This document shows, piece by piece, positions 1 through 64,000 of a stretch of 64,000 nucleotides of DNA. Source of the DNA: an uncultured delta proteobacterium (GTDB lineage: Bacteria > Desulfobacterota > Binatia > DP-6); assembly GCA_963713495.1 (NCBI GenBank), contig CAVQLX010000006.1, positions 59,747 to 123,746 on the forward strand. The letters are read 5' to 3'. A model generated the notes under the pieces. That model was not told the origin of the DNA. It did no database searches and saw nothing but the letters and a program-made list of their open reading frames with translations. How positions within the stretch are numbered: position 1 is the stretch's first letter; each line of letters opens with the position of its first letter. The translations under genes were made by a program, and so were the position numbers.

Positions 1-1560
1 CGGTCGCCAGGCGAAGCCCCCATCGGTAGTCTTGAAAGTCTACCGGCCCTACCGCGTATACCGCGCCGGGATCGGAGGAACCGCCAGCGTGAGGGTGGAG
101 CCGGGACAGGGGAGCCATTGCTCACGGCGAACCGGATATTCCACGCTCGGTGGTCTTGAACACGCCATCTCTTGATCATTAGGAGTCCCGGCTATCGGTA
201 CACCGTCGGGGAATCAACTGTCGGTCGCCAGGTCGCAACCAGACGACGGCGAACAATACGAACAGTTGAAATCGGATACCGGCTTACCCCAATCCGGCAT
301 CTGCCCGGATCGGACGATCTGAATACGCCCCGATCGATGGTACCTGCGTACAGGTTGCGATGGGTCAGCGGATCAATCTCAAAGAACCCACGAACAAGCG
401 GGGCAGAAGTCCCTCACTCGCGGCATCCCAGCGCATTCCCCCGTTCGTCGTCTTGAACACTCCATCGCCGAGAAGTTCCCGCGTATACCGGTCGCAGTGG
501 TGGGGATCATCACCAAGGGAGCGACAAAGCTACCGACAGCGGAGGAGCCCGGCAGACCATCGGAGGTGTCACTCCAGGTAGTGCCGCCGTTGGTGGTCTT
601 GAAGACCGCGCCGTGTAACGTGGCGTACACGGCGCTGGGATTGGCAGGATCGATCGCCAGCGTACTGACGGGGATTCCGAAAAATTAAGGATCGGCGACA
701 GTTCCCCGGAGGAGGCCGGCAGTCCCTCAAGGCCTGGCTCCAGCTCATCCCGCCGTCGTGGTCTTAAACACCCCCGTCGCTGAACGTGCGCACGTAGACC
801 GTGCTGGGAGATGCGCGGTTCTATCGCAGCGCTCAAACGATCGACAACGGAGGAGCCCGGCAGACCAGTGGACGCGTCCGATCCGCTGGTCACCCCCGTT
901 ATGGTCTTGAACACGAGGTTTTGGTCCTCGCTGATTCAGTATCCGCCAACGTAACCGTGCGGGGCTGTCCGGGTAGATTTCCCGAGCCGTGGCTTGCGGG
1001 TCGACTGCGGGGACGTTCGTCTCCGGCGGCCCACGAGCGACGTGTTCCGCTTTCGGCCGCCGTCCGTGGTCTTGAAGACCGCGTCGAGTGACACCGCGTA
1101 CAGCATGCTGGGGACTGGCAGGAGTCGATGGCGAGAAGCGGTCACCTCCAGGATTGAACTGGCCGTGGGACGAGGCCGTCGTTCACGGGACCCAGGCTGC
1201 GCCGCCATCGTGGTCTTGAACACGCGAGTCTTGGCCGCTCTGGGTCAGCAGGCTCGGTAGACTCCGCGAACACCGTGCTGGACGACGGGATCGACAACCA
1301 GGGCCCGGACGCTGCCGCTCGCTGGCAAACCGACACTGACCCTTGCCCAAGTCGCCCCTCCGTCGAAGGTCTTGAACCACCGTCGGCTGTCCCTGCATAG
1401 ACGACGTCGGTGACATTGGGGTCCACCGCGAGAGCGGTGATGACAGCAAGTGCCGGTCCGTACTCGTCCACGAGCCGGCCCAGACAGCCCTTGCGGCGCA
1501 CAATCCCACGAAGAGACATGCCTGAGGATCGAGCCACGGCCGTCGTGTCTCGGAGCGCAC
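1..1560 (-). CDS. BNR/Asp-box repeat beta-propeller protein (Ycf48/sortilin/xyloglucanase-like). The C-terminal end runs off the window start. Many frame changes and in-frame stops are present, so it may be a pseudogene.
   Basis: Minus-strand translations at 379-1613 repeatedly give V-F-K-T-T-D-G-G-x-T-W ... G-L-P ... L-A-V-D-P-x-N-P-x-x-V/L-Y-A-G-T blades. A signal-peptide-like start (MRSETRRPWLDPQACLFVGLCAARAVWAG) lies at 1560. The motifs sit in different frames in the successive ORFs 1245-1613, 1142-1585, 936-1223, 510-914 and 379-630. Confidence 0.45.
21..1400. repeat. Tandem array of about 10 units of ~145-160 bp around a conserved core CCGCCGTnGTGGTCTTGAACAC. These are the DNA-level blade repeats of the BNR gene.
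   Basis: Core copies lie at about 21, 145, 441, 584, 750, 893, 1058, 1201 and 1355, with a degenerate copy near 300. Other shared blocks (ggaggagcccggcagacca at 545 and 845, agtccctca at 404 and 721) recur at the same period. Confidence 0.7.
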
Positions 1561-1865
1561 CCACCTTTCTCGATCCGCGCAGCACGCGGAACGAGTGGAC
1601 GAGTCCTCGCCACTGGGCTTCTACGCTTCCGTCGCGCGCATGTCAGGGAGGCGGGAGGTGATGGAAGGGCGGGACTGATGAAGGTCGGCAGTCATGATGG
1701 TCTCTCCAATCACGCATCAGCCCGCATGGTCGACCAGGCGGTCTTACTCGCTGCCATCCGTCGCCGTCGCCTCGGACATCCGTCGGCTTTCACGCCAGCC
1801 GGACGTCAGGTTTCTGCGGGTCCACGTCCGGAGGACCTCAATGCGCGAACCTTTGCGCGCCCAAC

Positions 1866-2903
1866 ATGGCAGCGGCACTGCACGAAGGACCTCGCTTACG
1901 TCGCCTGACCTCGTGTGCAGATAGGTGCTTTCGAAAACGGGCAATCGTCCTCCACGTCTATCACCCCACTGCCCTTTCCGTAAAGGGCGCAGCGCACAAC
2001 CGAGCGGGCGGTTACCTGGAGGGTCTCCCGGACGGAGCGCAGTGCGGGAACTTCTGCGAGAACAGCTCGTGCCAGGCCGGTGCGTGTGTGGGGAACCCGG
2101 GCATCCACCCGTGTGGATCGGCCGACCTGTGCGACCCGACCTCGACAACGCCGTGCAAGGAATGTGGAGACGGTACGCGGCAGCCATGGGAGCAGTGCGA
2201 CGACGGAAATACCGACGACGACGATGGGTGTACCTCGAGCTGCAAGTTCTCCTGTGATCCGCAGGATCCCGTGGCGTCGTGCGGCCAGGTGATGCTGCCA
2301 ACAGGAGCGCCCGATCCGTGCCAGCGGAGCGCGTGTCAGCCTGTCGACATCAGCCCGGCCATCGAGGCCGAGGGTTTCACCTGCACAACGATCGCCGAGT
2401 GCGACAGCTGTGTGAGCGACTCGGGATGTCTGCCACCGTCGGACACCTGCGAGAACGTGCACTGCGAAGCGAACAAGTGCGTGACCCGGAGCAAGGTCGA
2501 CTTCTCGCTCGCCACGTGTGCGTTCTCCGACCCTTTCCCGGGCGACGAGCTATCGACGGATGCACATGATTGCGCGCAGTTTGCGGCTGCGAACGAGAGC
2601 GCGTGCGGCCCGACGGGCTCCCTGAACAAGCCGCGCGCGCTCTGCAAGCTGTGGAAGCTCGAAGGAGCCGCGCGGAGTCTTCTCCAGAACTCGTGCAGCG
2701 CCGACGGCACGAAGCCGAAGGCCAGCGTCATGAAACGAATCGTCCGTCCGCTCAGACAGGCCATCTTCCAGGCCAACGCGCTGCGGACGCCGTTCAAGCC
2801 GAGGATCACGCAGGACTGCTCGGACGCCCTGATCCACCGCTTCGAGCGGATGCTGACGAACCTCCGCGGCGCCAAGACGTCTGCGTGGAGCTGCTCGTCC
2901 TGA
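1866..2903 (+). CDS. Cysteine-rich repeat protein (Myxococcus-type CGDG..C-DDGN..DGC repeat). Its C-terminus carries the shared helical C-terminal module described in the findings. No signal peptide is visible, so the N-terminus may be truncated or the start shifted.
   Basis: Motif CKECGDGTRQPWEQCDDGNTDDDDGCTSSCKF plus further Cys-rich segments. The tail ...NSCSADGTKPKASVMKRIVRPLRQAIF...ITQDCSDALIHRFERMLTNL aligns with the tails of the genes ending at 23524 and 54271. Confidence 0.45.
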   Translation: MAAALHEGPRLRRLTSCADRCFRKRAIVLHVYHPTALSVKGAAHNRAGGYLEGLPDGAQCGNFCENSSCQAGACVGNPGIHPCGSADLCDPTSTTPCKECGDGTRQPWEQCDDGNTDDDDGCTSSCKFSCDPQDPVASCGQVMLPTGAPDPCQRSACQPVDISPAIEAEGFTCTTIAECDSCVSDSGCLPPSDTCENVHCEANKCVTRSKVDFSLATCAFSDPFPGDELSTDAHDCAQFAAANESACGPTGSLNKPRALCKLWKLEGAARSLLQNSCSADGTKPKASVMKRIVRPLRQAIFQANALRTPFKPRITQDCSDALIHRFERMLTNLRGAKTSAWSCSS

Positions 2904-2959
2904 ATGCCCGCGCGCGAATCGTCGTGACGTAGCGCCCGAACCCGGGGCATCGAGGCAGC

Positions 2960-3427
2960 ATGCCGAAGATCGACGTGGCAGGGCTGCCCACGATGACGGG
3001 AACGACCTATCCGGCGCCGTTCGACGAGCCGTGCCGTGGACGCGAGTCCGTCCGGCTCGGGGTCGCTGCGGGTCTTACCCAGTTCGGCGTGAACCGGATC
3101 AAGCTACCGCCCGGCGTCTGGTCGAGTCAGCGCCATTGGCACGCGAAAGAGGACGAGTTCATCTACGTGATCGACGGCGAGGTGACGCTCATCGACGATG
3201 ACGGATCGGTCGTGCTGCGCCAGGGAGACGCGGCGGGCTTCCAGGCCGGCGTACAGGTCGGTCACCATCTCGTGAACCGGTCGGATCGCGACGCGGTGTT
3301 TCTCGTCGTCGGGAGCCGTGATGACGACGACTACGGCGAGTATTCGGACATCGACCTGCAGTTCGGTCCCGGCAGGTACTCCGGAAAGGGCAGCGGCTAC
3401 ACGCGGAAGGACGGCACCCCGTACTGA
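2960..3427 (+). CDS. Cupin-domain protein
   Basis: 155-aa ORF; the pattern WHAKEDEFIYVIDGEVTLIDDDGSVVLRQGDAAGFQAG is a typical cupin_2 beta-barrel signature. Confidence 0.6.
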   Translation: MPKIDVAGLPTMTGTTYPAPFDEPCRGRESVRLGVAAGLTQFGVNRIKLPPGVWSSQRHWHAKEDEFIYVIDGEVTLIDDDGSVVLRQGDAAGFQAGVQVGHHLVNRSDRDAVFLVVGSRDDDDYGEYSDIDLQFGPGRYSGKGSGYTRKDGTPY

Positions 3428-3465
3428 TCTTCTAGCGGCCGGCGCTCCTGTGCTAGACGGCCCGC

Positions 3466-5766
3466 ATGTCGAAGCCGCTCGTCTATCGCGACGGGGAGCC
3501 ATTCCCCGGCCGTGTCGCCGCATCCTTCCGCGACTCCGTTCCCGCCTGGCCGGTGGCTGCGCGCGCGTCCGCCGGTGCGCCCAACGTCGTCCTGATCGTG
3601 CTCGACGACGTCGGCTTCGCGCAGCTCGGTTGCTTCGGCTCCGACATCGACACGCCGCGCTTCGACCGTCTCGCCGCGGAAGGTCTGCGCTACCGGAGCT
3701 TCCACACCACGGCCATGTGCTCGCCGACGCGCGCCTGTCTCCTCAGCGGGCGGAATCATCACACCTGCGCCATGGGCGGCATCACGGACCTGTGCATGGG
3801 GTTCCCGGGCTACAACGGCCGCATCCCGAAGTCGTGCGGCTTCGTCTCCGAGGTGCTGCGCCAGGCGGGGTGGGCCACGCTCGCGATCGGCAAGTGGCAC
3901 CTCGCGCCCTCCGACGAGCAGCACGCCGCCGCGCCGCGGGACCGCTGGCCGCTCGGCCAGGGCTTCGAGCGCTACTACGGCTTTCTCGGCGGCGAGACCA
4001 ACCAGTTCGCTCCCGACCTGGTGTGCGACAACTCGTCGATCCGGTTGACGCCACCCGATGGCTACCACCTCACCGAGGACCTGGTGAACCAGGCCATCCA
4101 GCGCGTGACCGACGTCCGCGTCGCCGACCCCGACAAGCCGTTCTTCCTCTACCTGGCTCTCGGTGCGTGCCATGCCCCGCACCAGGCACCCCCGGAATGG
4201 ATCGAGCGCTATCGCGGGCGGTTCGCCGAGGGCTGGGACGTGTGGCGCGAACGGACGCTGGCGCGCCAGATCGCCTCCGGTGTCGTGCCACCCGGCACGA
4301 CGCTGTCCGCGCGTCCGTCGTGGGTGCAGGAGTGGGCGTCGCTGCCGGCGGAGGAGCGGCGCGTGTACGAGCGCATGATGGAGGTCTACGCCGGCTTCCT
4401 GTCGCACACGGACCATCACCTCGGGCGCCTTCTCGACTTCCTGGCGGCGAGCGGCGAGCTCGATCGCACGCTTCTCCTCGCGCTCAGCGACAACGGCGCC
4501 AGCGCGGAGGGCGGACCGCACGGGACGTTCAACGAGAACTTCATCTTCAACGGACTGCAGCACGACGTCGAGGCGACGCGTGCAATGCTCGACCAGCTGG
4601 GCAGCGTCCACACCTACGGGCACTACCCGTGGGGCTGGGCGCTGGCGGGGAACACGCCGTTCCGCCGCTGGAAGAGAGAGACGCACGAGGGTGGAATCGG
4701 CGATCCGCTCATCGTGCGCTGGCCCGCGACTGCCGATCGTGGCGCCGTGCGTTCGCAATACGTCCATGCCATCGACGTCGCGGCGACCATCCTCGACGTC
4801 ACCGGCACCGCGATGCCCGCGGTGCTGCACGGGGTGCCGCAGGAGCCGCTCGCCGGCCGCAGCTTCGCGGCCTCGCTCACCGACGCGGCCGCCCCCGAGC
4901 ACCGCGAGACGCAGTACTACGAGCAGTTCGCCTGCCGCGCGATCTACGACCGCGGCTGGAAGGCGGTGACGTACCACGCGATGCTGGACGGCCTGTACAC
5001 GAACGAGGACGACCCGGACCGGCCGTTCGCGGAGGATCGCTGGGAGCTGTACCACGTCGCGTCCGACCCCTCCGAGTCGCGCGACCTCGCGGCTGCCGAG
5101 CCGGAGAAGCTGCGCGCGCTCCAGGAGCTCTGGTGGAGCGAGGCGGGACGCTACGGTGTGCTGCCGCTGCAGTCGCGCCGGATGTTCGCCGTCGGCCGCC
5201 CTCATGCCGTGCGACCTCGCGAGCGCGTCGTGCTGCGACCGGGCGCCGCGCCGGTGCCCGAGGACCTGGCGCCGAACGTCAAGATGCGGCCGCACCGGAT
5301 CGTCGCCGACGTCGAGATCGGAGTCGGTGGCGCCGAGGGCGTGCTCGTCGCACAGGGCGGTCGCTTCGGGGGCTTCAGCCTCTACATGCACGGTGGGCGG
5401 CTCCACTACACGACCAACTTCGCGGGGATCGAGCGCACCACGGTGTCGAGCCCGCAACCGCTCGCGGCCGGCCGCCACCTCGTCGGCGTTGCGCTCGAGC
5501 CCGCCGGCGGCAACGGCATGCGCGCCGAGCTACTCATCGGAAGCGACGTCGTCGCCGCGGTCGAGGCGCCGCGCACCGCGCCGTTCCGCTTCGCCCTCGC
5601 CGGCGAGGGCCTGTGCTGCGGCTACGACGACGGCACCCCGGTGGCCGACGTCTACGAGTCGCCCTTCGCGTTCACCGGGGCGATCCACGAGGCGGTGATC
5701 GACGTATCGGGCACGCCGGTGGCCGATCTGGTGGCCGAGCTGCGACGTGCGTGGATGACCCAGTGA
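3466..5766 (+). CDS. Arylsulfatase (formylglycine-dependent sulfatase family)
   Basis: 766-aa ORF. The N-terminal block VVLIVLDDVGFAQLGCFGS...MCSPTRACLLSGRNHH contains the C-x-P-x-R FGly motif. Sulfatase-like similarity continues through the C-terminal domain. Confidence 0.85.
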   Translation: MSKPLVYRDGEPFPGRVAASFRDSVPAWPVAARASAGAPNVVLIVLDDVGFAQLGCFGSDIDTPRFDRLAAEGLRYRSFHTTAMCSPTRACLLSGRNHHTCAMGGITDLCMGFPGYNGRIPKSCGFVSEVLRQAGWATLAIGKWHLAPSDEQHAAAPRDRWPLGQGFERYYGFLGGETNQFAPDLVCDNSSIRLTPPDGYHLTEDLVNQAIQRVTDVRVADPDKPFFLYLALGACHAPHQAPPEWIERYRGRFAEGWDVWRERTLARQIASGVVPPGTTLSARPSWVQEWASLPAEERRVYERMMEVYAGFLSHTDHHLGRLLDFLAASGELDRTLLLALSDNGASAEGGPHGTFNENFIFNGLQHDVEATRAMLDQLGSVHTYGHYPWGWALAGNTPFRRWKRETHEGGIGDPLIVRWPATADRGAVRSQYVHAIDVAATILDVTGTAMPAVLHGVPQEPLAGRSFAASLTDAAAPEHRETQYYEQFACRAIYDRGWKAVTYHAMLDGLYTNEDDPDRPFAEDRWELYHVASDPSESRDLAAAEPEKLRALQELWWSEAGRYGVLPLQSRRMFAVGRPHAVRPRERVVLRPGAAPVPEDLAPNVKMRPHRIVADVEIGVGGAEGVLVAQGGRFGGFSLYMHGGRLHYTTNFAGIERTTVSSPQPLAAGRHLVGVALEPAGGNGMRAELLIGSDVVAAVEAPRTAPFRFALAGEGLCCGYDDGTPVADVYESPFAFTGAIHEAVIDVSGTPVADLVAELRRAWMTQ

Positions 5767-5842
5767 GGGGCGGCGGTCGCGCTGTCGGGCTCTGTGTCGA
5801 TTTCCTCGACGCCGTGACCTGGTGAGGTATAGTCCGCCGCTG

Positions 5843-6800
5843 ATGCGCGCCACCTGGCTCGTTGCCTCGGGTGCCTTGCCCTCGCGACCTCTGCCGAGGC
5901 CAGGCGCCTCCACCTGCACAAGCCGCGGCACGGATTCCAGATGCGGATGACGTCGTTCGTCGTCCAGCCCGGCGCCGACCGCGAGGGCTGCGAGTACGCG
6001 GTCGCGCCGAACCGCCGGCCGATGGACGTCGCCGGCTTCGAGCTGAACGTCACGCCCGGGGCGCATCACTTCGTGCTGTGGGAGTACCTCGGCAAGGATC
6101 AGTCGAGCACCGACTTCTGGACCGGCATCCAGTATGCGCCGGGCTGCGTCGGCCTTGGCCCGCAGGACGCCTTCGTCAGCAACGCAAACCTGTTCGGCAT
6201 GGTGTCGTCGGCGACGAAGCGGATCCGTTTCCCGCCTGGCGTGGCGGTACGTCTCGAGCCTCACGCGATCGTCTACCCGAACCTCCATTTCACAACTACA
6301 CGACGGCTCCGATCGACCGCGCAGGCGGTGTTCAACCTCATTCCGGCGCGTCCGGGCAGCGTGAAGCACCACGCGCAGGCGTTCACCGTCGGCTCGTACA
6401 ACATCAACATCCCTGCGCAGGGCACCGCGTCGCTGACCGGCGAGTGGCGTGCCCCCGCCAACATGAACCTCGTGCAGATATCCACCCATCAGCACCATCG
6501 CGGGACGCGGATGACCGTCGACCAGATCGACGCCGCCGGCAACGACGTCGGAGAGCTGGTGACCTCGCCCGACTGGGAGCACCCGTCCGTGACCTGGTAC
6601 ACCACGGCGAAGCCGATCCGGCGCGGGCGAGGGCCTGCGCTTCACGTGCGAATGGAGCAATCCCGACGACCATCCGGTCCACTTCGGCGTGACGACCGAG
6701 GACGAGATGTGCTTCGTCGGCGGATACTTCTACCCGGATGACGATGGCGCCACGGTGTCGGGACCGGGCTGCGTGCCCCAGGGCTCTGGCCTGCGAGTGC
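5843..6800 (+). CDS. Copper type II ascorbate-dependent monooxygenase-like protein (PHM/DBH-like). Two or more frameshifts; the 3' end is uncertain.
   Basis: The main frame from 5941 carries GAHHFVLWEY ... LHFT ... STHQHHRG (CuH/CuM-like His clusters). After a frame change near 6630 it continues as GLRFTCEWSNPDDHPVHFGVTTEDEMCFVGGYFYPDD (TxDEMC Met-ligand motif). A signal-like N-terminus (MRA..LARCLGCLALATSAEA) is split between two frames at 5843-5900. Confidence 0.5.
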
Positions 6801-6890
6801 TTCGTCCCGAACGTCGCCACGACGCGCGCCGTAGCGCCGTTATCGACTCAATATCGCATCCGGCGGCGCCGTCTCCGGCGCTTCGGGCAA

Positions 6891-7739
6891 TCACTCCTTG
6901 TGCCCATTGTACGCGACGTCGCCGTGTGGACTGTAGGAGAGCGCCGGCGGCTGCTTCGTCAGCTCGAGATGGAACGAGGTGTCGTCACCGACGCTCTGGA
7001 TTCCTTCGCCGACCCGCGTCAGCTCGACCTCGACCGTGTCCAGTCGCTCGTAGTCGGAGGTGATGCGAACACGGCGCGGGCTCACCTTGACGACCGTGAC
7101 CGTCACGTCCGATCTGCTGCTGCCCTTGGCGTCGGACGTGACCTCGCCATGGTAGACGCCGCTCGCGAGATCGGCGAGATCGACATGGCCGGCGGCCGGG
7201 CCTGGTACCTGCGCCGGCCGTCGCAGGAACAACGCTGCGCCCAGCCCGAGCACGACCACCGCGAGGACGCCGCCGAGGAGGAGCCCGCGTCTCGACATCT
7301 GCCGCGGCGTCCGGGCCGTCGGCACCTGCCGTGACGAGGGCGCAGACGTCCGCCCGACTCGGTCGGCGATGCCCGCGCAGAGAGCCTGGAAGCCCTCGTG
7401 CGGCGTGTCGCCGGTCCAGTCGGCGAGGTCCACCGTCTGCTTGCGCCGGAACTCCAGCGGCAGCCTGACGCGGTCGATCGATGCGGGGACGAGGACGTCG
7501 CGCTCTGCCGCGGCCGCGGCTTCGTTCTTCACCCACTCCGACGTGACCGAGCTCCTGGACCAGAGCACGACGACGCTCCTGGCGGTCTCGAGCTCGCGCT
7601 CGATGGCCTCGTCGAACGCGTGGCCGGCGACGATCTTCCGATCCCACCACACCGACCAGCCGGCTGCCTCGAGCGACCGGGCAAGGGTGGCAGCTCGCTC
7701 GCGGTCCTCGTTCGCGTAGCTGAGAAAGACGTCCGTCAC
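6891..7739 (-). CDS. TIR-domain protein with one transmembrane helix and a ~110-aa extracytoplasmic C-terminal domain
   Basis: The N-terminus (M)TDVFLSYANEDRERAATLARSLEAAGWSVWWDRKIVAGHAFDEAIERELETARSVVVLWSRSSVTSEWVKNEAAAAAERDVLVP is a bacterial TIR (TIR_2) signature. The hydrophobic stretch RRGLLLGGVLAVVVLGLGAALFLRR follows, then a beta-rich tail. The start codon is GTG with no obvious Shine-Dalgarno. Confidence 0.7.
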   Translation of the reverse strand: MTDVFLSYANEDRERAATLARSLEAAGWSVWWDRKIVAGHAFDEAIERELETARSVVVLWSRSSVTSEWVKNEAAAAAERDVLVPASIDRVRLPLEFRRKQTVDLADWTGDTPHEGFQALCAGIADRVGRTSAPSSRQVPTARTPRQMSRRGLLLGGVLAVVVLGLGAALFLRRPAQVPGPAAGHVDLADLASGVYHGEVTSDAKGSSRSDVTVTVVKVSPRRVRITSDYERLDTVEVELTRVGEGIQSVGDDTSFHLELTKQPPALSYSPHGDVAYNGHKE

Positions 7740-7925
7740 GGCGCGCGATGTTCATCCGTCGCCGAGCCCGGCGCAAGGCACCGGAACGAACGGTAGGACC
7801 GTCGACCGACGTCGTGTGCTCCGCCTGCTGAGTCCGAGGGCGCACGAATCTCCTTGACCGTTCGGTTCGCCGCGCGAAGCTGACTCAAAGTGCTCGACTG
7901 ACGAGGCGAGCGCCGGGGCGGGCAG

Positions 7926-9093
7926 TCAGTGCCGCCGCGTGGCGACGTCCGGGTTCTCCGCGGCCAGCCCCCGGGCGAGCCAGCAACGCGCGCTCCGGTC
8001 GCCGCCGAGAGAGGCGTCGAAGAACGCCGCCGCGACGATGCGTGTCAGCTCGTGCTGGCGCTCGAAGTCGAGCGTCGCCAGCGGCGGCGCCGCCTGGCAG
8101 GGCGGTGAGCACGCGTCGCTCGCGACCCCCGCAGCGCGTCCACCCGGGAGCGGCGGGAAGAACGGGCTGGATCCGATCGCCCCGAGCAACGAGGCGCACC
8201 CGAGACGATCGATGTCCGCGGGCGTGCCGAGTGCACTGGCGAATCCCGTGAAGCCGAGGTGCGAGCCGCCGTGCAGCTCGACGAGCGTGCGTGGACCGCG
8301 CGCACGCCGGACGACGCGGAGCCCGTTCTCCTCGATCGGCGCGAGACCGTCGGTATCGCCTTGCAGGACCAGCAAGGGCAGGCTGCATGCCCTTGTAGAA
8401 TGCCCGCGTGAACGCGCACGAGAACGCCGGCGCGATCGGCAGGACGGCGCGGATGCGGCGGTCGCGGAGTTCCCGATGGTAGGTGAGCAGCATGACGGTC
8501 GCCGCGCCGAGGGAGAGACCGCTCGCGATGACCAGCGCGACGTCGACCGCACCCGCCAAGCCACCATCTCCGGCGAGGAGATGCTCCAGAACCGCACGCA
8601 GATCACCAGGCTGGTTCGCGAGATCGTCGGGTGTCGCACCGCACGGCGCACCGAGCTTGCCGAGCGGGAAGTCGACCGCGGCCACGATGTAGCCGCGACT
8701 GGCGAGATGCTCCGCGAGGTACGCTTCGCCTGTGCGACTGTCCTGCAGCGCATGCCCGTAGAGGACGAGCGGGTAGGGTGCCCCGCTGGTGTCGAGTGGA
8801 GCGTCGCGCAGCGCCGTACCGGTCGGCGGCGCCGCAGCGGGGTACCACACCTCGGTGTCGAGCGGACGAAAGGGCGTCCCCGCGAAGGAGCCGTTGAGCG
8901 GCGTGGCGCACGTCTGATCGATGAACCGCAGTGTCCGGACACCCACCGACCATGGCCCGCGGCTGGCGAAATCTGCCGTCTGGCGCGCACGCACGCCGCG
9001 ACACCCCGAGCGGGCGCTCGCGATCGTGGGGAGCGCCGTCGCGATGGAAAGTGCGGCGGCGAGAACCCGGATCACCTTGCTTAGGTGCGCCAT
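7926..9093 (-). CDS. Secreted alpha/beta hydrolase (PAF-acetylhydrolase/dienelactone-hydrolase-like), with one frameshift near 8400
   Basis: Signal peptide MAHLSKVIRVLAAALSIATALPTIASA. The G-x-S-x-G block ASGLSLGAA sits in the 9093-8400 frame; the C-terminal LLVLQGDTDGLAPIE...HGGSHLGF sits in the 8990-7926 frame. Confidence 0.6.
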
Positions 9094-9217
9094 GAGCAGC
9101 GGCGGGGGGACATAGCACGCATCGGCTGGAACAAGCACATCCGCGGCAGGTTCCTGCGCCACACCAGCAACGAGGTGCGGACGTGGACACAACGCTTCGG
9201 CTGCGCGAGGATCACGT

Positions 9218-9590
9218 ATGGTAACGCGATCGCTCCGCTTCGTGCCCATCCGTCTGGCGTGTCTGACCATCGCCGTCGTGGTGATCGCGTCATCCGTGCG
9301 ACCTCGCGTGGCGTCAGCAGCGTCTGCCAGCGCGGCGGACGCGGCGCTCGACCGCGCGCTGCGCGAGCTGGTGGCGATGCCCGGCGGCCCGCCGAGCGCG
9401 ACCGCGATCGTGCAGCGCGGCCCGGCGTTCGGCGTGCACACGGCCGGAATCGCCGTGGTGGGCGAACCCGACCAGCCGCGGAAGAGCGACCACATGCGCA
9501 TCGCGAGCGTCGCGAAGGCGTTCAGCGGAGCCGTCGCATTGTCGCTGGTCGACGCCGGCGTGTTCTCGCTCGACGATGACGATCAGCCTC
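9218..9590 (+). pseudogene. N-terminal remnant of a serine beta-lactamase/PBP-family hydrolase, truncated after ~125 aa
   Basis: Signal-like N-terminus, then the S-x-x-K block RIASVAKAFSGAVALSLVDAGVFSLDD. The remainder is Arg-rich noise overlapping the 9708-11198 gene on the opposite strand. Confidence 0.4.
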
Positions 9591-9707
9591 CAGCGGACCA
9601 GAAGAGCGAGGGGTGGCAGTCCGTCTTCCAGGCGCTCCGGGACGCCGAGGGGCGGGCGGTCTGCGCCGCGCTCGCTGACGGGAAGTATCGCTTGAGCGCG
9701 CCGCAGC

Positions 9708-11198
9708 TCAGCGGTCGGGCTTGTGCCGACCGGAGTGTAGGCCGGAGAGGTCGCGCGCGACCATCGTGTTGCGATCGGACACGCTGCTGCCGAGCGCGAA
9801 CTGCGGCCAGAGGCCGGCGATCTCCTGCCGGCTGCGTTCGCTCCACGCCCGGGCGAGTCGGCTGCGCGTCTTGTAGAAGTTCAACGCGAAGCCGCCGGTG
9901 TACAGCCGCAGGAGGGAGAAGCCGCCGGGATACTCCTTGCCCGCGGCGATCTCCTGCATCGTGACCCCGGGTGCGATCGGGCTGATCGTGCGCTTGTTGC
10001 GGTGCGTGTGGCCCGCGTGATGCAGGAACAGTCCGGGAGTCTGCGCGTAGTCGTCCAGGATCGTCGCCACCTGTCCGACCTCGAGCGCGTTGCTCGGCGT
10101 GATGGGGAACGGCGACTTCTCGACGATCAGGGGATGGTGGCCGAACACGATGGTCGGCTGGTCGCGCTCCTTGGCGAGCTCGGCGCGGAACCAGGCGAGC
10201 TGTTCGGTGGAGAGCGCGCCGGCATCGTTGCCCCGGCCGGGCTTGTCGTAGGTGTCGATCCCGATGACCCGGAGGCCCCGGAGCTCGCGGCTGAAGTAGG
10301 TCGGCTCGTCTCCGGGGAAGAAGTGATCGTGGAAGCAGTCGTTGCCCTGCCACTGGCCGATGCGACACGCGGCATACGCCTCACCGGTATGCGCGCGATC
10401 GTGATTGCCGCGCGTGACGAAGTAGTCGCGGCGATACTTGCCGAATCGTCTGAGCAGCTTCCCCGCCTTGCTGAGATCGACCGGCGCGGCCTCGGCGGTG
10501 ATGTCGCCGGCGGCCAGCAGGAACGACGCGCCGAGCGCGCTCGCGTCCTCGACGAGTGACTTGAGCATCACCTCCGGGTAGGGCGGCAGGCCGGGAGCCT
10601 GCTGGATCCCGGGGATGCTCGAGCCGCCGAGGAGCCCGGCCGTCGTCTCACCCATGTGCAGGTCGTTGCACAGCACGATGGAGAAGAGGAATCGCCCCGG
10701 CGGCGGCTCGGGAACGGTGAAGCTGTACGGACCGCCGGTGGTCAGGCCGAAGTCGGAGGTGCCGACCGCGTTGCCGCTGATGAGCGTGAACGGCGTCGGA
10801 GGGACCGGGATGTCGTTCGACCGGGCCTGGTAGTAGTACGTCTCTCCCGGCTCGAGCCCGTTGAGCTCGACGTAGTGATACGGCGTGTCGCGCGAGCGAT
10901 CACCGGCCACCCGGTTCAGCCGCTGCGGGTCGGTTCCCCAGTAGACGACGCCGTCGGCCGGAGCGGGCTCCATCCGACCGAGGCCGTCGTCGGTCCCCGT
11001 GTATCCCGTGTACCAGGTGATGATCGCCCGGTCTTCGGTGAGAGTCACCAGCTCGAGGTTCACCGGCGACACGGCGCCCTTGCGGCTGGCTGCGGCGGCG
11101 ACCCCGTTGTCGAACAGGCGGCGAGCGAAGAACGGTGAGGCCGCGGCTACGGCGGTCCACCGCAGAAAGTCCCGTCGGGTGAAGTCACAACCAGGCAC
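9708..11198 (-). CDS. Tat-secreted metallophosphoesterase (purple-acid-phosphatase-like, with an N-terminal FN3-like domain)
   Basis: Twin-arginine motif MPGCDFTRRDFLRWTAVAAASPFFA. Calcineurin-like motifs GDITAE, GNHD, GHHPL and GHTH are present. Confidence 0.8.
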   Translation of the reverse strand: MPGCDFTRRDFLRWTAVAAASPFFARRLFDNGVAAAASRKGAVSPVNLELVTLTEDRAIITWYTGYTGTDDGLGRMEPAPADGVVYWGTDPQRLNRVAGDRSRDTPYHYVELNGLEPGETYYYQARSNDIPVPPTPFTLISGNAVGTSDFGLTTGGPYSFTVPEPPPGRFLFSIVLCNDLHMGETTAGLLGGSSIPGIQQAPGLPPYPEVMLKSLVEDASALGASFLLAAGDITAEAAPVDLSKAGKLLRRFGKYRRDYFVTRGNHDRAHTGEAYAACRIGQWQGNDCFHDHFFPGDEPTYFSRELRGLRVIGIDTYDKPGRGNDAGALSTEQLAWFRAELAKERDQPTIVFGHHPLIVEKSPFPITPSNALEVGQVATILDDYAQTPGLFLHHAGHTHRNKRTISPIAPGVTMQEIAAGKEYPGGFSLLRLYTGGFALNFYKTRSRLARAWSERSRQEIAGLWPQFALGSSVSDRNTMVARDLSGLHSGRHKPDR

Positions 11199-11229
11199 GA
11201 TCCCAACCTACCGGTTCCGACGCAGAACG

Positions 11230-11943
11230 GCAGCTATGCCACGAAACGCAGGGGTCGTCTCCATCGTGACGCGTTGCGGAACCGCAAGCATGCTCCTCGT
11301 GAAACGCCAGAGCGAGTCTCTCGGGGTCAACCCGTCGCACTCCTTGCTCACGCCCGCTCCCACCCGAGGGCGTCACCGGCGTGCCTTCGCGGACGCCGCA
11401 CCGTTACGCTTGAGCTCCGCCCACAATGCCTGCGCGACCACGCCGTGCGCCCGGTCACGACGCCGCATCGCGAACAGCTCCATCACCTCGATCTCGAACT
11501 CCGGGACCTGAAGGCGCACCACGGTCCTTGACGCCAGCGCGTCGGCGACGACGTGCTCGTGGAGCCGCCCCAGGGCATCCCGGCCAGGATCACGTCCCGC
11601 TTCGCGGTCACGGCGGTCACGGTCCAGCGCAACGCCGCCCTCGAGCACGTTCAGCGACGGCGACGCTGGGTCGTGCGCGCTGTCGCGCAGGACGATCTGC
11701 GGGTGCGGGCGCAGCAGCGCCGGCGGGATGGCCGTGCCGCCGGTGTCGGCGGACGATCGGGCGCGCAAGGGCGGACGTGCACGCGCTGAGCGACAGTCTC
11801 GGCTTGCGCCGCGCCGAGCTGGTCGCGACACGGCATCCGCCCGCTCGTCGCGCAGCGCATCCACCGCGCCGGCCAGCCGCTCGGTCGAGAGCTCGATGCG
11901 GCACCGCGGGAAAGCGCTCCTGCACCACGCGCAGGATGGTCAT
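11230..11943 (-). pseudogene. LysR-family regulator remnant: substrate-binding domain only, no HTH, frame-disrupted
   Basis: Minus-strand pieces MTILRVVQERFP / RIELSTERLAGAVDALRDERADA / VRLQVPEFEIEVMELFAM resemble the LysR co-inducer-binding domain. No N-terminal wHTH is found upstream. Confidence 0.35.
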
Positions 11944-12000
11944 GATCGGACCGACGGGTGTGTGTCATCCGCACGCCGCTCGTCGGCGACGGCGCCGATG

Positions 12001-12138
12001 ACATGGCGGCGGTCCACCCGCTCGGACGCATCGGCGAGGTGGGAGAGACGTCCGACGCCGTGCTCTACCTTGCGCGCGCGGCGTTCGTCACCGGAACGAC
12101 GCTCGCCGTGGACGGAGGATATTCCCGTGGGCGCTGAG
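12001..12138 (+). pseudogene. Orphan C-terminal tail of a short-chain dehydrogenase
   Basis: MAAVHPLGRIGEVGETSDAVLYLARAAFVTGTTLAVDGGYSRGR* is the canonical SDR C-terminus. No upstream Rossmann portion is present. Confidence 0.4.
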
Positions 12139-12146
12139 GCGTCCGC

Positions 12147-13115
12147 TCACTCGAGGAGCCGCATGTGTCCCTCGTCGTTCAGCGTCTTCGCGAACGACGG
12201 CTCGTACGCGAGCTCCGGCGCCTGGCGGACCAACCGGTCGAGAGCCTGCGCATCCTGTCCGACCAGCACGCGCCAGGTGTCGGTGCGGACGCCCTCGAGG
12301 ATCGTCGACGCCGCCTGCGCCGCCGAGGTCGGTGCATGATCGCGAAAGGCGAGCGCCATCTGGTGCATCGCGGCGCGAAGCTGGTCGTCGGTCATGGCAT
12401 CCGCCGGGAGGCCGCGCCGGACCAGCATCGCACGGATCGTCGCGACGTCCTCGGCCGATGCGGACAGCGCATCGGCTTTGCCGAGCACCTTGGGCGAGTT
12501 GAGCAGGATCGACGTCCCGACGTGTCCGGGCATGACCAGCACGGCCTTCACGTGCGGGGCGTTCAGCCGCAGGTCGGTGATCAGGGCCTCGGTGAACCCC
12601 TTCACGGCGAACTTGGCGCTGCTGTACGCCGTGTGCGACACGCTCGGCCCGAGCGACGCCCAGAATCCGTTCACGCTGCTGGTGTTGATGATGCAGCCCT
12701 CGTCGCTGGCGACGAGCAAGGGCAAGAAGGCCCGCGCACAGTAGTACACGCCGGACCAGCAGACGTTGAACGTGCGCTCCCACTCGGCGCGGTCGCCGTT
12801 CACGAAGCTCCCGCCTCCGCCGATCCCGGCGTTGTTGAAGAGCAGGTTGATGTGCTTGGTCGCGTGCGCCGTCACGACCGCGTCGCGAAACGCCAGCACC
12901 TGGGCCTCGACGGACACGTCGCACGCGTGGGTCGTGACCCGTGCGCCGGCGCAGGCCACGCCTTCGGCCAGACGCTTCGTCTCGCTCATGTTCTCGGTCG
13001 AGACGTCGCAGATCGCCACGTGACAACCCTCGGCGGCGAGCTGCGTGGTGAGCTCGCGTCCCATTCCCGTGCCGCCGCCGGTGACGACGGCCAGTTTCCC
13101 GCGGAAGGTCTTCAT
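12147..13115 (-). CDS. Short-chain dehydrogenase/reductase (SDR) family oxidoreductase
   Basis: [21 protein letters not shown] (TGxxxGxG) ... NNAG ... S-Y-K triad region YSSAKFAV. Confidence 0.8.
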
Positions 13116-13170
13116 GCTTGCCGGCACATAGCGGGCCCTGCGCGTCGCTGTCCAGTCGCGCAGGTCGGTC

Positions 13171-14637
13171 CTAGGTGACACGTCCCGCAGCGCGATCCCC
13201 AGCGCATCGGCGACGCCTTCGCCGTAGGCGGGATCGGCCTGGGTGCAGTTGGCGATGTGACGCCGCTGGATCGCCTCCGGCGCACCGTTGATGGCCCGCG
13301 CGGTGTTCTCGAACAGGGCCTGCTGCTGTTCCGCGCGTCATCAGGCGGAACAGGTTGCCGGGCTGCGAATAGTAGTCGCGTCGTCCTCGCGGTAGTTGCA
13401 ACGATCGGCACCGCCCGCCACCGCCGAGCGCCGGCTCGCGGTAGGCGGGCTGCTCCTGCCACCCGCCGTAGCTGTTCGGCTCGTTGCCCAGCGTGCCGCC
13501 CTGGTTGCCGTCGACGCGCATCGCACCGTCGCGGTGGTAGCTGTTCACCGGGCACCGCGCGTGCGTTCACCGGGATCTGATGGTGGTTGACCCCGAGGCG
13601 GTACCGCTGCGCGTCGCCGTAGCGAGAACAGCCGACCCTGCAGCATCTTGTCGGGCGAGAAACCGATGCCCGGGCACGACGTTGGCCGGGTTGAAGGCGG
13701 CCTGCTCGACCTCGGCGAAGTAGTTGTCGGGATTGCGGTTGAGCTCCCACTCGCCGACCTCGATCAGCGGGTAGTCCTTCTGCGGCCACACCTTGGTGAG
13801 GTCGAACGGGTGGTACGGGACCTTCGCGGCCTCGGCCTCGGGCATGATCTGGACGTACAGCTTCCACTTCGGGAAGTCGCCGCGCTCGATGCTCTCGTAC
13901 AGATCGCGCTGGTGGCTCTCGCGGTCCTTGCCGATGAGCGCCTCGGCCTCGGCGTCGGTGAGGTTCTTGATGCCCTGCTGCGACGTGAAGTGGAACTTGA
14001 CCCAGAAGCGCTCGCCCTTCGCGTTGATGAAGCTGAAGGTGTGCGACGCCGAAGCCGTGCATGTGGCGGTACGAAGCCGGGAATGCCGCGGTCGGACATG
14101 ACGATCGTGACCTGGTGCAGCGACTCGGGCAGCTTGGTCCAGAAGTCCCAGTTGTTCTCGGCGCTGCGCAGGTTGGTGCGCGGGTCGCGCTTCACCGCGT
14201 GGTTGAGGTCGGGGAACTTCAGCGGGTCGCGGAAGAAGAAGACCGGGGTGTTGTTGCCGACGAGGTCCCAGTTGCCCTCCTCGGTGTAGAACTTCACCGC
14301 GAAGCCACGGATGTCCCGCTCGGCGTCGGCCGCACCGCGTTCGCCCGCGACGGTGGAGAAGCGAGCGAACATCTCCGTCTTCTTGCCGACCTGCGGAGAA
14401 GATGCTTCGCCCAGGTGTAGCGCGTGATGTCGTTGGTGACGGTGAAGGTCCCGTAGGCGCCGGAACCCTTGGCGTGCATCCGACGCTCCGGGATGACCTC
14501 GCGGTCGAAGTGCGCGAGCTTCTCCAGGAACCAGACGTCCTGCAGCAGCATCGGGCCCGGGGGCCGGCGGTGAGCACGTTCTGGTTGTCGACCACGGGGC
14601 AGCCGACGCTCGTGGTCAGCTTCTTCTTCTCGCCCAT
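13171..14637 (-). CDS. katA: Monofunctional haem catalase (clade 3, KatA-like), interrupted by four or more single-base frameshifts
   Basis: Consecutive catalase blocks lie in different frames: [29 protein letters not shown] / [39 protein letters not shown] / [43 protein letters not shown] / [19 protein letters not shown]...[18 protein letters not shown] / [14 protein letters not shown] / [17 protein letters not shown]. Each piece is near-consensus. Confidence 0.85.
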
Positions 14638-14679
14638 GTGACTCTCCTCTCGAGCGACGCGATTTCGGTCCTGCGCCGA

Positions 14680-15987
14680 TCAGCCTGGAAGCGGACCGGT
14701 GGCGCGACCGGCGCGCGTGTCCGCGGGGATGGCGGGAAGCTGCATCCTGCGCCGTCCGAGGATGAGCAGCCGCTCGAGCCACGTGAGATCGTTCGGCGGG
14801 ACCTTGGGAATGACGTGGTACCGGACGCGAACCTCCCCGTCGGCCTCGGTGAGCTCGAAGTAGTTGAGCTGGTATGACGGGACGTAGACACCGGGGAGGC
14901 GGCCGATCCGGACCGGCACGTAGTCGAGCCGTTTGAGCCAGGTCCCCGTGTTGATCACGTAGCGCCCGTCGACCTCGCGCAGGGACGGGATGTGCGTGTG
15001 CCCGTACACGAACAGGACCACCGACGGATCCGCGGCGAAGATCTCCCTGGCGGCCGCGATGTACTGGGCGTCCTTCTCGAGATGCAGATTCTCACCCCTG
15101 CTCACCCCGTAGCGGGCGATCGCCGCGCGCGTGTCCCGCAGCAGGAAGTACAGCGGCACGGACAGGAGCAGCAGGGTGGCGATGACTGTGCTGTTCACGA
15201 ACTGGACCAGGTCGATGAGGCGACCGGGGAAGCCCAGGATCGGCTGCAGGTCGATGTCGAAGACGGGTGTTTGCCGCCCGAGCAGGCGCTCGAGCGTCCG
15301 GATGCCGAAGACGACCGCGCTCGCGGAGAAGAGCAGGAGGAAGGGAAGCAGGCCCCAGCGGAGGACCGGCGCCATCTCCTTGTAGAAGTGGTTCGACAGC
15401 GCCCAGAACGGGATGTCCTCGTTCGGATACACCGACTCCACGTCGTCGAGCCATCGGGCCTTCGCGCGCTCGGCGCTCCGCCCGGCCGCGGCGACGACGC
15501 CGCTCGTGATGAAGTACCCGAGCGGGAGGCCGTAGCGGTTGCCGAAGTCGGGGAAGCGATTGAAGGCGTCGTACTGATTGCCGTGCTCGATCCAGACCGT
15601 GTGGCCCGCGATCGTCCGGGTGATGTGCACCACGGGCTCGAGGTGGATGTTGTATCGCGCGAGCTCGGTTCGGTACGCCGGCACGCAGGCCAGGTCGTAG
15701 TCGTGGTTTCCGGGCAGCAGCGTGATCGTCACGCGCTCGCCGGTCTCGCGAAACTGGCGGAACAGCGCGGGACACATGGCGGCGATTCGCTCCAGCTTGG
15801 ACGGACCCTCGCGATCGGTCAGCTCCCAGAATCCGAAGGCATCGCCCACGATGATGAGCTCGGCGGGCTGGGGCCCGACGGCGATCTCCGCGAGGAAGGC
15901 GACGAGCTCAGGCTCGAAGTCGCAGCGAGCGAGTCCCCCGTCGCCTCCGATGTGCAGGTCACTGATGAGGTAGTAGGTCGTCGCCAT
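14680..15987 (-). CDS. Membrane-associated metallophosphoesterase (calcineurin-like)
   Basis: Starts [18 protein letters not shown]; motifs GDAFGFWE and LPGNHD; central hydrophobic segments ([33 protein letters not shown]); C-terminal YGHTH. Confidence 0.75.
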
Positions 15988-16313
15988 CGACGCTGCGCTC
16001 AGGGTGAGGCGCGAGGCTATCCCAGAACGCGGGACGCTCAAAAGAGCGCGCGCGGACGGGACGACTCCCTCGCCGCGCCGAGCTGCGCTACTATTTCGGG
16101 TAGCGGCTGTTACCGGCTCGGGGCCCTCGGCGAGACGGCCACCTCGTCGGCTCGGGCCACGCGACAGCGTGACGCTCTGGATGGTGCCGGGGATGGCTGC
16201 GCGCCTCGCGCGGATCCAAAGGGGACGACGTCTCGCAACGATCCACCGGCCGGGCCTTGGCCCGGGGGAAATCCCATCGGACTCAATGAAAAAGGCTTGC
16301 AGTTCGCGCGTGA

Positions 16314-16329
16314 GGCATGGCATGCCCTT
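16314..16329 (+). promoter_or_regulatory. Candidate sigma-54 (-24/-12) promoter, TGGCAT-N5-TTGC, about 85 bp upstream of the acylase start
   Basis: The sequence tggcatgccctttgc matches TGGCAC-N5-TTGCW with the GG/GC spacing conserved. It lies in the 424-bp divergent intergenic region. Confidence 0.3.
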
Positions 16330-16410
16330 TGCCTCTTACCGGCCTCCACTCTCGCGCGCCGCAGCTTCGTCGGAATCGGTGCAGCTCGACTGATAGAAGG
16401 GAAGAACCTG

Positions 16411-18808
16411 GTGAAACGATCGCTCTGCTCAATCCTGGCGCTTGGTGTTCTCGCCGCGGTCCCCGCAATGGCTTCGGACCTTGCGCGGTACGTCCTGCCG
16501 CCCGGCAACTTCGGCGGCGTACCGTTCACCGTCAACTCCACGGACCAGCTTCCGCTCTACTCCGGTCTCAGCCCGCTGCGTGACAACATCACGGCGGCCG
16601 ATATCGACCACTTCTACCTTCCCGAGGACTTCACGCCGATCGAGCCGTCGCACGAGGAAGCGACCGGGCGGCCTGGACTTCGCCTCGTCTACGACGCGTA
16701 CGGCATCCCGCACGTCTATGGCCAGACCCGGGCGGACGTCGCGTTCGGGGCCGGATGGACCACGGCGCGCGACCGCGGGCTCCTGATCCAGATCGGCCGC
16801 GGCCCCGCGCGCGTCGCCGTCGCCGACGTGCCCAACATCGACGCCTTCTCGCTGGTGACCAGCCTCCAGACGTTCACGCCGAGCGCGGCGGCCGAGGCCC
16901 TGGTGACGCAGCAGGCGCAGCTCCTGGTCGACGTGTACGGCGCGAAGGGGCAGGAGATCCTGAGCGATGCCCAGGCCTACGCCGACGGCATCAACGCCTA
17001 CTGGGCGGCGAACAACATGAACCAGGCGCCCGCGACCGTCAACGACGTCATCGCGGTCACGGCATTCATCGGGTCGATCTTCGGCGCCGGTGGCGGCGGC
17101 GAGGCGGCGAACTCCAACCTGCTCGCCAAGCTCGATCAGTCCCTCGGCGCGGACAGGGGCCACCAGGCATGGGTCGACGTCATGCTGGCCGACGACCCCG
17201 AGGCCCCGACCACGACCAAGCGAAAGTTCAAGTACCCGGCTGTTGACCGGTGGCCCGGTGACGGGCTCGGTGGTTCTCGATCCCGACTCCATCCAGAGCA
17301 TCGACCCGCGCCAGCCGGCCGCGGCGGCCGCCGCGGCACCCGCTCGCCGGCGCGCGTCGAACTTCCTGGTCGCGGCGCCGTCACGCTCGGCGTCGCACAA
17401 CTCGCTCGCCGTGATGGGTCCGCAGCTCGGCTACTACTACCCGGAGATCGTGCAGCAGATCGATCTCCACGGCCCCGGCATCAACGCGCAGGGCGCCGCC
17501 GTGCCCGGCCTCGCCATGTACATCCTCATCGGTCGCACGCCGGACTACGCGTGGAGCCTCACCTCCGCGGGACACGACGTGCGCGACGTGTACGCCGAGG
17601 AGCTCTGCGAGCCCGATTCCTCGGCGCCGACGCGGGCGTCGACGCACTACCTCTACAACGGCGTGTGTCAGGCCTTCGACATCTTCAACGCCGGCACGCT
17701 CGGCACCACGCCGCTGATCTATCCGGTCTCGGCGCACGGCCCCGTGTTCGCCACCGCCACCGTCGGCGGAAAGCCGTACGCCCTCTCGCGCCGTCGCTCG
17801 ACGTTCGGCCGCGACGCCCTCAACCTCGGGGCGCTGAAGGACATGACCGAGGGCCAGGCGTCCAGTCCGTCGCGGTTCTGGCGCGCCGCGAACCAGTTCG
17901 GGTTCACCTTCAACTGGGCATACGTGTCACGCAAGAAGACGGCCTACTTCTCCTCCGGCTACCTTCCGAAGCGTCCGCGCGGGCTCGATCGGCGGCTGCC
18001 GACGCTCGGAACGGGTCAGTACGAGTGGCAGGGGTTCCTGAGCCAGAAGAAGCATCCGCACGACGTGAACGGTCCCGGGGGCCTGCTGCTCAACTGGAAC
18101 AACCGCTCGGCGCCCGGGTTCATGCACGGAGACGACGAGCCCTACGGGTCCGTGCAGCGGGTGGAGATGTTCAACAAGTGGCCGCCGAGCCCGCAGATCA
18201 CCGACAACGTCGGCATCATGAATCGCGCCGCCACGCAGGACGTGCGCTCGCCCGTGTGGCCCGTCGTGAGCCGGGCCCTCCACATGAGTGCGGCCCCGAG
18301 CCCCCGCGACCAGCAGGTGGTGGACATCCTCGACGACTGGGTGGTCAATCGCGACGCCCCCCGTCTCGATGCGGACAACGACGGGTTCTACGACGAGGCC
18401 GGTCCGGTGATCATGGACGCGCTCTGGCGCCCGATCGCGAATGCGGTCATGTCGCCGGTGTTCGGCTCGCTCATCGGCGACCTGGACAACGTTCGCGACC
18501 TCGACGGCCTGGAGGGCGAGTCCTACGTGGACAAGGACCTCCGCACACTGCTGGGCGAGCCGGTGATCGGGCCGTTCAATCTTTCGTACTGTGGCCTCGG
18601 ATCGCTCATGCCGTGCGTCGACTCCCTGTGGCAGGCGGTCCACGCGACTGCCGACGCGCTCACCGCGCAGCAGGGTCAGGTGGACCCGAGCCTGTGGCGG
18701 AAGCCGGCGGCCCTTTCGGGCTTCGTGCCGGGACTGCTGCCGAACAAGTTCACCTTCACCAACCGGCCGACGTTCCAGCAGGTGCTGGAGTTCGACCGGC
18801 AGGGATAG
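16411..18808 (+). CDS. Penicillin-amidase-family Ntn hydrolase (penicillin/AHL acylase-like), with a GTG start and one frameshift near 17235
   Basis: Signal peptide (V)KRSLCSILALGVLAAVPAMA. The alpha-subunit ...YDAYGIPHVYGQTRADVAFGAGW; after the frame change the beta-subunit begins SNFLVAAP...(Ser nucleophile) and continues to the conserved C-terminus. Confidence 0.8.
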
Positions 18809-18817
18809 CGAGACCGC

Positions 18818-20284
18818 CTAGACACGCACGAAGTCGATGAAGCCGCGCTCCGGGTTCGTGTGCACGAGCCGCACGCGGACGCGGTCGCCGACGTCGAGCC
18901 CCTCCTGACCACGCTCGACGCGGCCCTCCACCGGCGGGTCGAACACGCGGACCCACGTGCCCTTGGCCGACGCGCCGGTCACGACGCCGTCGAACTGCTG
19001 GCCGATGCGGCTCGTCAGGAGACACGCGGCCGCAGCCTTCCGCACCATCCGCTCGACCTTCTGCGCGCCGTCCTCCTTGAGCGTGCATTCCGCGGCGAGC
19101 GCACCGAGCTCGTCCTTGGCGTACGGAATCTGCTCGCTCGCGAGCGCCGCGCGGACGAGGCGCTGGGTGACGAGATCCGGATAGCGCCGGTTCGGGGCGG
19201 TCGAGTGCGTGTACTCGCTCACCGCGAGTCCGAAGTGGCCGACGACCGCCTGCCCGGGAAAGCTCGCCACGTACTCGCCGCGTCCGAGCAGCTTGATGAT
19301 CGTCAGCGAGAGATCGGGAAAGCGGAGTGGATCGGCCGCGCGCCGCTTCAGCAGGAAGGCGTTCAGGGCAGGGGCGTCGGGCTCGCCGGGTAGCTGGCTC
19401 GCCGAACTCGCCGGCGAGCGCGACGATCCGTTCCCAGCGCTGGGGCGAGCGCACCACGCGGCGCAAGACGGGGAATCCCTGTGCTTCGAGGAAGCGCGCG
19501 ACGATCCCGTTGGCCGCGATCATGAAGTCCTCGATCAGGTTCTTGGCGCGGTTCGGCTTCTCGTCCGCGAGACGGCTGACGGTGTCGCCCTCGAACTCCG
19601 CGCGCACCTCCATGGTCTCCAGCTCGAGGGCTCCGTGGTCGTGGCGGTGCGCCTTCAGCCGTTGCGCCACGCCGTCCTGGAGCTTCAGGTTCTCCGCCAG
19701 CCCGGGAACGGCCGCGAGCGCGGGAGGCGGTGGGCCGTCGCCCTGCAGCCACGAGCCGACCGCATGGTATGCGAGCTTCGCGTGGTTGTGCACGACGGCG
19801 CGGTAGACCTTCGACTCCTGGCACACGCCGTCGTCGCCGACCGCGATCTCCGCCACCACCGCGAGGCGATCCTCGCCGGAATTGAGCGACGTCAGGTCGG
19901 TGCTCAACCGGTCGGGCAGCATCGGGAAGTTCCGCGGCGGCGTGTACACCGACGTGGTGTTGGTGCGGGCGTGTCGGTCGAGCGCGGACCCGCGGGCCAC
20001 CGTCGCGCTCACGTCCGCGACGGCCACGCGGATCGTCGTGCATCTCTCCTGCCGGGGCGTCCGCCACCGTGAGCTGGTCCAGATCGCGCGAGTCGTCGTT
20101 GTCGATCGAGCACCAGGGCAGCGCGCGCAGGTCGCGCTCGGCGCCGTCGCGCGGGCGCTGCGCCGGACAGGGCCCCGGCCTCGGCCAGGGCCGCGGGGGG
20201 GAAGTCGGGCTCGAGCCCGTGCTCGACCATCGCCTGCCGCGCGACGCGCAGAAGCAACGCGCGCTCGGATTCCCGGGCCGCCAT
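18818..20284 (-). CDS. RNase II/R-family 3'-5' exoribonuclease (RNB catalytic domain plus C-terminal S1-like domain, no N-terminal cold-shock domains), with two or more frameshifts
   Basis: LPWCSIDNDDSRDLDQLTVA (RNB start), NFPMLPDRLSTDLTSLNSGEDRLAV, HFGLAVSEYTHSTAPNRRYPDLVTQRLVRA (RNB motif IV), and the tail GTWVRVFDPPVEGRVER..VRVRLVHTNPERGFIDFVRV. The ATG at 20282-20284 overlaps the TGA of the upstream LOG gene. Confidence 0.7.
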
Positions 20285-21073
20285 CAGCAGTCCTCGTCGG
20301 GGCTCTCGCAGGTCCGGGAGCGAGCGAACGACGGTGCGGTGGTCGCGCTCTCGCTCCCGAGGGCGGCACGGAGCCGCGCGAGCGCTTCGGCCGGCGTGTC
20401 GACGAAGTCGAGCAACCCGAGGTCCTCCGTCGGCGATCATTCCGTGGCGCACGAGCGCGGGGAAGTTCACGATCTCCTGCCAGTAGCTCGGCCCGTAGAG
20501 GAGCGTCACGATCGGCCGGGCGAGCTTGCGCGTCTGGCAGAGGGTCAGGATCTCGAACAGCTCGTCGAGCGTGCCGAAGCCACCGGGAAAGACGATGATG
20601 GCGCGCGCCAGGTGCGCGAACCAGAGCTTGCGCATGAAGAAGTAGTGGAACTCGAACCCGAGTCCCGGCGTGATGTAAGGGTTCGGCCGCTGCTCGTTGG
20701 GGAGGCCGATGTTGAGCCCGATCGTGCGGCCGCCCGCGTCGGCCGCGCCGCGGTTGGCGGCCTCCATGATGCCGCCTCCGCCCCCGCTGCAGACGAGAAA
20801 GCGGCGCGCCGGCGACGCGATTCCGAGCGACCATTCGGTCACCAGGCGCGCGACCTCGCGCGCCTCGGCGTAGTAGCGCCCGAGGGGCCCGTCGGCGCGC
20901 ATCCGGGCCGACCCGAAGAACACGATCGTGTCGTGGACGCGCTCCCGCTCGAACGCGTGCAGGGGCTGGAGATACTCGGCGAGGATGCGCAGCGGCCGCG
21001 CGGCGTCGCTGTCGAGGAATGCCTCGTCCCGGTAGGCGAGCAGCGGATCGGTGGGCGTCATGGCGCGGGGCAT
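20284..21073 (-). CDS. LOG-family protein (TIGR00730-type nucleotide 5'-monophosphate nucleosidase-like), with a frameshift near its 3' end
   Basis: VFFGSARM...GGGGGIMEAANRGA..GGRTIGLNIGLPNEQRPNPY...PGGFGTLDELFEILTLCQTRK. The C-terminus EDLGLLDFVDTPAEALARLRAAL is recovered in the +1 frame. Confidence 0.7.
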
Positions 21074-21136
21074 GGTGACAGAGGAGCGCGCATATCGCCA
21101 AATGGGCGATGGGGCTCGGCCGTCGGCCCTCGACAA

Positions 21137-21165
21137 TTGTACCCGGACGATATTGCGTCTATATT
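21137..21165 (+). promoter_or_regulatory. Sigma-70-like promoter (TTGTAC, 17-bp spacer, TATATT) in an AT-rich divergent intergenic region upstream of the DUF2239 gene
   Basis: ttgtac ccggacgatattgcgtc tatatt. The local AT-rich patch is unusual in a ~70% GC window. Confidence 0.3.
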
Positions 21166-21186
21166 TTGCCCGGGTATTATAAGGGC

Positions 21187-21738
21187 ATGGACCCGGACAA
21201 GACGTTCACCGCGTTCGCCTCCGACCGCATCGTCGCCGCCGGGGCGATGGCCGACATGCTGCGCGCCGTGAAGCGGCACCTCGACCGCCACCCCGATGCA
21301 GGCGTGCTGATCTTCGACGACCAGACCGGGCAGCAGGTCGATTTCGACCTCCGCGGCCGGCTCGACGACGTGCTGGCACGCGAGACACCACCGGCCCCGG
21401 GTCCCGGCCGCCCCAGGCTGGGCGTGGTCTCGCGCGAGGTCTCGCTCTTGCCGCGTCACTGGGAGTGGCTCGAGCAGCAGCCCAACGGGATCTCCGCGGC
21501 GCTGCGCCGGATCGTCGACGAGGCGAGCAAGCGCAATCCCGACGCGCAACGAGCGCGCCGCGCCCGCGACGCGGCGAGCCGCGTCATGACGGCGCTGGCC
21601 GGCGACCGCCCGGGTTTCGAGGAAGCCTCGCGCGCACTGTTCGCCGGCGATCACGCCCGGCTCCAGTCGCTCACCCGCCGCTGGCCGATCGATCTGCGCC
21701 GTCACCTGGCCCGACTCCTCGGCATGCCATCGCCGTGA
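21187..21738 (+). CDS. DUF2239-family protein
   Basis: MDPDKTFTAFASDRIVAAGAMADMLRAVKRHLDRHPDAGVLIFDDQTGQQVDFDLRG...GRPRLGVVSREVSLLPRHWEWL is characteristic of DUF2239. Confidence 0.6.
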   Translation: MDPDKTFTAFASDRIVAAGAMADMLRAVKRHLDRHPDAGVLIFDDQTGQQVDFDLRGRLDDVLARETPPAPGPGRPRLGVVSREVSLLPRHWEWLEQQPNGISAALRRIVDEASKRNPDAQRARRARDAASRVMTALAGDRPGFEEASRALFAGDHARLQSLTRRWPIDLRRHLARLLGMPSP

Positions 21739-21840
21739 CCAGGCCTCTGGTAGTCGCCGCGGCATGCGGTCCGTCTCACCCTTGGCGGCACGCGTGCGGC
21801 TGCCTATGCTGCGCGCGTGTTTCCCGGAGGCCTTCGCGCG

Positions 21841-23316
21841 ATGGCGTACTGCCGGCCGGACAGCGTGCGCCCGGGCGACGAGGTGGCGCTGCATCTGTCC
21901 GCCGCCACGCCGACTGTCTCGGTGGAAGTCGTGCGCGACGGCCTCGAGTCCGAGGTGGTGTGGCGGGGAGCTGGCGTCGCGGCACCGGCGTTGCCGATTC
22001 CGGACGACGCTCCCGAGGCGGGATGCGGATGGCCGGCGGCGATCACCATTCCCGTGGACGCATCCTGGCGCAGCGGTCTCTACCTCGTGCGCCTCGTGCC
22101 CGCTGACATGACCGAGGCCGAGTCCCCGACGGCCTTCTTCGTCGTGCGCGCCGTGACCCCGTCGGCCGACGCCATCGTCCTCGTCCTCGCGACGACGACG
22201 TGGAACGCCTACAACGACGTCGGTGGCCGCAATTTCTACACCGGCGCGGTCGAGCTCTCGTTCGAGCGTCCTCTCTCCGTCGGCATGCTGGCGAAGCCGG
22301 CGGGGAGCGGCGAACGCGTGGCCACCATCGACGCGGGGACCGGTGCCGCGGCGTTCATGGAGTACACCGCGCGTCACGGCCTCGCGATGTGGCACGGCAT
22401 GGCGGGCTGGGCGGCGTGGGAGCGACGCTTCCTCCGCTGGGCCGAGGCCGCCGGCTATCGCATCGACGTCGCCACCAGCCTCGATCTCGATCGCGATCCG
22501 GATCTGCTCGTGCCCTATCGACTGCACGTGAGTGTCGGCCACGACGAATACTGGAGTGCCGGCATGCGCGACGCCGTCGAGCGCTTCGTCGCGCGAGGCG
22601 GTCACGTCGTGTTCTTCTCGGGCAACACCTGCTACTGGCAGATCCGCCTCGAGGACACGCGCGAGACCTGCTTCAAGCATCGCTTCCGCGACGACCCCGT
22701 CCACGGCACCGACCGTCGCGCGTCGACCACGACCATCTGGTCGGATCCCCAATTGGCGCGGCCCGAGAACCAGCTCACCGGGGTGTCCTTCACACGTGGC
22801 GGATACGCGCGGACGGCGCGGAGCGTGCCGGCAGGAAGCGGCGGCTACGAGGTCCATCGACCGGATCACTGGGTGTTCGGCGGCACCGGGCTACGCCGGG
22901 GTGATCAGCTGGGCGCTGCGCCGGTCGTCGTCGGTTACGAATGTGACGGCTGCGAGCTCGCGCTCGTCGATGGGCTCCCCGTGGCGACCGGCACCGACGG
23001 GACACCGCGGACGTTCGAGATTCTCGCCACCGCGCCGGCCACGCCGTTCGACCGGCGCACGACCCCGCTGCCCCTCGCGCCGGGTGCGGAGTACGAGCTC
23101 GAGTTCCATGCCCGCACCCTCCTTGGCGACGACGGCCCCGCGAGCTGCGATCGCCTACGCCATGGACACGCCGTGCTCGGCACCTACGTGGGCGGCGGGA
23201 CGGTGGTGACGACGGGGTGCACCGACTGGGCGTACGGCCTCGACGATCCCGCCGTATCGCGCGTCACGCGCAACGTCCTCGATCGTCTCGGCCGCGGACG
23301 TGGCAATGCTGGATGA
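21841..23316 (+). CDS. N,N-dimethylformamidase beta-subunit-like family protein (large conserved hypothetical)
   Basis: GGAGG lies 9 nt upstream of the ATG at 21841. Motifs LVLATTTWNAYNDVGG and FFSGNTCYWQIR are typical of this family. Confidence 0.5.
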   Translation: MAYCRPDSVRPGDEVALHLSAATPTVSVEVVRDGLESEVVWRGAGVAAPALPIPDDAPEAGCGWPAAITIPVDASWRSGLYLVRLVPADMTEAESPTAFFVVRAVTPSADAIVLVLATTTWNAYNDVGGRNFYTGAVELSFERPLSVGMLAKPAGSGERVATIDAGTGAAAFMEYTARHGLAMWHGMAGWAAWERRFLRWAEAAGYRIDVATSLDLDRDPDLLVPYRLHVSVGHDEYWSAGMRDAVERFVARGGHVVFFSGNTCYWQIRLEDTRETCFKHRFRDDPVHGTDRRASTTTIWSDPQLARPENQLTGVSFTRGGYARTARSVPAGSGGYEVHRPDHWVFGGTGLRRGDQLGAAPVVVGYECDGCELALVDGLPVATGTDGTPRTFEILATAPATPFDRRTTPLPLAPGAEYELEFHARTLLGDDGPASCDRLRHGHAVLGTYVGGGTVVTTGCTDWAYGLDDPAVSRVTRNVLDRLGRGRGNAG

Positions 23317-23523
23317 AGGCGGGCCTCACGCCAGCGCGACGCCGCTGCGGGCGAGAGCCTGTGCCAACTGGGGCCCGGACGACAAGGCATCACCGCCGTC
23401 GACGGCGGCACGTACACGCTCGATGGCGTGTGGGATGCCAGCGAGGCCCAGCTCCCACGCACTTCCGGCACCGCCACCCGACCCGGGAGGTTGCGGCGCG
23501 AGCAACCTCCCGGGGGGCGACGG

Positions 23524-24907
23524 CTAGAGCTGCTTCCTGAGCGTCTTCAGGTCGTCGAGAATCGGCCCGGCGTCCGCCAGCAGCGCCGCGCGGGTGTCCG
23601 CGGGGATGTTCTTGCGCGAGCGCAGCGACCGCAGGCGATGATCGAAGTCGATCAGCTTGCGGGCCGCTTTCTTGAGGGCGTTGCTGGCGGGCTTCTTCCG
23701 GCCAGCCGTGACGGAGTCATCGGCCGCCTGTGTCTTCGACCGTGCGGCCGCCACGCCGTTGCGCAGCGCGGTCTTGGTGGTGCCCAGGTCCGACGCCGCG
23801 TCGACCGTCGCCAGCAGCGCTTCCAGCCGGCAGATGATCGACGCGAAGGTGGCCGCCCGGACGCCGCACCCCGATGCCAGCGTCGTGGTCGTCGTGGTGC
23901 TGGTCGGGTGTCGTCGTGGTGGTGATCGTGGTCGTCGTGCTCGCGGTCGTCGATGGAGGCGGGAAGCCCGCGCCGCCGATCTGGACGATCGAGTTTGCTG
24001 GATCGCCGCGGAAGGTGGCGACGAAGAAGTCGTTGGTCCTGGGATCGAACTCGAGTCCCCATGGTCCGACGCCGAGTCCCGAGGCGAAGCGGCTGTCGGT
24101 GGGATTGGCAGTGCCGAGCGTCGGCAGTCCACTCGTCTTGTCCACCGGCAGACCGGTGGCGGCGTCGATGGTGAGCAGACGCACCTCGCCGAAGTTGTAG
24201 TTGACGTACATCAGGTTGCCCGCGAGCGGACCGGACGGAACGTACTGGATGGCCCCGGTCCCCTGCTGCGGCAGGGTCACGAACAGGGTCACGGCGCCGG
24301 GGGTGAAGATGCCCGCACCGGCGGACGTGAGCGGCACCTCGTAGAGGTTCGCACCTTGCCACGAGCTGACCTGCATCATCCCGAAGCCGGTTCCGGGATC
24401 GGTGCGGTGCGGGGAGAAGGTCATGCCCGCGACCGACGACGGAACGCCGACGGTCCCCATGTTGAACTGCGTCTCTGCGCCCGTGACCCCGCCCGGTCGC
24501 TCGCCGAGGCGATTGGACGACCAGTACGTGTAGAAGAGCGTCCCGCCCGGGCCGATCTCGAACCCGGCATCGAGACCGGGCGTGGCGGCCGTTCCGTCGA
24601 AGACCTTGGTCACCGCGGCGGCGGGACCGAGGCCCGTCACGTCGCCGGTCAGCGGGTCGCGTGTCACCGGAACTCCGTAGAGCGCGCTCGTCGGCGTTTC
24701 CGACGCGCCGACCACGTAGAGCAGGTTGCCATCCGCCGAGAAGAGGAGGCCGGCGAGTGGCCCCGGGATCCCGAGCGACGTCGCGCTGAAGGTGTTCTTC
24801 ACCTGGAAGTTGCCGGGGTCGTCCAGGGTGACGACGGCGAGGGCGGGGGCTGCGGCGGCGCAAATGGCGAAGGACAGGACCGCGCGGAGGGGGTGTGCAA
24901 TCGACAT
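23524..24907 (-). CDS. Secreted beta-rich protein, Thr-rich linker, then the shared helical C-terminal module (one frameshift in the linker)
   Basis: Signal peptide MSIAHPLRAVLSFAICAAAAPALA. The linker PPPSTTASTTTTITTTTTP is followed, after a frame change, by TTTTTTLASGCGVRAATFASIICRLEALLATV...GRKKPASNALKKAARKLIDFDHRLRSL...LKTLRKQL*. Confidence 0.6.
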
Positions 24908-25096
24908 CGTGTCTCCTCGTTCTGTCTGAGGGCCTGTGGGGGTATGCAGTACGCCAGAGCAGACGGCGAGGACAAGACAAATGAGGAGGCGTCGTGTCGC
25001 CGGGGCGACCCGGAGCCTCCCGGATCTCCACCTTCAGTATGAGTGCCGGGGCGGCCGCACTAGACTTTCCATCGAGAATCGCGTCTATCGAGCGAC

Positions 25097-27136
25097 ATGG
25101 ATCGCCGCGCGTTCCTGCGCTTGACCGGTGCCGTCCTCGCCACCGCGGCGTTTCCCCCGGTGGTGCGCAAGGCGCTCGCGATCCCCGCCTCGTCGCGCCA
25201 CCGGTCGATCATGGACGTCGAGCACGTGGTCATCCTGATGCAGGAGAACCGCGCCTTCGACCACTACTTCGGCACGCTCCCGGGCGTGCGCGGGTTCGGC
25301 GACCGCATCACGATCCCGCTCCCGGGCGGGCGGTCGGTGTGGGAGCAGCAGGAGAGCGACGGGACGACGGTGCTGCCGTACCACCTCGACAGCGCCACCG
25401 GGAACGCGCAGCGCGTCCTCGGGACGCCGCACTTCTGGGCGGATGCGCACGGGGCCTGGAACAAGGGAGCCACCGGGCGATGGCCGGCATACAAGTTCCC
25501 GTGGTCGATGGGGCACTACGGCGAGCAGGAGGTGGCGTTCCAGTTCGCACTCGCCCGCGCGTTCACGGTCTGCGACGCGTACTTCTGCTCGATTCACTCG
25601 AGCACCAATCCGAACCGGCTGTTCATGTTCACGGGCACGAACGATCCGACGGGGGCGGGCGGCGGCCCCGTCATCACCAACGATCACGACTCGATCGGCC
25701 CGCCGGCAGAGGGATACGTCTGGACGACCTATCCCGAGCGGCTGGAGGCCGCGGGAATCGGCTGGAAGGTGTATCAGGACCTCGCCGACAACTTCAGCGA
25801 CAACTCGCTGGCCGGCTTCCGGCAATACCGCGAGCCGTACTTCTCCGGAGCAGCGTCGCCGCTGGTGCAGAAGGGTCTGTCGACGACGCTCACCAGCCCC
25901 ACGATGGACGAGCTTCGCGCCGACGTTCTCGCGGACACCCTTCCCGAGGTCTCCTGGATCATCGCCCCCGCCGCCTACTCCGAGCATGCCGGGCCGTCGA
26001 GCCCGATCCAGGGCGCCTGGTACACGCAGCAGGTGCTCGAGGCGCTCATCGCCGACCCCGCCGTGTGGAGCAAGACGGTGCTACTCGTCATGTTCGACGA
26101 GAACGACGGCTTCTTCGACCACGTGCCGCCGCCCTGTGCGCCGTCTCTCAACCCTGACGGAACGCTCGCCGGGGCCAGCACGGTCGTGGATGTCACCGAG
26201 CGCCACACCGACGGAAACGTCTACGGACCGGGACCGCGCGTTCCGATGATCGTCGTCTCGCCCTGGAGTCGCGGTGGCTGGGTGAACTCCGAGGCATTCG
26301 ATCACACGTCGCTCATCCGCTTCCTGGAGGCGCGCTTCGGCGTCATGGAGCCGAACATCAGCGCCTGGAGGCGCGCGGTGCTGGGAGACCTGACGTCGGC
26401 GTTCAATTTCCGCCGGCCCAACCACAAGCCGTTCCCCGTGCTCCCGAGCCTGACGCAGGGCGAAGCTTCGTCCATCCGCGCCGCGCAGGAGCAGCTGGGG
26501 CAGGTGGCGATCCCGTTCGGCGCCGCCGGTGCGGTCCCCGTGCAGCCCGCAGGCGTCCGGCCGTCACGCGCCCTGCCGTACGTGCTCCACGTGGACGCCG
26601 TCGTCGAGGCCGACGCGGAGCAGGTGCGCCTCCGCTTCCGGAACGTCGGCAAAGCTGGCGTCGTCTACCATGTCTACGATGGCGTGCGTCTCGATGCCGT
26701 CCCCCACCGCTACACGGTCGAGGCCGGGATGTCGCTCGAGGACACGTGGAGCGCCGGGCCAGACGTCGGCGGACGGTACGACCTCTGGGTCTTCGGGCCG
26801 AACGGCTTCCTGCGCCACGTGGCCGGTACCGCGAGCGGAGCCGATCCCGTCCGTCCCGAGGTCGATGTCGAGTACGCTCGCGCGCTGGAGATCACGCTGT
26901 CGAACGATGGCACCACGAGCTGCACCTTCACCCTGACGGCGAACGCCTATCGCCGCGGCTCCGCCTCGGTGCGGGTCGCGGCAGGCGGCCGCCGCACGCG
27001 GAGGTGGCCGCTCCGCCGGGGCTGGTACGACGTCACGATCACGTGCGACGGCGACGGCACGTTCGCGCGTCGTCTCGCGGGTCACGTCGAGAACGGCCGG
27101 CCGTCGGTGACGGACCCGGCGATGGGGCTCGGCTGA
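25097..27136 (+). CDS. Tat-secreted phosphocholine-specific phospholipase C (non-haemolytic PLC/acid phosphatase family)
   Basis: MDRRAFLRLTGAVLATAAFPP (Tat motif); HVVILMQENRAFDHYFGTL ... VLLVMFDENDGFFDHV; C-terminal tandem DUF756-like repeats. Confidence 0.85.
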   Translation: MDRRAFLRLTGAVLATAAFPPVVRKALAIPASSRHRSIMDVEHVVILMQENRAFDHYFGTLPGVRGFGDRITIPLPGGRSVWEQQESDGTTVLPYHLDSATGNAQRVLGTPHFWADAHGAWNKGATGRWPAYKFPWSMGHYGEQEVAFQFALARAFTVCDAYFCSIHSSTNPNRLFMFTGTNDPTGAGGGPVITNDHDSIGPPAEGYVWTTYPERLEAAGIGWKVYQDLADNFSDNSLAGFRQYREPYFSGAASPLVQKGLSTTLTSPTMDELRADVLADTLPEVSWIIAPAAYSEHAGPSSPIQGAWYTQQVLEALIADPAVWSKTVLLVMFDENDGFFDHVPPPCAPSLNPDGTLAGASTVVDVTERHTDGNVYGPGPRVPMIVVSPWSRGGWVNSEAFDHTSLIRFLEARFGVMEPNISAWRRAVLGDLTSAFNFRRPNHKPFPVLPSLTQGEASSIRAAQEQLGQVAIPFGAAGAVPVQPAGVRPSRALPYVLHVDAVVEADAEQVRLRFRNVGKAGVVYHVYDGVRLDAVPHRYTVEAGMSLEDTWSAGPDVGGRYDLWVFGPNGFLRHVAGTASGADPVRPEVDVEYARALEITLSNDGTTSCTFTLTANAYRRGSASVRVAAGGRRTRRWPLRRGWYDVTITCDGDGTFARRLAGHVENGRPSVTDPAMGLG

Positions 27137-27182
27137 AAACTGTTTGCCTTGCACGGCCTGCGTCGGCTAGGTCGACGACGCG

Positions 27183-28202
27183 ATGAGGGCTCCCGGCTGG
27201 TTGCTGAGTCTCGTGTGCGTGTTGGGACTGCGCACGCTTGCGACCGCACAGGGGATGCCCGACCTCCGTCTCGACACCGACTTGCTGGCCTCGTCGGTGA
27301 ACTACGACCTCCAGGTCTTCGACCCGCAAAGCTGCGAGCTCCAGGCCGCGGACCTCTGCGTGGCGGGGCCCGGCGTGCGGAAGCTGCTGCGCTTCAGCGT
27401 GTTCGCGATCAACCAGGGCACGGCCGATCTCGTCGTCGGGACGCCGGACCCGTCGATCCTGCTTCCGGACGGCTCGCCCGAGTGGGTCTATAGCTCGTGC
27501 CACAAGCACTTCCACTTCCAGACCTTCGCGCGCTACGAGCTCCGCCCCCGCGGTTCCGCGAACGCCGTGCTGCTGGGCCAGAAGCGGTCGTTCTGCATCG
27601 AGGACACGAAGAGGGCCTCCGACAGCGCACCGGACACGCCCCGATTCGGCTGCAATCCGAACGGCCTCAACGTCCAGGGCGTGCAGGTCGGCTGGGGCGA
27701 TCTCTACGCCAGCAGTCTTCCCTGCCAGTGGATCGACATCACCGACCTGCCGACGACCGGCGACTTCGATCTGTGTGTCACCATCAACACCGCAGGCCTG
27801 CTCCCCGAGATCGACGCCAGCAACGACCGCGGCTGCGTCCCGGTAACGATCGCCGAGCCCGCCGATACGACGCTGCCCAGGCTGGCCGTGCTGGCGCCGC
27901 ACAAGAAGAAGGTTCGCGCCGGCAAGCGCCTGAAGATCGCCTGGCGCAAGCACGTCAAGGGCAAGTTCCGCTTCATCGAGGTCCTGTTCTCGCGCGATCA
28001 CGGCGAGACCTGGGAATACGTGACCGCGACGCCGGAGACGAAGCGCAATGCATTCGTCTGGACGGTCCCCAGCGATGCCGTCACCGACGAGGCGCGGTTG
28101 CGTGTCGTGCTGTGGGCGGAGGCGGACGGAGTCCCGGACACGGACGCGGGCGCGTTCGTGCACGCCACCCGCGACAGCAAGCCGTTCCGTATCATTCCCT
28201 GA
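27183..28202 (+). CDS. Lysyl-oxidase (LOX) family copper amine oxidase homologue, secreted, with a C-terminal Ig-like domain
   Basis: Signal peptide MRAPGWLLSLVCVLGLRTLATAQG. SSCHKHFHFQTFARYEL matches the LOX copper-binding H-x-H-x-H segment and LTQ region. Confidence 0.7.
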   Translation: MRAPGWLLSLVCVLGLRTLATAQGMPDLRLDTDLLASSVNYDLQVFDPQSCELQAADLCVAGPGVRKLLRFSVFAINQGTADLVVGTPDPSILLPDGSPEWVYSSCHKHFHFQTFARYELRPRGSANAVLLGQKRSFCIEDTKRASDSAPDTPRFGCNPNGLNVQGVQVGWGDLYASSLPCQWIDITDLPTTGDFDLCVTINTAGLLPEIDASNDRGCVPVTIAEPADTTLPRLAVLAPHKKKVRAGKRLKIAWRKHVKGKFRFIEVLFSRDHGETWEYVTATPETKRNAFVWTVPSDAVTDEARLRVVLWAEADGVPDTDAGAFVHATRDSKPFRIIP

Positions 28203-28220
28203 GGCCCGAGGAGGACGAAC

Positions 28221-28778
28221 ATGCGACCCCGACTGATCACGCTGCTGGTCCTGCTCGCCACGTGTACCGGAGCAGCCGGGGCTCGCGGTCCCAAGTTGAT
28301 CCTGCCGCTCGTCCGCGCTCAGTGCCCCGGCGCGGTCCCGTGTCTCCCCGCGTTCGCGTTCCGGACCGGCGCGGCGCAGCTGACGTCCGCGAAGGAGCCG
28401 GCTCCGAGCTGTCCGAAGAGCGGCAAGCCGTCGGAAACGCCGGGCGGGACCGTCCAGATGGCCGGCGTGACGAGGGACGGCGCGCCGTACACCGGATCGC
28501 TCGCGGTCGAGGTCACGAACCAGACCACGTTCGGCTCGGACGGCGGGGACTGTCCGCTGAATGGCCTGCAGATCGAGACGCCCACGCTGCTCGGCACCCT
28601 CGATTGCAAGGCGGGTCGCTGCAACGGAAAGCTGCTGCCGTCGGCGTGCCTGCCTCGCGAGTGCATCGATGCGCCGATCACCACGGAGTTCCGCCTGCTC
28701 GAGGTCCTGGACGTTCCGACCCTGGAGGGCGGCAAGGCGATCGCGCGACCGGGCCTGTTCGTTGCGCCGGGAAAGTAA
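28221..28778 (+). CDS. Cysteine-rich lipoprotein (hypothetical)
   Basis: Lipobox LLATC in MRPRLITLLVLLATCTG; 10 Cys in the mature part; 18 bp downstream of the LOX gene. Confidence 0.55.
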   Translation: MRPRLITLLVLLATCTGAAGARGPKLILPLVRAQCPGAVPCLPAFAFRTGAAQLTSAKEPAPSCPKSGKPSETPGGTVQMAGVTRDGAPYTGSLAVEVTNQTTFGSDGGDCPLNGLQIETPTLLGTLDCKAGRCNGKLLPSACLPRECIDAPITTEFRLLEVLDVPTLEGGKAIARPGLFVAPGK

Positions 28779-28868
28779 CACACCGACGAATCACTTGACC
28801 CGAATGGCGCGCCCGATGGTACTCTCTGGCCGCCTCGGCCCGGTGCCGATGCTGAACGGGGGAAATCG

Positions 28869-30297
28869 ATGATGCGCGGCTTGCTGCTCCTGGTCTTCCT
28901 TGTCCTGCCTGCACTCCCGGTCGTTCACGCGGCCGATCAGACCGTCCGTGGGAGCACGCTGATCGTCAAGGACCCCGGCACGGACGCCAAACGCAAGATC
29001 ACCGTCAAGGCGAAGGAAGCCGCGAGCGACAACACGCTGGTCGGCGACCCGACCGTGAGCGGCGCGAGCATCACGATCACCGCCACTGGCGCGACGCCGA
29101 CCAGCCAGACGTTCACGCTGCCGGCGGGCACGAGCGCCATGACCCAGAAGCCATTCTGGAGCGGCGATGCGGTGAAGGGGTTCAAGTACAAGGACGGGAA
29201 GGGCGAGAACGGCGCCGTGAAGACGGCCCAGATCAAGCTCAAGGGCGGGACCTTCCAGATCAAGGTCTCCATCAACGGCAAGGGCGGCCCGGTGGACGTG
29301 GTGCCGCCGAATCCCGGCTCGGCCGGCTGCGCGTTCCTCGCCATCGGTGGGGGAGACACGTACAGCGTCCAGTTCGCGCCCGGTCAGGTGACGAACAAGG
29401 GGGCGGGTCTCTTCAAGGTCGCGAAGCCGAGCGGCGAGGGGTCGTGCGCGCCGACCACGACCACGATCACCAGCACGTCCACGACGACGACCACCCTGGA
29501 CCTGCCATTCATCCCGCCGCCCGGCGACGCGCCGCTGCGCTACCGTGACGCGGTGTTCGCCGCGGTGACCACCACCAGCAACATCGTCTACGGAAGCGCG
29601 ATGAACATCGCGGGTCAGACCATCACGCTACAGTTCGATTTCTACGAGCCCACCGGCGACTCGGTGACACAGCGTCCCGCCATCATCTGGGTGCACGGCG
29701 GCTCGTTCTCCTCGGGCGACAAGACCTCGCCAGAGCTGGTGGACGAGGCGAACACGTTCGCGAAGGAAGGGTACGTGAACGCGTCGATCAACTATCGCCT
29801 GGAACCCGGAGGATGCACCGCCTCCGCGCCGACCGCGAACTGCATCACCGCGATCCAGGAGGCGCTGGCGGATGCACAGACCGCGGTGCGCTTCCTGCGC
29901 ACGAACGCGGCGACCTACGGCATCGACCCGGGTCGCATCGCGATCGGCGGCTCGAGTGCCGGCGCGATCACGGCGCTCCACGTGGGGTTCCGCTCCAGCG
30001 AGGATCCGAGCGCGGCGGTCGGTGCCGCGGTGTCCCTCTCGGGCGCGTCTCTGCTCGTCACGATCGACGGTGGCGACGCGCCGAGCCTGCTGTTCCACGG
30101 CACGGCGGACACCGATCGTGCCGTATCAGTGGGCGGTGAATACCTACAACGCGGCGCTCGCCGCAGGCCTCGACTCGTTCCTCACGTCCTGGGCCGGCGC
30201 AGGGCACGTTCCGTACGTGCAGCACCGTACCGAGATTCTCGATCAGACCACGAACTTCCTGTACTGGGAGCTCGATCTGGCGAACGCGGCGCACTGA
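28869..30297 (+). CDS. Secreted alpha/beta-hydrolase-fold esterase/lipase with an N-terminal Lys/Gly-rich beta-domain and a Thr-rich linker (one frameshift near 30115)
   Basis: Signal peptide MMRGLLLLVFLVLPALPVVHA. N-domain ...FKYKDGKGENGAVKTAQIKLKGGTFQIKVSINGKGG; linker TTTTITSTSTTTTT. Esterase blocks HGGSFSSGD and GGSSAGA, with HGTAD / PYVQH in the shifted frame. Confidence 0.65.
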
Positions 30298-30356
30298 CCG
30301 AGACGGGCGGGGCGCCGGCCGACAGGCCGCGCCTCGCCCGTGAGCGACGCGGACGG

Positions 30357-32913
30357 TCATCCCGCGATGCGCGCGAGAACGCGCTTCGGCTCGCCGACGT
30401 TCATCTCGCCCGACCGGATGCGCACGAGTCCATCGTGGGTGGGGACCCACCCTGGCCGGGCGTCGAGCTCCTCCTCCGTCGCCCGCCGGACGAGAGGCCG
30501 GCCGTTCAGCGTGACGGCGGTCACCTCCGCGCCGCACGTGGCGAGCTCGATCACGGTATCCCGCCGGCCGGGGGCGCCCGCGTACGACCCGCGCACCGGC
30601 TCGATCGTGATCGCGATGCCGTCGTGCGTCCGTCGCTGCCGGACCGTGGTGGTGCGTACGGCGCCGCCGAGGTACGCCGTGGTCTCGCCGTCGTCCTCGT
30701 AGAGCGTGAAGCGGCTCCTGCTGCTCGACGAGGCCGGGTCGCCGGCATAGACGCGGACCGTCAGCTCGTCGCGAGGGGACCCGCCCCGACGTTTGCCGAG
30801 CGCGTTCAACGTGTCGTCGTCGACCGCCGCCTCGGGGATGATGGCGCCCGCGCGCGCGAAGAGCGGCACCGCGAAGAGCCCGCCGATCCGCGTCGGCACG
30901 CCGCGCACCCACTCCCCCGCACTGCGCGTGCAGGTGTTGGCGTGGAAGTCGATCCACGTGCCCGCCGGAAGGTACACGTCGCGCGACGCCTGGCCGTATG
31001 CGCTCACCGTCGCCACGAGCAGGTCGCGCCCGAGCAGCTTCTCGTCTGCCATCCGGCGCACCTCGGGATCGTCCGGGTAGGAGAGCGGAAGCGGCGGCAC
31101 AAGCGCGTCGCCGTAGCGATGCGCCCGGTGGGCCAGGGAGTACAGGTATGGGATCAGGCGGTAGCGCAGGCGGAGGTTCTCCCTGTTGCTCGCGACCTCG
31201 CCGATGCGATCGGGCGCCGTCTCGTTGCAGTTGCAGAGGTTCTGGGTGTGGGGGCGGAGCGGCACGTCGAGGAGGGCGGCGTTGGCGAACCAGACCGTGT
31301 ACATCTCGTTCAGGTCGCCATCGAGTGCGCTCCGCCAGTAGCCGCCGACGTCCGCTCCGAAGTAGTCGATTCCCGAGAAGGCCATGTGCATCTGCACGTC
31401 GAGCTGCGTCGCGAGGCTCGAGAGGTTCGAGCCGATGTCCCCCGACCACATGCCGGCACCGAAGCGCTGGATGCCGGCGGTCCCCGAGCGCGACAGCATG
31501 AACGGTCGTTGCGTGTCGTGGTGGCGCGCGTACCCGCGCGCGATGCTCGCGAGCCACTCCAGGTTGTACGCGTCGTGCACGTCCTGATGGGCGCGCAGCC
31601 CGAGCCGGGGGAACCCGTGGTAGCGGGCGTCGGGAGAGAAGTCCTCCGGCTCCCCGAGATCGGCCCAGTGACCGAGGATCCCCATCTCGACGAGGGGCTG
31701 GCGCTTCCGATCGTGCCAGTAGTTTCCCGCGGCGGGGTTGGTCCAGTCGAGCATGCTGCCGCTTCCCCACCACGAGGCGACGCGCACCGGGCCGCATCCG
31801 GCACACGCCTGCGGCAGATAGCCACGCGACGCGAGCGCCGCGAAATCGGGCCGGCTGGCATCGACGTACGGCTCCTCGATCAGCATCAGGCCGACGCCCT
31901 CGTTCCTGCGCAGTCGCGCGATCTCGCGCCTGGGACGCGGGAACGCGGTCGTATCCCACCTGAGCGCTCCCATGTGCGACGGCCGGCGGAACACGCCGCC
32001 GAACCACTGCAGATCGAGCATGAAGCCGTCGACCGGAAAGCGATTCGCACGCAGCGTGCGTAGCTTGTCCTCGAGCTCCGCCCAGCCGTCGAACCCGAAC
32101 TCCGACACCCAGAGACCGAACGCTTTCTTCGGCGGCACGGGCGGTCGGCCCACGAGACGCATGTAGCGGCGACGGAGCGCCGTGGGCGCCGCCCCGGCGA
32201 GCAGATACCCGCGGATGGCGTCGCCCGCCATCGTCACCCGCCAGGGATCGCCGGTGAGATCCCACGTCTGCGCGTCGAGCTGGTCGACGAACAGGGCGTA
32301 GCTCTCGCCCGCGCCGCCGAGGGCGTACAGGATCGGAAACTGCGCGTTCTCGGTGAAGCCGCCGTTGAACGGGGTGAGCGCGTTGCCCGCCTCGGTGCCG
32401 GGCGCGACGATCTTGCCGAGCAGGTCGCCGTTGGCGGTGCCGGGTGTCAGGAAGTGCTCCCCGAGGCCGTAGACGTGCTGCGTATCCGCCCGCGCCACCG
32501 CGAGGACGTTACGACCACCGCCGACGGCGGCCGGGCAGAGCGTGGTGACCGGGGAGGGCGGCTCGCGCGTCCGATCCGCCACGTCGAGGCACAGCGTCGT
32601 GGGATCGATCCGGAGGCGGAGGATCCCGGTGTCCAACGTGTCGGATCGGACGAGGCGCTTCGCTCCGCTGCGCCCCGGGTGCAGGACCATCGGCGTCGTG
32701 GGAATCCACGCGTCGCGGAGACGGCGGTTCGCCTCCGGGCGCGAACTCGAAGTGGATCACGCCGTCGTCGAGGACCTCGACGGCGACGTGCGCGTCGCGG
32801 GAGGCGACCGCGAGCACCGGCACGTCGTGTGCGGCCCCGGCGAGCGACGCGAGCCACGCCGGTGCGGAGACGATGAGAGCCAGCGCCGCGATCAGGGCGC
32901 GGTCGGTTGGCAT
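30357..32913 (-). CDS. Glycoside hydrolase family 31 (alpha-glucosidase/alpha-xylosidase-like), secreted, with one frameshift near 32700
   Basis: Signal peptide MPTDRALIAALALIVSAPAWLASLAGA in the 32913 frame. GH31 blocks DGFMLDLQWF, GVGLMLIEEPYV and GMWSGDIGSN. Confidence 0.8.
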
Positions 32914-33006
32914 CGCTGTCGTCTACCACGGCCGGCGTCGTGACCGTCAAGGCGAGTCAGCGACCGTCTCCGGCAAGCCGCAGCCGCTGTTCATGGCCCG
33001 GCGGGA

Positions 33007-33483
33007 ATGTGCTACGCGCCGCCCATGTCGCGCCCACGCCAGCTCCTCTGCATCGCCTACGCGGCCATCGCGGTGCTCGCGCTGGTCGGCACGTGGACAC
33101 AGAACGTGGCATATTTTCGACCCGACGAGGGACCGCTGCGGGGCTTCCTGATGGCCACGGCCCGGTTCTGGCCCGCGACGCTGGCGACGCCGGCGAGCAC
33201 CTCCATCACGGTGGACCTGGCGTTCTTCCTCGTCGCCGCGGCGGTGCTCATGGTCATCGAGGCGCGTCGCCTCGCGATCCGCTGGGTGTGGCTCTACATC
33301 CTGCTCGGCCTGCTCGTCGCGATCAGCGTCACGTTCCCGCTCTTCCTCATTGCGCGCGAGCGCCGGCTCTCCGCGCTCGGCAGGCCGTCCGACGTCGTCG
33401 GCCTCTCCGGCGCCGATCTCGCGGCCCTCGTTGGATTGGGTGGCATGACCGCGGCCATCACGGCCTGGACGCTCGGCCGGTAG
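33007..33483 (+). CDS. Small integral membrane protein (4 predicted TM helices), hypothetical
   Basis: 158-aa ORF with four hydrophobic stretches (IAYAAIAVLALVG, LAFFLVAAAVLMVI, VWLYILLGLLVAISVTFPLFLIA, AALVGLGGMTAAITAW). Confidence 0.5.
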   Translation: MCYAPPMSRPRQLLCIAYAAIAVLALVGTWTQNVAYFRPDEGPLRGFLMATARFWPATLATPASTSITVDLAFFLVAAAVLMVIEARRLAIRWVWLYILLGLLVAISVTFPLFLIARERRLSALGRPSDVVGLSGADLAALVGLGGMTAAITAWTLGR

Positions 33484-34512
33484 CCCGTCGTCGCGACACA
33501 ACCCGCAGCTGCAGGTCAGCTTCCTGCAAGGCGGTGCGTGTTCGACACGGTGTCGTTCCAGGACATCGGAACGGTCGACATCGTCCCGGAGATCGGGATC
33601 ACCAGCACGCCGGTGATCGATGACACGACCGGGACGATGTACGTAGTCGCTAAGACTAAGGAGGGCGCGGTTGCATTATGTGCATCGCCTGCACGCTCTC
33701 GACATCGCGACCGGCGAGGAGAAGTTCGGCGGCTCGGTGGTGATCGAGGCGACAGTTCCCGGGATCGGGAGACGGCAGCGATGGAACCACGCTCCCGTTC
33801 GATCAGCGCAAGCAGAACCAGCGTGCCGGCCTCACGCTCGCGAACGGCATCGTATACATAGGCTGGTCGGCTCACGGCACCAACGGGCTGTATCACGGCT
33901 GGCTGATGGGATACGATGCGCACACGCTGGCCCAGGTCGCGGTCTTCAACTCGACGCCGAACGGACACAGCGGCGGCATCTGGCAAGCCGGCAGCCCGCC
34001 CGCGGTCGACGCCGACAGCAATAGATGAGTAGAGCGCGAGGAAAGTCACAGAAAAGAGACTGCCCACCAGCACGACCATCGCACCGAGCACGACGACCAC
34101 GAGCACGACGCTGGCCACCTGCTCGCCGGCCGGCTGCGATGACCGCGGGCCATGCATGCCGGGAACGTGCGTCGACGGGGTCTGCCAGTACGCGCCGGTG
34201 AGCGGCACGGCCTGCGCCACGATCACGCTCGACCAGATCCGGGGGCTGGTTGACGGCGCCTCCGCGGACGCGTTCAAGAGCAGGTCGACGCGGCGGAAGC
34301 TCGCAGGGAGGCTGCGTCACCTGACCAACCTTGTCGACAATGCCAGCCGCGTTGATGCCCGTGCGCCGCAGGCGAGGCGACGGGTCGAGAGGGCCCTCTC
34401 GAGCCTGGCACGGTTCGTCGATCGGGCCGCCACGCATCACCGGATCGACGGCGGCCTCGCTGGCAGTGTCGGCAGTCTCGCCACCGCAGCCCAGTCGGCG
34501 CTCGGTACGTGA
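33484..34512 (+). pseudogene. Remnant of a secreted beta-propeller protein (no N-terminus, frame-disrupted) that retains a Thr-rich linker and an intact copy of the shared C-terminal module
   Basis: Propeller fragments [36 protein letters not shown] / [26 protein letters not shown] / [33 protein letters not shown] lie in different frames and begin immediately after the stop of the 33007 gene. Then comes LPTSTTIAPSTTTTSTTLATCSPAGC...ACATITLDQIRGLVDGA...RRKLAGRLRHLTNLV...*. Confidence 0.45.
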
Positions 34513-34540
34513 CCACGCACGCGACGCACGTCGCGGCAGC

Positions 34541-35599
34541 GTGAGCGGCGCACGAGCATCGCTCGAGGCGGTGCGCTGGCACCGCGCCTGCTGCCTGGTC
34601 CTTCTCCTCGGCGCGGCCGCCAGCGCGGGCACGGCCCGCGCCGCACCGCCGGATTCGCCCTACCGCCCCGTCGATACGATCCGCCTGCGCGGCTGCGAGC
34701 CATCGGGGCAGCTCGCCGTGGACGCCAAGACGCGCCGGCTCTTCGTGCCGTGCTCGACCCGTCTGGCGGTCGTCGATCTCGAGCAGGGCCGCCAGCTCGG
34801 AGACGTCGCCGAGACGCGCGGAGTCCGGGGCGTCGCGCTCGCACCGACGCTCGGGCGCGGCTTCACGAGCAACGGCGGCGCGAACACGGTCACCGTCTTC
34901 GGTCTACAGGGCCTCAAGGCTGCCTCGGATCACCCCGAGACCGGGGACAAGCCCACCGCCATCGTCTACGACCCCGGGTCGGCACGTGTCTTCACGATGA
35001 ACGTCGACAGCGACAACGCGACGGCGATCACGGCCGCCGACGGGAGCCCCGCGGGCACGATTCCGCTGGGTGGCCGTCCGGAGACCGCCGTCACCGACGG
35101 GGCCGGTCGGGTGTACGTCGATCTTCGCGATCGGAACGAGATCGCCGTGCTCGACACGCGGCTTCTCCGCATCGTCCGGCGATGGCCAGTGGCGCCCTGT
35201 CGCGGGTCCGTCAGCCTCGCGATCGACCCGTCGCACGGGCGCCTCTTCCTCGGCTGCCGGAACGGAACGCTGGCTGTCATGGACACCGCGAGCGGGCGCG
35301 TGGTCGCGACGCTGGCGATCGGGCACCGCGCGGAGGTGGTGCGATACGATGCCGGAGCGGGTCTGGTCTTCGCCGCCAGCGGTGACGGCACCCTCGCCGT
35401 GGCGCATCAGGAGTCGCCGGACGCCTACCGGCTCGTCGACTCGATCGAGACGCGCCCCGGTGTGCGCGCCATGGAGCTCGATCCCTCGACGCGCCGTCTC
35501 TACCTGGCCGTCCGCGAGCAGACGAATACGGACGCCGGCAAGCCACACCGCGCCACGGCCCCACCAGCCTCACTCGCGATTCTGGTCTACGCGAGGTAG
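34541..35599 (+). CDS. YVTN-family beta-propeller repeat protein (YncE-like), secreted
   Basis: GTG start with signal peptide (V)SGARASLEAVRWHRACCLVLLLGAAASAGTARA. Repeated ~40-aa units (RLFVPCSTRLAVVDLEQG, RVFTMNVDSDNATAITAADG, RVYVDLRDRNEIAVLD, RLFLGCRNGTLAVMD). Confidence 0.65.
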   Translation: MSGARASLEAVRWHRACCLVLLLGAAASAGTARAAPPDSPYRPVDTIRLRGCEPSGQLAVDAKTRRLFVPCSTRLAVVDLEQGRQLGDVAETRGVRGVALAPTLGRGFTSNGGANTVTVFGLQGLKAASDHPETGDKPTAIVYDPGSARVFTMNVDSDNATAITAADGSPAGTIPLGGRPETAVTDGAGRVYVDLRDRNEIAVLDTRLLRIVRRWPVAPCRGSVSLAIDPSHGRLFLGCRNGTLAVMDTASGRVVATLAIGHRAEVVRYDAGAGLVFAASGDGTLAVAHQESPDAYRLVDSIETRPGVRAMELDPSTRRLYLAVREQTNTDAGKPHRATAPPASLAILVYAR

Positions 35600-36399
35600 G
35601 TCCGGCTCCCGGGCACTGCGGTCGGTAGCCGTCTAGCGGGGGGCGGAAGGCCGTCGCCGTCGAGATCGCGCACGGGACACCCCGGCTCGCAGAAGTCGCG
35701 CTGGAGCCTGAGCTGAACACCGGAATCCAGCCTCTTCACCCAGGCGATCGCGGTGTACGCGGTGCGCCGCTTGAGCCGCACCGGCCTTGCCGTCAGCCCT
35801 GCGAGCGGCTCTCCGTTACAGTTCACATCGCCGGGAGCAAAGACCGCCAGGGTGTAGGTACCGGGCGGAACCGTGACCACGGTGTTCTCCCCGTAGGACA
35901 GCGGAGAGGTGAGACACCCGACGCCGAGCGCCCCGATCCTGACATCGTCGGTGCTTGCCGAGGGCACACCATGGACGATGCGAAGATTGGCCGCGTTCCG
36001 CAGAAGCCTCCGCGGCGTCTCGTCGAGCACCTCGACCATGCAGGCTTCATCGGTCGGAGACACCTGACGGATCCAGAAGGTCAGACGCCGCCTGCGCGCC
36101 TTCGGACCGTACCGCCACACCTCGGGGTACTTGTGCGTGAGCGGGTCGAGCGGCCAGCTCGCCGCGACGCCGCGCTGTGTGGAGTCGCCGCAGAGCGAGT
36201 CGAGAAACCCCGTGGTCGACAGGTACTGGCTGTAGTAGGGCACGATGTCGGCGCTCTCGGATAGCGTTCCGCTCGGGAGGTAGCTGTTGATCACGCGTAC
36301 GCGATAGCGAGCGAGCGGGTCCGAGCTCTTCGCGTGTGCACTTGCAGCAGCAAGAACCAGTGCTGCGGCGACGAGGACGCTGGTCGGTCCGATCCGCAT
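35587..36399 (-). CDS. Secreted hypothetical protein
   Basis: Signal peptide MRIGPTSVLVAAALVLAAASAHA. No recognisable catalytic motif. Confidence 0.5.
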   Translation of the reverse strand: MRIGPTSVLVAAALVLAAASAHAKSSDPLARYRVRVINSYLPSGTLSESADIVPYYSQYLSTTGFLDSLCGDSTQRGVAASWPLDPLTHKYPEVWRYGPKARRRRLTFWIRQVSPTDEACMVEVLDETPRRLLRNAANLRIVHGVPSASTDDVRIGALGVGCLTSPLSYGENTVVTVPPGTYTLAVFAPGDVNCNGEPLAGLTARPVRLKRRTAYTAIAWVKRLDSGVQLRLQRDFCEPGCPVRDLDGDGLPPPARRLPTAVPGSRTYLA

Positions 36400-36708
36400 T
36401 GCACCCCCCGGATGGTCTCGGTCACCGTCGCACGATGCAAGTTCCCTGCCGTGATGGCAACGTTGCAGACGAGTCCGGTCGTCGCAGCCAAGACTGCACG
36501 CTCGCTTGCTAGCGACGCTGCCGCGCGTCGGGTGCGACCATCAGGCCGACACCCCCCGACCTTCGGGCGATGGGTCTCGCGGGCCGGCGCAGCGGAAGCC
36601 GTCGAAGCTCGCCGATGACGACGGCTGGCATGCCGATGCGCAGTTCGGCTATGCGGTCGAGCGGTGCACGGGCGGTGACACACCTCGCCGTTCGCGCGCG
36701 TCAGAGCC

Positions 36709-37548
36709 GTGGGCTCGCGCACGCTGCCACGAGTTCCCGCCGGTACGAAAGGGAGGAAGGGCTTGGCCAAGCAACCGATACTGCTGGTTCTCATCGCGAC
36801 GCTCGGGAATGCCTACGCCGCGGACTGGCACCCGCTCCCGATCCCCACCGCCAACGCCAGCCTTCAGGCGCAGCAGGCCCCGGAAGGCGCCGGCGTTCCC
36901 CGGGTCATCAACGGAACGCCCACCGCCGACTTTCCGGCGGTCGCCGCGCTGGTGATCAGGGACGCCAGCGGTGAGGCGTTGTGCAGCGGTACGCTCGTGA
37001 GCCCCTCGGTGATCCTCACCGCCGCGCACTGCGTTGCCGGGGGTGCGACGGCCATTCGGGCGTTCTTCTTGCCGAACGACGACACGGAGAATGCGTACGA
37101 CGCGGTCGCGTACGCGATCAATCCCGAGTTCGACTTTCCGTTCGCCGATCTCTCCATGGTGCTCCTCGAAGCACCCGTGGTCGGTATCGCGCCGGCGCCG
37201 CTCGCCTCCCGGAAGCCTCGACCCCACAAGCTCGGCACGATCGTCGGCTACGGCGAGGACGAGGTGGGGAACGTGGGCCTCAAGGAGATGGGGACTGTTC
37301 GCCTCGCGAAATGCCCGAAGCGATTTCCCGCGCTCGGGCTCGCGCGCGGCGCGCTCGCCCGTTCGGTTTGCTGGAGAGCGCACCCCGGGCAGCAGGACAC
37401 CTGTCACGGTGATTCCGGCGGCCCGCTCCTGATCGGAGGCAGCGTCGCGGGCGTCACGTCGGGCGGCGATCCGAACTGCTCCGGCGTGCTCAGCTGGGAC
37501 ACCAGCGTCGCGGCGTTTCTCCCGTGGATCTCCGATCTGCTCGACTAG
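36709..37548 (+). CDS. Trypsin-like serine protease (S1 family), secreted. The true start is probably internal, around 36760.
   Basis: TAAHC, DLSMVLL and GDSGGPL catalytic-triad blocks. The signal peptide is LAKQPILLVLIATLGNAYA. Confidence 0.8.
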   Translation: MGSRTLPRVPAGTKGRKGLAKQPILLVLIATLGNAYAADWHPLPIPTANASLQAQQAPEGAGVPRVINGTPTADFPAVAALVIRDASGEALCSGTLVSPSVILTAAHCVAGGATAIRAFFLPNDDTENAYDAVAYAINPEFDFPFADLSMVLLEAPVVGIAPAPLASRKPRPHKLGTIVGYGEDEVGNVGLKEMGTVRLAKCPKRFPALGLARGALARSVCWRAHPGQQDTCHGDSGGPLLIGGSVAGVTSGGDPNCSGVLSWDTSVAAFLPWISDLLD

Positions 37549-37722
37549 TTTGCTGGCCCGGTGGGTGGCGCACGACGTCATGCAGCTCCGTGATGCGGAT
37601 CGCCTCGTGGAGATCGCGCTGCCGCGTACCGTGCCAACGGCGCGGCCGCGGTGCCAGTTGCGCTGCGGCGCTCCCGCTGCGATCGTCGCGCCGATGGCTG
37701 CCGCCATCGAACGGAGGGGCCC

Positions 37723-37866
37723 ATGGGTGACAAGTCGCCGAAGTCGAAGCAGCGCGACAAGAAGCAGAAGGATGTGGCCAGGGGCGAGGACGCGGCCCGG
37801 TTGAAATCCAAGCAGGCGAGCTACAGCCAGAGCCAGGCGTCCATCCCGGGGAAGGGCAAGAAGTAG
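37723..37866 (+). CDS. Small (47 aa) lysine-rich basic protein, hypothetical
   Basis: MGDKSPKSKQRDKKQKDVARGEDAARLKSKQASYSQSQASIPGKGKK. A GGAGGGG Shine-Dalgarno sits 5 nt upstream of the ATG. Confidence 0.35.
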   Translation: MGDKSPKSKQRDKKQKDVARGEDAARLKSKQASYSQSQASIPGKGKK

Positions 37867-37922
37867 GGCCGCCACCGACCCGTGCGGTGGACTCGGTCCG
37901 CCGCTGCAGGCATCGGTAGCGG

Positions 37923-38858
37923 ATGCGCATCCGGATCGGTCTCGGGCTGGCGCAGCTTCCGTTCGCCGATGCGCGTGCGTTCTGGCGCTTCGTCGAGCGC
38001 TGCGAGGCCGGCGACGTCGACTCGCTCTGGCAGACCGACCGGCTGGTCTCGGGGCTGGCGCAGCTCGAGCCCATGAGCGCGATGGCCGCGCTCGCCGGGG
38101 GGACCGATCGCCTCAAGTTCGGCATGAACGTCGTCGTGGTCACGTTTCGTGACCCGCTCGTCCTCGCCAAGGAGTGCGCGACGATCGACTGGCTGAGCGG
38201 CGGGCGCCTCCTGCCCGCATTCGGCGTCGGGCCGCCGATCGCTCCGGAATGGGCCGCGACGGGGCGCGAGCAGAAGGGCAGCGGCGCACTCGTCGACGAG
38301 GCGCTCGCCATCATGAGCCGTCTGTGGGCGGGCGAGCGCGTCACCTTCGCGGGCCGTTTCTTCCGCTACACCGACGTGCAGATCGCGCCGCTTCCCGTTC
38401 AGCAGCCGCTGCCACTCTGGATCGGTGGTCGCAGCCCCGCGGCGATCCGGCGCACGGCGCGACTCGGGACGGGCTGGCTCGGCGGCGTGGAGTCGCCCGA
38501 GCAGGCGGGCGCGGTCGTGGCGGCCATCAGGGCCGAGGCCGACGCCGCGGGCCGTCCCATCGATGCGGACCACTACGGCGCGGCGTTCGGCTTCCGCTTC
38601 GGCGCGCCGGACGAGCCGCTGGTACAGCGCACGGGCGCAGTGCTGGCGAAGCTCGCCGGCACCGACGATCCCGCGCGTCACGTCGCGGTCGGCGGCGCGA
38701 GCGACATCCTGGCCCGCATCGACGAGTTCGTGCGTGCCGGTGTCTCCAAGTTCGTGCTGAGGCCGATCGCGTTCGGCGACGCCGACGTCATGGACCAGAC
38801 CGAGCGCCTGATCGCGGAGGTCATCCCCGCCGTGCACGGGCGCGCCCGCGCCGCCTAG
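37923..38858 (+). CDS. LLM-class (luciferase-like) flavin/F420-dependent oxidoreductase
   Basis: 311-aa ORF with a TIM-barrel LLM signature (MRIRIGLGL..., GGRLLPAFGVGP, LWIGGRSPAAIRRTARLGTGW). Confidence 0.8.
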   Translation: MRIRIGLGLAQLPFADARAFWRFVERCEAGDVDSLWQTDRLVSGLAQLEPMSAMAALAGGTDRLKFGMNVVVVTFRDPLVLAKECATIDWLSGGRLLPAFGVGPPIAPEWAATGREQKGSGALVDEALAIMSRLWAGERVTFAGRFFRYTDVQIAPLPVQQPLPLWIGGRSPAAIRRTARLGTGWLGGVESPEQAGAVVAAIRAEADAAGRPIDADHYGAAFGFRFGAPDEPLVQRTGAVLAKLAGTDDPARHVAVGGASDILARIDEFVRAGVSKFVLRPIAFGDADVMDQTERLIAEVIPAVHGRARAA

Positions 38859-38894
38859 GCTGACCGGCGCGCCGCGCCCTGAGATCGCCGGCCG

Positions 38895-40070
38895 TCAGAT
38901 GATCGGTGAGGCGGGGTCGAGGCCGAGGAGAATGCGGCCGATGACCTCGTAGCGCGTGGTGGCGAGAACCACGTGCTGACTGAGGGTGTGGACGTCGCGC
39001 CAGCACCGCTCGATGGCACACGAGGTCTGGACCGCGTTCATGCCGGCGGCGTCGTGGACGAGGTCGATCGCGCGGGCGCAGAGCTTGACGGCCGTGACGG
39101 ATGCGAGGCGTGCCATCGCTCGCGCCTCGCGATCGAAAACCGCCGCCGCCTCGCCCATGCGCCACACCTCGTCACTCGCGTCGTAGAGATAGGCGCGCGC
39201 CGCGCGGAGCCAGCCTTCGGCCTCGGCGAGCTGCATCTGGGCGAGCGGGCGGTCGCGCAGCGCCGCGCGACTGCCGACCGGAACCTTGACGGCCGCGATC
39301 TCGATGAGGGTGTCGATGGCGTGACGGGCGATGCCGAGCGCGACGGTCGCGAGCGAGACCCCGAGCTGGACCGTGAGCGGAATGCGCGCGAACGCCCCGC
39401 GCCGCCAGCCCGATCGTGGCTCCGGCCATTCGAACGTGAAGCCGTCGGGAACGAGCACGTCCTCGAAGACGCAGTCGTTGCTCCCCGTCCCGCGCATCCC
39501 CGACACCGCCCACGTATCGAGGATCGTGCACTGGTCGATCGGGAACAGGCCGGCACGCAGCACGGGAACGCCGTCGACGAACTGGGGATTGCCGTCTCGC
39601 AGGACCACTCCGGCAGCCATGAGCCAGCTGGCCTGCGCCGAGCCGCTGACGTAGGAAGCCTTGCCGGAGAATCGCCAGCCGCCGTCGTGCGGGACGACGC
39701 GGGCCGTCGGGTTGAGGGAGCCCGCGACGACCGCCCGCGGGTTGGAGAAGATCTCGTCGAAAGCCGCCCGCGAGACGAAGTGGCCGAAGAGCGGGCCGCC
39801 GGAGCAGATCGCGAGGTTCCAGGCCGCCGAGCCGTCGAGCCGCCCGACCTCCTCGATCACGCGCAGCGAGGCCGGGATGGTGAGCTCACCGCCTCCCATC
39901 TCGACGGGAAGGAGCATGCGGAACAGACCCGCCTGGTGGAACGCCTCCGCGACCTCGGCCGGAAGCTGCGCCATGCGTTCGGCGCCCTCGGCATGCGCAT
40001 GAACGAGCGGGGCAAGGCCGTGGACGCGCTCGATGTAGGCGGCGGTCCGGTCGGCGATTGGGGCGGTCAT
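38895..40070 (-). CDS. Acyl-CoA dehydrogenase-family flavoprotein
   Basis: The N-terminal alpha-domain, a middle beta-barrel (WAVSGMRGTGSNDCVFEDVLVP) and a C-terminal helical domain are arranged as in ACAD/HpaH-like proteins. Confidence 0.7.
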   Translation of the reverse strand: MTAPIADRTAAYIERVHGLAPLVHAHAEGAERMAQLPAEVAEAFHQAGLFRMLLPVEMGGGELTIPASLRVIEEVGRLDGSAAWNLAICSGGPLFGHFVSRAAFDEIFSNPRAVVAGSLNPTARVVPHDGGWRFSGKASYVSGSAQASWLMAAGVVLRDGNPQFVDGVPVLRAGLFPIDQCTILDTWAVSGMRGTGSNDCVFEDVLVPDGFTFEWPEPRSGWRRGAFARIPLTVQLGVSLATVALGIARHAIDTLIEIAAVKVPVGSRAALRDRPLAQMQLAEAEGWLRAARAYLYDASDEVWRMGEAAAVFDREARAMARLASVTAVKLCARAIDLVHDAAGMNAVQTSCAIERCWRDVHTLSQHVVLATTRYEVIGRILLGLDPASPII

Positions 40071-40088
40071 GCACACGTCCCTCGTCGC

Positions 40089-41420
<1,332 letters not shown>

Positions 41421-41449
41421 GCGTCAGGGAGCTATAGCACGAGCGCGTC

Positions 41450-42949
41450 TCATTTGGGTGCGACGGCTCCAGGCGTGTCGTCTCTCGCCTGGATCTGGAG
41501 CGGCGCACCGGGCTGGCCCGCGGTTCCGGGCGCGATCACCAGATAGCGGCGCTGCACGTCCACCTCTCCTCGCACCACCTGTCGGATCGGGCCCAGTGCG
41601 TTGACGATCGCCGAGCCGGCCGGGTTCGTGGTGAAGGCCGCGAGCGGCTCGAGCGCGCCTCCGCCGTCCGGTGTGCGCGACAGCGCGAGGACATAGGGCT
41701 GTTTCGGCTCGAGCCCGGTGACTGCCGCCTGCAACACCTGGATCAATCCCTGGTCGAACAGCGAGACGCTCGTGGGCGGCGGCTTGTCGTTCGTCACGCT
41801 GGCATCCGCCACCGGCACGAGCGTGAGGTGCGCCACCGCTCCGGCGACGCCGAGGGGCTGCAATCCCTGCATGCCGTCGCCCTCCGGCACCGCGTCGGGC
41901 ACGTAGTTGACGGCCTGAGCCGCCTGTCCGATCGGGACCGTCGCGATCACCGTGTTCGTCAGCGTGTCGATCGCGACGAGGCCGTCCTCGTTCTCGAGCC
42001 CGACGTAGACCCGGGTGCCATCGCCGGACGGCCAGATTCCGTGGGGGAGCTTGCCGACGGGAATGGTGGCGACCTTCGAGAAGTCGTCGGTCCGGAACAC
42101 CTGCACCTCGTTGAGTCCGCCCACGGTCACGTAGGCGAACGTGCCGTTGGCGTTGTGCGCGAAGTTGACGTGGTTGGTGATCGGGCCCGTGTCGATGGTC
42201 CTCAGCACGGCGAAGGGTGGATGCGCATCGAAGACCGTGACCTTCCCGACGTCCTTCAGCGTGAACCAGACCTGTGTGCCGTCCGGGGTCGCGGCGATGT
42301 TGGGACAGAACGGGCTCGCCTGCGGCACCCGCCCGACGATCTGATGGTCCGCCACCGTGACGACGACCGTCTCCGGCGTGAACGACGAGCAGACGTAGCC
42401 GTACTTCCCGTCCGGCGAGAAGATCTGCATCCCCGGGCCGTTCGGCACCGTGATGCGCGTCTTCTCCTCGTACGTGCTGCCGTCGAGCACGGAGACGAAG
42501 CTCTCGCCGCGGACCGTTACCCAGACCTCTCTGCCGTCCGGTGTGAAGAATGCCTCGTGCGGCGAGCGGCCGACATAGGTGACGTGCTTCACGGCATTGG
42601 TCGCGGTGTCGATGAAGGTCACCGAGTTCGAGCCGATCGAGACCACCGCGATGGTGCGATGGTCGGATGAGAAGCCCATGCCGTGCACCAGCAGCTGCCC
42701 GCGATAGAGCGGGCTCAGATTCGCCGGTGCGGGATCCCCGAGACGGATGACGCCGAGGAGCTTGTTGTCCGCGGGATCGGTGACCGACACCGTGTTCGAG
42801 AACTGCTCGGCCGCATACACGCGGTCGCGATGGCTGACCGGGCAGTCGGCATCCGCAGCCGCGCCCGGCGCCTGTCCCGCGCGTGCCGGGGAACCGGTGC
42901 CCAGGGTCGTGACGGCGAGCAACGCCATCAGGACGGCACGTCTCATGGG
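41450..42949 (-). CDS. Secreted YVTN/lactonase-type 7-bladed beta-propeller protein with a C-terminal extension
   Basis: Signal peptide MRRAVLMALLAVTTLGTGSPARA. Repeated blades (TIAVVSIGSNSVTFIDTATN, EVWVTVRGESFVSVLDG, YGYVCSSFTPETVVVTV, QVWFTLKDVGKVTVFD, FAYVTVGGLNEVQVF, RVYVGLENEDGLVAIDT). The start overlaps the stop of the upstream DUF305 gene. Confidence 0.6.
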   Translation of the reverse strand, partial: PMRRAVLMALLAVTTLGTGSPARAGQAPGAAADADCPVSHRDRVYAAEQFSNTVSVTDPADNKLLGVIRLGDPAPANLSPLYRGQLLVHGMGFSSDHRTIAVVSIGSNSVTFIDTATNAVKHVTYVGRSPHEAFFTPDGREVWVTVRGESFVSVLDGSTYEEKTRITVPNGPGMQIFSPDGKYGYVCSSFTPETVVVTVADHQIVGRVPQASPFCPNIAATPDGTQVWFTLKDVGKVTVFDAHPPFAVLRTIDTGPITNHVNFAHNANGTFAYVTVGGLNEVQVFRTDDFSKVATIPVGKLPHGIWPSGDGTRVYVGLENEDGLVAIDTLTNTVIATVPIGQAAQAVNYVPDAVPEGDGMQGLQPLGVAGAVAHLTLVPVADASVTNDKPPPTSVSLFDQGLIQVLQAAVTGLEPKQPYVLALSRTPDGGGALEPLAAFTTNPAGSAIVNALGPIRQVVRGEVDVQRRYLVIAPGTAGQPGAPLQIQARDDTPGAVAPK

Positions 42950-43272
42950 TGCTGACCGATCGCGAGCCGCATCGCCGCGATCTCCTCCTGCTGCGTCACG
43001 ATGATCTCCTGTGCGAGGCGTCGGAGCTGCTCGTTGCGCCCGTAGCGCAACTCGGCCTGCGCCATGTCGATCGCCCCCTGATGATGCGGGACCATCATCG
43101 CGACGAAGTCGGCGTCGACGTTGCCCGACGGCTTGACGTCCATGCCGGCCATCATCTTCGCCATGGCGGTCTTGTTGTCGGCCATGAACGGCGCCTCCAG
43201 GCCTCCTGCAAGCGAGGTCGCCGCAGCGAGCAGAACGAGTACCCACAGCGCCGGTCGCATGGCGAATATCAT
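42943..43272 (-). CDS. DUF305-family secreted protein
   Basis: Signal peptide MIFAMRPALWVLVLLAAATSLAG. The HHQGAIDMAQ motif is typical of DUF305. Confidence 0.6.
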   Translation of the reverse strand: MIFAMRPALWVLVLLAAATSLAGGLEAPFMADNKTAMAKMMAGMDVKPSGNVDADFVAMMVPHHQGAIDMAQAELRYGRNEQLRRLAQEIIVTQQEEIAAMRLAIGQHP

Positions 43273-43299
43273 CACGCCTCCTTCATCGACGGCCGGCAC

Positions 43300-44694
43300 T
43301 CATCGCTCCGCGAGCACGTATGCGAGCAGCGCGATCGCGGCGGCGTTCCGGCGCAGGTCCTCTGGCCGGATCTTGTCGAGCGTGTCGGCCTCGGTGTGGT
43401 GGATGTCGAAGTAGTGGTGGCCGTCCGGCTCCAGATCGAAGGCCTTCGCCCCGGTGTGGACGATCGGCTCGACGTCGGCGCCGAACGCGTGCGGGCGAAA
43501 GCGCCGGATGCCGAACTGGCCGAAGGCCGGGAGCAGCGGAGCCATCCCCCGCACCGTCTCCTCCGTGCCCACGCCGATCCCGTCCGGCGCCGCCATGCCA
43601 TAGTCGGTCTCGAACGCGGCGACGTGATGCTCGTGACCGTGCTCTCGACCGTACGCCGCGGCGCCCGCGAGTCCGTACTCCTCACCGGTGAAGAGGACGG
43701 CCCGGACGGTTCGCCTCGGCGCGAGGCCGCTCTCGCGCAGCAGGCGCAGGGCTTCGATCACCGCGACGCATCCCGCGCCATCGTCGGATGCTCCCTGACC
43801 CACGTCCCAGGAGTCGATGTGCGCGCCGAGCAGCACGATCTCGTCCGGGCGCTCGCGACCGCGGATCTCGCCGACGGCGTTGGCGCTCCGGGCATCCGGA
43901 AGCATGCGCGCGCCGAGCGCGAGCTCGACCTCGACCGGTCCGGCGCGCGCGAGCCGTGCCAGGAGGTCCGCGTCCTCCAGCGAGACGGCCGCGGCGGGGA
44001 TCTTGCGCACGCCGTCGTCGTAGCGGAGCGCGCCCGTGTGCGGCGTCCGCAAGCTGACCGCCGTCACCGACCGCACGATGGTGGCGAGGGCGCCGCGCCT
44101 GGCGGCCTCCGAGGCGGCGTGCAGCCGCGCCTGCACGCCCTGGGCGTATCCGGGATCGTCGTGCTCCTCGTCGTAGGGCGCCATGCGATGATCGACGAAG
44201 GCGATCGTCCCGCGCAGGCTCGCCGGGCTCGAGCGGAGATCGTCGAGGCTATCGAATGCGACCACCGGCGCGCGCAACGTGCCGGCGGTGCCCACGCTCC
44301 CGCCGAGCCCGAGCAGCGCCATGGGCCGAGCGACCGGTCGAACGATCCGGGCCCGCTCCGTGCCGCGGACCCAGTGCGGGACCTTCACCGGCTCGAGATG
44401 CACGTCATCCAGGCCGTCGTGGCGCATCTGCCGGACGGCCCATGCGAGCGCCTCGTCGAGCGCCGCCGAGCCGGTGATCCGGTTCCCGATCCCGTCGGCG
44501 AGCTCGGTCAGGCGCTCCCACGCGATGTCGGGTGACGCGGCGGATGTGCGGGCGATCCGGCCGCCTGCCGTCGTGGCGGCGGTGATCAGAGGCTGATCGA
44601 CCGCGGCCGCCCCCGCCATCGGCCCGACGGGTGCGTGATGGGCGCACGCCGACAGCAGGAGGGCCACGCCACACACGTACGGCGCCCGCGTCAC
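43300..44694 (-). CDS. M28-family zinc aminopeptidase lipoprotein
   Basis: GTG start (M)TRAPYVCGVALLLSAC (lipobox) overlaps the stop of the upstream gene as GTGA. Blocks LLGAHIDSWDVGQGASDDGAGCVAVIEALR and FTGEEYGLAGA are present. Confidence 0.75.
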   Translation of the reverse strand: MTRAPYVCGVALLLSACAHHAPVGPMAGAAAVDQPLITAATTAGGRIARTSAASPDIAWERLTELADGIGNRITGSAALDEALAWAVRQMRHDGLDDVHLEPVKVPHWVRGTERARIVRPVARPMALLGLGGSVGTAGTLRAPVVAFDSLDDLRSSPASLRGTIAFVDHRMAPYDEEHDDPGYAQGVQARLHAASEAARRGALATIVRSVTAVSLRTPHTGALRYDDGVRKIPAAAVSLEDADLLARLARAGPVEVELALGARMLPDARSANAVGEIRGRERPDEIVLLGAHIDSWDVGQGASDDGAGCVAVIEALRLLRESGLAPRRTVRAVLFTGEEYGLAGAAAYGREHGHEHHVAAFETDYGMAAPDGIGVGTEETVRGMAPLLPAFGQFGIRRFRPHAFGADVEPIVHTGAKAFDLEPDGHHYFDIHHTEADTLDKIRPEDLRRNAAAIALLAYVLAER

Positions 44695-45833
44695 AGGAAG
44701 CTCATCCACACGGTGCGATTCTGCCGCTTCACCGCTGCGAACCACTGGCACGCCGGGTAGAGCGCGAGCACGACCGCTCCCCAGAAGACGTACACGGCGG
44801 GAAGCGGATAGCCGAGCCCCCCGGTGATGGCGAACCCGTATGTCACCGCGGCGGCGCCCAGCGCGGGCCACGCACACGCGATCGCGATGGCGTGGATCAG
44901 GAAGAGGTGCAGGACGTAGTAGAAGAGCGGCACGCGCCCGTAGACGGCCACGCGACTGGCCCACGGGCCGAGCGGCCGGTCCATCCACGCGAGCACGCAG
45001 AGCGCGGGACCGAGCGTCATCCCGAGGTAGAGCAGGGAAGGCGGGTACTTCTCGCAGTCGAGGAACGAGAGGGCCGCACGCGACCATCCTCCATCGCCAG
45101 TCCAGGCATGCGGATCGCCGTAGAGGTTCGTGGCACGCAGCAACACGAAGCCGGCGGTCAGCACCACGCCGGCGCGTGCAAATCGCAGGCGCCTCTGCTC
45201 TCGGGGCAGCAGCGCCCAGGGTCCGAGGACGTACCCGGCCGCCATCACCGCCACCCACGGGACCAGCGGGTAGATGACGAACCAGTCCGCGCCGGCGAAG
45301 GGCTGGAGCCTTCCTTCCTCGTGCAGCAGCACCCAGAGCCATCGCAGGGAGCCGAGCCGCTCCGCGTGCAGGGTGTCGAGCAGGTTGTGTCCGGCGATGA
45401 GCGTGACGGCGAACGCCGCGATGGCGGCGCGTGGAAGCCACACGAGGCCGGCCAGCACCACCATCGATATCCCGATGGCCCAGATCACCTGAAGCACGAG
45501 AGTCTCCGGTCCGATGTAGAGCATCCAGGCGACGCGGATGACGGTGATCTCGAGGAACGCGAGCCAGAGACCACGCGTCAGCAGGTAGCTCGAGAGAGCA
45601 CGTGTCGACGCGAGCCGCCGTCCGTGCAGATACGCGGCGACGCCGGCGAGCAGCACGAACACGGGGGCGCAGAAGTGGGTGATCCACCGGGTGAAGTAGA
45701 GCGCGGGCCCGGCGGTGTGGAGGTCCACCTCGGGGCCGAGAAACATGCGCGTGTGATCCAGCGCCATCAGCACCATGACCGAGCCCCGGAGGCAGTCGAT
45801 GGCGTCGTTGCGCGCTGGATGGGCGTCCGGCAC
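44691..45833 (-). CDS. DUF1624/HGSNAT-like acyltransferase-family integral membrane protein
   Basis: 380 aa, about 10 TM segments. The N-terminal RNDAIDCLRGSVMVLMALDHTRMF is characteristic of the family. Confidence 0.6.
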   Translation of the reverse strand: MPDAHPARNDAIDCLRGSVMVLMALDHTRMFLGPEVDLHTAGPALYFTRWITHFCAPVFVLLAGVAAYLHGRRLASTRALSSYLLTRGLWLAFLEITVIRVAWMLYIGPETLVLQVIWAIGISMVVLAGLVWLPRAAIAAFAVTLIAGHNLLDTLHAERLGSLRWLWVLLHEEGRLQPFAGADWFVIYPLVPWVAVMAAGYVLGPWALLPREQRRLRFARAGVVLTAGFVLLRATNLYGDPHAWTGDGGWSRAALSFLDCEKYPPSLLYLGMTLGPALCVLAWMDRPLGPWASRVAVYGRVPLFYYVLHLFLIHAIAIACAWPALGAAAVTYGFAITGGLGYPLPAVYVFWGAVVLALYPACQWFAAVKRQNRTVWMSFL

Positions 45834-46065
45834 GGCGCCACCTAACGCGAGCGTCGGAGCCGATGCCAGCGAGAGGTCCCGGCGCGCGGTGCTCGCTCAG
45901 GTCGCGGCCGTGCCGGTGTACGTCGCCAGGTACCAGACGTTTCCGAAGGAGTCCTGGACCTCGCGGTGCGCTCCTAACGGGCGACCAGGCGGCCCGACTC
46001 CGCCGCCCGCCGCCTAGGCCTCTCACCCCAATAATCAGGCCCGGTCCCCTTCCTACGGCGCCCCC

Positions 46066-46105
46066 GCACCCCCCCCCCCCGCCCGCGGCCCCCCCCCCCT
46101 CCCCC
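46066..46105. repeat. Two C11 homopolymer tracts (G11 on the minus strand) in the intergenic region upstream of the DUF1624-M28 operon
   Basis: cgcaCCCCCCCCCCCgcgcccgcggCCCCCCCCCCCtCCCCC. Such long mononucleotide runs are unusual even at ~70% GC. Confidence 0.8.
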
Positions 46106-46176
46106 GTAGATGAAGGGTCTGACGGTACCGATCCCATTGCGGACGTGCGTCGCGCCTCCGTTCATCGGTGACTCCT

Positions 46177-47820
46177 TCACCCGGGCCGAAGGTTCGAGCG
46201 GAGGAACAGCACGCCGTACGGATTCCAGGTGGACACGTTCCAGTAGATGTCCATGCCGCCGGCGCCGTCGGGCTGCGTGTAGGCGTCGATGATGTTGGCG
46301 CCGTAGAAGAAGCCGTTGTCGAAGGTCTTCCCGATCGGGGCGCACCCGACGTAGAAGTCGGCCGGACGCACCTGGTCGCTGCGCGTACACGGCGCGCCGG
46401 GTTGATCGACGCACAGCGGATGGAAGAGCACGCCGCCGGGACCGAGCGGCGTGCCGACCTCGAACGGCGAGCCCTCCAGCAGGTGGGGCCGCGGCGGCGA
46501 CCATGGTCCCCACGGCTGATCCGCGAAGCGGATGCGGACGGAGCCCGGACCGTCGCCGGGCCGGTCGTGCGCGGGATCGGCGAGGAGATAGCTGCCGATG
46601 TTGCCGCCATAGAGCATCACCCACTTGCCGATGGTCCCGCCGACAAAGCTGATCGTGAACTGGTTCACCAGCGGCTGCTCCTCGAACGGGCTGCCGCCGA
46701 CCACGCCATCGAGCGCGAGCGGCTTCGCTCTGGCCTGCTGCCGCGACCAGCGCGGCGATCCGTTCCGCACGTCGACGCCGGCGTAGAACCAGGGGCGGAA
46801 GCGCCAGCGCCCGTTCCGTGCGCGCGCGATCGGCAGCGGATGCGCCAGCAGGTAGACCTGCGCCTGGCGGCCCTGCTCGCCCGAGAAGTGCGGGCGGCCC
46901 CAGACGAGGAGCGCGTTGCCCGGCTTGTGGTCGTTCGCGCCGGGCAGGGACGCCAGACCGCGCACCGTGCGCGCGGTGGTGTTGATGAACTTGTTGGTGC
47001 GCAGGGTCGCGAGCGACTCGTAGTGGCCGGGGTGGTCGGGGTCCTCGATGGCGAACTCCATCTCGTTCCCCTCGGTGAAGCGCTCGGAGCTCGGCGTGCC
47101 GTCGTTCTGCGAGCTGGAGGGATCGACGCACAGCCCGCTCGCCGTGGGCTGGCACGTCTCGCCGAGCGCGGCGTTGCAGCCGGCGCCGGTCGCGAGCTCG
47201 CACGCGGTCGCGATTCCGTTCGGCGCAGGCACGCACTCGCCCACCGTCTGCGAGCAGCGCAGGCCGTCGGCGCTCAGCCAGTTGCGGAGATCGGGATGAT
47301 CGGAGCGCGGTCCGCGGCACGCCGCGACCGGCGATTTCACTCCCGGCTTGCACCGGATGGTGCCGCCGCGCCCCATGATCGCGACCAGGTTCTTGCCGTC
47401 GCTGTAGGCGGAGACCGGCACCTGGCCGTAGCCCATCTGCAGTGACTCGCCGTCGCGGGTCACGATCAGACGCTGCAGCACGTTCGCATCACCCGGGGCG
47501 GTGAGCATCGTGACCGGCGGAACCCCCGCGTCGGGCCGCTTCAGCGGCATCGTTCCCTGCGAGTCGTCGTTGTGGAGCTGCGGAAAGCAGACCGCGTTGA
47601 AGACGTCGTCGGTGTCGCCGAACAGGATGCGCAGCTGGCCCTGGTGCTCGACGGTCCAGCCGAGGTCGGTGCCGAAGAAGGCGAGGTCGGGTTGGGGCTT
47701 GATGGACCCGGGACCGACGAGCGGGCCGAGGATCTGCGGCGGCGACGCGATCTGACTCCACCCGGGCGCAGCGGCGAGTACGGGCAACAGGAGTGCGGCG
47801 CATGCGAGCCGTCGAACCAT
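46177..47820 (-). CDS. Secreted hypothetical protein, possibly a DUF4185/glycosidase-like beta-propeller
   Basis: Signal peptide MVRRLACAALLLPVLAAAPGWSQ. The LRILFGDTDD block, a Cys-rich central insert and a conserved C-terminal region are present. Confidence 0.45.
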   Translation of the reverse strand: MVRRLACAALLLPVLAAAPGWSQIASPPQILGPLVGPGSIKPQPDLAFFGTDLGWTVEHQGQLRILFGDTDDVFNAVCFPQLHNDDSQGTMPLKRPDAGVPPVTMLTAPGDANVLQRLIVTRDGESLQMGYGQVPVSAYSDGKNLVAIMGRGGTIRCKPGVKSPVAACRGPRSDHPDLRNWLSADGLRCSQTVGECVPAPNGIATACELATGAGCNAALGETCQPTASGLCVDPSSSQNDGTPSSERFTEGNEMEFAIEDPDHPGHYESLATLRTNKFINTTARTVRGLASLPGANDHKPGNALLVWGRPHFSGEQGRQAQVYLLAHPLPIARARNGRWRFRPWFYAGVDVRNGSPRWSRQQARAKPLALDGVVGGSPFEEQPLVNQFTISFVGGTIGKWVMLYGGNIGSYLLADPAHDRPGDGPGSVRIRFADQPWGPWSPPRPHLLEGSPFEVGTPLGPGGVLFHPLCVDQPGAPCTRSDQVRPADFYVGCAPIGKTFDNGFFYGANIIDAYTQPDGAGGMDIYWNVSTWNPYGVLFLRSNLRPG

Positions 47821-47862
47821 CGTCGTGACTATACATGACGTCGCCGCGCGGAGGGCAAGAGC

Positions 47863-49035
47863 GTGAGGGCGCTGCGCCGGGATGCTATACCCGATGCCAT
47901 GGTCGAGGGAGCGTGTGATGCGAGATTCGCCGCGGTGCGCGACACGTTCGCCGCCGCCTTCGACACCGGCCGCGAGGTCGGCGCGTCGTTCGCGGCCACC
48001 GTCGATGGCCGGACGGTGGTGGACCTGTGGGGTGGACACGCCGACGCCGCGCGTACGCGTGCGTGGCAGCGCGACACCGTCGTCAACGTCTTCTCGACCA
48101 CCAAGGCGATGACGACGATCTGTGCCCACATCCTGGTCGATCGTGGACTGCTCGACCTCGACGCTCCCGTCGCCACCTACTGGCCGGAGTTCGCGGCGGC
48201 GGGGAAGGAAACGATCCCGGTGCGCATGCTCCTGAGCCATACCGCTGGCCTGGCGGCCATCCGGGAGCGGATCTCGCTGGATACCCTGTACGACTGGGAT
48301 CGCTACGTCGCCGCGATCGCCGCGCAGACGCCGTGGTGGAAGCCGGGGAGCGCGAACGGCTATCACGCGGTGACCTTCGGTCACCTGATCGGCGAGCTGA
48401 TCCGGCGCATTGCGGGCAAGAGCGTGGGACAATTTCTGCGTGACGAGGTGACGGGGCCGCTCGGCGCCGACTTCCACATCGGTCTCCCCGAGTCCGAGGA
48501 TGGGCGCTGCGGTGAGATGGTCGGGCCGACGGCGGCCGAGAGCGCCGCGGCGGGGCAGGGTGCGCCGGCGCCCGACTCGCTGCTCGCCAAGGTGCTCGGC
48601 AACCCGACGCTGCGACCCGCGCAGGCCAACACGAGCGCCTGGCGGCGGGCCGAGATACCGGCCGCCAACGGCCACGGCAACGCGCGTTCGGTGGCGCGCG
48701 TGCTGTCGGCGCTCGCATGCGGCGGCACCATCGACGGCGTGCGCCTGCTGGGCGCCGAGTCCATCGCGCGCGCGATCGAGCCGCAGGCGTACGATCGCGA
48801 CCTGGTGCTGGGCTTCCGGATCAAGTGGGGACTGGGCTTCATGCTCGCCAGCAACGAGCTGCCGCTCAGTCCCAACCCGCGCGCCTTCGGTCACGGCGGG
48901 TGGGGCGGATCGCTCGGCTTCGTCGACCTCGACGCGCGCGTCAGCTGGGCCTACGTGATGAACAAGATGGCTCCGGGAACCGCGGGAGACACGCGCGGCT
49001 TCGCGTTGATGGCGGCGCTGTACGGCGCGCTCTGA
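47863..49035 (+). CDS. Serine hydrolase of the beta-lactamase/esterase (EstB/class C-related) family
   Basis: S-x-x-K in NVFSTTKAMT; also YHAVTFGHLIGELI and HGGWGGS. Confidence 0.8.
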   Translation: MRALRRDAIPDAMVEGACDARFAAVRDTFAAAFDTGREVGASFAATVDGRTVVDLWGGHADAARTRAWQRDTVVNVFSTTKAMTTICAHILVDRGLLDLDAPVATYWPEFAAAGKETIPVRMLLSHTAGLAAIRERISLDTLYDWDRYVAAIAAQTPWWKPGSANGYHAVTFGHLIGELIRRIAGKSVGQFLRDEVTGPLGADFHIGLPESEDGRCGEMVGPTAAESAAAGQGAPAPDSLLAKVLGNPTLRPAQANTSAWRRAEIPAANGHGNARSVARVLSALACGGTIDGVRLLGAESIARAIEPQAYDRDLVLGFRIKWGLGFMLASNELPLSPNPRAFGHGGWGGSLGFVDLDARVSWAYVMNKMAPGTAGDTRGFALMAALYGAL

Positions 49036-49119
49036 CGCCATCGAGACGCACGAGCATCACGGCGAGTGCCGGCCAGGATCACGACTCGGAGTCCGGCGCC
49101 CGGAGCATCCCGCGCCCCA

Positions 49120-49689
49120 TCAGCCCGGACTCTCCCGCGAGCTCGAGGCAGCGACCTCGTCCAGGCACTGGTTGATCGCCGCCGGCTCCTGGATCGCGGG
49201 CTTCAGGCCTCGGATCTGCTCGAGCCGCGCCTTGCAGTCACGCAGACGATCCCGGCGCGCCTGGTAGACCTCGGGGAGGATCTGCTTGCTCGTCAGCTGC
49301 CGCTCGAGGGTGCGTTCGTCCGCATCGGCTTCCAGCACCGTCAGGTCGATCATGCGATCGCGGAACTTCCAGAAGTTGTAGTCGTAGGCCGCCGCGCTCG
49401 CCTTCGTCGGCTCCCAGATGAGGCTGATCGGCCATGTGAGCAGGCCGGCGACGCCGAGGCCTGGGCGGTGCGTGTAGAAGCCGCCGGCTCCGGGGAGGAC
49501 GACCCCGAGCCACGCCGCCGTGGTCGGATCCTTGATCTCCTGGTAGCGAACGTCGGGATGGCCCCAGGCCGCCGCTTGCGACTCCCAGCGCGGTATCAGC
49601 TCGTGCTGGTCCGCTCGCATTCCGCTGCAGGCGCTTGCCGCGCAGCACAGCAGGATGGTTCCCAGCAGACGGGTACATGTGGAGAGCAT
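49120..49689 (-). CDS. Lipoprotein, hypothetical
   Basis: MLSTCTRLLGTILLCCAASAC signal/lipobox. No recognised domain. Confidence 0.5.
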   Translation of the reverse strand: MLSTCTRLLGTILLCCAASACSGMRADQHELIPRWESQAAAWGHPDVRYQEIKDPTTAAWLGVVLPGAGGFYTHRPGLGVAGLLTWPISLIWEPTKASAAAYDYNFWKFRDRMIDLTVLEADADERTLERQLTSKQILPEVYQARRDRLRDCKARLEQIRGLKPAIQEPAAINQCLDEVAASSSRESPG

Positions 49690-49842
49690 CGCTGACGCCT
49701 GCTCATGTCCCGGCGCGGCCGTCAATTCGCCTCGCGTGCGTTCCGTGCGGACGCGGAATCGTGCTCGCGGGCGACGAGGGGCTCGTTGTAAACTGACCGG
49801 CGCGGCTGGGCTCGCGTGCGGCGAGTCGAGGGGAGCAGGGGG

Positions 49843-51678
49843 ATGGCAGAGCAGGACGACCGCGAGACCGGGCAGTACCTCCTCGCAGCCTTCTGGGAGG
49901 CGGCGCTCGGCTTCTGGCGCCGCGGTGCGGGTCCCACGGCCTGGGTGCTGACGATCCTCCTCGTCGTGCTGGCCTTCGTGAACCTGGCGGTGCAGTACCG
50001 GCTGAACGTGTGGAACCGGGCGATGTTCGACGCGCTCGACCACAGGGACGCGGGCGCCGTGACGTGGCAGTCGCTCATCTTCCTGCCGCTCACGCTGGCG
50101 AACGTGTGCATCGCCGCGGCCGGCGTGTACGGTCGCATGACCACGCAGCGGCGCTGGCGCGCCTGGCTGAACGGGCACGTGCTCGATCGCTGGATCAGCA
50201 GCGGCCGATACTATCAGCTCAGCCTGATCCCGGGTGATCACAAGAACCCCGAGTATCGCGTGGCCGAGGACCTGCGGGTCTCCTGCGAGGCGCCGATCGA
50301 CTTCGCCGTGGGCATCTTCTCGGCGCTGCTCTCGGCGATCACGTTCATCGGCGTGTTGTGGTTCATCGGCGGCGCGTTGACCGTGCAGCTCGGCGGCACC
50401 ACGCTCACCATCCCCGGCTTCCTCGTGATCACGGCGATCCTGTATGCGGTGCTTGCCAGCGGCGCCATGGCGCTCATCGGCCGGCGCTTCGTTGCGGCAT
50501 CGGAGAACAAGAACCAGGCCGAGGCCGAATACCGCTACGCGCTCACGCGCGTGCGCGAGTACGGTGAGAGCATCGCGCTCCTCGGTGGCGAGGGCGAGGA
50601 GCGCTGGAGTCTCGACGAGACGTTCCGTGGTGTCCTGCGCCGCTGGCGTGCGCTCGTGACGCAGTGGATGCAGACGACGGTCGTCTCGCAGACGAGCTCC
50701 GCGTTCGTGCCGGTCCTGCCGATCCTGCTCTGCGCGCCGAAGTACGTCGCCGGCACGATGACCCTGGGCGAGGTCATGCAGGCGTCGTCCGCCTTCGTCA
50801 TCGTGCAGGTGGCGTTCAACTGGCTGGTCGACAACTATCCCCGCCTGGCGGACTGGACGGCCTCGGCGCGGCGACTCGGCTCGTTGCTGGTGTCACTCGA
50901 CCGTCTCGACCGCGCCGACCGCGAGGAGACCATGGGACGGATCCAGCGCGGAGAGACGGGGGGCGAAGCGCTCCGCCTGCGCAACGTGTCCGTCACGCTG
51001 GACGACGGCAGCGCCGTGGTGAACGAAGCCGACGTCGACATCGCACCCGGCGAGAAGGTGCTCGTCGTCGGAGAGTCGGGCACCGGGAAGAGCACGCTGG
51101 TGCGGGCGATCTCCGGACTGTGGCCGTGGGGGCAGGGCGAGATCCTGATCCAGCCGAACGCCCGCCTCGTCCTCATGCCGCAGCAACCCTACGTGCCGCT
51201 CGGAAATCTGCGGCGCGCCGCCACCTACCCGCAATCGCCCGACGAGGTCGACGATGCGGTGATCCGCAAGACGATGGAGGACGTCGGTCTCGGCCAGTTC
51301 GCCGACCGCCTCGACGAGGAGGCGCGCTGGGAGAGCATCCTGTCCGGTGGCGAGAAGCAACGGCTCGCGTTCGCCCGGGTGCTCATGCAACAACCGGACA
51401 TCGTGGTGATGGACGAGGCGACGGCGGCGCTCGATCCGTCGAGCCAGGACCAGCTGATGAGGCTGCTCCTCGAGCGCCTCCCGACGGCGACCGTGGTGAG
51501 CGTGGGGCATCGCGCGGAGCTCGAAGCGTTCCACAACCGGAAGCTCGTGCTCGAGCACCGCGAGGAAGGAGCGCGCCTGGTGCGCGACGTTGCGCTCGGA
51601 TCGCCGTTTCGTCGCACCGCCCGCTTCCTGTCGCGGCTGTTCACGAGCGAGCCGACGACCGGCTCGCGCGCCGCATAG
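49843..51678 (+). CDS. ABC transporter with fused permease and ATPase (SbmA/BacA/YddA-like)
   Basis: The N-terminal TM domain is followed by Walker A GESGTGKST, signature LSGGEKQR and Walker B IVVMDEAT. Confidence 0.85.
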   Translation: MAEQDDRETGQYLLAAFWEAALGFWRRGAGPTAWVLTILLVVLAFVNLAVQYRLNVWNRAMFDALDHRDAGAVTWQSLIFLPLTLANVCIAAAGVYGRMTTQRRWRAWLNGHVLDRWISSGRYYQLSLIPGDHKNPEYRVAEDLRVSCEAPIDFAVGIFSALLSAITFIGVLWFIGGALTVQLGGTTLTIPGFLVITAILYAVLASGAMALIGRRFVAASENKNQAEAEYRYALTRVREYGESIALLGGEGEERWSLDETFRGVLRRWRALVTQWMQTTVVSQTSSAFVPVLPILLCAPKYVAGTMTLGEVMQASSAFVIVQVAFNWLVDNYPRLADWTASARRLGSLLVSLDRLDRADREETMGRIQRGETGGEALRLRNVSVTLDDGSAVVNEADVDIAPGEKVLVVGESGTGKSTLVRAISGLWPWGQGEILIQPNARLVLMPQQPYVPLGNLRRAATYPQSPDEVDDAVIRKTMEDVGLGQFADRLDEEARWESILSGGEKQRLAFARVLMQQPDIVVMDEATAALDPSSQDQLMRLLLERLPTATVVSVGHRAELEAFHNRKLVLEHREEGARLVRDVALGSPFRRTARFLSRLFTSEPTTGSRAA

Positions 51679-51689
51679 GGTTGTTGTGT

Positions 51690-51736
51690 GGTACCGATAC
51701 GGCTGGTACTACGGTAGCGTAAGTTACGGTAGCGTA
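51690..51736. promoter_or_regulatory. Direct-repeat element (TACGGTAGCGTA twice, plus a partial third copy GGTAC..ACGG) in a lower-GC leader upstream of the 51829 hydrolase gene
   Basis: ggtaccgatacggctggtactacggtagcgtaagttacggtagcgtattttacg. Exact 12-mers lie at 51710-51721 and 51725-51736. Confidence 0.35.
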
Positions 51737-51828
51737 TTTTACGTGACCACGTCTGGACCGATACTCAGCCAGCCACTGCCGAGCGACGGCCACCGCCGGC
51801 CGCTCCGGGCTGACCCCCGAAGGCGATC

Positions 51829-52770
51829 ATGACGGCGAGCGAGGTCGTCCTGCACGGGCACCGGATGACGTATCGAACTGCGGGCTCGGGTCCGGTCCTG
51901 CTGCTCGTCCACGGCATCGCCGGCAGCTCGGCCACCTGGGACGACGTCCTTCCGTGGCTCGCCGAACGCTACACGGTGGTCGCGCCCGATCTCCTCGGCC
52001 ACGGAACGTCCGCCAAGCCACGTGGCGACTATTCGCTGGGCGCGTATGCGAGCGTCCTTCGCGATCTCCTCGGTGTGCTGGGACACGAGCGCGCTACCAT
52101 CGTCGGGCACTCGCTCGGGGGCGGCGTGGCGATGCAGCTGGCGTACCAGTTCCCGGATCACTGCGAGCGCCTGGTGCTGGTGTCGAGCGGGGGCCTCGGG
52201 CGCGAGGTCCACCTGCTACTGCGCGCAGCGGCCCTTCCCGGCTCCGAGTGGGTACTCCCGCTTCTCTGCGCCGGGAATGTGGGCGACGCCGTCGACGCCA
52301 CCGCGCGCTTCTTCGGCCGAATGGGGTTGCGTGCCGGGGCCGATCTCGACGAGTTGTGGCGCGGCTTTCGCTCGCTGGCCGCCGCCGACGCGCGCCAGGC
52401 GTTCGTTCACACGCTGCGCACGATCGTCGATCCGGGGGGCCAGCGCGTCAACGCCTCGGATCGGCTCTACCTCGCCGCGCACGTCCCCACGCTGATCGTC
52501 TGGGGCGAGCGCGACCGGATGATCCCGGTGGCGCACGGCCGAGCGGCACACGCGGCGATTCCCGGCAGTCGCCTCGAGGTCTTCCCCGAGAGCGGGCACT
52601 TCCCGCATCGCGATCTCCCGCGGCGCTTCGTCGAGGTTCTCGTCGACTTCATCGAGTCGACCGCGCCGGCCAGGATGGATGCCACGTCGTGGCGCGCATC
52701 GTTGCGCGCGGGCGGCAACTCGCCTGTCGACGTCATGCCGCCGGAACCGCGGCGCCGGACAGACGGCTGA
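51829..52770 (+). CDS. Alpha/beta hydrolase
   Basis: HGIAGSS..W and GHSLGG nucleophile elbow, with a C-terminal His region. Confidence 0.8.
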   Translation: MTASEVVLHGHRMTYRTAGSGPVLLLVHGIAGSSATWDDVLPWLAERYTVVAPDLLGHGTSAKPRGDYSLGAYASVLRDLLGVLGHERATIVGHSLGGGVAMQLAYQFPDHCERLVLVSSGGLGREVHLLLRAAALPGSEWVLPLLCAGNVGDAVDATARFFGRMGLRAGADLDELWRGFRSLAAADARQAFVHTLRTIVDPGGQRVNASDRLYLAAHVPTLIVWGERDRMIPVAHGRAAHAAIPGSRLEVFPESGHFPHRDLPRRFVEVLVDFIESTAPARMDATSWRASLRAGGNSPVDVMPPEPRRRTDG

Positions 52771-52927
52771 CGCTCTCCCGACCGTCGAGCGTCGCAGTCG
52801 TCGGCGCGCCCGGGAGCGGGCACGTCCTCGTGTTCCGGGCGCCGGTTCGGTAGCGCGTTCCCGTCGACCGACCTCCGACGCCGAGTACGGGGTTATGCGG
52901 GCGGCTGCGCCGGTGCTAGAGTGCCCC

Positions 52928-54271
52928 GTGTTCACCACCCCACGCCTCCTCGCGATCGTCGTGGTCGCGATCACCTGCTCATCCGGAACATCGCGCGCGT
53001 CCGTCGAGTACGAGGCGTCCGCCGGCTGGAGTGTCGGCGACGAGGGATATTCGCTGAAGCAGCAGTTCTCGCCCCCTGTGATCGCCGGCTTCGGCGGCGA
53101 CTTCAGCCGCCACGGGGCGCTCTGTCCCGATCCCGGGACGCACGACTTCCTCTGCATGCGGGCCGGCAGCGAAGCGGGACTGGTGGGCCCGCCGGGTAAG
53201 GGTGGCTTGCTCACGTTGCGAGCCGAGGCACGGCTCACCCGGCACGACGGTGTCGGCCTGGGCAACGAGGAGATCGTGTACGGGGAAGCGCGCGCCAGTG
53301 TGTTTGGAATCGGCACCGTCGCCGTACCGGATTCGGGGTTCGTCGTGTTCAACTTCGGGCTCAGCGGCATCGTCTCGGCCTCGGCCTCGAGCGCGTCGCT
53401 CGCCGCGCAGGCGACCGGCGTGGCAACACTCTACGCGGACAAGGCCTACGGGATCCAGTGCTTCGGCTATCCCTGTCCAGGCATCCCGCTTCGGTTCGAC
53501 AAGGCGGATCCGAACGCCTCCTTCAAGTTCGACGGGTTCCTCATCGATCTCCGCGCCGACGTTCGTGACAAGCCGCCGCTGGGGTTCGGCGGCTGGGACG
53601 ACGAGATGATCGCCGACTTCCACGACACCCTCGTGCTGCTCTCCATCGAGGTGCAGGACGACAATCATCAGACGGTGCCGGGCGCGTCGGTCTTCCTGGA
53701 GAGCTACGACAACATGGGCACCCCGCTCCCGATATCGAACGAACCACCGCCACCTCCCGTCACCACGACGACCACGACGAACCCGGGTCAGACGACGACC
53801 ACCACCGTGCCCGGCACCGAGACGGCCACCACCAGCACGACCACCGTGTTTCCCGTCGCGACGACCACGACGACCAGCGCGCCGCCGGGCGGCTGCGATC
53901 TCGACGCTCCCACGTTCGCCTCGATCGGCTGCAGACTCGATGGTCTCCTCGTCCGGATCGCGAGCGAGACGTCGCTCGGCGACTACCGGCAGAAGCTGCC
54001 GCCACCCCTCGCAGGCGCCGCCGCGCGGCTCGACGAGGCCGCGCAGTCGTGCGGTGCGGGTGACGCGAAGCGCGCCGGCAAGAAGATCAAGCAGGCGGCC
54101 CACCGGCTCGTGCAGTATGCCCACGGCCTGAATGGTCGGCGTGCGCATCGGCGGCTGCCCGCCGCCCTGCGCGAGGAGCTGGTCGCCCGCGGCAATGACA
54201 TCCATGCCGCCGTGACGATCCTGCGCAAGACCGTGCACTGCCCGGAGGACGCTCCCGCGCAGCCGAAGTGA
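52928..54271 (+). CDS. Secreted lipoprotein: novel N-domain, long Thr-rich linker, then the shared helical C-terminal module
   Basis: GTG start with (V)FTTPRLLAIVVVAITCSSG lipobox. The linker PPPPVTTTTTTNPGQTTTTTVPGTETATTSTTTVFPVATTTTTSAPPGG is followed by CDLDAPTFASIGCRLDGLLVRIA...SCGAGDAKRAGKKIKQAAHRLVQ...LPAALREELVARGNDIHAAVTILRKTVHC. Confidence 0.6.
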   Translation: MFTTPRLLAIVVVAITCSSGTSRASVEYEASAGWSVGDEGYSLKQQFSPPVIAGFGGDFSRHGALCPDPGTHDFLCMRAGSEAGLVGPPGKGGLLTLRAEARLTRHDGVGLGNEEIVYGEARASVFGIGTVAVPDSGFVVFNFGLSGIVSASASSASLAAQATGVATLYADKAYGIQCFGYPCPGIPLRFDKADPNASFKFDGFLIDLRADVRDKPPLGFGGWDDEMIADFHDTLVLLSIEVQDDNHQTVPGASVFLESYDNMGTPLPISNEPPPPPVTTTTTTNPGQTTTTTVPGTETATTSTTTVFPVATTTTTSAPPGGCDLDAPTFASIGCRLDGLLVRIASETSLGDYRQKLPPPLAGAAARLDEAAQSCGAGDAKRAGKKIKQAAHRLVQYAHGLNGRRAHRRLPAALREELVARGNDIHAAVTILRKTVHCPEDAPAQPK

Positions 54272-54272
54272 C

Positions 54273-54293
54273 GGACGAGGACGGCTCTCGTCC
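54273..54293 (+). terminator. Weak hairpin immediately after the stop codon (GGACGAG-N7-CTCGTCC) with no U-tract
   Basis: tga cggacgaggacggctctcgtccg. It is an inverted repeat only. Confidence 0.2.
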
Positions 54294-54375
54294 GCTCACC
54301 CCGCGCGCACGCGCGCGGCCGCACCCACGGGCAGGTCGTTGACGCCCCTGCTCGCGCAGGTGCAAGCTGCAGGTC

Positions 54376-55742
54376 GTGGAGTGCGAGACGCGGTACGCGA
54401 AGAACGGCGACGTCCACATCGCGTACCAGGTCCTCGGAGACGCCCCGCTCGACCTCGTCTTCGTGCCCGCGTTCGTGTCGAACCTCGAGGTGGCCTGGGA
54501 AGAGCCGTCCCTTGCCCGCTTCTACCGGCGCCTGGCGTCCTTCTCGCGGCTGATCCTGATCGACAAGCGGGGAACGGGACTGTCCGACCGCGTGCCGGCG
54601 GATGCACTCCCGACGCTCGAGGAACGGATGGACGACATTCGGGCGGTGATGGATGCGGTGGGCAGCCAGCGGGCCGCGATCTACGGTTCGTCGGAAGGGG
54701 GGCCGCTCGCACGTCCTCTTCGCCACGACGTTCCCCGAGCGAACGACCGCCCTCGTGCTGTACGGCTCGTACCCGCGGGCTGCGATCGCTCCGGACTATC
54801 CAGCACGGCACCGATGCGGAGTCGTTCGAGGCGTACCTTGCCTCGATCGAGCAGGGATGGGGGCAAGCGCTGTCGCTCCCGGTGTTCGGGCCAAGCGTCG
54901 CCAACGACGATCGCTTCGTCCAGTGGTATGGACGGCTCGAACGCCAGTCGGCCAGCCCCGCTGCCGCGCTGGCGCTCATGCGCATGAACTCGCAGATCGA
55001 TGTGCGGCCGTTGCTCGAATCGGTGCGTGTCCCCACGCTCGTCATCTACCGCGGCGGCGAGTACTTCGCCCACGTCGAGGGCAGCCGCTATCTCGCGGAG
55101 CACATCCCCGGCGCCAAGCAGGTCGAGCTGCCGGGAGACGACTTCCTGCCGTGGGTCGGCGATCAGGACGCTCTCCTGGACGAGATCGAGGAGTTCCTCA
55201 CCGGCGCGCGAGTCGGCGGCCACTCCTCCGACCGCGTGCTCGCCACGGTACTGTTCACCGACATCATGGGCTCGACCGAGAAAGCTGCCGAGCTCGGGAG
55301 ATCGCCGCTGGCGAAACCTCCTCGACGACTACTACGACGCCGCGCGGCGGGAGATAGAGCGGTCGCGAGGTCGGATGGTGAAAACGCTCGGCGACGGCAT
55401 CCTCGCGACGTTCGACGGGCCGGCGCGCGCGGTCCGCTGTGCCTCCGTGCTTCGGCAGACGGTCGAGCACCTGGGCATCCGGATCCGCACGGGACTCCAT
55501 ACCGGCGAGTGCGAGCGGATGGGTGACGATGTGGGGGGCATCGCCGTCCACATCGGTGCCCGGGTGGCGGCGCAGGCTGCTCCCGATGAGGTGCTCGTTT
55601 CCAGCACCGTGAAGGACCTGGTCGCGGGCTCGGGCCTGCGCTTCGTGGATCGGGCACGTATCACCTGCACGGAGTGCCCGGGGAATGGCGCCTCTTCGCC
55701 GCCGAGGGAATCGCCAGCCAGGGTCGGCCACTCCCGCGCTGA
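54376..55742 (+). CDS. Alpha/beta-hydrolase plus class III adenylate/guanylate cyclase fusion protein, with three or more frameshifts
   Basis: The AB-hydrolase N-part is (GDVHIAYQVLGD..., IYGSSEGG / LLFATTFPERTTALVLYG in shifted frames). The cyclase core is LATVLFTDIMGSTE...RMVKTLGDGILATF...IRTGLHTGECE...GIAVHIGARV and ends GTYHLHGVPGEWRLFAAEG in another frame. Confidence 0.7.
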
Positions 55743-55781
55743 CCTCCGTCGAGTCGGTCGGAGCGCGCCCAGGGACCGAGG

Positions 55782-55950
55782 CTAGGGCGACGTCAGCAGG
55801 GCTTGCACCGTCCCGCGCAGTCCTCCGAGCGGCTCCTCCAGGGCGCTGCATGTCTCGTCGGACAGGGTGCTCTGCGCTTTCTTCGAACCGAGGAGCTTGC
55901 CGTAGGCGGCGAGGCTCTTGCCGGCCTTCCGGAGCGCGGCGCGCGGCGGC
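55782..55950 (-). pseudogene. Orphan ~50-aa tail of the shared C-terminal module, with no start codon
   Basis: AALRKAGKSLAAYGKLLGSKKAQSTLSDETCSALEEPLGGLRGTVQALLTSP* aligns with the tails ITQDCSDALIHRFERMLTNL (2903 gene) and KRAGKKIKQAAHRLVQ...LPAALREELVA (54271 gene). Confidence 0.3.
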
Positions 55951-55984
55951 TGCGCTCTTGATTCGCATCGTCAGCTTGGCGGCG

Positions 55985-56967
55985 TCAGTCGTCCTCGGCC
56001 GCGGCCGGGGCGCCGCCCATCTTGGCGACGTCGTCCTTGCGCACCTTCGACGGATCGATCTTCCTGGCCGAAGCCGTGAGCTTCTCGATCGTGTCGTCGA
56101 AGTCGAACGTCCCGTCCTTCTTGAAGCGCAGGAAGTTCACCCGCGCGACGACGTAGTACTTGAGATACGGGCTCACGAGCCCGTGCGCCTTCAACGCCTC
56201 GACCACCTTCACCACCTCGTCGTCGAGCCGGAGCAATCGGTCGGCGCGCGACTCGCGCAGGCGCAGGCCGTCCTCGACGGCGACGTCCTGGAAGGACTCG
56301 AGCCGCTTGACGATGGAGCTGTAGGCGCCGGCGGAGAAGCGTGGACGCTTCTCGTACGCGGCGCCGAAGGTGATGAAGTGGGGCTCCTCGAAGATCGCCG
56401 CGAGCTCGGTCTCCGTCGCGCTCCCGCGCGCGCCCACGAGGCCACGATACATGCGGATCACCTCGAGCGAGCGCTCCTTCAGGTTGTGCGCCTTCTCCGT
56501 GTTGAGCGCGAGGATCTGCAGCGCGACGTCCTCGTCGGGCAGGACGAGCGCCGTGATCGACTTCATGCCCATCAGGGTCATCGCGCCGAGCCGGTGATTG
56601 CCGTTCGGCGTCCAGTAGGTCCCGTTCCGGCGCACGGCGATGAGCGGATCGAGGAACCGGCCGACGCGATCCATCGCGTTGGCCAGCTTCTTCACGTGCG
56701 CCTCGCTGCGATCGCGCTGGTAGGGAGTCGGCTCGACCTTCTCGATCGGCAGCGCCGCCACCACGACCGGCTGACCCCCGAGCGGATCGCGGTACATGCC
56801 GATCACCTCGCCGCCGTCGGCCCTGATCGTCTCCGCAAACCGGCGGGCATCGTCCGGGACGTCCACGATCTCGGCGACCGTGAGCCCCTTGCTGCTGGCC
56901 GGTTGTCTCTTGCGCGCCGGCTTGCGCTTCCTGGTGGAGGGCGTCCGCGACGTCTTCGTGGGCATGC
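55985..56967 (-). CDS. ParB/Srx-fold (ParB-like nuclease) N-terminal domain protein with a C-terminal domain of unknown function
   Basis: VVVAALPIEKVEPTPYQRDRSEAHVKKLANAMDRVGRFLDPLIAVRRNGTYWTPNGNHRLGAM matches the ParB/sulfiredoxin core (PxPxQxR ... DGxHR). The ~200-aa C-terminal part has no recognisable motif. Confidence 0.6.
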
Positions 56968-57000
56968 CTGTCTGCATAGCATGCCACGGAGGGGTGACGC

Positions 57001-57408
57001 GGGCATCACCGGGAGCGGAGGCGGTGGCGGTGGCGTGATGATCCTGGCCTCGCGCGGTGCCGTCTCGACGCTGGCCCCGCCAGCACACGTGCGATCGGCG
57101 GCGTCGGAGCGGACAGCACGGCGTTGGATGGAGCGGGTGGCGGTGGCGGCGGTGGCATCGTGCACCTCGTCGCCCCGACGATCGTGAGTGACGGAGCGGT
57201 GACGGTGGACGGCGGCGCCGCCGGCGCAGCCGGCGCGGCGGCATCGGTCACCTCGAATCCTCGGTCCGCGGGCGGTGGGGGCGGCGCCAGCGGCGGCAAC
57301 GGTGGGAGCGGCGGCTCCGTCAGCACCGCCGGGACCCCGGGCCCCGCGCAGTCGGGCGCGGCGGGGTACTTCCTGCTGACCCACGCCGACCCGACGGCTC
57401 TTTTCTAG
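57001..57408 (+). CDS. Orphan glycine-rich ORF, probably a fragment of a Gly-rich repeat protein
   Basis: Two frames give GSGGGGGGVMILASRGAVSTLAP and GAGGGGGGGIVHLVAPTIVSDGAVTVDGGAAG...GGGGGASGGNGGSGGS. No convincing start or ribosome-binding site. Confidence 0.2.
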   Translation, partial: GHHRERRRWRWRDDPGLARCRLDAGPASTRAIGGVGADSTALDGAGGGGGGGIVHLVAPTIVSDGAVTVDGGAAGAAGAAASVTSNPRSAGGGGGASGGNGGSGGSVSTAGTPGPAQSGAAGYFLLTHADPTALF

Positions 57409-57448
57409 CGCGGGGCTGTACGTGAACGGCGGCGCGCCGGCGCTCGGA

Positions 57449-58072
57449 TCAGGTCTGGATCTGCTTGAACGCCTCCCTGATCCTGAGCGCCGCCCTCGGC
57501 CGCTCGTACATCCGCTCCATGTACGCGGTCGACGCGGGGAAGTTGCTCAGGAGCTTGGCCTCGTTCGCCCAGTCGAGCGTGTACGCGACCACGAAGTCGG
57601 CCGCGGTGACGCGGTCCCCGGCGACGAATGCATGGCTCTCGAGATGCCGCTCCAGCACGGGAGCCATCTCCGTGAACTCTTCGCTTGCGAAGGTCACGTC
57701 CCGCGGGATGCGCCGCGCTTCCGGCAGCAGCGACGTGTGCTTGGCGATTCGCCAGAGCGGCTGCTCGAGCTCGGTCACCGTGAACAGGAGCCAGCGGTCC
57801 ATCTCGGCGCGCGACTTCGGGTCCCCGGGCAGGAACCCCTTCTCGGCATGCTTCTCCGCCAGGTAGAGGACGATGGCGACGGACTCGTTCAGGACCAGGT
57901 CGCCGTCGACCAGGACGGGCACCTTCGCGGCAGGGTTGAGCTTCAGGAACGCGGGGCTCCTGTGCTCGCCCTTGGGCAGGTCCACGCGGATGGACTCGAA
58001 CGGGACCTCGAGCTCCTGCAGCATCCAGCGTGCGCGAATGGAGCGGGTCGGGGGGAATTCATAGAGCTTCAT
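57449..58072 (-). CDS. Glutathione S-transferase
   Basis: MKLYEFPPTRSIRARWMLQELEVPFE...KVPVLVDGDLVLNESVAIVLYLAEKH is a thioredoxin-like GST N-domain, followed by a helical C-domain. Confidence 0.85.
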   Translation of the reverse strand: MKLYEFPPTRSIRARWMLQELEVPFESIRVDLPKGEHRSPAFLKLNPAAKVPVLVDGDLVLNESVAIVLYLAEKHAEKGFLPGDPKSRAEMDRWLLFTVTELEQPLWRIAKHTSLLPEARRIPRDVTFASEEFTEMAPVLERHLESHAFVAGDRVTAADFVVAYTLDWANEAKLLSNFPASTAYMERMYERPRAALRIREAFKQIQT

Positions 58073-58191
58073 CGATACCTCCTCACGCCTACGACGTTCG
58101 AGCATCGCGGATTTCGACAGCCTGCACATCCCCGTTCTTTCTCGGGAGGCGTTGGTTGCTTCTCGGTGCGAGCGGGTCTACCAGCGGCCAC

Positions 58192-58986
58192 ATGCAGATC
58201 ACGAAGGGGACTCGAGCGCTCGTGACGGGCGCCAACGGCGGAATCGGCCAGGCCATTGCTCGAGCGCTCCACGCCGCCGGCGCGAGCGTGGTGGTGACGG
58301 GGCGGAGGGCTGACGCGCTCCAGCCACTCGCCGACGCGATCGGGGCGCGGGTCGTGGTGGCAGACCTGGCGGATCGGGGAAGCGTGGCGCGCTGCATGGA
58401 CGAAGCGGGTCCCCTCGACGTGCTCGTGGCCAATGCGGCTCTCCCGTCGAGCGGTCCGTTGCTGGAGTTCGGCCCGGACCAGATCGACAGAGCGCTCGAC
58501 GTGAATCTCCGCGCCCCGATCATGATGGCGCGTGCGGCCGCGGCCGGCATGCTGGACCGCGGCCAGGGCCAGATCGTGTTCATCTCCTCGATCTCGGGAA
58601 AGGTCGCGGGACCGGGCACGAGCTTGTACTCGGCAACCAAGTTCGGCCTGCGGGGCTTCTCGCTCGGTCTCCGGGAGGACCTGCACGGGACGGGCGTCGG
58701 GGTGACCACCATCTTCCCCGGATTCATCCGCGACGCGGGGATGTTCGCAGACACGAAGGTGAAGCTCCCGCGCGGTGCCGGCACGCGCACTCCCGAGCAG
58801 GTGGCGGATGCGGTCCTGCGCGCGATCCGGGAGGACCCGGCGGAGATCACCGTGGCGGCGATCGAGCAATCCCTGGGCGCGTTGCTCGCCGGCATCAGCC
58901 ACCCGCTGGTCGCCTCGATGCAGCGGAGCCTGGGCGGCAGAAAGATCGCGGCGGAGATCGCCGCGGCGCAGGCGCACAAGCGGTGA
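58192..58986 (+). CDS. Short-chain dehydrogenase/reductase (SDR)
   Basis: ALVTGANGGIGQA (TGxxxGxG), NAA, and S...YSATK (catalytic Y-x-x-x-K). Confidence 0.85.
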   Translation: MQITKGTRALVTGANGGIGQAIARALHAAGASVVVTGRRADALQPLADAIGARVVVADLADRGSVARCMDEAGPLDVLVANAALPSSGPLLEFGPDQIDRALDVNLRAPIMMARAAAAGMLDRGQGQIVFISSISGKVAGPGTSLYSATKFGLRGFSLGLREDLHGTGVGVTTIFPGFIRDAGMFADTKVKLPRGAGTRTPEQVADAVLRAIREDPAEITVAAIEQSLGALLAGISHPLVASMQRSLGGRKIAAEIAAAQAHKR

Positions 58987-59022
58987 AGCGCCGCCGCGTC
59001 CGGAGCACCGGTTCGCGGCCCC

Positions 59023-59761
59023 TCACCCGACGATCGCCGAGGGCGGAACGGGCTCTCCGAACGCGCCGCGGTTCCACGACCGCAGAACGTCGCACGGCGA
59101 TCGGGGTCCAGGTGTCAGGGCTCGGATCGTGGCCACCCATCGGTCGAGCTGCTCGCGGAGATGGCGCTCGATGGGGAGCTGGTGGTCGGCGGGATGCCGA
59201 CCTCGCTCGCCAGCTGCTTCCAGCAGTTGCGCACGTGCCCGAACACGATCTCGCAATCCACCCCGCAGTCGCCGGCGCGCCGGAACGTCCGGCAGAGCGT
59301 GTGCTGGATCGCCAGCACCGGATCTCGACGTCCGCCGCGCCGTCGGGTGGGCCGCAACGACCCCGAACCTGTGCACGGCGCGTCGTGTCGCGAGGAGCTC
59401 GGATGCCGGGCATTGCCCACCGCCCGCGATGTCGTTGAGCAGGGTATTCTGCCACTGGACCAACCTCACGGTCGCGCCTCTCACGCTGCCGTTGCAGAGC
59501 GTCCCGGCACGCGCGAAGGTTCTGCTCCATCGCTGCGCTGGCCCGTGCGAGGCATGCCGGGTCTGCCGGGATGCCCCGCCGCTTCGCACGCGCATGACAG
59601 CGCAGGGTGGCGATCAGATCGCGGCCGGCGGCGCGGAGCTTCATGGCGCTGCACCGCGCGGGTGTGAGCTGAACCTCCGCCATCGACGGCCCGAGTGGAA
59701 GGAGAACGATGGAGACTGCGAGCAGTAGCGTTCGACACCGCCGAGGGTTTCGAGAGGGCAT
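59023..59761 (-). CDS. Secreted Cys-containing hypothetical protein (one frameshift)
   Basis: AGGAGG lies 7 nt upstream of the ATG. Signal peptide MPSRNPRRCRTLLLAVSIVLLPLGPSMA. The body is split between the 59761 and 59595 frames. Confidence 0.45.
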
Positions 59762-60434
59762 GTCCGGTTCCTCCTGAGGGCTGTCCGCCTGTCGTGCTCC
59801 TCGAGCAAGCGTCATGCCACAGCAAGATGCCTGGCAAACTCTGAAAACATCACGGCGTCGTTCGACACAACGTGATGGATCGACCACAGTCCGCCACGCT
59901 CGAGCAGGGACTGTCGTCGGGCGAGGGCGCTTCGTCCGATTGGGCGCAGGGGGACGCTCCGGGCACCGATCGCAGGCGTCGCGCCAGAAAAATGTGACCA
60001 GAAAACCGAGGACGTCGACGCGTCGAACAATCGTAGCAACGGAGTCGTCGCCGGCGGACGCTTCCGGTTTCGAGCGGCTCACGATCGCGGACACGGGAGT
60101 GGGCTATCCGGCCTTGTCCGGAGAGGGCCGCGTCTCCCTCTATCGAGGTGGCAAGCTGGTCGACTCCACGGTGACGGGATCGACGACGGTGGACATCGCG
60201 ACGTTCAAGCGTCCCAAGCTCGTGGACTCGACGTGCGGGACGAGCCGCCAGGGATCCGAGCGGCGTTCCGTGGGGAGTCTGCACGAACGACTGACCGCGG
60301 GGTTGTGCGTCCGTGAATGCTCCGCCGTCAGGCGGTCACTCGAGAAGGGACATCCATCGACCGTCGAATGGGTCACGCAGACTGCCGGCGCCGGAGTTGA
60401 CGCGGAATCCAGTTTCCTGGACATTCAGTCCACC

Positions 60435-61042
60435 ATGCAGGAGCGAGCCCGGGTCCGCGCCGCGCGGGACATCAACGCCCGGATCGCGCGCCGCGTCCGG
60501 GCGCTCCGGTCGGATCTCGGGATGAGCCTCGATGCGCTCTCTGCCGAGTCCAGGGTCAGCCGCTCGATGATCTCCCTGGTCGAGCGCGGGGAGGCGAGTC
60601 CCACCGCGGTCGTGCTGGAGAAGATTGCCACGGGGCTCGGCGTGCCGCTGGCGTCGCTCTTCGACGACTCGGGTGCGCCTGCCGACCCGGTCTCCCGTCG
60701 CGACGATCGAACGCCCTGGCGCGATCCCCAGTCCGGCTACGTGCGGTGCAACATCTCTCCCCCAACTTTCCCTCGCCGATCCGCATCGTCGAGGTGGTCC
60801 TGCCGGCCGGCGCGCGGGTGGCCTACGAGACGGGAGCGCGCGACGTGACCATCCATCAGCAGATCTGGGTGTTGGACGGGCGCATCGAGGTGACGCTCGG
60901 TCGCCTGACGCATCGCCTCTCGGAAGGCGATTGTCTCGCGATGCAGCTGAACGAGCCGGCGGCGTTTCGCAATCGCGCCCGCAAGCCGGCGCGGTACATC
61001 GTGGTGGTCGCAACCGATCGCTCTCGCCAGCCGAGGAGATGA
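60435..61042 (+). CDS. XRE-family HTH transcriptional regulator with a C-terminal cupin sensor domain (one frameshift near 60740)
   Basis: The HTH is VRALRSDLGMSLDALSAESRVSRSMISLVERGEASPT. The cupin part (...IRIVEVVLPAGARVAYETGARDVTIHQQIWVLDGRIEV...GDCLAM) is in the shifted frame. Confidence 0.65.
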
Positions 61043-61043
61043 G

Positions 61044-61574
61044 ATGCCGGCACCGATCCGGATTCGCCGTCTCGAGACGCTCGGAGACCATGAGGTCCGC
61101 GGATTGTGCGACGTGCTGATCGACTGCGTGGAGGGAGGTGCATCCGTCAGCTTCATGCTCCCGATGTCCCGCGCCAAGGCGGAGGCGTTCTGGCGCGGCA
61201 CGTTCGCGAGTGCGGAGCGCGGCGAGCGGATCGTGCTCGTGGCGGAGGATGCGACGGGCGCGATCGTCGGCACCGTGCAGGTCATCTGGGCGCAACCGGA
61301 GAATCAGCCGCATCGCGGCGACGTCGCGAAGATGCTCGTGCATCGGCGAGCGCGTCGGCACGGGGTGGGTGCCGCGCTGCTCGCGGCCGCCGAGCACAGC
61401 GCTCTGAACGCAGGCAAGACGCTGCTGGTTCTGGATACCGTCACGGACAGCGCCGGGCATCGCCTGTATGCACGCCACGGGTGGCAGCACTGCGGCGAGA
61501 TTCCCGACTACGCGCTGTGGCCCGACGGGAGGCCGTGTCCGACGACGATCTTCTTCAAGTTCCTGCGCAACTGA
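61044..61574 (+). CDS. GNAT-family N-acetyltransferase
   Basis: The acetyl-CoA-binding block MLVHRRARRHGVGAALLAAAE is present. The start is 1 nt after the regulator's stop. Confidence 0.8.
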   Translation: MPAPIRIRRLETLGDHEVRGLCDVLIDCVEGGASVSFMLPMSRAKAEAFWRGTFASAERGERIVLVAEDATGAIVGTVQVIWAQPENQPHRGDVAKMLVHRRARRHGVGAALLAAAEHSALNAGKTLLVLDTVTDSAGHRLYARHGWQHCGEIPDYALWPDGRPCPTTIFFKFLRN

Positions 61575-61801
61575 CTGCGCGGGTCGCTACGGATACACCA
61601 CCGAGCGTCCCTTCTTTCGCAGGTTGACCAGCGAGAGCTGGCCGGTCGAGCAATGCTCGCTGATCACGAAGCCGAGCTGGATATCCTTCAGCATCTCGCC
61701 ACTCAGCTCGACGCCCGGCGCGGTGAGCCGCGGTTCGAGCCGTGCGGCTAGGCTGCGGGCCCGACTCAACACGCGGCCGGCGCTGCGTGTAGAATCACGC
61801 G

Positions 61802-62845
61802 ATGGGCACCGACGCGCTGGCAAGGGACCTCCACGAGCTGGAGGCGCTGTACGAGAGCTTACGTGCCCTGACGTCGACGCTCGACCTGGGGCAGATCCTG
61901 AACATGGTCCTGTCTCGTATCCGTGCGCTCCTCTCTCCCGACGCGCTCTCCCTCCTGCTCTACGACCGGCAGAACGACGAGCTGGTGTTTGCCGCCACCG
62001 AGATGCTGCGGGAGGACGACGTCCTCGAGCCGGGCGTGATCGACGGCCTCCGCCTGCGGCTCGACCAGGGTGTCGCGGGCTGGGTGGCCAGCCACCGCGA
62101 GGCGGTGCTCCTCGACGATGCCACCGCCGATCCACGGCACGAACCGGCGATCGCGCGGCAGACGGGCCTGGTCCCGAAAGGGATGATCTGCGTGCCCCTG
62201 GTCAACCGTGACCGGCTCCTCGGCGTGGTCCAGGTCATCAACCGGCTCGACGGCCGCGCCTTCACCGTCGACGACCAGCGACTGGTCCAGGCGCTCGCCG
62301 ATCACGCCGCCATCGCGATCACGCACGCCCAGCTCTATCGCGACGTCGAGCAGGCGTCCCTCACCGACGACCTCACGGGCCTCGGCAACACCCGGCACTT
62401 CCATCGCCTGTTCCCGCCGCTGCTCGATCGCGCGCAGCCGCTCTCGCTCGTGGTCCTCGACCTGGATCAGCTGAAGGCGGTGGTCGACGGCTACGGTCAT
62501 CTCGTCGGGAGCCGCACGATCGCGACGGTGGGGCGGCTGATCGGCGAGCAGCTGCGCCCGGGCGATCAAGCCGCGCGCTTCGGCGGCGACGAGTTCGTCG
62601 TCATCCTGCCGTCGACCGACACGGCCGCGGCGCTCGACGTCGCCGAGCGCATCCGCGCCGCCGTGGCGGCCTGCGCCGTGCCGGACGGCCTGGAGGTCGA
62701 CATCCGCGGCGTCACCGCGAGCATCGGCGTCGCGACGGCGCCGCGGCACGCCACCGATCCCGACGGGCTCTTCCGCGCCGCCGACGCGGCGATGTACGCC
62801 GTCAAGCGAATCGCCAAGAACGGCGTCGCCGCCGCCGAGAGCTGA
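61802..62845 (+). CDS. GAF-domain diguanylate cyclase (GGDEF)
   Basis: GAF region (VAGWVASHREAVLLDD...CVPLVNRDRLLGVVQVIN), then DDLTGLGNTRHF...RFGGDEFVVIL (GG[D/E]EF active site). Confidence 0.85.
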   Translation: MGTDALARDLHELEALYESLRALTSTLDLGQILNMVLSRIRALLSPDALSLLLYDRQNDELVFAATEMLREDDVLEPGVIDGLRLRLDQGVAGWVASHREAVLLDDATADPRHEPAIARQTGLVPKGMICVPLVNRDRLLGVVQVINRLDGRAFTVDDQRLVQALADHAAIAITHAQLYRDVEQASLTDDLTGLGNTRHFHRLFPPLLDRAQPLSLVVLDLDQLKAVVDGYGHLVGSRTIATVGRLIGEQLRPGDQAARFGGDEFVVILPSTDTAAALDVAERIRAAVAACAVPDGLEVDIRGVTASIGVATAPRHATDPDGLFRAADAAMYAVKRIAKNGVAAAES

Positions 62846-62866
62846 TCGAGCCGCGGTCCGGCTGTT

Positions 62867-63262
62867 CTAGTCGGGCCCTTCGGTCGTCGCCGCGATGAGC
62901 CACTGGCTCTCGAGACCCGCGGCGCGGTGGACGCCGATCTCCTGCACCTCCGGGTCGGTGGCGATCGCGAGAAATGCCTGGCGCGACGGGTATTCGACGA
63001 GGCCGATCATCTGGAATCCCTCGCCGCCCGTCCCGATCACCTGCGAGTCGACCCGGCCGACCCAGAGAAAGCGACCGCCCCGCGATTCGACGATGGTGCG
63101 CATCGCGTCGGCATAGCGCCGGTACGCCTCTTCGCCGGACAGGCCCTCGTCCGGCGCGTCCGCCCGTGGCTTGAACCGCAGCAGGTTGACCATGACCACC
63201 GGGCGGTCGGCCGGACCGGTGAGCAGGTCCTGTATCTGTTCCGGAGCCGGATAGATCGCCAT
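62867..63262 (-). CDS. DUF1330-family protein
   Basis: MAIYPAPEQIQDLLTGPADRPVVMVNLLRFK...GRFLWVGRVDSQVIG...IGLVEYPSRQAFLA. Confidence 0.7.
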   Translation of the reverse strand: MAIYPAPEQIQDLLTGPADRPVVMVNLLRFKPRADAPDEGLSGEEAYRRYADAMRTIVESRGGRFLWVGRVDSQVIGTGGEGFQMIGLVEYPSRQAFLAIATDPEVQEIGVHRAAGLESQWLIAATTEGPD

Positions 63263-63326
63263 CGTGTCTTCTCCCTGGTGGGGGGTTGCGGTTATGGCAT
63301 GCACCATGCCACAAGTGCCGCGCGCA

Positions 63327-63944
63327 ATGACAGCCGAATCGCAGCCGATGTCGGATGACGGCCGGGTGCGCCGGGCCGAGCGGAGCGGGCGCGCCATCGT
63401 CGAGGCATTGATGGGCCTGGTGGGGGAGGGGGTCCTCGAGCCCACGGCGCAGCAAGTGGCGTCGCGCGCAGGGGTCGGCATCCGGACGGTGTTCCGGCGA
63501 TTCTCCGACATGGAGAGCCTCTTCGCCGAGATCAGCGCGCGCCTGCGGGCCGAGAGCCTGCCGGTGCTGAACGGGAATCGGCCGGGTGGCGCGCTCGCGA
63601 CGCGAGCGCGCGCCATGGTCGAACGGCGGGTCGCGTTCTTCGAGCGCGTCGCGCCGTACAAGCGTGCGGCGAACTTGAAGCGCTGGCGATCGCCCTTTCT
63701 GCGCGACGGCCACGCGAACCTGGTGCGCGGGTTGCGTGCGGATCTGCTGCGCTGGCTCCCCGAGCTGCGTCGTGCGCCCGCGGGCGTGGCCGAGGCGCTC
63801 GATCTCGCGACGTCGTTCGAGGCCTGGGATCGACTGCGCACGGAGCAGCGCCTCGGCCGCGACCGCGCGCAGCTGGCGGTCGAGCGCATGGTCGTCAGCC
63901 TCGTCGCCCAGCTCCCCCGTCGGGCTGGAGGGAGCAACGCATGA
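63327..63944 (+). CDS. TetR/AcrR-family transcriptional regulator
   Basis: HTH TAQQVASRAGVGIRTVFRRFSDMESL followed by a helical ligand-binding domain. Confidence 0.75.
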   Translation: MTAESQPMSDDGRVRRAERSGRAIVEALMGLVGEGVLEPTAQQVASRAGVGIRTVFRRFSDMESLFAEISARLRAESLPVLNGNRPGGALATRARAMVERRVAFFERVAPYKRAANLKRWRSPFLRDGHANLVRGLRADLLRWLPELRRAPAGVAEALDLATSFEAWDRLRTEQRLGRDRAQLAVERMVVSLVAQLPRRAGGSNA

Positions 63945-64000
63945 TCGGCCAGGGCTCGGGTGCTGCGGGCGTCTACCGCGTCCACGGGATGATGCAGTCC
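63941..64000 (+). CDS. 5' end of a further CDS running out of the window (function unknown)
   Basis: ATGA start/stop overlap with the TetR gene; MIGQGSGAAGVYRVHGMMQS... Confidence 0.3.
   Translation, partial: MIGQGSGAAGVYRVHGMMQS

Follow-up and report, generated by a model that had tools for sequence, protein, structure and literature searches.

A TIR domain joined by a single membrane helix to a putative periplasmic beta-barrel in an uncultured delta proteobacterium: architecture, spread and a possible receptor-like function

Background

In the bacterial TIR systems known to us, the protein responds to something inside the cell, for example a phage protein, a nucleic acid or a second messenger. 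In TIR NADases the active site is assembled only by self-association of the TIR domains, as happens in SARM1, in AbTir filaments, in plant TIRs and in TIR-STING/SAVED filaments. The stretch of DNA analysed here (64 kb from an uncultured delta proteobacterium, hereafter the window) contains a gene that a preliminary description had read as a TIR domain, one membrane helix and an extracytoplasmic tail, and it raises the question of what a TIR domain may do when it is joined, within one polypeptide, to a domain on the other side of the inner membrane.

Fusions of TIR domains to lectin-like FGS/NPCBM domains have been described in the literature on TIR and conflict systems, and so have TIR proteins accompanied by separate membrane proteins (PMC7075850, PMC7159879, PMC8195603, PMC10907252, PMC9122126). 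We found no description of a bacterial receptor composed of a TIR domain, a single helix and a periplasmic domain in the full-text literature, a body of text with subscription journals mostly outside its scope. The system of the P2-like phage AC1 was considered as a precedent and set aside, since it consists of a TIR protein plus separate membrane proteins, which is another architecture.

Results and Discussion

The reading frame is a real gene

The open reading frame at 6891-7739 is a real gene and not a chance ORF in high-GC DNA, because at least 925 database proteins match its 282-aa product and, among the best matches listed, nearly all span 94-100% of the query and have lengths of about 280-300 aa. 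The gene and the region upstream of it are located as follows.

6891..7739, minus strand: complete coding sequence, 282 aa, TIR domain plus single membrane helix plus beta-barrel
7740..7925, minus strand: intergenic stretch of about 186 nt upstream of the gene, separating the hydrolase stop (7926) from the TIR start

The window DNA has about 69% GC and its ORF list contains many long chance ORFs. Translation starts at a GTG at 7739 and stops at the TGA at 6891-6893; an in-frame TGA lies 4 codons upstream of the start, and the N-terminus (M)TDVFLSY agrees with the starts of the homologues, MTDVF or MADVF in the alignment of the family (A1). Four independent metagenome proteins (P0001-P0004) are 98-99% identical to the window protein. 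In public annotation the homologues are named only "TIR domain-containing" or hypothetical.

No sigma-70-like promoter was recognised upstream of the TIR gene, the sigma-70 consensus being uninformative for a high-GC host. The same-strand alpha/beta hydrolase placed upstream by the preliminary description is present as an ORF with a weak PAF-AH_p_II match, split over two frames. That this hydrolase and a catalase gene adjoining the locus are both broken across reading frames might be taken to mean that the TIR frame, too, is a chance ORF or a pseudogene in a frameshift-prone high-GC assembly; we regard the probability of this as negligible, since the frame is intact, full-length and colinear with hundreds of homologues, its Pfam match is strong, and its TIR and barrel domains both fold confidently.

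The TIR domain and its catalytic motif

The N-terminal part of the protein carries the following features.

7347..7739, minus strand: predicted cytoplasmic TIR domain, residues 1-131 (Pfam TIR_2, AF2, Foldseek)
7521..7535, minus strand: WxxxE motif W69-V-K-N-E73, aligned with WTNYE of AbTir (7uwg/8g83)
7521-7523, minus strand: E73, predicted catalytic glutamate, from the alignment with AbTir

Profile and structure comparisons agree on the bacterial TIR domain that had been proposed for the N-terminus. Pfam TIR_2 (PF13676) matches residues 4-120 with 89 bits against a cut-off of 28 (E 4.4e-25), taking in profile positions 1-121 of 122. In the AF2 model residues 1-131 form the alternating strands and helices of the flavodoxin-like alpha/beta TIR fold, with pLDDT mostly above 90 and a dip at the BB-loop region (residues 35-38). 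Foldseek matches this model with probability 1.0 to the TIR domains of SPARTA, SARM1, AbTir, TLR (TLR15) and MyD88, with MAL also matched, the target-normalised TM-score to known TIR structures being 0.6-0.85. When sequence was compared with structures by means of a profile of 25 family members, the nearest solved relatives were AbTir, BtTir and PdTIR (profile E 9e-8 to 8e-7).

The position of the catalytic glutamate had been left to be checked. E73 sits in the string S-E-W-V-K-N-E and pairs with the glutamate of AbTir WTNYE, which we take to be the catalytic E208. The alignment A1 shows no variation at W69 or E73, and the S.W...E motif is found in all 79 genome homologues and in 116 of the 120 top database homologues, the 4 misses being offsets of the search window caused by N-terminal extensions or truncations. 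Judging by this motif and its alignment, the TIR domain probably cleaves NAD+. As a domain it is unremarkable within the TIR_2 superfamily, where the AbTir-type enzymes stand closest to it; what is unusual is the architecture in which it stands.

With AbTir, BtTir and PdTIR (7uwg, 7uxu, 7uxr, 3h16) the window TIR has in common the fold, the DxFISY strand, the VWxD motif and the WxxxE glutamate, within a sequence alignment that is limited to residues 3-78. Those proteins, however, are soluble and carry their TIR domain at the C-terminus, behind an N-terminal coiled-coil or other region, whereas in the window protein the TIR domain comes first, with a membrane helix and a putative periplasmic barrel behind it.

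A single membrane helix between two flexible tethers

The central part of the protein is made of three short segments.

7287..7346, minus strand: putative cytoplasmic juxtamembrane linker, residues 132-151, rich in Pro, Ser and Arg, predicted disordered, pLDDT <50
7224..7286, minus strand: single TM helix, about residues 152-172, predicted type II signal-anchor, from hydropathy and the position in homologues
7182..7223, minus strand: short putative periplasmic tether, residues 173-186, pLDDT <50 up to residue 184

The single helix of the preliminary description corresponds to LLLGGVLAVVVLGLGAALFL, the sole strongly hydrophobic stretch of the protein (Kyte-Doolittle mean 2.63, residues 153-171); most of the 79 genome homologues have one comparable segment, at about residues 145-190, so that its position is conserved. 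In the Pfam search the helix also weakly matches the ErbB1 TM model. The tether that follows the helix is variable in length, gaps of up to about 25 residues occurring there in the alignment A1.

Four Lys or Arg residues of the linker lie within 15 residues of the helix. Across the family, the 15 residues next to the helix contain on average 3.6 Lys plus Arg on the TIR side and 1.8 on the other, and the N-terminal (TIR) side has the larger number in 52 of 67 proteins. This positive-inside bias, together with the signal peptides that stand-alone homologues of the tail possess (see below), supports the orientation that had been predicted for the protein, with the TIR domain inside and the tail outside; as no signal peptide precedes the TIR domain, the charge bias points to a type II, N-in topology in the inner membrane. 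Such a topology would place the TIR domain where its substrate NAD+ is found. Of the three outcomes that the preliminary description had named as refuting it, namely no significant TIR HMM hit, a missing catalytic glutamate and a topology lacking a TM helix, none was obtained.

The tail is a barrel of a new secreted domain family

The beta-rich extracytoplasmic tail that had been noticed from the sequence contains two features.

6894..7181, minus strand: putative periplasmic eight-stranded up-and-down beta-barrel, residues 187-282, uncharacterised domain family
7107..7136, minus strand: barrel motif S-D-x-K/R-G-S-S-R-S-D, residues 202-211, the most conserved motif of the barrel and a candidate ligand-contact site

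When residues 181-282 were modelled alone from 57 aligned sequences (pLDDT 94.8, pTM 0.85), a short helix followed by eight antiparallel strands was obtained. The motif at residues 202-211 begins in the last part of strand 1, includes the beta1-beta2 hairpin loop and runs into strand 2; its residues D203, G206, S208, S210 and D211 are invariant or nearly so in A1, and the motif is kept in stand-alone barrels too. Together with D229, Y230 and R232 these are the most conserved residues of the barrel, and all are in or beside the beta1-beta2 and beta3-beta4 loops, which, given the strand order in the model, would be located at the membrane-distal end.

In structure, the barrel resembles the C-terminal barrels of PBP-like enzymes (2qmi, 1ei5), the lipoprotein BT_2261 and the receptor barrel of Cap15, and further matches are given by OmpW-type and designed barrels, PliC lysozyme inhibitors and avidins, all at identities of 1-18%. 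No significant viral fold match was obtained. The eight antiparallel up-and-down strands are those of a calycin-like or lipocalin-like fold; sequence homology to that class, or its signature motifs, was not found in Pfam, NCBIfam or the PDB. In fact, 39 members of the family have no Pfam match to the barrel at E up to 1, and neither an NCBIfam model nor a PDB sequence match was found even at permissive thresholds. The calycin-like periplasmic barrels BT_2261 (putative lipid-binding, 3h3i), PliC (4mir, 3oe3) and the D-aminopeptidases (1ei5, 2qmi) have identities of 4-14% and no sequence-level relation to the window barrel, to whose family the SDxKGSSRSD and SDYxRL motifs are specific. Cap15 (7n34), a membrane effector of CBASS, is a structural barrel match at only 11% identity, and its barrel is cytoplasmic and senses cyclic dinucleotides from an adjacent cyclase, while the window barrel is predicted to be exported and has no linked cyclase. 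The barrel represents a new family of secreted domains for which no database has a model, a point to which the preliminary description did not extend.

A full scan of 1.84 billion cluster representatives returned only 160 relatives. Among short barrel-only homologues (110-175 aa), 55 of 75 have signal-peptide-like N-termini and 4 have lipoboxes, and in the short homologues with signal peptides the start of the domain, PDLAD, lies a few residues past the hydrophobic region. The same arrangement, a short signal peptide plus the barrel, accounts for 70 of 80 loci in a metagenome scan, some of them with RRxFL Tat-like motifs. Because stand-alone copies of the barrel carry Sec, lipoprotein or Tat-like signal peptides, the barrel is predicted to be a periplasmic domain, and it is possibly situated near the cell wall. 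Other combinations are a signal peptide with two tandem barrels (P0121), a signal peptide with a caspase and the barrel (P0186), a TM helix with the barrel and an AmpD/PGRP-type peptidoglycan amidase in an N-terminally incomplete protein (P0125), and TIR-TM proteins with additional periplasmic modules (P0133, P0141). Over 45 loci of stand-alone barrel genes, shared neighbours were found only in one closely related clade (10 loci).

One TIR-TM module with many outer domains

The exact order of TIR domain, TM helix and barrel is found in MAGs labelled Binatia or "delta proteobacterium", in Acidobacteriota and Verrucomicrobiia, and in cultured Proteobacteria such as Pseudomonas akapageensis, Zoogloea, Hydrogenophaga, Accumulibacter and Defluviicoccus vanus; Mesorhizobium is also among the database protein matches. 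In data with one genome per species, 549 confirmed loci carry the same type of TIR domain. The three parts of the protein are conserved to different degrees, the median identity to the window protein being 74% for the TIR domain, 21% for the linker plus TM helix and 55% for the barrel.

The barrel is present at 39 of the 79 retrieved loci, and at the rest the TIR-TM module is joined to outer domains of at least 17 further sequence classes, most of them without a Pfam match and one with TPRs. Even with different outer domains the identity of the TIR domain is 46-76% (best segment). A related protein bears an FGE-sulfatase/C-type-lectin-like domain. At least one MAG holds the barrel type along with another type (L006, L078), and another holds two copies (L015, L016); in the 64-kb window there is no second TIR domain or barrel. 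This reuse of one module on many outer domains, which goes beyond what had been described for the locus, is the build of a receptor family, with a conserved inner module and variable outer modules.

Two other ways of understanding the protein have to be confronted with these data. According to the first, anchor and barrel only separate or localise a latent toxin, for example at the cell wall, and proteolysis or membrane damage activates it. The disordered tethers on both sides of the helix would be accessible to proteases, the barrel co-occurs with cell-wall enzymes (P0125), and a TIR NADase of bacterial origin in an amoeba, Dictyostelium TirC, is tolerated only when tethered to the membrane by its single helix, which controls toxicity, and is toxic without it (PMC13142454). 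TirC differs from the window protein in that its helix is N-terminal, it has no outer domain, and it is eukaryotic and belongs to the TIR-STING lineage. We consider a latent toxin unlikely: a pure anchor has no need of a strongly conserved polar loop motif that soluble secreted homologues have in common with it, and one would not expect a single TIR-TM module to have its outer domain exchanged between at least 17 classes.

According to the second, the TIR domain does not cleave NAD+ and serves as a scaffold that recruits an unlinked cytoplasmic partner, as in TLR/MyD88. A conserved interaction surface would fit a TIR domain whose conservation across phyla is unusually high, and the fold matches the TIR domains of MyD88, MAL and TLRs as well as those of enzymes. 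The strict retention of the WxxxE glutamate speaks against it, as do the nearest structure-solved relatives by sequence, AbTir and BtTir, which are enzymes, and the lack of a linked partner gene; a scaffold is, in our judgement, improbable.

Genomic context and known defence systems

In the window the gene is surrounded by a sulfatase, a cupin, an ORF without assigned function, the alpha/beta hydrolase, a phosphoesterase with a Tat signal and an SDR; an ORF at 5941-6741, considered as a copper monooxygenase, was rejected for lack of Pfam support. This is not a defence island. As the preliminary description had stated, no ThsA, SIR2 or Macro partner is encoded near the TIR gene in the window, and no cyclase either.

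The wider neighbourhood, whose inspection had been recommended, was covered by all-against-all clustering of six-frame ORFs over 44 loci, which returned the gene itself, its shadow frames and lineage synteny, and no conserved neighbour; the best shared clusters, at 8 and 7 of the 44 loci, are lineage synteny. Among nine contexts annotated with Pfam, six are metabolic and three include other conflict-type genes: two more TIR genes, iSTAND, SLATT and patatin in Mesorhizobium (L002), CAP12-PCTIR_TIR and another TIR at L167, and SduA_C and patatin at L165, in part a conflict context. A search of 72,556 plasmids gave no full-length homologue, and one of 50,697 phages gave none of any length. The context weakly suggests a defence role. 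An anti-phage role is not indicated by the usual criteria, because the contexts are mostly metabolic and full-length carriage on plasmids or phages was not found, and we rate it below the outside-in scheme set out in the next section.

The profile searches that had been proposed against TIR_2 and ThsB models gave a divided answer, the strong TIR_2 match being upheld and the Thoeris affiliation not. Pfam ThsB_TIR is marginal (23 bits against 21.2), the PADLOC ThsB models cover only the first ~80 residues (ThsB1 E 1.6e-7), and NCBIfam Thoeris_type3_ThcB4 reaches 31 bits where its cut-off is 220; moreover, the PADLOC SAVED_TIR and Effector models match the TIR region only. Membership of Thoeris, CBASS and Pycsar fails because the defining partner genes are absent. 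For Thoeris, the match to the ThsB models falls short and no adjacent ThsA (SIR2-SLOG/Macro-TM) exists in the window or at the 44 loci; for the TIR effectors of CBASS and Pycsar, there is no SAVED, STING or cNMP-binding domain and no linked cyclase. ThsB is likewise a TIR protein; the known ThsB proteins are, to our knowledge, all soluble. Since a conserved neighbour is lacking and the PADLOC and NCBIfam matches are partial and sub-threshold, the gene acts alone or with unlinked partners. That it stands alone across its family is a further result to which the preliminary description did not extend.

Unlinked partners are the premise of a dispersed Thoeris-like system, in which the TIR domain would make a messenger of the cyclic ADP-ribose type for an effector encoded elsewhere. 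AbTir-type TIR domains, as Manik et al. are said to have reported in 2022, make cADPR isomers, which would count for this explanation, and so do the weak ThsB-type matches and an orthologue with 80% identity that adjoins a CAP12-PCTIR_TIR gene and another TIR gene. The explanation is improbable in our view, given that ThsA, SIR2-SLOG and Macro-TM are absent from the window and none is conserved beside the homologues, and given the distance of the NCBIfam Thoeris score from its cut-off.

A possible outside-in mechanism

The reading that we prefer, and to which we give about an even chance, is that of a stand-alone single-pass receptor-like protein which a ligand outside clusters in the membrane, switching NAD+ cleavage on inside. 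The barrel would bind a conserved molecule of the periplasm or envelope, perhaps a lipid, a fragment of the cell wall or a small hydrophobic compound; binding would gather several copies in the membrane; the forced proximity would let the TIR domains self-associate and build the active site; and Glu73 would then cleave NAD+, leading to NAD+ depletion or to an ADP-ribose-derived signal. We favour ligand-induced clustering because a TIR domain of the catalytic type is combined with disordered, variable tethers and with a conserved, exported barrel whose fold class binds ligands. Activation by proximity fits better than a rigid conformational relay across the membrane, because both tethers are disordered and of variable length and the sequence of the TM helix is not conserved.

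As the barrel is conserved across phyla and exists as a soluble secreted protein, its ligand is suggested to be conserved as well, for instance a component of the envelope or cell wall, a metabolite or a lipid; a phage protein, which would evolve fast, is less likely. The good conservation of the barrel, unlike that of typical fast-evolving phage sensors, is an observation that goes against the scheme, and so is the very high conservation of the TIR domain, which could reflect binding to a conserved partner protein. That binding outside switches an NADase on, as the preliminary description had suggested, and that the protein might have the anti-phage role which it had evoked, are readings that we infer.

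Likeness to animal receptors

Animal Toll-like and IL-1 receptors follow a like logic, in which an outer ligand-binding domain is connected by one helix to a cytoplasmic TIR domain, and in them, as in the family of the window protein, a conserved TIR domain is joined to varied outer domains. Membership of the TLR/IL-1 receptor family was rejected, since the TIR domain is N-terminal and the barrel ectodomain has no LRR or Ig matches. The polarity of the window protein is predicted to be inverted (type II), a barrel takes the place of LRR or Ig domains, and the retained catalytic glutamate suggests an enzymatic output rather than that of an adaptor as in TLRs. The likeness is one of design, with homology limited to the TIR fold; the protein has a TLR-like design with inverted polarity and probably an enzymatic output, yet it is not a member of the TLR family.

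It is conceivable, but rather doubtful, that the family is the prokaryotic counterpart of the TLRs, that is, a family of single-pass receptors whose interchangeable periplasmic domains pick up signals from beyond the cytoplasm and pass them inward through NAD+ cleavage that clustering of the TIR domains induces. The outer modules would then include the window barrel, TPR, lectin-like and amidase/PGRP-like domains, and the cues might be cell-wall fragments, envelope damage caused by phages or competitors, or molecules derived from neighbouring cells. We know of no outside-in TIR signalling pathway yet described in bacteria, and this one would be the first.

Conclusions

The architecture of the window protein is solid and widespread, and from it we infer the function in its entirety: the enzymatic activity, the activation by clustering, the nature of the ligand and a physiological role that may lie in defence, in the sensing of envelope damage or in cell-cell sensing. 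The hypothesis can be tested in cultured carriers of the gene, namely Pseudomonas akapageensis, Zoogloea oleivorans, Defluviicoccus vanus and Hydrogenophaga sp. Root209. If it is true, the coupling of a TIR enzyme to a periplasmic domain would open TIR signalling to stimuli from beyond the cytoplasm, and the protein would offer a one-gene model of how clustering switches on a TIR NADase. The modular TIR-TM cassette, moreover, bears on the origin of the receptor-plus-TIR design of animal innate immunity.

Genes surrounding the TIR gene

The TIR gene lies among the following features of the window:

5941-6741 (+), with an apparent continuation in a second frame at 6689-7063 (+): ORF, function unassigned
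7885-9501 and 7926-8990 (-): alpha/beta-hydrolase-like gene upstream of the TIR gene, with a weak PAF-AH_p_II match
9708-11198 (-): purple-acid-phosphatase-like metallophosphoesterase, 496 aa, with a Tat signal
13567-14782 (-): putative catalase-like gene (ORFs 13567-14637, 13764-14372 and 14294-14782, in three different frames)

The hydrolase-like gene is spread across two overlapping reading frames and is therefore either a frameshifted pseudogene or the product of an assembly indel. The catalase-like assignment is putative, relying on motifs recognised in the translations, and this gene too is spread over several frames; together, the two suggest indel errors of the kind typical of long-read assemblies, and the remaining ORF boundaries in the window consequently have to be read with caution. 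The ORF at 5941-6741, for which no Pfam match was found, seems to carry on in the second frame, whose 3' end overlaps that of the convergent TIR gene. Exported hydrolytic enzymes are abundant in this region, the metallophosphoesterase with its Tat signal being accompanied by the sulfatase and the hydrolase-like gene.

The barrel domain in other proteins

The periplasmic beta-barrel is also found fused to an AmpD/PGRP-type peptidoglycan amidase (protein P0125) and to a caspase bearing a signal peptide (P0186; locus L161, 4142-5318), the latter a weak match to the EACC1-associated type. In soil and rhizosphere metagenomes (loci L084-L163) a secreted family of about 130 aa consists of a signal peptide, Tat-like (RRxFL) in some members, and the barrel, with nothing else; no Pfam or NCBIfam model covers this family, and its genes show no conserved neighbours outside one clade.

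Paralogues and conflict-type neighbours

In one MAG the TIR-TM-barrel gene occurs twice, on separate contigs and in what appear to be identical copies (L015 and L016), and another MAG combines a barrel-type paralogue with one of a different ectodomain type (L006 and L078). At locus L167 (7931-8878, 12999-14426) an orthologue 80% identical to the TIR gene is directly followed by a gene for a CAP12-PCTIR_TIR protein, with another TIR_2 protein (475 aa) nearby; both neighbours are absent from the window. In Mesorhizobium (L002, 1-16942) the homologue is surrounded by an 867-aa TIR protein and a TIR-iSTAND protein with an AAA_5 ATPase, as well as by SLATT/DUF4231, TPR-S, patatin and a muramidase that carries a PG-binding domain. 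These surroundings look like a conflict-system island.

Follow-up and report, generated by a model that had tools for sequence, protein, structure and literature searches.

Several conserved genes of an uncultured delta proteobacterium, above all a catalase gene, can be followed through contig CAVQLX010000006.1 (assembly GCA_963713495.1) only by repeatedly changing the reading frame. This raises the question whether the shifts belong to the organism or were introduced into its sequence. The window analyzed here is a stretch of 64,000 nucleotides of this contig (positions 59,747 to 123,746), with a G+C content of ~69-70% throughout; its source is regarded here as a soil bacterium of Myxococcota-like character. 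We conclude that the frameshifts are very probably errors in the consensus of a long-read metagenome assembly, and neither mutations of the organism nor errors in homopolymer length. The errors were probably made where co-occurring strains differ.

Extent of the frameshifts in the window

The catalase gene is the most strongly affected. Three-frame translation of the minus strand (13100-14700) distributes its conserved blocks over three frames. The indels were mapped by a frameshift-aware dynamic programme, aligning the DNA with five homologous catalases, and by blastn against the intact catalase at the same locus of a related contig (L070). Both mappings are concordant and lead to the following features:

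13172-14637, minus strand: full-length gene of a small-subunit monofunctional haem catalase, broken by 13 one-base indels (frame reading and homologue alignment)
13336-14408: 11 +1 insertions in the catalase gene, at 13336 (C), 13378 (G), 13382 (C), 13421 (C), 13560 (C), 13624 (G), 13669 (C), 14048 (G), 14077 (C), 14392 (T) and 14408 (C)
14558: one-base deletion in the catalase gene, in a CC/GGGGG context, where L070 has T and a second comparator, L071, has A
13175: one-base deletion relative to L070, directly 5' of the stop codon, by which the TAG is thrown out of frame

The initial annotation had correctly described a catalase that is readable by switching frames, but its count of four to five switches was too low, as the gene contains 11 insertions and two deletions. 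With 13 events in 1.47 kb, the indel density is ~30 times that of the remaining window.

The de-shifted product comprises 485-486 amino acids and is 83-89% identical, over 98-100% of the length, to proteins with the domains PF00199 and PF06628. The closest intact references show 89% amino acid and 90% nucleotide identity, and none is near-identical. An exact-product look-up with the broken ORF (356 aa) found it in no other contig. Among 120 homologues, each encoded by a single ORF, 179 alignment columns are invariant and another 103 are at least 95% conserved. The de-shifted catalase departs from none of these 282 columns and contains no in-frame stop, in agreement with the earlier remark that substitutions and stops had not accumulated. 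In a leave-one-out control the homologues themselves depart 0-3 times at the conserved columns. The differences between the catalase genes of the window and of L070 are spread over codon positions 1/2/3 as 48/32/104, a skew indicating selected divergence rather than noise. Apart from the indels, the affected genes are under selection. Compared with the clade-3 small-subunit catalases (KatA-type, PF00199 and PF06628), the product is of full length, keeps every invariant column and shows no difference at the protein level, with 83-89% identity to hundreds of them. Judged by its sequence, the de-shifted gene is an ordinary monofunctional catalase of the clade-3 type.

The whole window was searched for shifts with a codon-usage HMM, after which the ORF fragments were read; an earlier HMM based on GC3 only was too coarse. 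The codon-usage HMM over-calls, since neighbouring genes in different frames mimic shifts. Its calls at 2875, 37545/37621, 44693, 55955 and 61021 were discarded after reading the fragments, as they are adjacent genes in different frames, and a further change point at 42948 (DUF305 / beta-propeller) may be either such a gene boundary or a true shift. Ten genes beyond the catalase carry one to three shifts each, adding up to ~13 shifts in ~54 kb of coding DNA:

5893-6760, plus strand: PHM-like oxidase gene, one +1 shift near 6619 (codon-usage HMM and fragment reading)
7938-9120, minus strand: alpha/beta hydrolase gene (PETase / PAF-AH-like), inserted A at 8380; a single 395-aa gene in L070
16450-18796, plus strand: penicillin acylase gene, inserted C at 17240; the L070 copy has at least 10 other insertions
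18821-20166, minus strand: RNase II (RNB) gene, with a G inserted at 19396 and an A at 20042
20359-21079, minus strand: LOG (lysine-decarboxylase-like) gene, inserted C at 20431
23527-24913, minus strand: secreted-protein gene, frame shifted at 23907, where its Thr/Ser-rich linker is one 20-bp tandem-repeat unit shorter than in the related contig L001
28866-30294, plus strand: esterase gene, one +1 shift near 30114 (GAC[A]CCG)
30363-32907, minus strand: GH31 glycosidase gene, one +1 shift near 32740
54364-55650, plus strand: gene of an alpha/beta-hydrolase-adenylate/guanylate cyclase fusion, +1 insertions at 54712, ~54803 and 55296
60414-61021, plus strand: XRE-cupin regulator gene, one -1 shift near 60755, where C6 was plausibly shortened to C5

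All genes other than the catalase for which shifts had been named before were confirmed by the codon-usage HMM, by fragment reading and by comparators. For the hydrolase-cyclase fusion, 80 homologues are continuous in one frame. A scan of metagenome contigs with the de-shifted cyclase gave homologues of at most 63% identity, which placed the three shifts but are unsuited to allele tests. Scans of the window for Rfam families and tRNAs gave no matches.

The catalase locus and private indels in related assemblies

The two genes that adjoin the catalase are intact, and one of them led to close relatives of the window. Exact look-up of the SDR product identified L001 (ENA ERZ25039552 contig_49772, 196 kb) and L002 (a JGI contig of 5.4 kb). 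The contig L070 (ENA ERZ25039551 contig_35666) is ~95% identical to the window, and L068 is another part of contig_35666. The locus consists of:

12147-13115, minus strand: SDR gene, intact; protein 100% identical in L001 and L002
13173-14659: accessory segment of 1487 bp with the catalase, its RBS and leader; missing from L001 and L002, present in L070 at the same locus
14680-15987, minus strand: metallophosphoesterase gene, intact; 99.3% amino acid identity to L001

The identity of L001 and L002 to the window is 99.4-99.6% on one flank of the catalase and 98-99% on the opposite flank. In both, the metallophosphoesterase and SDR genes abut at a distance of 80 bp, without the segment 13173-14659. 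L070 carries an intact catalase of 485 aa, beside an extra FAD-monooxygenase gene. The gene content of the locus varies by strain, with FAD monooxygenase and catalase in L070, the catalase only in the window, and neither in L001 and L002. The catalase DNA is ~90% identical to that of L070, and the flanks are 94-95% identical. At the protein level the window catalase is only 85% identical to the syntenic L070 catalase, no closer than to actinobacterial catalases. A truncated LysR remnant is found 1.2 kb from the catalase. Since the catalase of L070 agrees in position and orientation, we take the gene to be a native but variable part of the locus, and a chimeric or foreign insertion is ruled out.

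In a scan with the metallophosphoesterase, the closest genomes of the species collection were MAGs named "uncultured delta proteobacterium" or Myxococcaceae from the Microflora Danica long-read project, with at most 85% amino acid identity. They show no synteny at the locus and no catalase. Exact-product look-ups gave no match for the metallophosphoesterase (two candidate starts) and for the ORFs 51829-52770, 27183-28202 and 61802-62845, so that they yielded no close comparator for 1-7400, 24600-37600 and 46200-64000 of the window.

The related contigs are undamaged at the sites where the window is shifted. In L001 the genes are called as penicillin amidase (742 aa), RNB (487 aa) and LOG (262 aa), without the shifts of the window. 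The window insertions at 17240, 19396, 20042 and 20431 are absent from both L001 and L070, and L070 has neither the 11 catalase insertions nor the insertion at 8380. However, the relatives are damaged themselves. A three-way alignment of the window, L001 and L070 (14660-23322) revealed one-base indels that are private to each assembly, in the same genes at different sites; the polarisation of the MAFFT alignment at 16681 and 17240 was set by hand from the translation. Over these 8.6 kb, 15 one-base insertions but no one-base deletion are private to L070, and they shatter the acylase, RNB and LOG genes. The window has 5-6 private insertions and no deletion. L001 has a private insertion at 16682, which cuts off the true N-terminus of the acylase and is masked inside a long ORF call. 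Gene intactness was judged by Pfam coverage, because ORF length is misleading, as in the 742-aa acylase call of L001 that hides this frameshift. In L068 a DEAD-box helicase is split by 13 indels, whereas the window copy spans both Pfam domains in one frame. Similar one-base events were also found in intergenic DNA, at 16083 and 16093. Damage to the same genes at different sites in three assemblies has the pattern of noise and not that of inheritance.

The number of same-strand frame changes per kb of coding DNA is 0.61 in the window, 0.70 in L001, 0.85 in L070 and 2.26 in L068, compared to 0-0.21 in short-read-style contigs of related organisms, a crude contrast as the baseline also counts legitimate gene junctions. 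The close relatives carry "contig_N" names in the style of Flye and consecutive ENA analysis numbers. The assignment of the shifts to indel errors of the assembly, and not to pseudogenisation, was strongly supported, by contigs of 98-99.6% identity that are undamaged at the shift sites, by the private insertions that the related contigs have in the same genes, by the lack of substitutions at conserved sites and by the bias towards insertions.

Sequence context of the insertions

The insertion in the LOG gene at 20431 illustrates what distinguishes these events. The window reads CCGTCGG, which is an exact superstring of CCGTGG in L001 and CCTCGG in L070. Removal of the C leads to the L001 allele and removal of the G to the L070 allele. 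For a test of this signature, each base within ±6 nt of an insertion was dropped in turn and it was asked whether two comparators favour the loss of different bases. Of the 8 testable insertions in the catalase, 6 are superstrings of the alleles in L070 and L071, which serve as proxies for the alleles present in the sample (null 18.8%, P = 9e-4, from an exhaustive simulation of random insertions in this gene). Outside the catalase the signature was found for 3 of 4 insertions with L001 and L070 as comparators (null 3.6%, P = 1.8e-4). In total, 9 of the 12 testable window insertions carry both alleles in tandem, and three are without the signature. The insertion of L001 at 16682 has the same form, with CTTCAGCCTC = CTTCGCCTC + CTTCAGCTC. 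The deletion at 14558 is also located at a site that differs between L070 and L071. Zones of many indels, in the catalase as well as in the helicase of L068, match a locally high density of mismatches between strains.

These insertions point to a failure of consensus building or polishing on mixed strains. The reads of two co-occurring strains would be piled onto one draft. Where two differences are adjacent, the aligner or polisher would encode the second allele by a paired insertion and deletion, of which the insertion alone would be accepted. A base from both alleles would then be kept, GT and TC for example giving GTC, so that one base is added and the frame is shifted. The catalase would be affected worst, as an accessory gene that the closest strains lack and whose sequence has diverged by ~10% from that of the next strain. 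Its read support is probably lower or mixed because only some strains carry it, and it would offer many more sites of adjacent differences because it is the most diverged stretch of the neighbourhood. The analysis numbers of the L001- and L070-type strains are consecutive (ERZ25039552 and ERZ25039551), which is suggestive of two haplotypes in one sample, but only suggestive.

We infer which platform and polisher were used and how well the sites were covered, and the window plausibly derives from data of the Nanopore/Flye/Medaka type. The MAGs of the Microflora Danica (MFD) were assembled from Nanopore reads by Flye (--meta --nano-hq) followed by one Medaka round, and the MFD authors describe Nanopore-associated errors in MAGs of low coverage (PMC12313526). 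Frameshifts in Nanopore consensus sequences are documented below ~40x coverage, classically in homopolymers (PMC9262707). In the usual Nanopore profile deletions in homopolymers dominate, whereas the window shows an excess of insertions.

Low coverage alone could be considered as the cause. In that case generic raw-read noise was left unpolished, the hot zones depend on one or two reads, and the mixture of strains played no role. Each of the three long-read-style assemblies is damaged in patches, the hot zones reach indel densities of 0.7-1.8%, which is the magnitude of raw reads, and the catalase segment is strain-specific and plausibly thinly covered, all of which this explanation would accommodate. 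It would not account for a catalase without a single substitution error at 282 conserved columns, for the strong excess of insertions, or for insertions that lie significantly at polymorphic sites with the alternative allele as the inserted base. Given the superstring statistics and a catalase free of such substitution errors, we rate plain low coverage lower, as a possible but rather unlikely cause.

The initial annotation had favoured homopolymer errors in the pattern of 454, Ion Torrent or uncorrected long-read data, and indels in homopolymers are the classic consensus error of Nanopore sequences (PMC9262707). The context of the events does not agree with this. The position of 20 insertions was fixed by a comparator or by homologues. 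Among these, 15 are singleton bases, three make runs of two, two make runs of three and none makes a run of four or more. The window contains 79 homopolymer runs of at least five bases and 17 of at least six. Almost all of them lie in undisturbed reading frames, the 17 longer ones essentially without exception, and at most 2-3 of the 79 runs coincided with an event. The shift in the cyclase gene that had been placed at a GGGGGG run near 54715 had to be moved. The G6 run occupies 54697-54702 and the upstream frame reads on through it (…SSEGGPLA), while three homologues put the extra base at ~54712 in GCA[C]GTC, 10 nt past the run. Only the rare deletions fit C/G runs (14558 in CC/GGGGG and ~60755 in C5), and these two or three events are what the explanation has in its favour within the window. 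Errors in homopolymer length, as known from 454, Ion Torrent or older Nanopore data, are very unlikely to have caused the shifts, and for the insertions they are largely refuted by the sequence context.

Biological explanations and comparison with known artefacts

Real recent pseudogenisation would mean that the catalase is decaying towards the state of L001 and L002, where it is deleted, and that the other genes are truly frameshifted. The gene content of the locus does vary between strains and the LysR remnant nearby is truncated, which is compatible with a locus that is losing genes. However, neutral decay that has reached 13 indels should leave dozens of substitutions, and none was found at conserved sites, nor any stop. 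The window as a whole has ~22 insertions and three deletions, contrary to the deletional bias of bacterial pseudogenes. Such a bias towards deletion was reportedly described by Mira, Ochman and Moran in 2001. About 11 of ~50 genes would have been struck in a free-living lineage with a large genome. The lesions are private to the window, the relatives have just as many private shifts of their own in these genes, and the superstring signature is without a mutational rationale. We regard pseudogenisation as highly unlikely. Intact genes for the catalase, the penicillin acylase, RNase II, LOG and the other affected proteins are almost certainly present in the organism.

The extra bases might also be real parts of the DNA, if a natural process acting on diverged alleles wrote both in tandem and led to a burst of +1 frameshifts in the accessory catalase and in scattered genes. 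We consider this extremely improbable; candidate processes would be error-prone repair, of heteroduplexes or by template switching, in the course of recombination between co-occurring strains. A purely methodological origin of the +1 superstrings is likelier than extra bases in real DNA. Programmed recoding by ribosomal frameshifting, transcriptional slippage or RNA editing, for which the perfect conservation of the proteins on either side of each shift is the sole argument, is effectively refuted, with 13 events in one gene at non-conserved and non-slippery sites, shift positions shared by neither the L070 orthologue nor any of the 120 single-ORF homologues, and events of like kind in intergenic DNA. 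Deliberately planted or simulated indels are improbable, as the public contigs L068, L070 and L001 have the same class of errors.

Consensus errors at sites of strain difference, the explanation we prefer, have practical consequences. Annotation would turn about one in five genes of the window into a pseudogene or into split ORFs, and estimates of completeness and coding density as well as conclusions about "gene loss" from such contigs would be wrong. As the insertions lie outside homopolymers and go with strain polymorphism, homopolymer-aware fixes would leave them unrepaired, and either polishing that takes strains into account or protein alignment that allows for frameshifts would be needed. 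Worst affected are the accessory and highly diverged segments, which are the ones mined for strain-specific functions. If the +1 superstrings hold true as a class, such errors could be detected by screening and corrected even where reads are lacking. The biology of the locus is ordinary, and the value of the observation lies in a warning for quality control and in a specific error signature that can be checked.

Bacterial pseudogenes of reductive evolution are known from Mycobacterium leprae and Rickettsia. The window resembles them in the many frameshifts per gene and in a locus that loses genes in sister strains. It differs in the absence of substitutions and stops at conserved sites, in the insertion bias, in lesions that are not shared and in relatives that are equally damaged elsewhere.

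The shifts are best described as the familiar frameshift artefact of long-read assemblies, with nothing biological about them. Indel and frameshift artefacts of such assemblies were reportedly pointed out by Watson and Warr in 2019. As in other assemblies from Nanopore or PacBio CLR reads, conserved genes fall apart into neighbouring ORFs, substitutions are far fewer than indels, the errors are private to the assembly and the damage is patchy, with low coverage as the inferred background there. The textbook artefact is linked to homopolymers, whereas the errors of the window are non-homopolymeric, biased towards insertions and tied to strain polymorphism. Since most of them look like the alleles of two strains in tandem, they suggest a consensus of mixed strains rather than a signal error of pore or polymerase. 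For artefacts of the long-read kind, IDEEL provides a measure, and proovframe, Homopolish and polishing with short reads are remedies (PMC9262707).

The window also resembles collapsed-strain consensus errors, in that the events lie at sites where strains differ and are densest in the most diverged segment. For such errors in metagenome assemblies, Strainberry is said to be a tool for strain separation. A description of the +1 allele superstring as an outcome was not found, and these superstrings may represent a distinct and recognisable error class of long-read metagenome polishing.

Gene content and allele divergence at the catalase locus

The locus at positions 9700-16000 of the window differs in gene content from its counterparts in three close strains. 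These are represented by L001 (ENA ERZ25039552, contig_49772), L002 (a JGI contig of 5.4 kb) and L070 (a part of ENA ERZ25039551 contig_35666). The differences are as follows.

Gene content of the catalase locus in the window and in the contigs of close strains
L070: metallophosphoesterase, FAD monooxygenase, catalase, SDR, SDR2 and purple-acid-phosphatase-like genes
Window, 9700-16000: FAD gene absent
L002: catalase absent; SDR2 and LysR present
L001: catalase, SDR2 and LysR absent

In both L001 and L002, the place of the catalase gene is taken by 7 bp, which are bordered by the short direct repeat TCGGTCCTG. Where the gene is present at the syntenic position, in the window (13172-14637) and in L070 (10001-11458), the two proteins share just 85% amino acid identity, in strains of approximately 95% ANI. 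Catalases of actinobacteria or Nitrospira show 85-89% amino acid identity to that of the window, and the syntenic copy of L070 is no nearer. Because the window catalase is as distant from its syntenic counterpart as from these proteins, the sequence comparison suggests an allele replacement at a fixed locus, which would have occurred via recombination or horizontal gene transfer.

A truncated LysR regulator and second SDR

The neighboring stretch, window 11300-12147, holds what is left, in truncated form, of a LysR regulator and of a second SDR. Compared with L002, 966 bp spanning the 5' ends of both genes are absent from the window, and 13 small deletions and 2 insertions are clustered at 11749-11830. 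Since the indels are biased toward deletions here, in contrast to the rest of the window, this stretch could be a genuine decaying remnant.

Repeat tracts and other stretches of the window

Positions 23900-23960 contain one 20-bp tandem-repeat unit (GTGTCGTCGTGCTGCTGGTC) fewer than L001. The missing unit shifts the frame of a secreted beta-propeller-like protein, in whose Thr/Ser-rich linker the site is located. It could reflect real variation in repeat number or a collapse in the assembly. Between two minus-strand genes, at 46069-46100, there are two poly-C tracts, 12 and 11 bases long and separated by 8 nt; this region fails to align with L068 (another part of contig_35666). Either a sequencing artefact or a tract of the contingency type could account for them.

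A DUF305 domain ORF (42946-43299) and a YNCE-like beta-propeller ORF (41453-43282) overlap in different frames, and the counterpart in L068 is called as a single DUF305 protein of 743 aa. The overlap may mark an additional frameshift in the window or two separate genes. In the first 2.3 kb (1-2340), G+C falls to 0.63 and the codon model finds almost no coding potential; Rfam and tRNA scans of these positions gave no matches. A Cys-rich ORF (1698-2900) starts inside this stretch.

Irregularities in the comparison contigs

Within the DMFA2_C-like gene (window 22056-22750), there is a patch in which L001 departs from the other two sequences, the window and L070, by closely packed indels and mismatches. 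The window agrees with L070 there and its protein covers the Pfam model. The patch seems to reflect mis-assembly or recombination in L001. L068 (ERZ25039551 contig_35666, 112744-133679) carries 2.26 frame changes per kb of coding sequence, far above the window. The following irregularities were found.

L068, especially locus 12200-17500: split helicase, split histidine kinase and a spurious gene call on the opposite strand

ORF-level reliability is generally poor in public long-read metagenome contigs from this lineage.

Follow-up and report, generated by a model that had tools for sequence, protein, structure and literature searches.

A type-II LOG gene translationally coupled to a compact RNase R-like exoribonuclease gene: a candidate RNA-recycling operon in uncultured soil bacteria

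Introduction

Exoribonucleases of the RNase II family yield nucleoside 5′-monophosphates (5′-NMPs). The active site of these enzymes has been described (PMC12320835), and compact RNB enzymes without cold-shock domains (CSDs) are represented by DrII of D. radiodurans (2R7D) and RNase R of H. volcanii (PMC5758563, PMC12320835). NMPs can in turn be cleaved by LOG proteins and PpnN, which convert them into ribose-5-phosphate and a base, in the case of PpnN within a three-domain architecture, PAG1-MND-PAG2 (PMC6717881). For type-II LOGs, PMC5379747 describes the hydrolysis of AMP and a hexameric state driven by an extended N-terminal helix, which sets type II apart from type I.

Here, we describe a locus where genes of these two kinds lie side by side and overlap. 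It is located in a 64,000-nt stretch of DNA from an uncultured delta proteobacterium (contig CAVQLX010000006.1; hereafter, the window), on which an earlier note had drawn attention to the pair. The operon is an undescribed combination of two known enzyme families, and a literature search on SLOG, RNB and LOG returned nothing relevant.

Results

A LOG gene and a compact exoribonuclease gene share one base

The pair consists of a type-II LOG gene (hereafter, LOG) and a compact RNase R-like exoribonuclease gene (RNB), both on the minus strand (Table 1). LOG starts with the ATG at 21061, while a second in-frame ATG at 21073, which the earlier note had taken as the boundary of the pair, would yield a protein of 262 aa. 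RNB extends from the ATG at 20284-20282 to a TAG at 18820-18818. At the junction, we confirmed the minus-strand sequence CTGATGG, in which the TGA of LOG and the ATG of RNB overlap by a single base, as had been proposed.

Upstream, LOG diverges from a DUF2239 gene (5.5e-68) across an intergenic region with a GC content of 45-57%, versus 69% for the window. The earlier description of this AT-rich patch as promoter-like held for the divergence and the lower GC content, but a promoter scan of the patch found no match to the sigma-70 consensus. The region contains a 7-nt inverted repeat, TACCCGG (21140) N23 CCGGGTA (21170). Terminator-like matches were confined to the interior of LOG and the intergenic region, and shuffled sequence gave such matches at least as often.

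Table 1. Coordinates of the features of the LOG-RNB locus, in positions of the window.
Feature	Position	Strand	Remark
Type-II LOG gene (TIGR00730 / PF03641)	20284..21061	-	258 aa after removal of 1 inserted base
LOG GGGGGIMEA	20759-20785	-	motif definition PMC5379747
LOG FFMRK with catalytic Arg	20627-20641	-	as in Cg1261 (motif definition PMC5379747)
LOG PGGFGTLDE, nucleotide-binding and catalytic motif	20561..20587	-	same in C. glutamicum LOGII
Extra base in LOG, shifts frame	20431 (±2 nt)	-	versus L002
LOG C-terminal tail motif PSFARSRT	20311..20334	-	sequence comparison of RNB-paired LOGs
GAGGA Shine-Dalgarno-like motif, in LOG 3′ end	20291..20295	-	7 nt upstream of RNB ATG; read from sequence
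TGATG junction	20282..20286	-	LOG stop (20286-20284) and RNB start (20284-20282) have base 20284 in common
Compact RNase R-like exoribonuclease gene (RNB)	18818..20284	-	487 aa after removal of 3 inserted bases
Extra base in RNB	20156 (±2 nt)	-	versus L002
RNB motif I, IDNDDSRDLDQ	20074..20106	-	D201, D207, D209 equivalents present; D210 equivalent is Gln
Extra base in RNB	20042 (±2 nt)	-	versus L002
Extra base in RNB	19401 (±2 nt)	-	versus L002
RNB motif IV, HFGLAVSEYTHSTAPNRRYPDL	19172..19237	-	carries conserved Arg
C-terminal S1-type OB domain (PF18614)	18821..18994	-	profile match and AF2 model
Intergenic region upstream of LOG, common to divergent DUF2239 gene	21074..21186	.	presumed promoter region

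LOG keeps the catalytic motifs of its family

The LOG protein scored 103.4 bits against TIGR00730, above the curated cutoff of 96.35, and matched PF03641 at 2.7e-29 (102 bits; cutoff 27). Intact homologues of both LOG and RNB are known at 97-99% identity, the closest one of LOG being P0121 (99%). Where a PGGxGTxxE catalytic motif could have been replaced by a degenerate, sensor-like site, LOG carries the catalytic version, and both the catalytic Glu and the catalytic Arg are retained. Since GGGGGIMEA and the Arg of FFMRK are likewise kept alongside PGGFGTLDE, LOG is enzyme-like rather than a degenerate sensor. At the sequence level, its alignment to TT1465 and Cg1261 starts at query residues 12-18 and includes the segment ARPLRILAEYL.

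[quoted passage not shown]

The RNB protein comprises a short helical N-terminus, an RNB domain and a C-terminal S1 domain of the DrII type. The RNB domain matched PF00773 at 1.4e-78 over model positions 2-325 of 326, and the S1 domain matched PF18614 (RNase_II_C_S1) at 9e-22, whereas only ~45 residues with two short predicted helices precede the RNB domain. No CSD was matched in this protein by the Pfam and NCBIfam profiles, which thus bear out the initial assignment of the pair as a TIGR00730-type LOG next to a CSD-less RNB and S1 protein. An AF2 model (pTM 0.82) had E. coli RNase R (5xgu) as its best fold match, with a TMq of 0.81 and a range of 0.81-0.83 for RNase R. As an equivalog of RNase R or of RNase II, RNB was rejected (TIGR02063, 279 vs a cutoff of 598; TIGR02062, 125 vs 642), and its TIGR00358 score of 248 was also under the cutoff (369).

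In motif I, three of the four conserved Asp residues (D201, D207, D209 and D210 of RNase II) are kept, and the fourth is a Gln. This substitution is a property of the family: Gln occupied the D210 position in 117/117 close homologues and in 81/82 distant family members. Because D210 is a Mg-binding position, the activity or kinetics of RNB may differ from those of RNase II and RNase R. The conserved Arg of motif IV is retained, which we take to correspond to R500 in RNase II.

A possible route from RNA to ribose-5-phosphate

The features of the locus suggest that the pair is a small operon for RNA recycling rather than a toxin used in defence. The CSD-less compact RNase R-like enzyme would digest RNA in the 3′→5′ direction to nucleoside 5′-monophosphates, whereupon the type-II LOG, as a nucleoside-5′-monophosphate phosphoribohydrolase, would cut the N-glycosidic bond of the released NMPs to give ribose-5-phosphate and the free base. 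In this way, the pair might feed the products of RNA turnover to salvage pathways or to central carbon metabolism, or it might remove modified nucleotides. We hold with moderate confidence that this is a genuine, translationally coupled and conserved two-gene operon in which a catalytically intact LOG and an RNase R-like RNase are most likely connected by product-to-substrate coupling. What the analysis shows is how the two genes are built, which motifs they carry, that they are coupled and that their pairing is conserved; the enzyme activities in this organism and the biochemical link between LOG and RNB are what we infer.

The pairing is conserved in two clades, in opposite gene orders

The pairing was seen in many uncultured soil bacteria. 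The order LOG→RNB was found in most of the window's clade (the window and loci L002, L003, L004, L006, L009, L010, L011, L084, L085, L086 and L087), the order RNB→LOG in a second RNB clade (L022, L040, L050 and L062), and a divergent arrangement with a more distant LOG at L023. Stop and start codons overlapped in 13/15 pairs, either in the TGATG configuration of the window (also L002 and L084) or as ATGA/GTGA overlaps (L003, L006, L010, L011, L085, L086, L087, L022 and L062). On equally long contigs, LOG and RNB matches formed at least 19 pairs. The flanking genes varied among the relatives while the pair itself stayed together, and ORF clustering over 81 loci found no third conserved gene beside it. 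DUF2239 was adjacent only in the closest relative, L002, which speaks against the divergent gene as a part of the system. The co-translation and probable functional link that the earlier note had postulated are supported by these two gene orders in two clades, by the frequent overlaps and by the variable flanks.

The adjacency is, at the same time, far from universal across the RNB family. No LOG was present within 6 kb at 68/80 species-level RNB loci, so that most members of the family work without an adjacent LOG. Even within the window's own clade, the pairing was absent in L005, L007 and L008, and in a close relative from that clade (L083), RNB was cleanly deleted in frame next to an intact LOG. 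Nor did a search of the 150 top-ranking representatives of 50% clusters yield a natural fusion of LOG and RNB; 10 longer candidates among them had no LOG domain.

These exceptions leave room for the reading that LOG and the RNase are biochemically independent housekeeping genes, co-regulated from a shared promoter (e.g., under starvation or stringent control), whose adjacency is kept by inheritance and operon compaction. The absence of LOG at most RNB loci, the deletion of RNB beside a retained LOG in L083 and the lack of fusions in the searched set would all fit such independence, as would the fact that bacterial operons, including compact high-GC ones, often show one such stop/start overlap. 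We nevertheless regard it as rather unlikely. Although a single overlap is common, its recurrence in the relatives is beyond chance; the two opposite orders, together with the third, divergent arrangement, argue that the juxtaposition was selected repeatedly; the pair is kept together while its flanks vary; and the predicted product of the RNase exactly matches the substrate of LOG.

The frame breaks are most probably sequence errors

In the sequence as it stands, four frame disruptions interrupt the pair, one in LOG and three in RNB. All of them are single-base insertions relative to L002, a metagenome contig with 97.6% identity that served as the reference, and removal of the four bases yields full-length, stop-free ORFs of 258 aa and 487 aa. 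The frame disruptions noted earlier are thus present in the sequence, but as biology they do not stand: most probably, they are single-base insertion errors and not gene decay. Similar +1 insertions occur throughout the window, which makes a technical origin probable; single inserted bases were found at ~17241, within the gene for penicillin amidase, and at ~32713, within that for GH31, and ~15 further same-strand frame switches, almost all +1, were counted in the window. As the frameshifts most probably reflect errors in this sequence, genes elsewhere in the window that look like pseudogenes should not be taken as biology either.

That the pair is instead decaying in this genome, with four real frameshift mutations and a non-functional operon, we consider distinctly improbable. 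Such decay would fit the local density of insertions (4 in 2.25 kb, vs ~0.8 expected from the window average), the absence of breaks from the adjoining 2-kb PLC gene and from DUF2239, and the loss of RNB by deletion in L083. Bacterial pseudogenes are, however, normally deletion-biased, and the four lesions run against this bias, being all +1 insertions unaccompanied by deletions, stop codons or larger lesions, in a pattern shared with other genes of the window. Moreover, codon differences to L002 were mostly synonymous, with 9 synonymous and 4 non-synonymous differences in LOG and 25 and 18, respectively, in RNB.

A physical complex and a toxin are still less probable

Translational coupling would lead to near-equimolar synthesis of LOG and RNB, as might be expected if the two proteins formed a physical complex in which a LOG hexamer serves the RNase as a scaffold or as an allosteric regulator, e.g., by NMP feedback onto RNA decay. 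The hexameric state of type-II LOGs reported in PMC5379747 would be compatible with this, and a candidate contact is a C-terminal tail beyond the catalytic domain of LOG, the consensus of which, P[SA/D][FL]A[RHK][ST]xT, is kept in RNB-paired LOGs of both gene orders. Since the same tail is also kept in L083 despite the RNB deletion, and the 150 representatives included no fusion, we find such a complex very unlikely.

We give least credence to the earlier note's model of a toxin or conflict system, where a nucleotide signal sensed by a LOG/SLOG module would control a processive RNase as effector. In its favour, some conflict systems do use SLOG domains as sensors, LOG has a weak score on PF18306 (SLOG cluster4) and the pair is a tightly coupled, variably present two-gene cassette. 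Against it, the PADLOC defence models matched neither LOG, RNB nor DUF2239, and LOG has kept all its catalytic motifs in the form found in type-II LOGs with enzymatic activity. Both proteins keep 57-74% identity across phyla, unlike fast-evolving defence genes, RNB mostly occurs alone, and the genes around the pair and its relatives are metabolic (penicillin amidase, glycoside hydrolases, PPK2, TetR). Phage and plasmid collections contained no close family members; their only matches were distant ones of the RNase R type, with no more than 33% identity.

Discussion

If the coupling of the proposed RNA-recycling operon is real, it would tie exonucleolytic RNA decay directly to the cleavage of the released nucleotides. 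It would also provide a physiological role for bacterial type-II LOGs beyond plant-associated cytokinin production, and it would hint at a function for a widespread and highly conserved family of compact RNB nucleases with an unusual Gln in the metal motif.

A more specific version, to which we assign a slim chance, is that the operon is dedicated to recovering free modified bases from modified RNA. The RNase would set N6-modified AMPs such as isopentenyl-AMP free from modified RNAs, tRNA among them, and LOG would then detach the base. This idea starts from the pairing and from the hydrophobic pocket residues that LOG retains. To our knowledge, no RNase step has been assigned in the tRNA-to-cytokinin pathway; were the modified-RNA version true, the pair would represent a pathway by which bacteria degrade tRNA to cytokinin-type molecules, or would serve to clear modified nucleotides.

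Among known proteins, LOG is closest to the type-II LOGs. Its best PDB sequence matches (E 8e-38 to 4e-35) were C. glutamicum Cg1261/CgLOGII (5WQ3), T. thermophilus TT1465 (1WEK) and 5ZI9, and it has PGGFGTLDE and the catalytic Arg and Glu in common with Cg1261/CgLOGII; its N-terminal extension aligns with the hexamerising helix region. In contrast, the consulted description of CgLOGII in PMC5379747 includes neither a C-terminal tail like PSFARSRT nor an operon with an exoribonuclease. E. coli PpnN (YgdH), a ppGpp-activated NMP nucleosidase, has a Rossmann nucleosidase core in common with LOG, as well as the predicted chemistry from NMP to ribose-5-phosphate and base, and it sets a precedent for linking NMP cleavage to stress physiology. 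An assignment of LOG as a PpnN was nonetheless rejected, since the PAG1 and PAG2 (DUF4478/DUF3412) domains are absent and the NF038390 match, limited to the core, fell far short of the cutoff of 450, at 23.9 bits.

RNB, for its part, has the catalytic domain and the C-terminal S1 domain in common with RNase R of E. coli and M. genitalium and with E. coli RNase II, with sequence matches of E 1e-49 to 5XGU and 8e-35 to 2ID0, and it keeps the equivalents of D201, D207 and D209 as well as motif IV. It differs from RNase R and RNase II in lacking the HTH, CSD1 and CSD2, in its length of only 487 aa, and in the Gln that replaces D210. In its compactness, its lack of cold-shock domains and its PF18614-type C-terminal S1 domain, RNB resembles DrII (2R7D), although the two are only distantly similar, with a partial-length sequence match of E = 1e-15 and a TMq of 0.62. 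In DrII, an N-terminal HTH replaces the CSDs; at this end, RNB has its two short predicted helices.

Organization of the gene pair

Three-frame translation of the minus strand delimited the LOG and RNB reading frames and showed that base 20284 belongs to both the LOG TGA stop and the RNB ATG. The junction (...GACGAGGACTGCTGATGGCG...) contains the CTGATGG reported in the earlier note, and a Shine-Dalgarno-like GAGGA lies 7 nt 5′ of the RNB ATG. Pfam and NCBIfam matches bore out the assignment of the divergent neighbor as DUF2239. Of the "AT-rich promoter-like patch" proposed between LOG and this gene, the low GC content held (45 to 57% versus 69% in the window), but the patch had no match to the sigma-70 consensus. 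The same intergenic region holds a 7-nt inverted repeat, TACCCGG-N23-CCGGGTA, which may be an operator. A penicillin amidase gene runs convergently with RNB, its stop 9 nt from the RNB stop, and no terminator-like hairpin was found between the stops (18806-18820).

Features of the LOG-RNB region and related loci (window coordinates unless a locus is named)
Feature	Position	Strand or orientation	Basis or detail
LOG ORF	start ATG 21061; alternative in-frame ATG 21073; stop TGA 20286-20284	-	three-frame translation
RNB ORF	ATG first base 20284; stop TAG 18820-18818	-	three-frame translation
Penicillin amidase stop	18806-18808	convergent with RNB	
DUF2239 gene	21187-21738	divergent from LOG	Pfam/NCBIfam
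Inverted repeat (candidate operator)	21140-21176		
LOG C-terminal tail	20311-20334		also L002, L003, L006, L009-L011, L022, L050, L062, L087
RNB deletion in L083	L083 6700-6850 = window 18877-20281		
126-160 aa protein, example loci	L035 5450-5830; L063 5526-5930; L081 4998-5402		six more loci
Example frame switches	~6619, ~8382, ~9231, ~13334, ~17241, ~23909-23961, ~30114, ~32713, ~54693, ~54797, ~55281		Viterbi

Frame disruptions

The earlier note had described both genes as frame-disrupted, and we indeed found one frame change in LOG (~20431) and three in RNB (~20156, ~20042, and ~19401). In L002, a related locus on a JGI metagenome contig (97.6% identity across 2.9 kb), both genes are intact, and by comparison the window carries exactly four extra single bases, at the four frame-change sites and at none of them as a homopolymer expansion. 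Removal of these bases gave stop-free frames of 258 aa (LOG) and 487 aa (RNB), whose synonymous/non-synonymous codon differences from L002 (9/4 and 25/18, respectively) are, at the sequence level, a pattern of purifying selection. Intact homologs are known at 99% (LOG) and 97% (RNB) identity.

Segmentation of the whole window by a codon-usage Viterbi procedure yielded about 17 or more further same-strand frame switches within apparent genes, not explained by stop codons and nearly all of the +1 (single-base insertion) type. Two that were pinned against relatives, in the penicillin amidase (~17241) and GH31 (~32713) genes, were single inserted bases at non-homopolymer sites. Because this insertion-only pattern extends across unrelated genes, it points to a technical artifact rather than pseudogene decay. 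The sequence of the window seems to bear an error signature biased toward insertions. Genuine pseudogenization of the pair in this genome would fit the local density (four insertions in 2.25 kb versus about 0.8 expected at the window average, with none in the adjoining 2-kb phospholipase C gene or in DUF2239), but we consider it unlikely given that the insertions are of one kind and scattered through unrelated genes. The segmentation also marked a long minus-strand coding region with many short frame switches (11385-16017), which may reflect either one or two large genes with several insertion errors or a stretch of unusual composition.

Conservation of the pairing

Scanning one genome per GTDB species yielded 80 RNB loci (L003-L082; 57 to 89% identity) from Eisenbacteria-like MAGs, Myxococcota, Acidobacteriota, Chloroflexota, Verrucomicrobiota, Nitrospirota, Planctomycetota, and others. 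The compact RNB is 57 to 71% identical between very distant phyla, also in Bacteroidota and a MAG labelled Methanocella; for a protein outside the ribosome such identity is unusually high, suggestive of either strong constraint or frequent horizontal transfer.

With the LOG protein as tblastn query, LOG adjoined RNB in 12 of the 80 loci, while 68 had no LOG inside 6 kb. In the RNB tree, the order LOG→RNB prevails in the window's clade (L002, L003, L004, L006, L009, L010, and L011), and RNB precedes LOG in a separate clade (L022, L040, L050, and L062) whose LOGs are 66 to 74% identical to that of the window; in L023, a more distantly related LOG is divergently oriented. Further pairs came from context look-ups (L084, L085, L086, and L087), and the contig bearing the homologous protein P0085 probably has one as well. 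In the two protein searches, at least 19 LOG and RNB matches lie on contigs of matching length, contigs of 3 to 6 kb included. Of 15 pairs, 13 have overlapping stop and start codons (TGATG, ATGA, or GTGA), in both gene orders. Flanking genes vary between loci, ORF clustering around the RNB/LOG loci found no third conserved partner, and among relatives DUF2239 adjoins the pair only in L002. The adjacency, raised in the earlier note as a point to check, is hence kept in two gene orders but is not universal, and we are highly confident that a real conserved LOG-RNB operon exists.

Several observations argue against an obligate link. Besides the 68 unpaired loci, three members of the window's own clade (L005, L007, and L008) lack the pairing, and L083 (JGI 3300056868, Ga0568855_0000032; LOG 91% identical) has lost nearly all of RNB by a clean in-frame deletion, so that RNB is dispensable in at least one population. 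The remnant keeps the ATGA start overlap and joins ATG-AGC to the final 18 RNB codons (VRLVRTNPERGFIDFVRV*). Immediately after these codons comes the same penicillin amidase gene that runs convergently in the window.

The GH31 gene (window 30363-32739) is the immediate upstream neighbor of LOG in L083, so that the window has ~9.2 kb extra (21108-30349, DUF2239 included), a variable region beside the operon. In place of a 1.3-kb GDSL-lipase segment of L002 (2566-3889), the window has ~3.3 kb of different sequence (21740-25005), with both flanks ~97.5% identical. An uncharacterized protein of 126 to 160 aa (GLWIDHRKAVIV...FGPGEAKGELEKRL...DKMTDRQIAAKVR), without a match in Pfam or PADLOC, is encoded within 7 kb of RNB at 9 of the 80 loci. 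At three of these, from Ignavibacteria or Chloroflexi, its gene precedes RNB on the same strand, 65 to 581 nt from the RNB start.

Predicted activities

LOG matched PF03641/TIGR00730 over the curated cutoff (Pfam, NCBIfam). Its PGGFGTLDE is identical to the motif of C. glutamicum LOGII, and the catalytic Arg (FFMRK), the Glu, GGGGGIMEA, and apparently the N-terminal extension typical of hexameric type II are present. The PGGxGTxxE site is therefore retained rather than degenerate, and by these features the protein is a type-II LOG, an enzyme type for which PMC5379747 describes AMP hydrolysis in vitro. RNB-paired LOGs of either gene order carry a short tail, P[SA/D][FL]A[RHK][ST]xT(P), after the catalytic domain, which might be a docking peptide.

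The RNB protein comprises PF00773 (RNB) and PF18614 (RNase II-type C-terminal S1). Neither Pfam nor NCBIfam gave a cold-shock domain match, in line with the earlier note. Its motif I, IDNDDSRDLDQ (20074-20106), keeps the equivalents of RNase II D201, D207, and D209 and has Gln in place of E. coli D210, the fourth motif-I Asp and, alongside D201, a Mg2+ ligand (PMC12320835). This Gln is found throughout the compact RNB+PF18614 family (117/117 close homologs and 81/82 distant 50%-cluster representatives). Motif IV (HFGLA...APNRRY) is intact, and we presume the enzyme to be active.

Proposed mechanism

RNase II-family enzymes yield nucleoside 5′-monophosphates (NMP). LOG/PpnN enzymes split the N-glycosidic bond of such monophosphates into ribose-5-phosphate and base (PMC6717881), and the RNB product would thus fall in the LOG substrate class. 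RNB would digest RNA to NMP, which LOG would cleave to ribose-5-phosphate and base. This reading is the best supported, given the product/substrate match and the translational coupling conserved in two gene orders, and we give it roughly an even chance. The main alternative, that the same genes are co-regulated with no metabolite hand-over, is possible but appreciably less probable. It is doubtful that the pair breaks down tRNA or modified RNA as far as free cytokinin-type bases, or clears modified nucleotides, and a LOG-RNase complex with a regulatory function is less likely still. The nucleotide-gated RNase toxin of the earlier note is the least probable, in view of the lack of PADLOC matches, the intact LOG catalytic site, the strong conservation of both proteins between phyla, the metabolic neighbors, and the lack of close relatives in phage and plasmid collections.

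Relation to known systems

We found no mention of the LOG-RNB operon or of the compact DLDQ-type RNB family in the literature searched; both proteins are from known superfamilies. The closest solved structures to LOG are T. thermophilus TT1465, 5ZI9, and C. glutamicum LOGII (E = 8e-38 to 4e-35), and assignment as PpnN was rejected (24 bits versus a cutoff of 450, no PAG domains). RNB likewise fell under every RNase R or RNase II equivalog cutoff. Its alignment with E. coli RNase R spans residues 151-593 of that enzyme, and its AlphaFold model (pLDDT 79, pTM 0.82) superposes best on RNase R from E. coli and M. genitalium (TMq 0.81 to 0.83), whereas D. radiodurans DrII, which also lacks the cold-shock domain, gave a lower model superposition (TMq 0.62). 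By this fold and alignment comparison, the RNB protein belongs with the minimal RNB proteins (PMC5758563 and PMC12320835), and DrII is only a distant relative.

Follow-up and report, generated by a model that had tools for sequence, protein, structure and literature searches.

The window, a 64,000-nucleotide stretch of DNA from an uncultured Binatia bacterium, carries four co-directional plus-strand genes at positions 25097 to 27136, 27183 to 28202, 28221 to 28778, and from 28869 on, as read from the sequence. They are separated by short gaps of 46, 18, and 90 nucleotides, an arrangement that the initial annotation described correctly. The first gene (25097 to 27136) encodes a phosphocholine-specific phospholipase C of 679 residues, which scores 881.8 bits against the equivalog-level model TIGR03396 (cut-off, 580.25) and also matches Pfam Phosphoesterase and PLipase_C_C. 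This score and the twin-arginine motif read at its N terminus (MDRRAFLRL, containing RRAFL) bear out its earlier description as a Tat-exported phospholipase C. The second gene (27183 to 28202) encodes a lysyl oxidase (LOX) of 339 residues, the third (28221 to 28778) an exported, all-beta, Cys-rich protein of 185 residues from an unannotated family, here called the partner, and the fourth (28869 to 30297) an esterase with a broken reading frame. The LOX gene of this genome sits among exported hydrolases. A promoter and terminator scan of positions 24800 to 30500 called no terminator-like site between the four genes, a result that speaks neither for nor against read-through. Neither Rfam nor tRNA scanning of the entire window gave a match, and PADLOC found no defense-system match among the four proteins.

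Judged by its sequence, the second gene is a true member of the LOX family. The protein matches Pfam Lysyl_oxidase (PF01186) with an E-value of 1.2e−25 and 90.8 bits (cut-off, 20.4) over profile positions 50 to 186 of 204, matches LOXL2 (PDB accession number 5ZE3) with an E-value of 3.8e−18, and has the catalytic-domain fold of the family. Its copper histidines H107, H109, and H111, in the context C-H-K-H-F-H, align with H626, H628, and H630 of LOXL2 (C-H-R-H-Y-H), and the precursors of the LTQ cofactor, K134 (in GQKRSFCIED) and Y175 (in GWGDLY), align with K653 and Y689 (LOXL2 residue numbering from PMC10532419). All five residues are invariant in 17 of 17 LOX family members, and the enzyme is probably catalytically competent. 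The initial annotation had proposed a LOX-family copper amine oxidase and named alignment of the copper and LTQ residues as the check; the profile match lies above its cut-off, every one of the five residues is in place, and the proposal stands. A signal peptide (residues 1 to 23, ending ATA|QG) is followed by an acidic catalytic domain (residues ~24 to 225) and a strongly basic C-terminal domain (residues ~226 to 339), which is FN3/Ig-like, contains the Asp-box-like motif SRDHGETW, and agrees with the Ig-like domain predicted earlier. There is no N-terminal propeptide, as the mature protein begins about 2 residues before the position at which the LOXL2 catalytic domain starts in the alignment. 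The accompanying remark that LOX homologues are rare in bacteria was overstated: a published survey documents them in five or more phyla of bacteria (PMC4448552), and we found at least 204 relatives of the window LOX.

The partner belongs to a narrow, unannotated family with 46 clusters among 1.84 billion representatives. The protein had no match in Pfam, NCBIfam, or the PDB sequences, no Pfam family was matched across 60 members of its family, and its sequence profile had no match in the PDB. The family alignment shows eight conserved Cys residues, an invariant E156, and a PxPTCP motif, and the AF2 model (pLDDT, 84.8) is a compact, disulfide-stabilized beta domain. A Foldseek search of this model against the PDB returned nothing significant and no convincing known fold. 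The model and the alignment suggest a beta-sandwich protein that is exported, contains about four disulfides, and is not an enzyme. More distantly related copies of the domain are found as modules at the C termini of DUF11/PT-linker surface proteins and in tandem arrays, which is how a structural or surface module behaves. The initial annotation called the protein a Cys-rich lipoprotein. The first part of this description agrees with the eight conserved Cys residues; the second part does not hold, because the presumed lipobox residue Cys15, which lies in an atypical L-A-T-C context, is present only in the window protein and missing in the examined homologues, whose signal peptides end in an ordinary AxA.

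We also considered a Cu,Zn-SOD-like Greek-key fold (SOD1, YojM, CCS domain 2) for the partner. The metal-ligand histidines are not conserved, and the comparison has neither Foldseek support nor sequence similarity behind it, which makes it a lead only and not a sign of membership. The corresponding function, a copper chaperone that would load the LOX active site in the manner of the SOD-like domain 2 of CCS, is extremely improbable because no metal-ligand residues are conserved in the partner.

The partner is unusually Lys-rich for the genome in which it is found. Its K/(K+R) ratio has a median of 0.57 in 60 homologues, compared with 0.28 for the LOX catalytic domain and about 0.16 for other genes of the window, and five basic columns of the family alignment favor K (62 to 70%) over R. 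No column of the alignment contains an invariant Lys, and there is therefore no single defined target lysine.

Which of the four genes belong together? Our comparison of related loci revealed a stable association of LOX with the partner. Starting from LOX, we found a partner homologue immediately 3′ of it in 9 of 10 distinct Candidatus Binatia-type genomes, and the same adjacency on a further contig (L030). Starting from the partner, LOX lay immediately 5′ in all 18 metagenome contigs with enough upstream sequence; the set comprised 21 contigs, 3 of which were cut at the contig edge and left out of this count. Immediate adjacency on one strand hence holds among divergent relatives whichever of the two genes the search starts from, with LOX-partner spacers of about 0 to 22 nucleotides. 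The identities of the two proteins to their homologues fall in step (about 79/81, 74/73, 51/49, and 46/44% for LOX/partner), and among relatives of the window's clade the flanking genes vary while the pair stays whole. An exception is L015, in which LOX is intact and its context syntenic but the adjacent partner has been lost. In the window, the 18-nucleotide spacer contains a Shine-Dalgarno-like GAGGAGG on the plus strand (28208 to 28214, read from the sequence), 6 nucleotides 5′ of the partner ATG. The partner gene is probably translationally coupled to LOX, and the two genes would be co-transcribed. We conclude with high confidence that the LOX-partner pair is the conserved unit.

The outer genes do not share this conservation. 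No phospholipase C homologue was found near LOX in the loci of 12 distinct relatives (3- to 8-kb flanks) or in the 21 metagenome contigs. The esterase lies next to the pair only in one near-identical strain, L029, and is already missing 3′ of the pair in L034, a relative with a partner protein 84% identical to that of the window. In the esterase itself, a Thr-rich linker joins a Lys-rich, unannotated N-terminal domain to an alpha/beta-hydrolase domain. The hydrolase domain matches Pfam BD-FAE, COesterase, and Abhydrolase_3 and esterases in the PDB; the N-terminal ~215 residues have no Pfam match and contain 18 K versus 2 R (Lys density, 14 per 100 residues). Alignment with L029, where the frame is intact, and translation of the L029 gene identified a single extra A at position 30115 (plus strand), which causes a +1 frameshift after HGTADT; a GC3 frame switch was also seen. 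Despite the match to the hydrolase domain, the Ser (GSSAG) and Asp (HGTAD) of the window gene are thus parted from the His (GAGHVPY), which is now in another frame. The extra base may be a sequencing error or may mark a true pseudogene. The initial annotation was therefore right about an esterase with a novel N-domain but not about a single frame running through to 30297.

These observations bear on the larger claim of the initial annotation, that the phospholipase C, LOX, Cys-rich protein, and esterase form one operon serving as an extracellular attack or remodeling toolkit. The genes run in one direction with little space and no called terminator-like site between them, all four products carry export signals, and the esterase is adjacent in L029 too. 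However, the neighborhood of four is not conserved, as the phospholipase C is found in the flanks of no related LOX locus and the esterase in those of L029 only, and the frame of the esterase is interrupted in the window. We consider such a four-gene operon very unlikely; the two outer genes are incidental neighbors in the strain of the window and not part of the system. Only LOX and the small Cys-rich protein are conserved together, and we found no evidence for the predatory or lytic lifestyle that had been suggested.

Why does an exported LOX travel with a small Cys-rich protein? We tentatively propose, from the conserved linkage of the pair, the Lys bias of the partner, and the surface-protein relatives of its domain, that the partner is the protein substrate of LOX or a scaffold for its reaction, a reading to which we would give somewhat less than an even chance. 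In the mechanism that we infer, from enzymatic activity to the use of the partner as a substrate and the docking of the C-terminal domain, the unit would be a two-gene cassette of a Sec-exported copper/LTQ LOX and an exported partner. LOX would self-process K134 and Y175 to LTQ, using copper held by H107, H109, and H111, and would oxidize the ε-amino groups of lysines to aldehydes with release of H2O2 and NH3. Its preferred target or scaffold would be the co-expressed, Lys-biased partner, possibly along with other Lys-rich exported modules, and condensation of the aldehydes could yield covalent cross-links within the envelope or the extracellular matrix. The basic C-terminal domain may dock the enzyme onto anionic surfaces. 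There is precedent for a prokaryotic LOX acting on Lys-containing polypeptides (PMC6452851). Two observations speak against a substrate, namely, the lack of an invariant Lys in the partner and the retention of LOX without an adjacent partner in L015. In addition, the partner evolves as slowly as LOX and hence would fit a binding subunit equally.

By analogy with the small beta-barrel inhibitors that are co-transcribed with secreted proteases, the partner could instead be an accessory subunit that is not a substrate, either a trans-acting latency factor that keeps the propeptide-less LOX inactive or a chaperone that aids its folding in the periplasm. The tight 1:1 coupling of the genes, the matched divergence rates of their products, and the compact, disulfide-stabilized beta domain without an invariant Lys would suit such a subunit, as would the absence from the window LOX of the autoinhibitory N-terminal stretch reported in other LOXs, the archaeal enzyme included. 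However, an accessory subunit does not explain why the partner family as a whole prefers Lys to Arg, L015 retains LOX with no partner beside it, and distant relatives of the partner domain exist without any LOX as modules of surface proteins. On balance, we regard this role as rather unlikely.

We give less credence still to the possibility that LOX is exported as an amine oxidase of broad specificity, scavenging nitrogen from free primary amines or producing H2O2 against competitors, with the partner peripheral to catalysis. A wide range of primary amines is oxidized by the archaeal LOX, whose native role has been called cryptic (PMC6452851). Moreover, genes related to amines or lipid head groups neighbor LOX in two genomes, the phospholipase C in the window and the ethanolamine ammonia-lyase EutBC beside the pair in L030. 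Yet neither neighbor is conserved, and such an oxidase would account neither for the strict LOX-partner linkage nor for the basic, docking-type C-terminal domain.

Lysyl oxidases of bacteria and archaea have been known since 2015, and their native function is still called enigmatic or cryptic. Our finding that the genes of a LOX subfamily nearly always come with that of one specific, otherwise unannotated exported protein provides a concrete candidate for a substrate or partner, and with only two genes the pairing offers a route to testing what a bacterial lysyl oxidase does. If the partner is cross-linked, LOX-type matrix chemistry would be shown outside the eukaryotes; a role as inhibitor or chaperone would instead represent a new mode of LOX control. 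Returning to the substrate or scaffold reading in its full extent, we speculate that the Binatia cassette might be a bacterial protein cross-linking system and the counterpart of LOX-dependent matrix maturation in animals. LOX would turn lysines of the partner and of further exported modules rich in Lys, for example the N-terminal domain of the adjacent esterase, into aldehydes, covalently building or immobilizing proteins in the envelope or the biofilm matrix. This broad form of the hypothesis is doubtful, more so than a substrate or scaffold role of the partner by itself.

The Binatia pair presumably resembles LodA/LodB of Marinomonas, in which a secreted, quinone-cofactor lysine oxidase (lysine-ε-oxidase) has a tightly linked second gene. 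LodA belongs to another enzyme family and uses a CTQ cofactor, and LodB is a flavoprotein needed for the formation of this cofactor, whereas the Binatia partner is a small, disulfide-rich beta protein without enzyme features.

Within the LOX family, a survey of bacterial homologues described mostly simple architectures of unknown function; in the portion relevant here, Binatia are not among the phyla named and a conserved neighbor is not described (Grau-Bové et al. 2015, PMC4448552). In the non-Binatia relatives that we found (Myxococcales and Verrucomicrobia), the LOX domain is part of proteins of 309 to 1962 residues, and there is no partner. The characterized prokaryotic lysyl oxidase is HTU-LOX from Haloterrigena turkmenica, an active, BAPN-sensitive enzyme which, like the window LOX, has a signal peptide and conserved copper His and LTQ residues (PMC6452851). 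HTU-LOX has an N-terminal autoinhibitory stretch that the Binatia LOX lacks, while the latter has a C-terminal domain and a partner; the parts of the HTU-LOX description that we draw on mention no partner gene (PMC6452851). Human LOXL2 and the animal LOX family differ from the window LOX in their SRCR domains and propeptide, and they act on collagen and elastin, substrates that do not apply to it. The window LOX passes directly from signal peptide to catalytic domain, has an added basic FN3/Ig-like domain at the C terminus, and is encoded by a gene coupled to that of a dedicated partner.

The lysyl oxidase (LOX) and the gene directly after it very probably form the functional unit of this locus, rather than the four genes that the initial annotation had read as a possible operon encoding an extracellular attack or remodeling toolkit. 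The gene order itself was borne out, with four plus-strand genes at 25097 to 30297 and short gaps of 46, 18, and 90 nt, in a window of ~70% G+C. Gene 1 (25097 to 27136, +, 679 aa) encodes a phosphocholine-specific phospholipase C that scores 881.8 bits against TIGR03396 (cut-off, 580) and matches Pfam Phosphoesterase and PLipase_C_C; a twin-arginine motif at its N terminus agrees with the Tat export proposed for it. It is followed by the LOX (27183 to 28202, +, 339 aa; Pfam Lysyl_oxidase), an unannotated Cys-rich exported protein, here called the partner (28221 to 28778, +, 185 aa), and an esterase (from 28869, +), in which a Thr-rich linker joins ~215 unannotated N-terminal residues to an alpha/beta-hydrolase domain. 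The flanks hold an N,N-dimethylformamidase-beta-like protein (DMFA2_C; 21817 to 23316, +), a GH31 glycosidase in convergent orientation to the esterase (30357 to 32690, −), and a DUF2834 membrane protein (33007 to 33483, +), none of which recurs near LOX in relatives.

Judged from its sequence, gene 2 is a true LOX family member, as had been proposed. It matches Pfam Lysyl_oxidase with an E-value of 1.2e−25, and residues 24 to 215 align with human LOXL2 (5ZE3) in a phmmer search (E = 3.8e−18). H107, H109, and H111 correspond to LOXL2 H626, H628, and H630, and K134 and Y175 to K653 and Y689 (chain numbering), which in LOXL2 are the copper ligands and the precursors of the LTQ cofactor, respectively (PMC10532419). 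None of the five residues varies among 17 aligned relatives with identity down to 44%, and the enzyme is probably catalytically competent. An acidic catalytic domain (pI ~4.6) precedes a strongly basic C-terminal domain (pI 10 to 12 in 17/17 relatives). The latter domain contains an Asp-box-like motif, S-x-D-x-G-x-T-W (SRDHGETW; aa 262 to 269, window 27966 to 27989), with S270, D272, G274, and T276 unchanged among the relatives.

At least 204 relatives of this LOX were recovered; almost all are 320 to 350 aa long, and those named by source are all labeled Candidatus Binatia. The gene tables of three relatives list a 185- to 200-aa gene without a Pfam match directly after LOX and neither a phospholipase C nor an esterase. 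A scan of species-representative genomes yielded 22 loci. By tblastn and a profile HMM, 9 of the 10 Binatia-type genomes have the partner as the next gene 3′ of LOX, and the 12 loci from outside Binatia (from Myxococcales, Verrucomicrobia, and other groups) all lack it. The exception, L015, has an intact LOX in a syntenic SDR-LOX-P450 context, and the partner is missing. A search seeded from the partner gave 21 metagenome contigs, and each of the 18 with sufficient upstream sequence has LOX directly before the partner. The spacers are ~0 to 22 nt long; in the window, GAGGAGG stands 6 nt before the partner ATG. The pair is intact in all closest relatives compared, while its flanks vary from phospholipase C and esterase in the window to a two-component system in one relative and EutBC in another. 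No phospholipase C homologue was found at any related locus examined, and the esterase adjoins the pair only in the near-identical strain (L029), being gone already in L034, at 84% partner identity. Because these two genes are not conserved and the LOX-partner pair is, the four-gene toolkit is unsupported, and we retain it only as a lesser alternative.

Synteny around the pair is extended in a distant Binatia subclade (L002, L010, L012, L014, L015, and L016), with a short-chain dehydrogenase immediately upstream in 5/6 and a convergent cytochrome P450 and an APH-type kinase downstream in 6/6. In L030, whose LOX is 79% identical, convergent EutC and EutB (ethanolamine ammonia-lyase; 2364 to 4408) follow the pair, a single occurrence of an amine-related neighbor. 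At the loci from other groups (among them L021, 2306 to 6976; L023, 1428 to 7316; and L018 to L022), the LOX domain occupies the C terminus, or a position near it, of much larger proteins with different architecture (309 to 1962 aa overall): 1556 to 1962 aa in Verrucomicrobia and 309 to 670 aa, with Cys-rich N-terminal regions, in Myxococcales. In neither group is it followed by a partner gene.

Searches of Pfam, NCBIfam, PADLOC, and PDB sequences gave no match for the partner, and an exhaustive profile search of 1.84 billion representative proteins recovered only 46 clusters. It had been described as a Cys-rich lipoprotein; eight Cys are indeed conserved, but the signal-peptide Cys is unique to the window's protein, in an atypical L-A-T-C context. 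A conserved lipoprotein was rejected, as the signal peptides of homologues finish in AxA. The AF2 model is all-beta and confident (pLDDT, 84.8). Among the distant relatives examined (P0229, P0232, P0233, P0235, P0215, P0226, and L032/L033), the domain forms the C-terminal module of surface proteins with DUF11 and a long Pro/Thr linker, is internally duplicated in tandem, or recurs in arrays of 199-aa paralogues, three to an array, whose called neighbors include no LOX gene. Such an occurrence is typical of a surface or structural module.

Lysine is rare in the other genes of the genome (~1.7% K versus 9.2% R) and in the exported phospholipase C (1.2% K). The partner has a median K/(K+R) of 0.57 across 60 homologues, the LOX catalytic domain one of 0.28; five basic partner columns favor K (62 to 70%) over R, none being invariant. 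We hypothesize that LOX and the partner are a co-transcribed, exported two-gene module acting in the periplasm or outside the cell, in which the LTQ- and copper-dependent enzyme would be docked by its basic C-terminal domain and would oxidize lysine ε-amines. The putatively co-expressed, Lys-biased partner is tentatively the likeliest protein substrate or scaffold. The main rival, a latency or chaperone subunit replacing the missing propeptide, accounts just as well for the 1:1 coupling and the matched divergence and seems to us rather unlikely. We give less weight to a partner that would act as a copper chaperone and to a LOX that would be a broad amine scavenger or H2O2 producer, by analogy with a promiscuous enzyme from an archaeon (PMC6452851). 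Among the likely genes scored in the window, Lys is densest in the LOX C-terminal domain and above all in the unannotated esterase N-terminal domain (28932 to 29450, aa ~22 to 195; 18 K versus 2 R, 14 K per 100 aa), which adjoins the lysyl oxidase cassette.

The esterase had been read as one frame to 30297, with a novel N-domain. The hydrolase domain and the unannotated N-terminal ~215 aa stand, but the frame is broken by one extra A at 30115 relative to L029, which has a 99% identical partner and an esterase frame running unbroken past this site to the contig end. The insertion changes HGTADTVVPYQW to HGTADTDRAVS, breaking the frame after HGTADT and thus putting the catalytic His out of frame, and GC3 declines in the original frame as it climbs in the +1 frame. 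Beyond the break, the mechanical ORF crosses the convergent GH31 gene and continues as far as 32063. What appears to be a second frameshift is at ~23900 to 23930, in the Thr-rich linker of an upstream exported protein of ~460 aa (23524 to 24907, −), where GC3 switches from the frame of a 396-aa ORF to that of a 202-aa ORF encoding a helical, Cys-containing C-terminal domain. In the related MAG L010 (6001 to 7013), the LOX match is divided between two frames, and the 578-aa "SDR+LOX" database product from that contig (P0015) is probably a frameshift or gene-calling artifact, not a real fusion. Given this second break and the frameshifted L010 LOX, consensus error is no less likely than true pseudogenes, and two frameshifts within 6.5 kb of the window suggest errors in the assembly consensus.

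In the literature searched, we found no paper combining lysyl oxidase and Binatia and no description of a conserved LOX partner gene. As far as can be told, the combination of a catalytic domain, a basic FN3-like domain, and a dedicated partner gene is an undescribed variant, and the pair gives a practical entry point to a niche question, with no surprise in kind. LOX homologues in bacteria are already established (PMC4448552), and one archaeal LOX has been characterized (PMC6452851); hence, the LOX described here adds a member to a family already known.

Follow-up and report, generated by a model that had tools for sequence, protein, structure and literature searches.

The locus lies within a window of 64,000 nucleotides, the whole stretch of DNA that was analysed. 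It holds one gene, D. Further copies of its C-terminal module, or candidate copies, occur elsewhere in the window and are lettered A, B, C and E. The features of gene D are as follows.

52928..54271, + strand: gene D, intact, 447 codons with a GTG start, encoding a signal peptide, an N-terminal domain, a linker and the module
53744..53887, + strand: Pro/Thr-rich linker of D, residues 273-320, PPPPPVTTTTTT...TTTTTSAPP
53894..54268, + strand: module copy D, 4-Cys subtype, profile E = 1.5e-39, AlphaFold2 pLDDT 90.5 and pTM 0.81

The signal peptide of D contains a lipobox-like sequence, VVAITC, with Cys17 encoded at 52976. With Thr at position -1 the lipobox is an imperfect one, and D may be a lipoprotein. 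An orthologue, P0005, has the same start, reads VVAIAC and is 75% identical over 449 residues. A word-indexed homologue search with D returned three matches, all close orthologues. The N-terminal domain has no family match in Pfam or NCBIfam. The cysteine codons of the module are at 53894, 53930, 54050 and 54239. Its predicted helices span residues 329-345, 352-375, 379-408 and 411-434 of gene D (model numbering plus 311).

Copies were scored with a 152-sequence module profile run against a six-frame translation of the window. The family signature includes TFxSIxCRL, and both D and B are recognised by this profile. Copy B is encoded on the opposite strand.

23527..23868, - strand: module copy B, 2-Cys subtype, profile E = 3.5e-37, tail of the frame 23524-24210
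23909..24907, - strand: cargo of B, a Sec signal peptide (MSIAHPLRAVLSFAICAAAAPALA) and a beta-rich domain, then a poly-Thr linker from 23962
23906..23908, - strand: CCC run, one surplus base between the cargo frame and the module frame of B, read from the sequence

Copy B has neither Cys3 nor the C-terminal CPxDA, and its last residues are ...LKTLRKQL. D and B align with a Smith-Waterman score of 165, whereas shuffled sequences average 30 (z = 25.5), and are 34% identical over 113 residues. Judged by their sequences they are unambiguous homologues, and for this pair the similarity first noticed in the letters holds in a proper alignment. Module B is also 76% identical to the module of P0004, whose cargo is an unrelated YWTD-propeller. 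The beta-rich cargo domain of B itself has no family match in Pfam. Module B is out of frame with its cargo ORF (23717-24907). The frames rejoin when one C is removed from the CCC run, and the surplus base would be either a frameshift or an assembly indel. Further genes in the window are likewise split across several frames.

Copy E is an orphan.

55785..55970, - strand: orphan half-module E, helices 3-4 only, profile E = 1.8e-5, profile positions 53-108

It has no start codon and directly follows the stop of a ParB-like gene at 55985-57244. The hhalign comparison gives P = 1e-5 for E. A related contig, L001, carries the same orphan at 12057-12362.

The remaining two copies are divergent.

34063..34509, + strand: copy C, probable; its poly-Thr linker begins at 34063 and leads through a short Cys-rich stretch to a helical tail at 34207-34509
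2559..2900, + strand: copy A, possible, a helical tail with Cys residues at the end of ORF 1866-2903

The N-terminal part of ORF 1866-2903 contains a myxo_disulf_rpt/DUF4215 repeat. A word-indexed homologue search with the tail of A returned three matches, again close orthologues only. The coding fragments upstream of C (about 33520-34025) are split over three frames. They had been described as a decayed beta-propeller, an identity for which Pfam, finding nothing in them, gives no confirmation. Copies B, C and D each follow a poly-Thr linker, as had been stated correctly; A has none.

As module copies, A and C appear marginal. They may be unrelated basic helical C-terminal tails that are alike by composition, with only B, D and E truly related; we regard this as possible but not the likelier explanation of the two tails. 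It would agree with the profile search, in which C scored E = 0.34 and A was not listed. It would also agree with hhalign, which gave P = 0.022 for C, P = 0.05 for A as a single sequence and P = 0.0099 for A with three orthologues, and probabilities of only 1-4%. In phmmer against the 172 family proteins, C barely exceeded its shuffles (13.0 bits vs a maximum of 12.3), and A reached 12.4 bits vs a maximum of 9.0 (60 shuffles each). Chance likeness is harder to reconcile with the number of family matches of at least 8 bits, which exceeded that of any shuffle for both A (6 vs a maximum of 2) and C (8 vs a maximum of 3). Both tails also align to the family in the expected register, and Cys3 of A falls on the family Cys3. 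C carries the diagnostic poly-Thr-Leu-x-x-Cys lead-in. The tail of A is predicted, with low confidence (pLDDT 69.7), to form four helices, and this model matched the same bundle structures as the module.

The window content is best read as two certain full copies (D and B), one certain half-copy (E) and two probable or possible divergent copies (C and A). The original prediction listed four full copies and an orphan tail. It was right for D and B as full copies, and E is a half-copy; A and C reached marginal standing only. Its coordinates pointed to the right places, some of them out of frame.

The module is well supported as a real, previously undescribed and lineage-restricted extracytoplasmic domain family of about 115 residues. 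An exhaustive HMMER search with a profile of B and D retrieved 689 cluster representatives at E <= 1e-3, of which 309 reached E <= 1e-10. Among 152 matches examined, the module was almost always at the extreme C-terminus, with a median of two residues after it, and the cargo was diverse. The proposal of a recurrent module at the extreme C-terminus of unrelated exported proteins is thereby borne out. Both of its subtypes, the 4-Cys form (D) and the 2-Cys form (B), are present in the window.

The module had been said to match none of the known sorting tags, and no match to any described tag or domain was found at curated thresholds in Pfam or NCBIfam or among PDB sequences. Neither Pfam nor NCBIfam contained a family for it when 5 window proteins, 76 full-length members and 32 isolated modules were searched. 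The module profile had no true match among PDB sequences. Designed helical repeats alone were returned, at E ~1e-4, and were read as coincidental helix-turn-helix similarity. Foldseek with the module model found nothing in the PDB at E <= 0.001 and only generic fold matches (plant PMEI and the GH92 C-terminal bundle). A word-indexed homologue search with the module alignment gave 31 matches, all annotated as hypothetical protein and dominated by poly-Thr words. No description of the module was found in the literature on Binatia/Binatota secreted proteins or on helical C-terminal sorting domains, and FIMAH as a text query gave only fimA-H papers.

AlphaFold2, run with a 32-sequence alignment, predicts a confident all-alpha, up-down four-helix bundle (pLDDT 90.5, pTM 0.81). 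Cysteine co-variation across members points to two disulfides. Cys3 and Cys4 occur together in 116 members and are missing together from 37; 2 members are discordant. Cys1, just before helix 1, is predicted to pair with Cys2, which lies in the invariant S-I-x-C-R-L. For the larger subtype, the pattern implies that Cys3, in the turn between helices 2 and 3, would pair with Cys4 in the terminal C-P-x-D-A. The disulfide pattern indicates an oxidising compartment.

The family is strongly basic, with a median pI of 10.3 and a median net charge of +10. About +9 of this charge is on the turn and helix 3, and the remaining helices are roughly neutral. The basic helix 3 is conserved. The module ends in the acidic or neutral CPxDA followed by 0-6 residues, or in LRKQL. 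No transmembrane segment was found in the module and tail of 172 proteins, in which the 18-residue Kyte-Doolittle mean had a maximum of 1.83 and a median of 0.95.

A Thr-rich linker is a general feature of the family: in 122 of 128 members the 30 residues ahead of the module include 5 or more Thr. Of 85 long members, 53 have a hydrophobic signal region at the N-terminus. The cargo domains of the 76 full-length members include Beta_helix (10), Chlam_PMP (7), Laminin_G_3 (5) and NosD (5), as well as PPC, TSP_3, PKD and propellers. Among these cargos, right-handed beta-helix families come up most often. Modules that share up to 80% identity are carried on cargo with no detectable similarity. It is well supported that the module has moved by shuffling between beta-rich domains unrelated to one another (beta-helix, propellers, LamG and PKD). 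Minimal proteins consist of a signal peptide, poly-Thr and the module only. About 21 of the 172 family proteins are of this kind and complete, and L004 is another instance.

Among 185,579 species genomes, three loci were confirmed, all from Candidatus Binatia. This search used only the 9-residue pattern [PA]TFASI[DG]CR, which is narrow and gives no more than a minimum taxonomic range. A further 37 loci came from public metagenome records and have 66-76% GC. Binatia are abundant uncultured bacteria of soil and sediment. No conserved neighbour, protease or transpeptidase gene recurred in 41 loci and the window; few of the contigs are long, and enzymes of this sort are as a rule not linked. Clustering of the neighbours in the 41 loci recovered only antisense shadows of the module gene and the synteny between the window and L001.

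The original prediction drew an analogy to known sorting tags. LPXTG, PEP-CTERM, MYXO-CTERM, GlyGly-CTERM and PGF-CTERM resemble the module in their extreme C-terminal position, often after Ser/Thr-rich linkers, and in their lineage specificity. They also have many paralogous carriers per genome, and MYXO-CTERM has a conserved Cys. The tripartite definition by motif, transmembrane helix and basic tail extends beyond MYXO-CTERM to the other tags of the sortase, exosortase, myxosortase and rhombosortase type. For MYXO-CTERM itself the three parts are a short signature motif, a membrane-spanning helix and a basic cytoplasmic tail (PMC11980579). The tripartite tags are about 25-40 residues long and end in an Arg/Lys cluster, whereas the module has about 115 residues and is folded and soluble. 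NCBIfam sorting-signal models gave no match to the module. Because it has no transmembrane helix and is predicted as a folded, soluble bundle, the module is not a sortase- or exosortase-type tag. In this respect the analogy fails; an anchoring role remains plausible.

The T9SS CTD (Por_Secre_tail) is closer in kind, as a folded non-membrane C-terminal domain on many unrelated secreted proteins of one lineage. T9SS CTDs are beta-sandwiches of about 80-100 residues. The module is all-alpha and is therefore not a T9SS CTD. The models TIGR04183 and TIGR04131 gave no NCBIfam match at E <= 1, and Pfam gave none either.

Dockerins share with the module a small helical C-terminal form, Pro/Thr linkers and many different cargo domains. 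Like the module, they have been shuffled from gene to gene, and the copies in one genome stay similar. Dockerins are duplicated Ca-binding loop-helix motifs of about 70 residues with a known cohesin partner. The module instead has four long predicted helices. Dockerin (PF00404) had no Pfam match in the window proteins or the 32 modules, and no cohesin-like partner was identified.

We propose, at a probability of roughly 40%, that the module is a shared non-covalent docking, retention or adhesion module and not a cleaved transmembrane sorting tag. Carrier proteins would be exported by Sec, and their disulfides would then form in the periplasm. The basic face of the bundle would bind a shared anionic component of the envelope or matrix (LPS, exopolysaccharide or peptidoglycan) or a dedicated receptor. 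The N-terminal domains would thereby be held at the cell surface or in the matrix; in the minimal proteins this would apply to the Thr stalk alone, which is probably glycosylated. Such a role would be analogous in function to dockerins, SLH domains and C-terminal binding modules. The proteins made of only a signal peptide, poly-Thr and the module are easier to reconcile with a domain that docks or anchors autonomously than with an export tag that is removed.

Some observations count against docking. If D is a lipoprotein it already has an N-terminal anchor, and a second anchor is less obvious. The basic charge could serve otherwise, in nucleic-acid binding, membrane binding or export recognition. 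The search of the 41 loci found no conserved neighbouring gene for a docking partner.

A bundle of comparable placement has been studied in a secreted enzyme. When the C-terminal four-helix bundle (FHB) was deleted from the secreted NnGH92 mannosidase, binding of the enzyme to insoluble cell wall fell by about 50% (PMC10167667). The FHB (PDB 7nsn), like the module, is a bundle of four helices that forms the very C-terminus of a secreted multi-domain protein. Unlike the module, it is described in that paper with no TFxSIxCRL motif, cysteine pattern or poly-Thr linker (PMC10167667). Should the module prove to be no more than an accessory binding domain, it would nonetheless make a clean new family for Pfam or NCBIfam, and might be a functional counterpart of the C-terminal helical bundles found on secreted glycosidases.

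The docking proposal has an unlikely competitor, in which the module is a folded C-terminal signal for export or sorting comparable to the T9SS CTD. A Binatia-specific outer-membrane translocon would recognise the bundle, which might be removed while the cargo is attached covalently to a surface glycan. The strict extreme-C-terminal position, the Thr-rich linker ahead of the module, the many unrelated cargos, the several copies per genome region, the lineage restriction and the near-identical modules on different cargo all suit such a signal, and all are also typical of CTD-type signals. The minimal proteins, however, would have nothing to export beyond the Thr stalk. Disulfide-stapled, stable-looking bundles would be unusual as translocation signals, and two divergent subtypes (34% identity) occur together in one genome. 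No candidate machinery or sortase-like gene was found near the 41 loci, although linkage is not required.

Docking and export could both belong to a wider arrangement. The module may be the recognition and attachment element of a Binatia-specific surface-display system, in which dozens of exported proteins per genome are docked on, or exported by, one receptor or translocon through a folded, disulfide-locked basic bundle that tips a glycosylated poly-Thr stalk; we hold this broader idea to be improbable at present. If it is true, the module would define a new C-terminal sorting or anchoring class in diderms, unlike the transmembrane tags and the T9SS CTD. If the module is a docking or sorting device, it would be a structurally new type among bacterial C-terminal targeting modules. 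It is common to hundreds of exported beta-helix, propeller and lectin-like proteins and marks the surface or secreted proteome of the Binatia. The HMM, the confident structural model and the basic face together give a handle for finding the attachment target of the module proteins.

Helical bundles commonly mediate oligomerisation, and the architecture of a stalk with a terminal knob, together with the stand-alone versions, would suit such a role. Bundles of at least two chains would associate or swap helices to form multivalent adhesin or enzyme assemblies on flexible stalks. We consider this quite unlikely, as AlphaFold2 predicts a closed monomeric four-helix bundle (pTM 0.81) and a net charge near +10 concentrated on one helix would disfavour self-association without a counter-ion or partner.

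Plant PMEI/invertase inhibitors (PDB 1x8z, 1xg2_B and 1rj1) resemble the module as extracytoplasmic, disulfide-stabilised, up-down four-helix bundles. PMEIs are disulfide-stabilised four-helix bundles in which the bridge joins helix 2 and helix 3. In plants they are free-standing or form N-terminal PRO regions, whereas the module is found on many cargos other than beta-helices. PMEI (PF04043) had no Pfam match at E <= 1 in the 5 window proteins or the 32 modules, and no PDB sequence match. The PMEI structures matched by Foldseek were at E 0.16 or worse. An intramolecular inhibitor or chaperone that folds back on the N-terminal domain and keeps it inactive until the linker is cleaved, as PMEI/PRO does for pectin methylesterase, would suit the beta-helix families as commonest cargo and the shared type of bundle, but it is very improbable given the lack of a Pfam match, the same module on propellers, LamG, PKD or no cargo at all, and a predicted Cys3-Cys4 link that runs from the helix 2/3 turn to the C-terminal tail, unlike the PMEI bridge.

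The nearest approach to a described family was FIMAH (PF22888). At E <= 1, 7 of 32 module sequences gave matches, the best at E = 0.0018, none of which reached the gathering score (24.8 bits). With 81 positions, the FIMAH model is shorter than the module, which has about 115 residues. A distant kinship of the two is possible. Copy B matched FIMAH with 16.6 bits (E = 0.012) over the second half of the model.

The module, a basic helical C-terminal domain of ~115 residues, represents a real, large, and undescribed family. Five copies of it were proposed in the window. Their locations are as follows.

Copy A: tail of the listed ORF 1866-2903, + strand
Copy B: tail of the reading frame 23524-24210, - strand
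Copy C: reading frame 34033-34512, + strand
Copy D: tail of the ORF 52928-54271, + strand
Copy E: orphan tail 55785-55970, - strand

The five copies were compared in pairs by Smith-Waterman alignment with 500 shuffles. B and D were the only pair unmistakably related by these scores (score, 165; shuffle mean, 30; z = 25.5), with 34% identity across the entire module. The z values were 4.9 for B-E and 3.1 for A-B, and no score of C with another copy was separable from chance. An exhaustive search of 1.84 billion cluster representatives with the B+D profile then yielded 689 proteins at E <= 1e-3, of which 309 reached E <= 1e-10. In all six translated frames of the window, a second profile, made from the 152 best matches, retrieved D (E = 1.5e-39), B (E = 3.5e-37), and, over profile positions 53-108 only, copy E (E = 1.8e-5). 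C scored E = 0.34, and A was missing from the matches.

Against a 32-sequence alignment of the module, hhalign gave P = 1e-5 for copy E, 0.022 for C, and 0.05 for A, each in the expected register. P for A fell to 0.0099 when its three orthologues were included. In phmmer searches of 172 family proteins, A exceeded all 60 shuffles (12.4 bits; shuffle maximum, 9.0), C did so narrowly (13.0 versus 12.3 bits), and copy E had 38 matches of at least 8 bits. C is led by a poly-Thr run and Leu-x-x-Cys, which is characteristic of the family. Poly-Thr is absent from A. The Cys of its NSCSADG motif aligns with the third conserved cysteine of the family (Cys3), and another Cys lies three residues from its end. 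The original prediction of a recurring module was substantially right. B, D, and E are recovered by profile; the support for A and C is marginal. Its count of four full copies does not hold. As judged from sequence, B and D are certainly full copies, E is certainly a half-copy, C is a probable divergent copy, and A is a possible one.

The first half of the module consensus is C-x(5-9)-[PA]-T-F-x-S-I-x-C-R-L-x-A-L ... L-G ... K-L ... A-E-x-x-C-x-A-G-x-x-K. It continues ... L-K-K-A-x-R-x-L-I-Q-Y-x-H-R-L-R-S-x-x-A-R-K-x-I-P-x-x-x-R ... D-x-x-T-L-R-x-x-L-x-C-P-x-D-A. The module is C-terminal: across the 152 matches, a median of 2 residues separates its end from the stop codon. Of the 128 members whose upstream sequence was long enough, 122 have it behind a poly-Thr linker. 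At threshold, it had no match among the curated Pfam and NCBIfam models, no solved structure was related to it in sequence, and Foldseek found no structural match at E <= 0.001. The prediction that it is uncharacterised therefore stands. The only recurrent weak signal was PF22888 (FIMAH), in 7 of 32 members (best E = 0.0018) and always below the 24.8-bit cut-off.

The carriers are diverse. Among 76 full-length members, Pfam identified the right-handed beta-helix families Beta_helix (10), Chlam_PMP (7), and NosD (5), Laminin_G_3 (5), and also PPC, TSP_3, PKD, Ig, and several propellers; no family matched the module itself. The longer carriers mostly start with an export signal. A Sec-type hydrophobic region begins 53 of 85 long members, 6 of them with a lipobox-like motif. 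D carries such a motif, though its residue at position -1 is Thr; the orthologue P0005 reads VVAIAC. Approximately 21 complete proteins consist only of a signal peptide, poly-Thr, and the module, and the Binatia locus L004 encodes an additional one. Modules up to 80% identical are borne by cargos without detectable similarity. B and the family protein P0004 share 76% identity in the module; P0004 has a YWTD propeller, unlike the cargo of B. By these sequence comparisons, the module is a mobile unit that is not tied to its cargo. The window gene at 28869-30100 (+) lacks the module but encodes a poly-Thr linker (~29454-29510), together with a signal peptide, an N-terminal domain that is unclassified, and a part resembling an esterase. 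Poly-Thr linkers are therefore general among the exported proteins of this organism. The listed 1,064-aa ORF of this gene runs far past a plausible gene end and overlaps the GH31-like gene at 30357-32690 (-).

AlphaFold2, given the D module and the 32-sequence alignment, predicted a four-helix up-down bundle with high confidence (pLDDT 90.5, pTM 0.81). Cys3 and Cys4 occurred together in 116 members and were jointly missing from 37; only 2 members had one without the other. This co-variation supports a Cys3-Cys4 disulfide, and a Cys1-Cys2 staple would follow by exclusion, giving two per module. D belongs to the four-cysteine subtype. B belongs to the two-cysteine subtype, which also lacks the CPxDA tail. 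The module is strongly basic (median pI 10.3, median net charge +10). The charge is concentrated on the turn and helix 3 (~+9), and the remaining helices are near neutral.

We infer that the module may be a non-covalent docking or adhesion unit common to its carriers. It would bind a receptor that they share or an anionic polymer of the envelope or matrix, and variable domains or a bare Thr stalk would be displayed from it. A four-helix bundle in the 7nsn enzyme was assigned no function by its authors, and its deletion approximately halved the amount of enzyme bound to insoluble yeast cell wall (PMC10167667). The module had been suggested to be a sorting tag, a reading that is unproven in general. 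For the transmembrane class it is contradicted. The tags of sortases, exosortases, and myxosortases combine three defining elements (short motif, transmembrane helix, and basic tail), as set out for MYXO-CTERM in PMC11980579, and the module fails these tests. Docking is favored over a cleaved tag because cargo-less minimal proteins occur and neither the module nor its tail has a transmembrane-like segment. The module may instead, with lower probability, be a folded export signal like the T9SS CTD; identity with the T9SS CTD itself was rejected, as the module is all-alpha. An oligomerisation module and PMEI-like auto-inhibition are less likely still.

D is intact. In B, the module is one base out of frame with the cargo, at a CCC run (23906-23908, -). 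C is preceded by gene fragments over three frames, including an internal stop (33520-34025, +). Copy E lacks helices 1 and 2 and a start codon. Unrelated window genes are also frame-split, such as the cyclase-like gene at 54376-55785 (+), and split genes here occupy two to four frames each. The orthologue of D on the syntenic contig L001 is likewise broken (9830-10660). Much of the apparent decay may therefore be assembly indels, not pseudogenisation. The split genes suggest an indel-prone (long-read) assembly, in which apparent pseudogenes are to be taken cautiously. A ParB-N-like protein (55985-57244, -; weak match, E = 0.009) ends immediately upstream of copy E, and this junction is conserved in L001. 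The truncation is therefore older than the split between the two assemblies, and it is shared by both and probably real.

Every genome match of the module was from Binatia. When 185,579 species genomes were scanned for a narrow sequence pattern, three loci were confirmed, all in Candidatus Binatia MAGs. A public metagenome collection contained 37 loci with a GC content of 66-76% throughout. A 196-kb ENA contig, syntenic with the window at 49.8-64 kb, encodes the closest relative of D (92% identity in the module) and also bears the orphan E. All plausible ORFs from 41 loci and the window were clustered, and no neighbor recurred except antisense shadows. The window copies are flanked by ordinary genes (alpha/beta hydrolase, adenylate-cyclase-like, ParB-like, sulfatase, GH31, and phospholipase C-like). 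The module is a clean new domain family from an uncultured phylum; its interest is moderate at present and would be high should a dedicated partner system turn up.

The window has a GC content of ~70% throughout; positions 1-4000, holding gene A, are at 65%, below the remainder. Gene A carries a myxo_disulf_rpt/DUF4215 Cys-rich repeat, with no obvious signal peptide at the listed ORF start. The window also encodes a bacterial lysyl oxidase homologue with a signal-peptide-like N terminus (27171-28199, +; PF01186, E = 1.2e-25). In a TIR_2 domain protein (6894-7751, -; E = 4.5e-25), the TIR domain is followed by a possible transmembrane segment. The motif ASPSGAF[LVH]D occurs at the extreme C terminus of a few module proteins and also ends unrelated small Cys-rich secreted ORFs adjoining module genes. 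It might be a separate lineage-specific C-terminal tag. Its sites are as follows.

L004, 5488-6357, + strand
L018, 1042-1191, - strand
L024, 1426-1965, - strand
L034, 5231-5707, - strand
Family proteins P0030 and P0055
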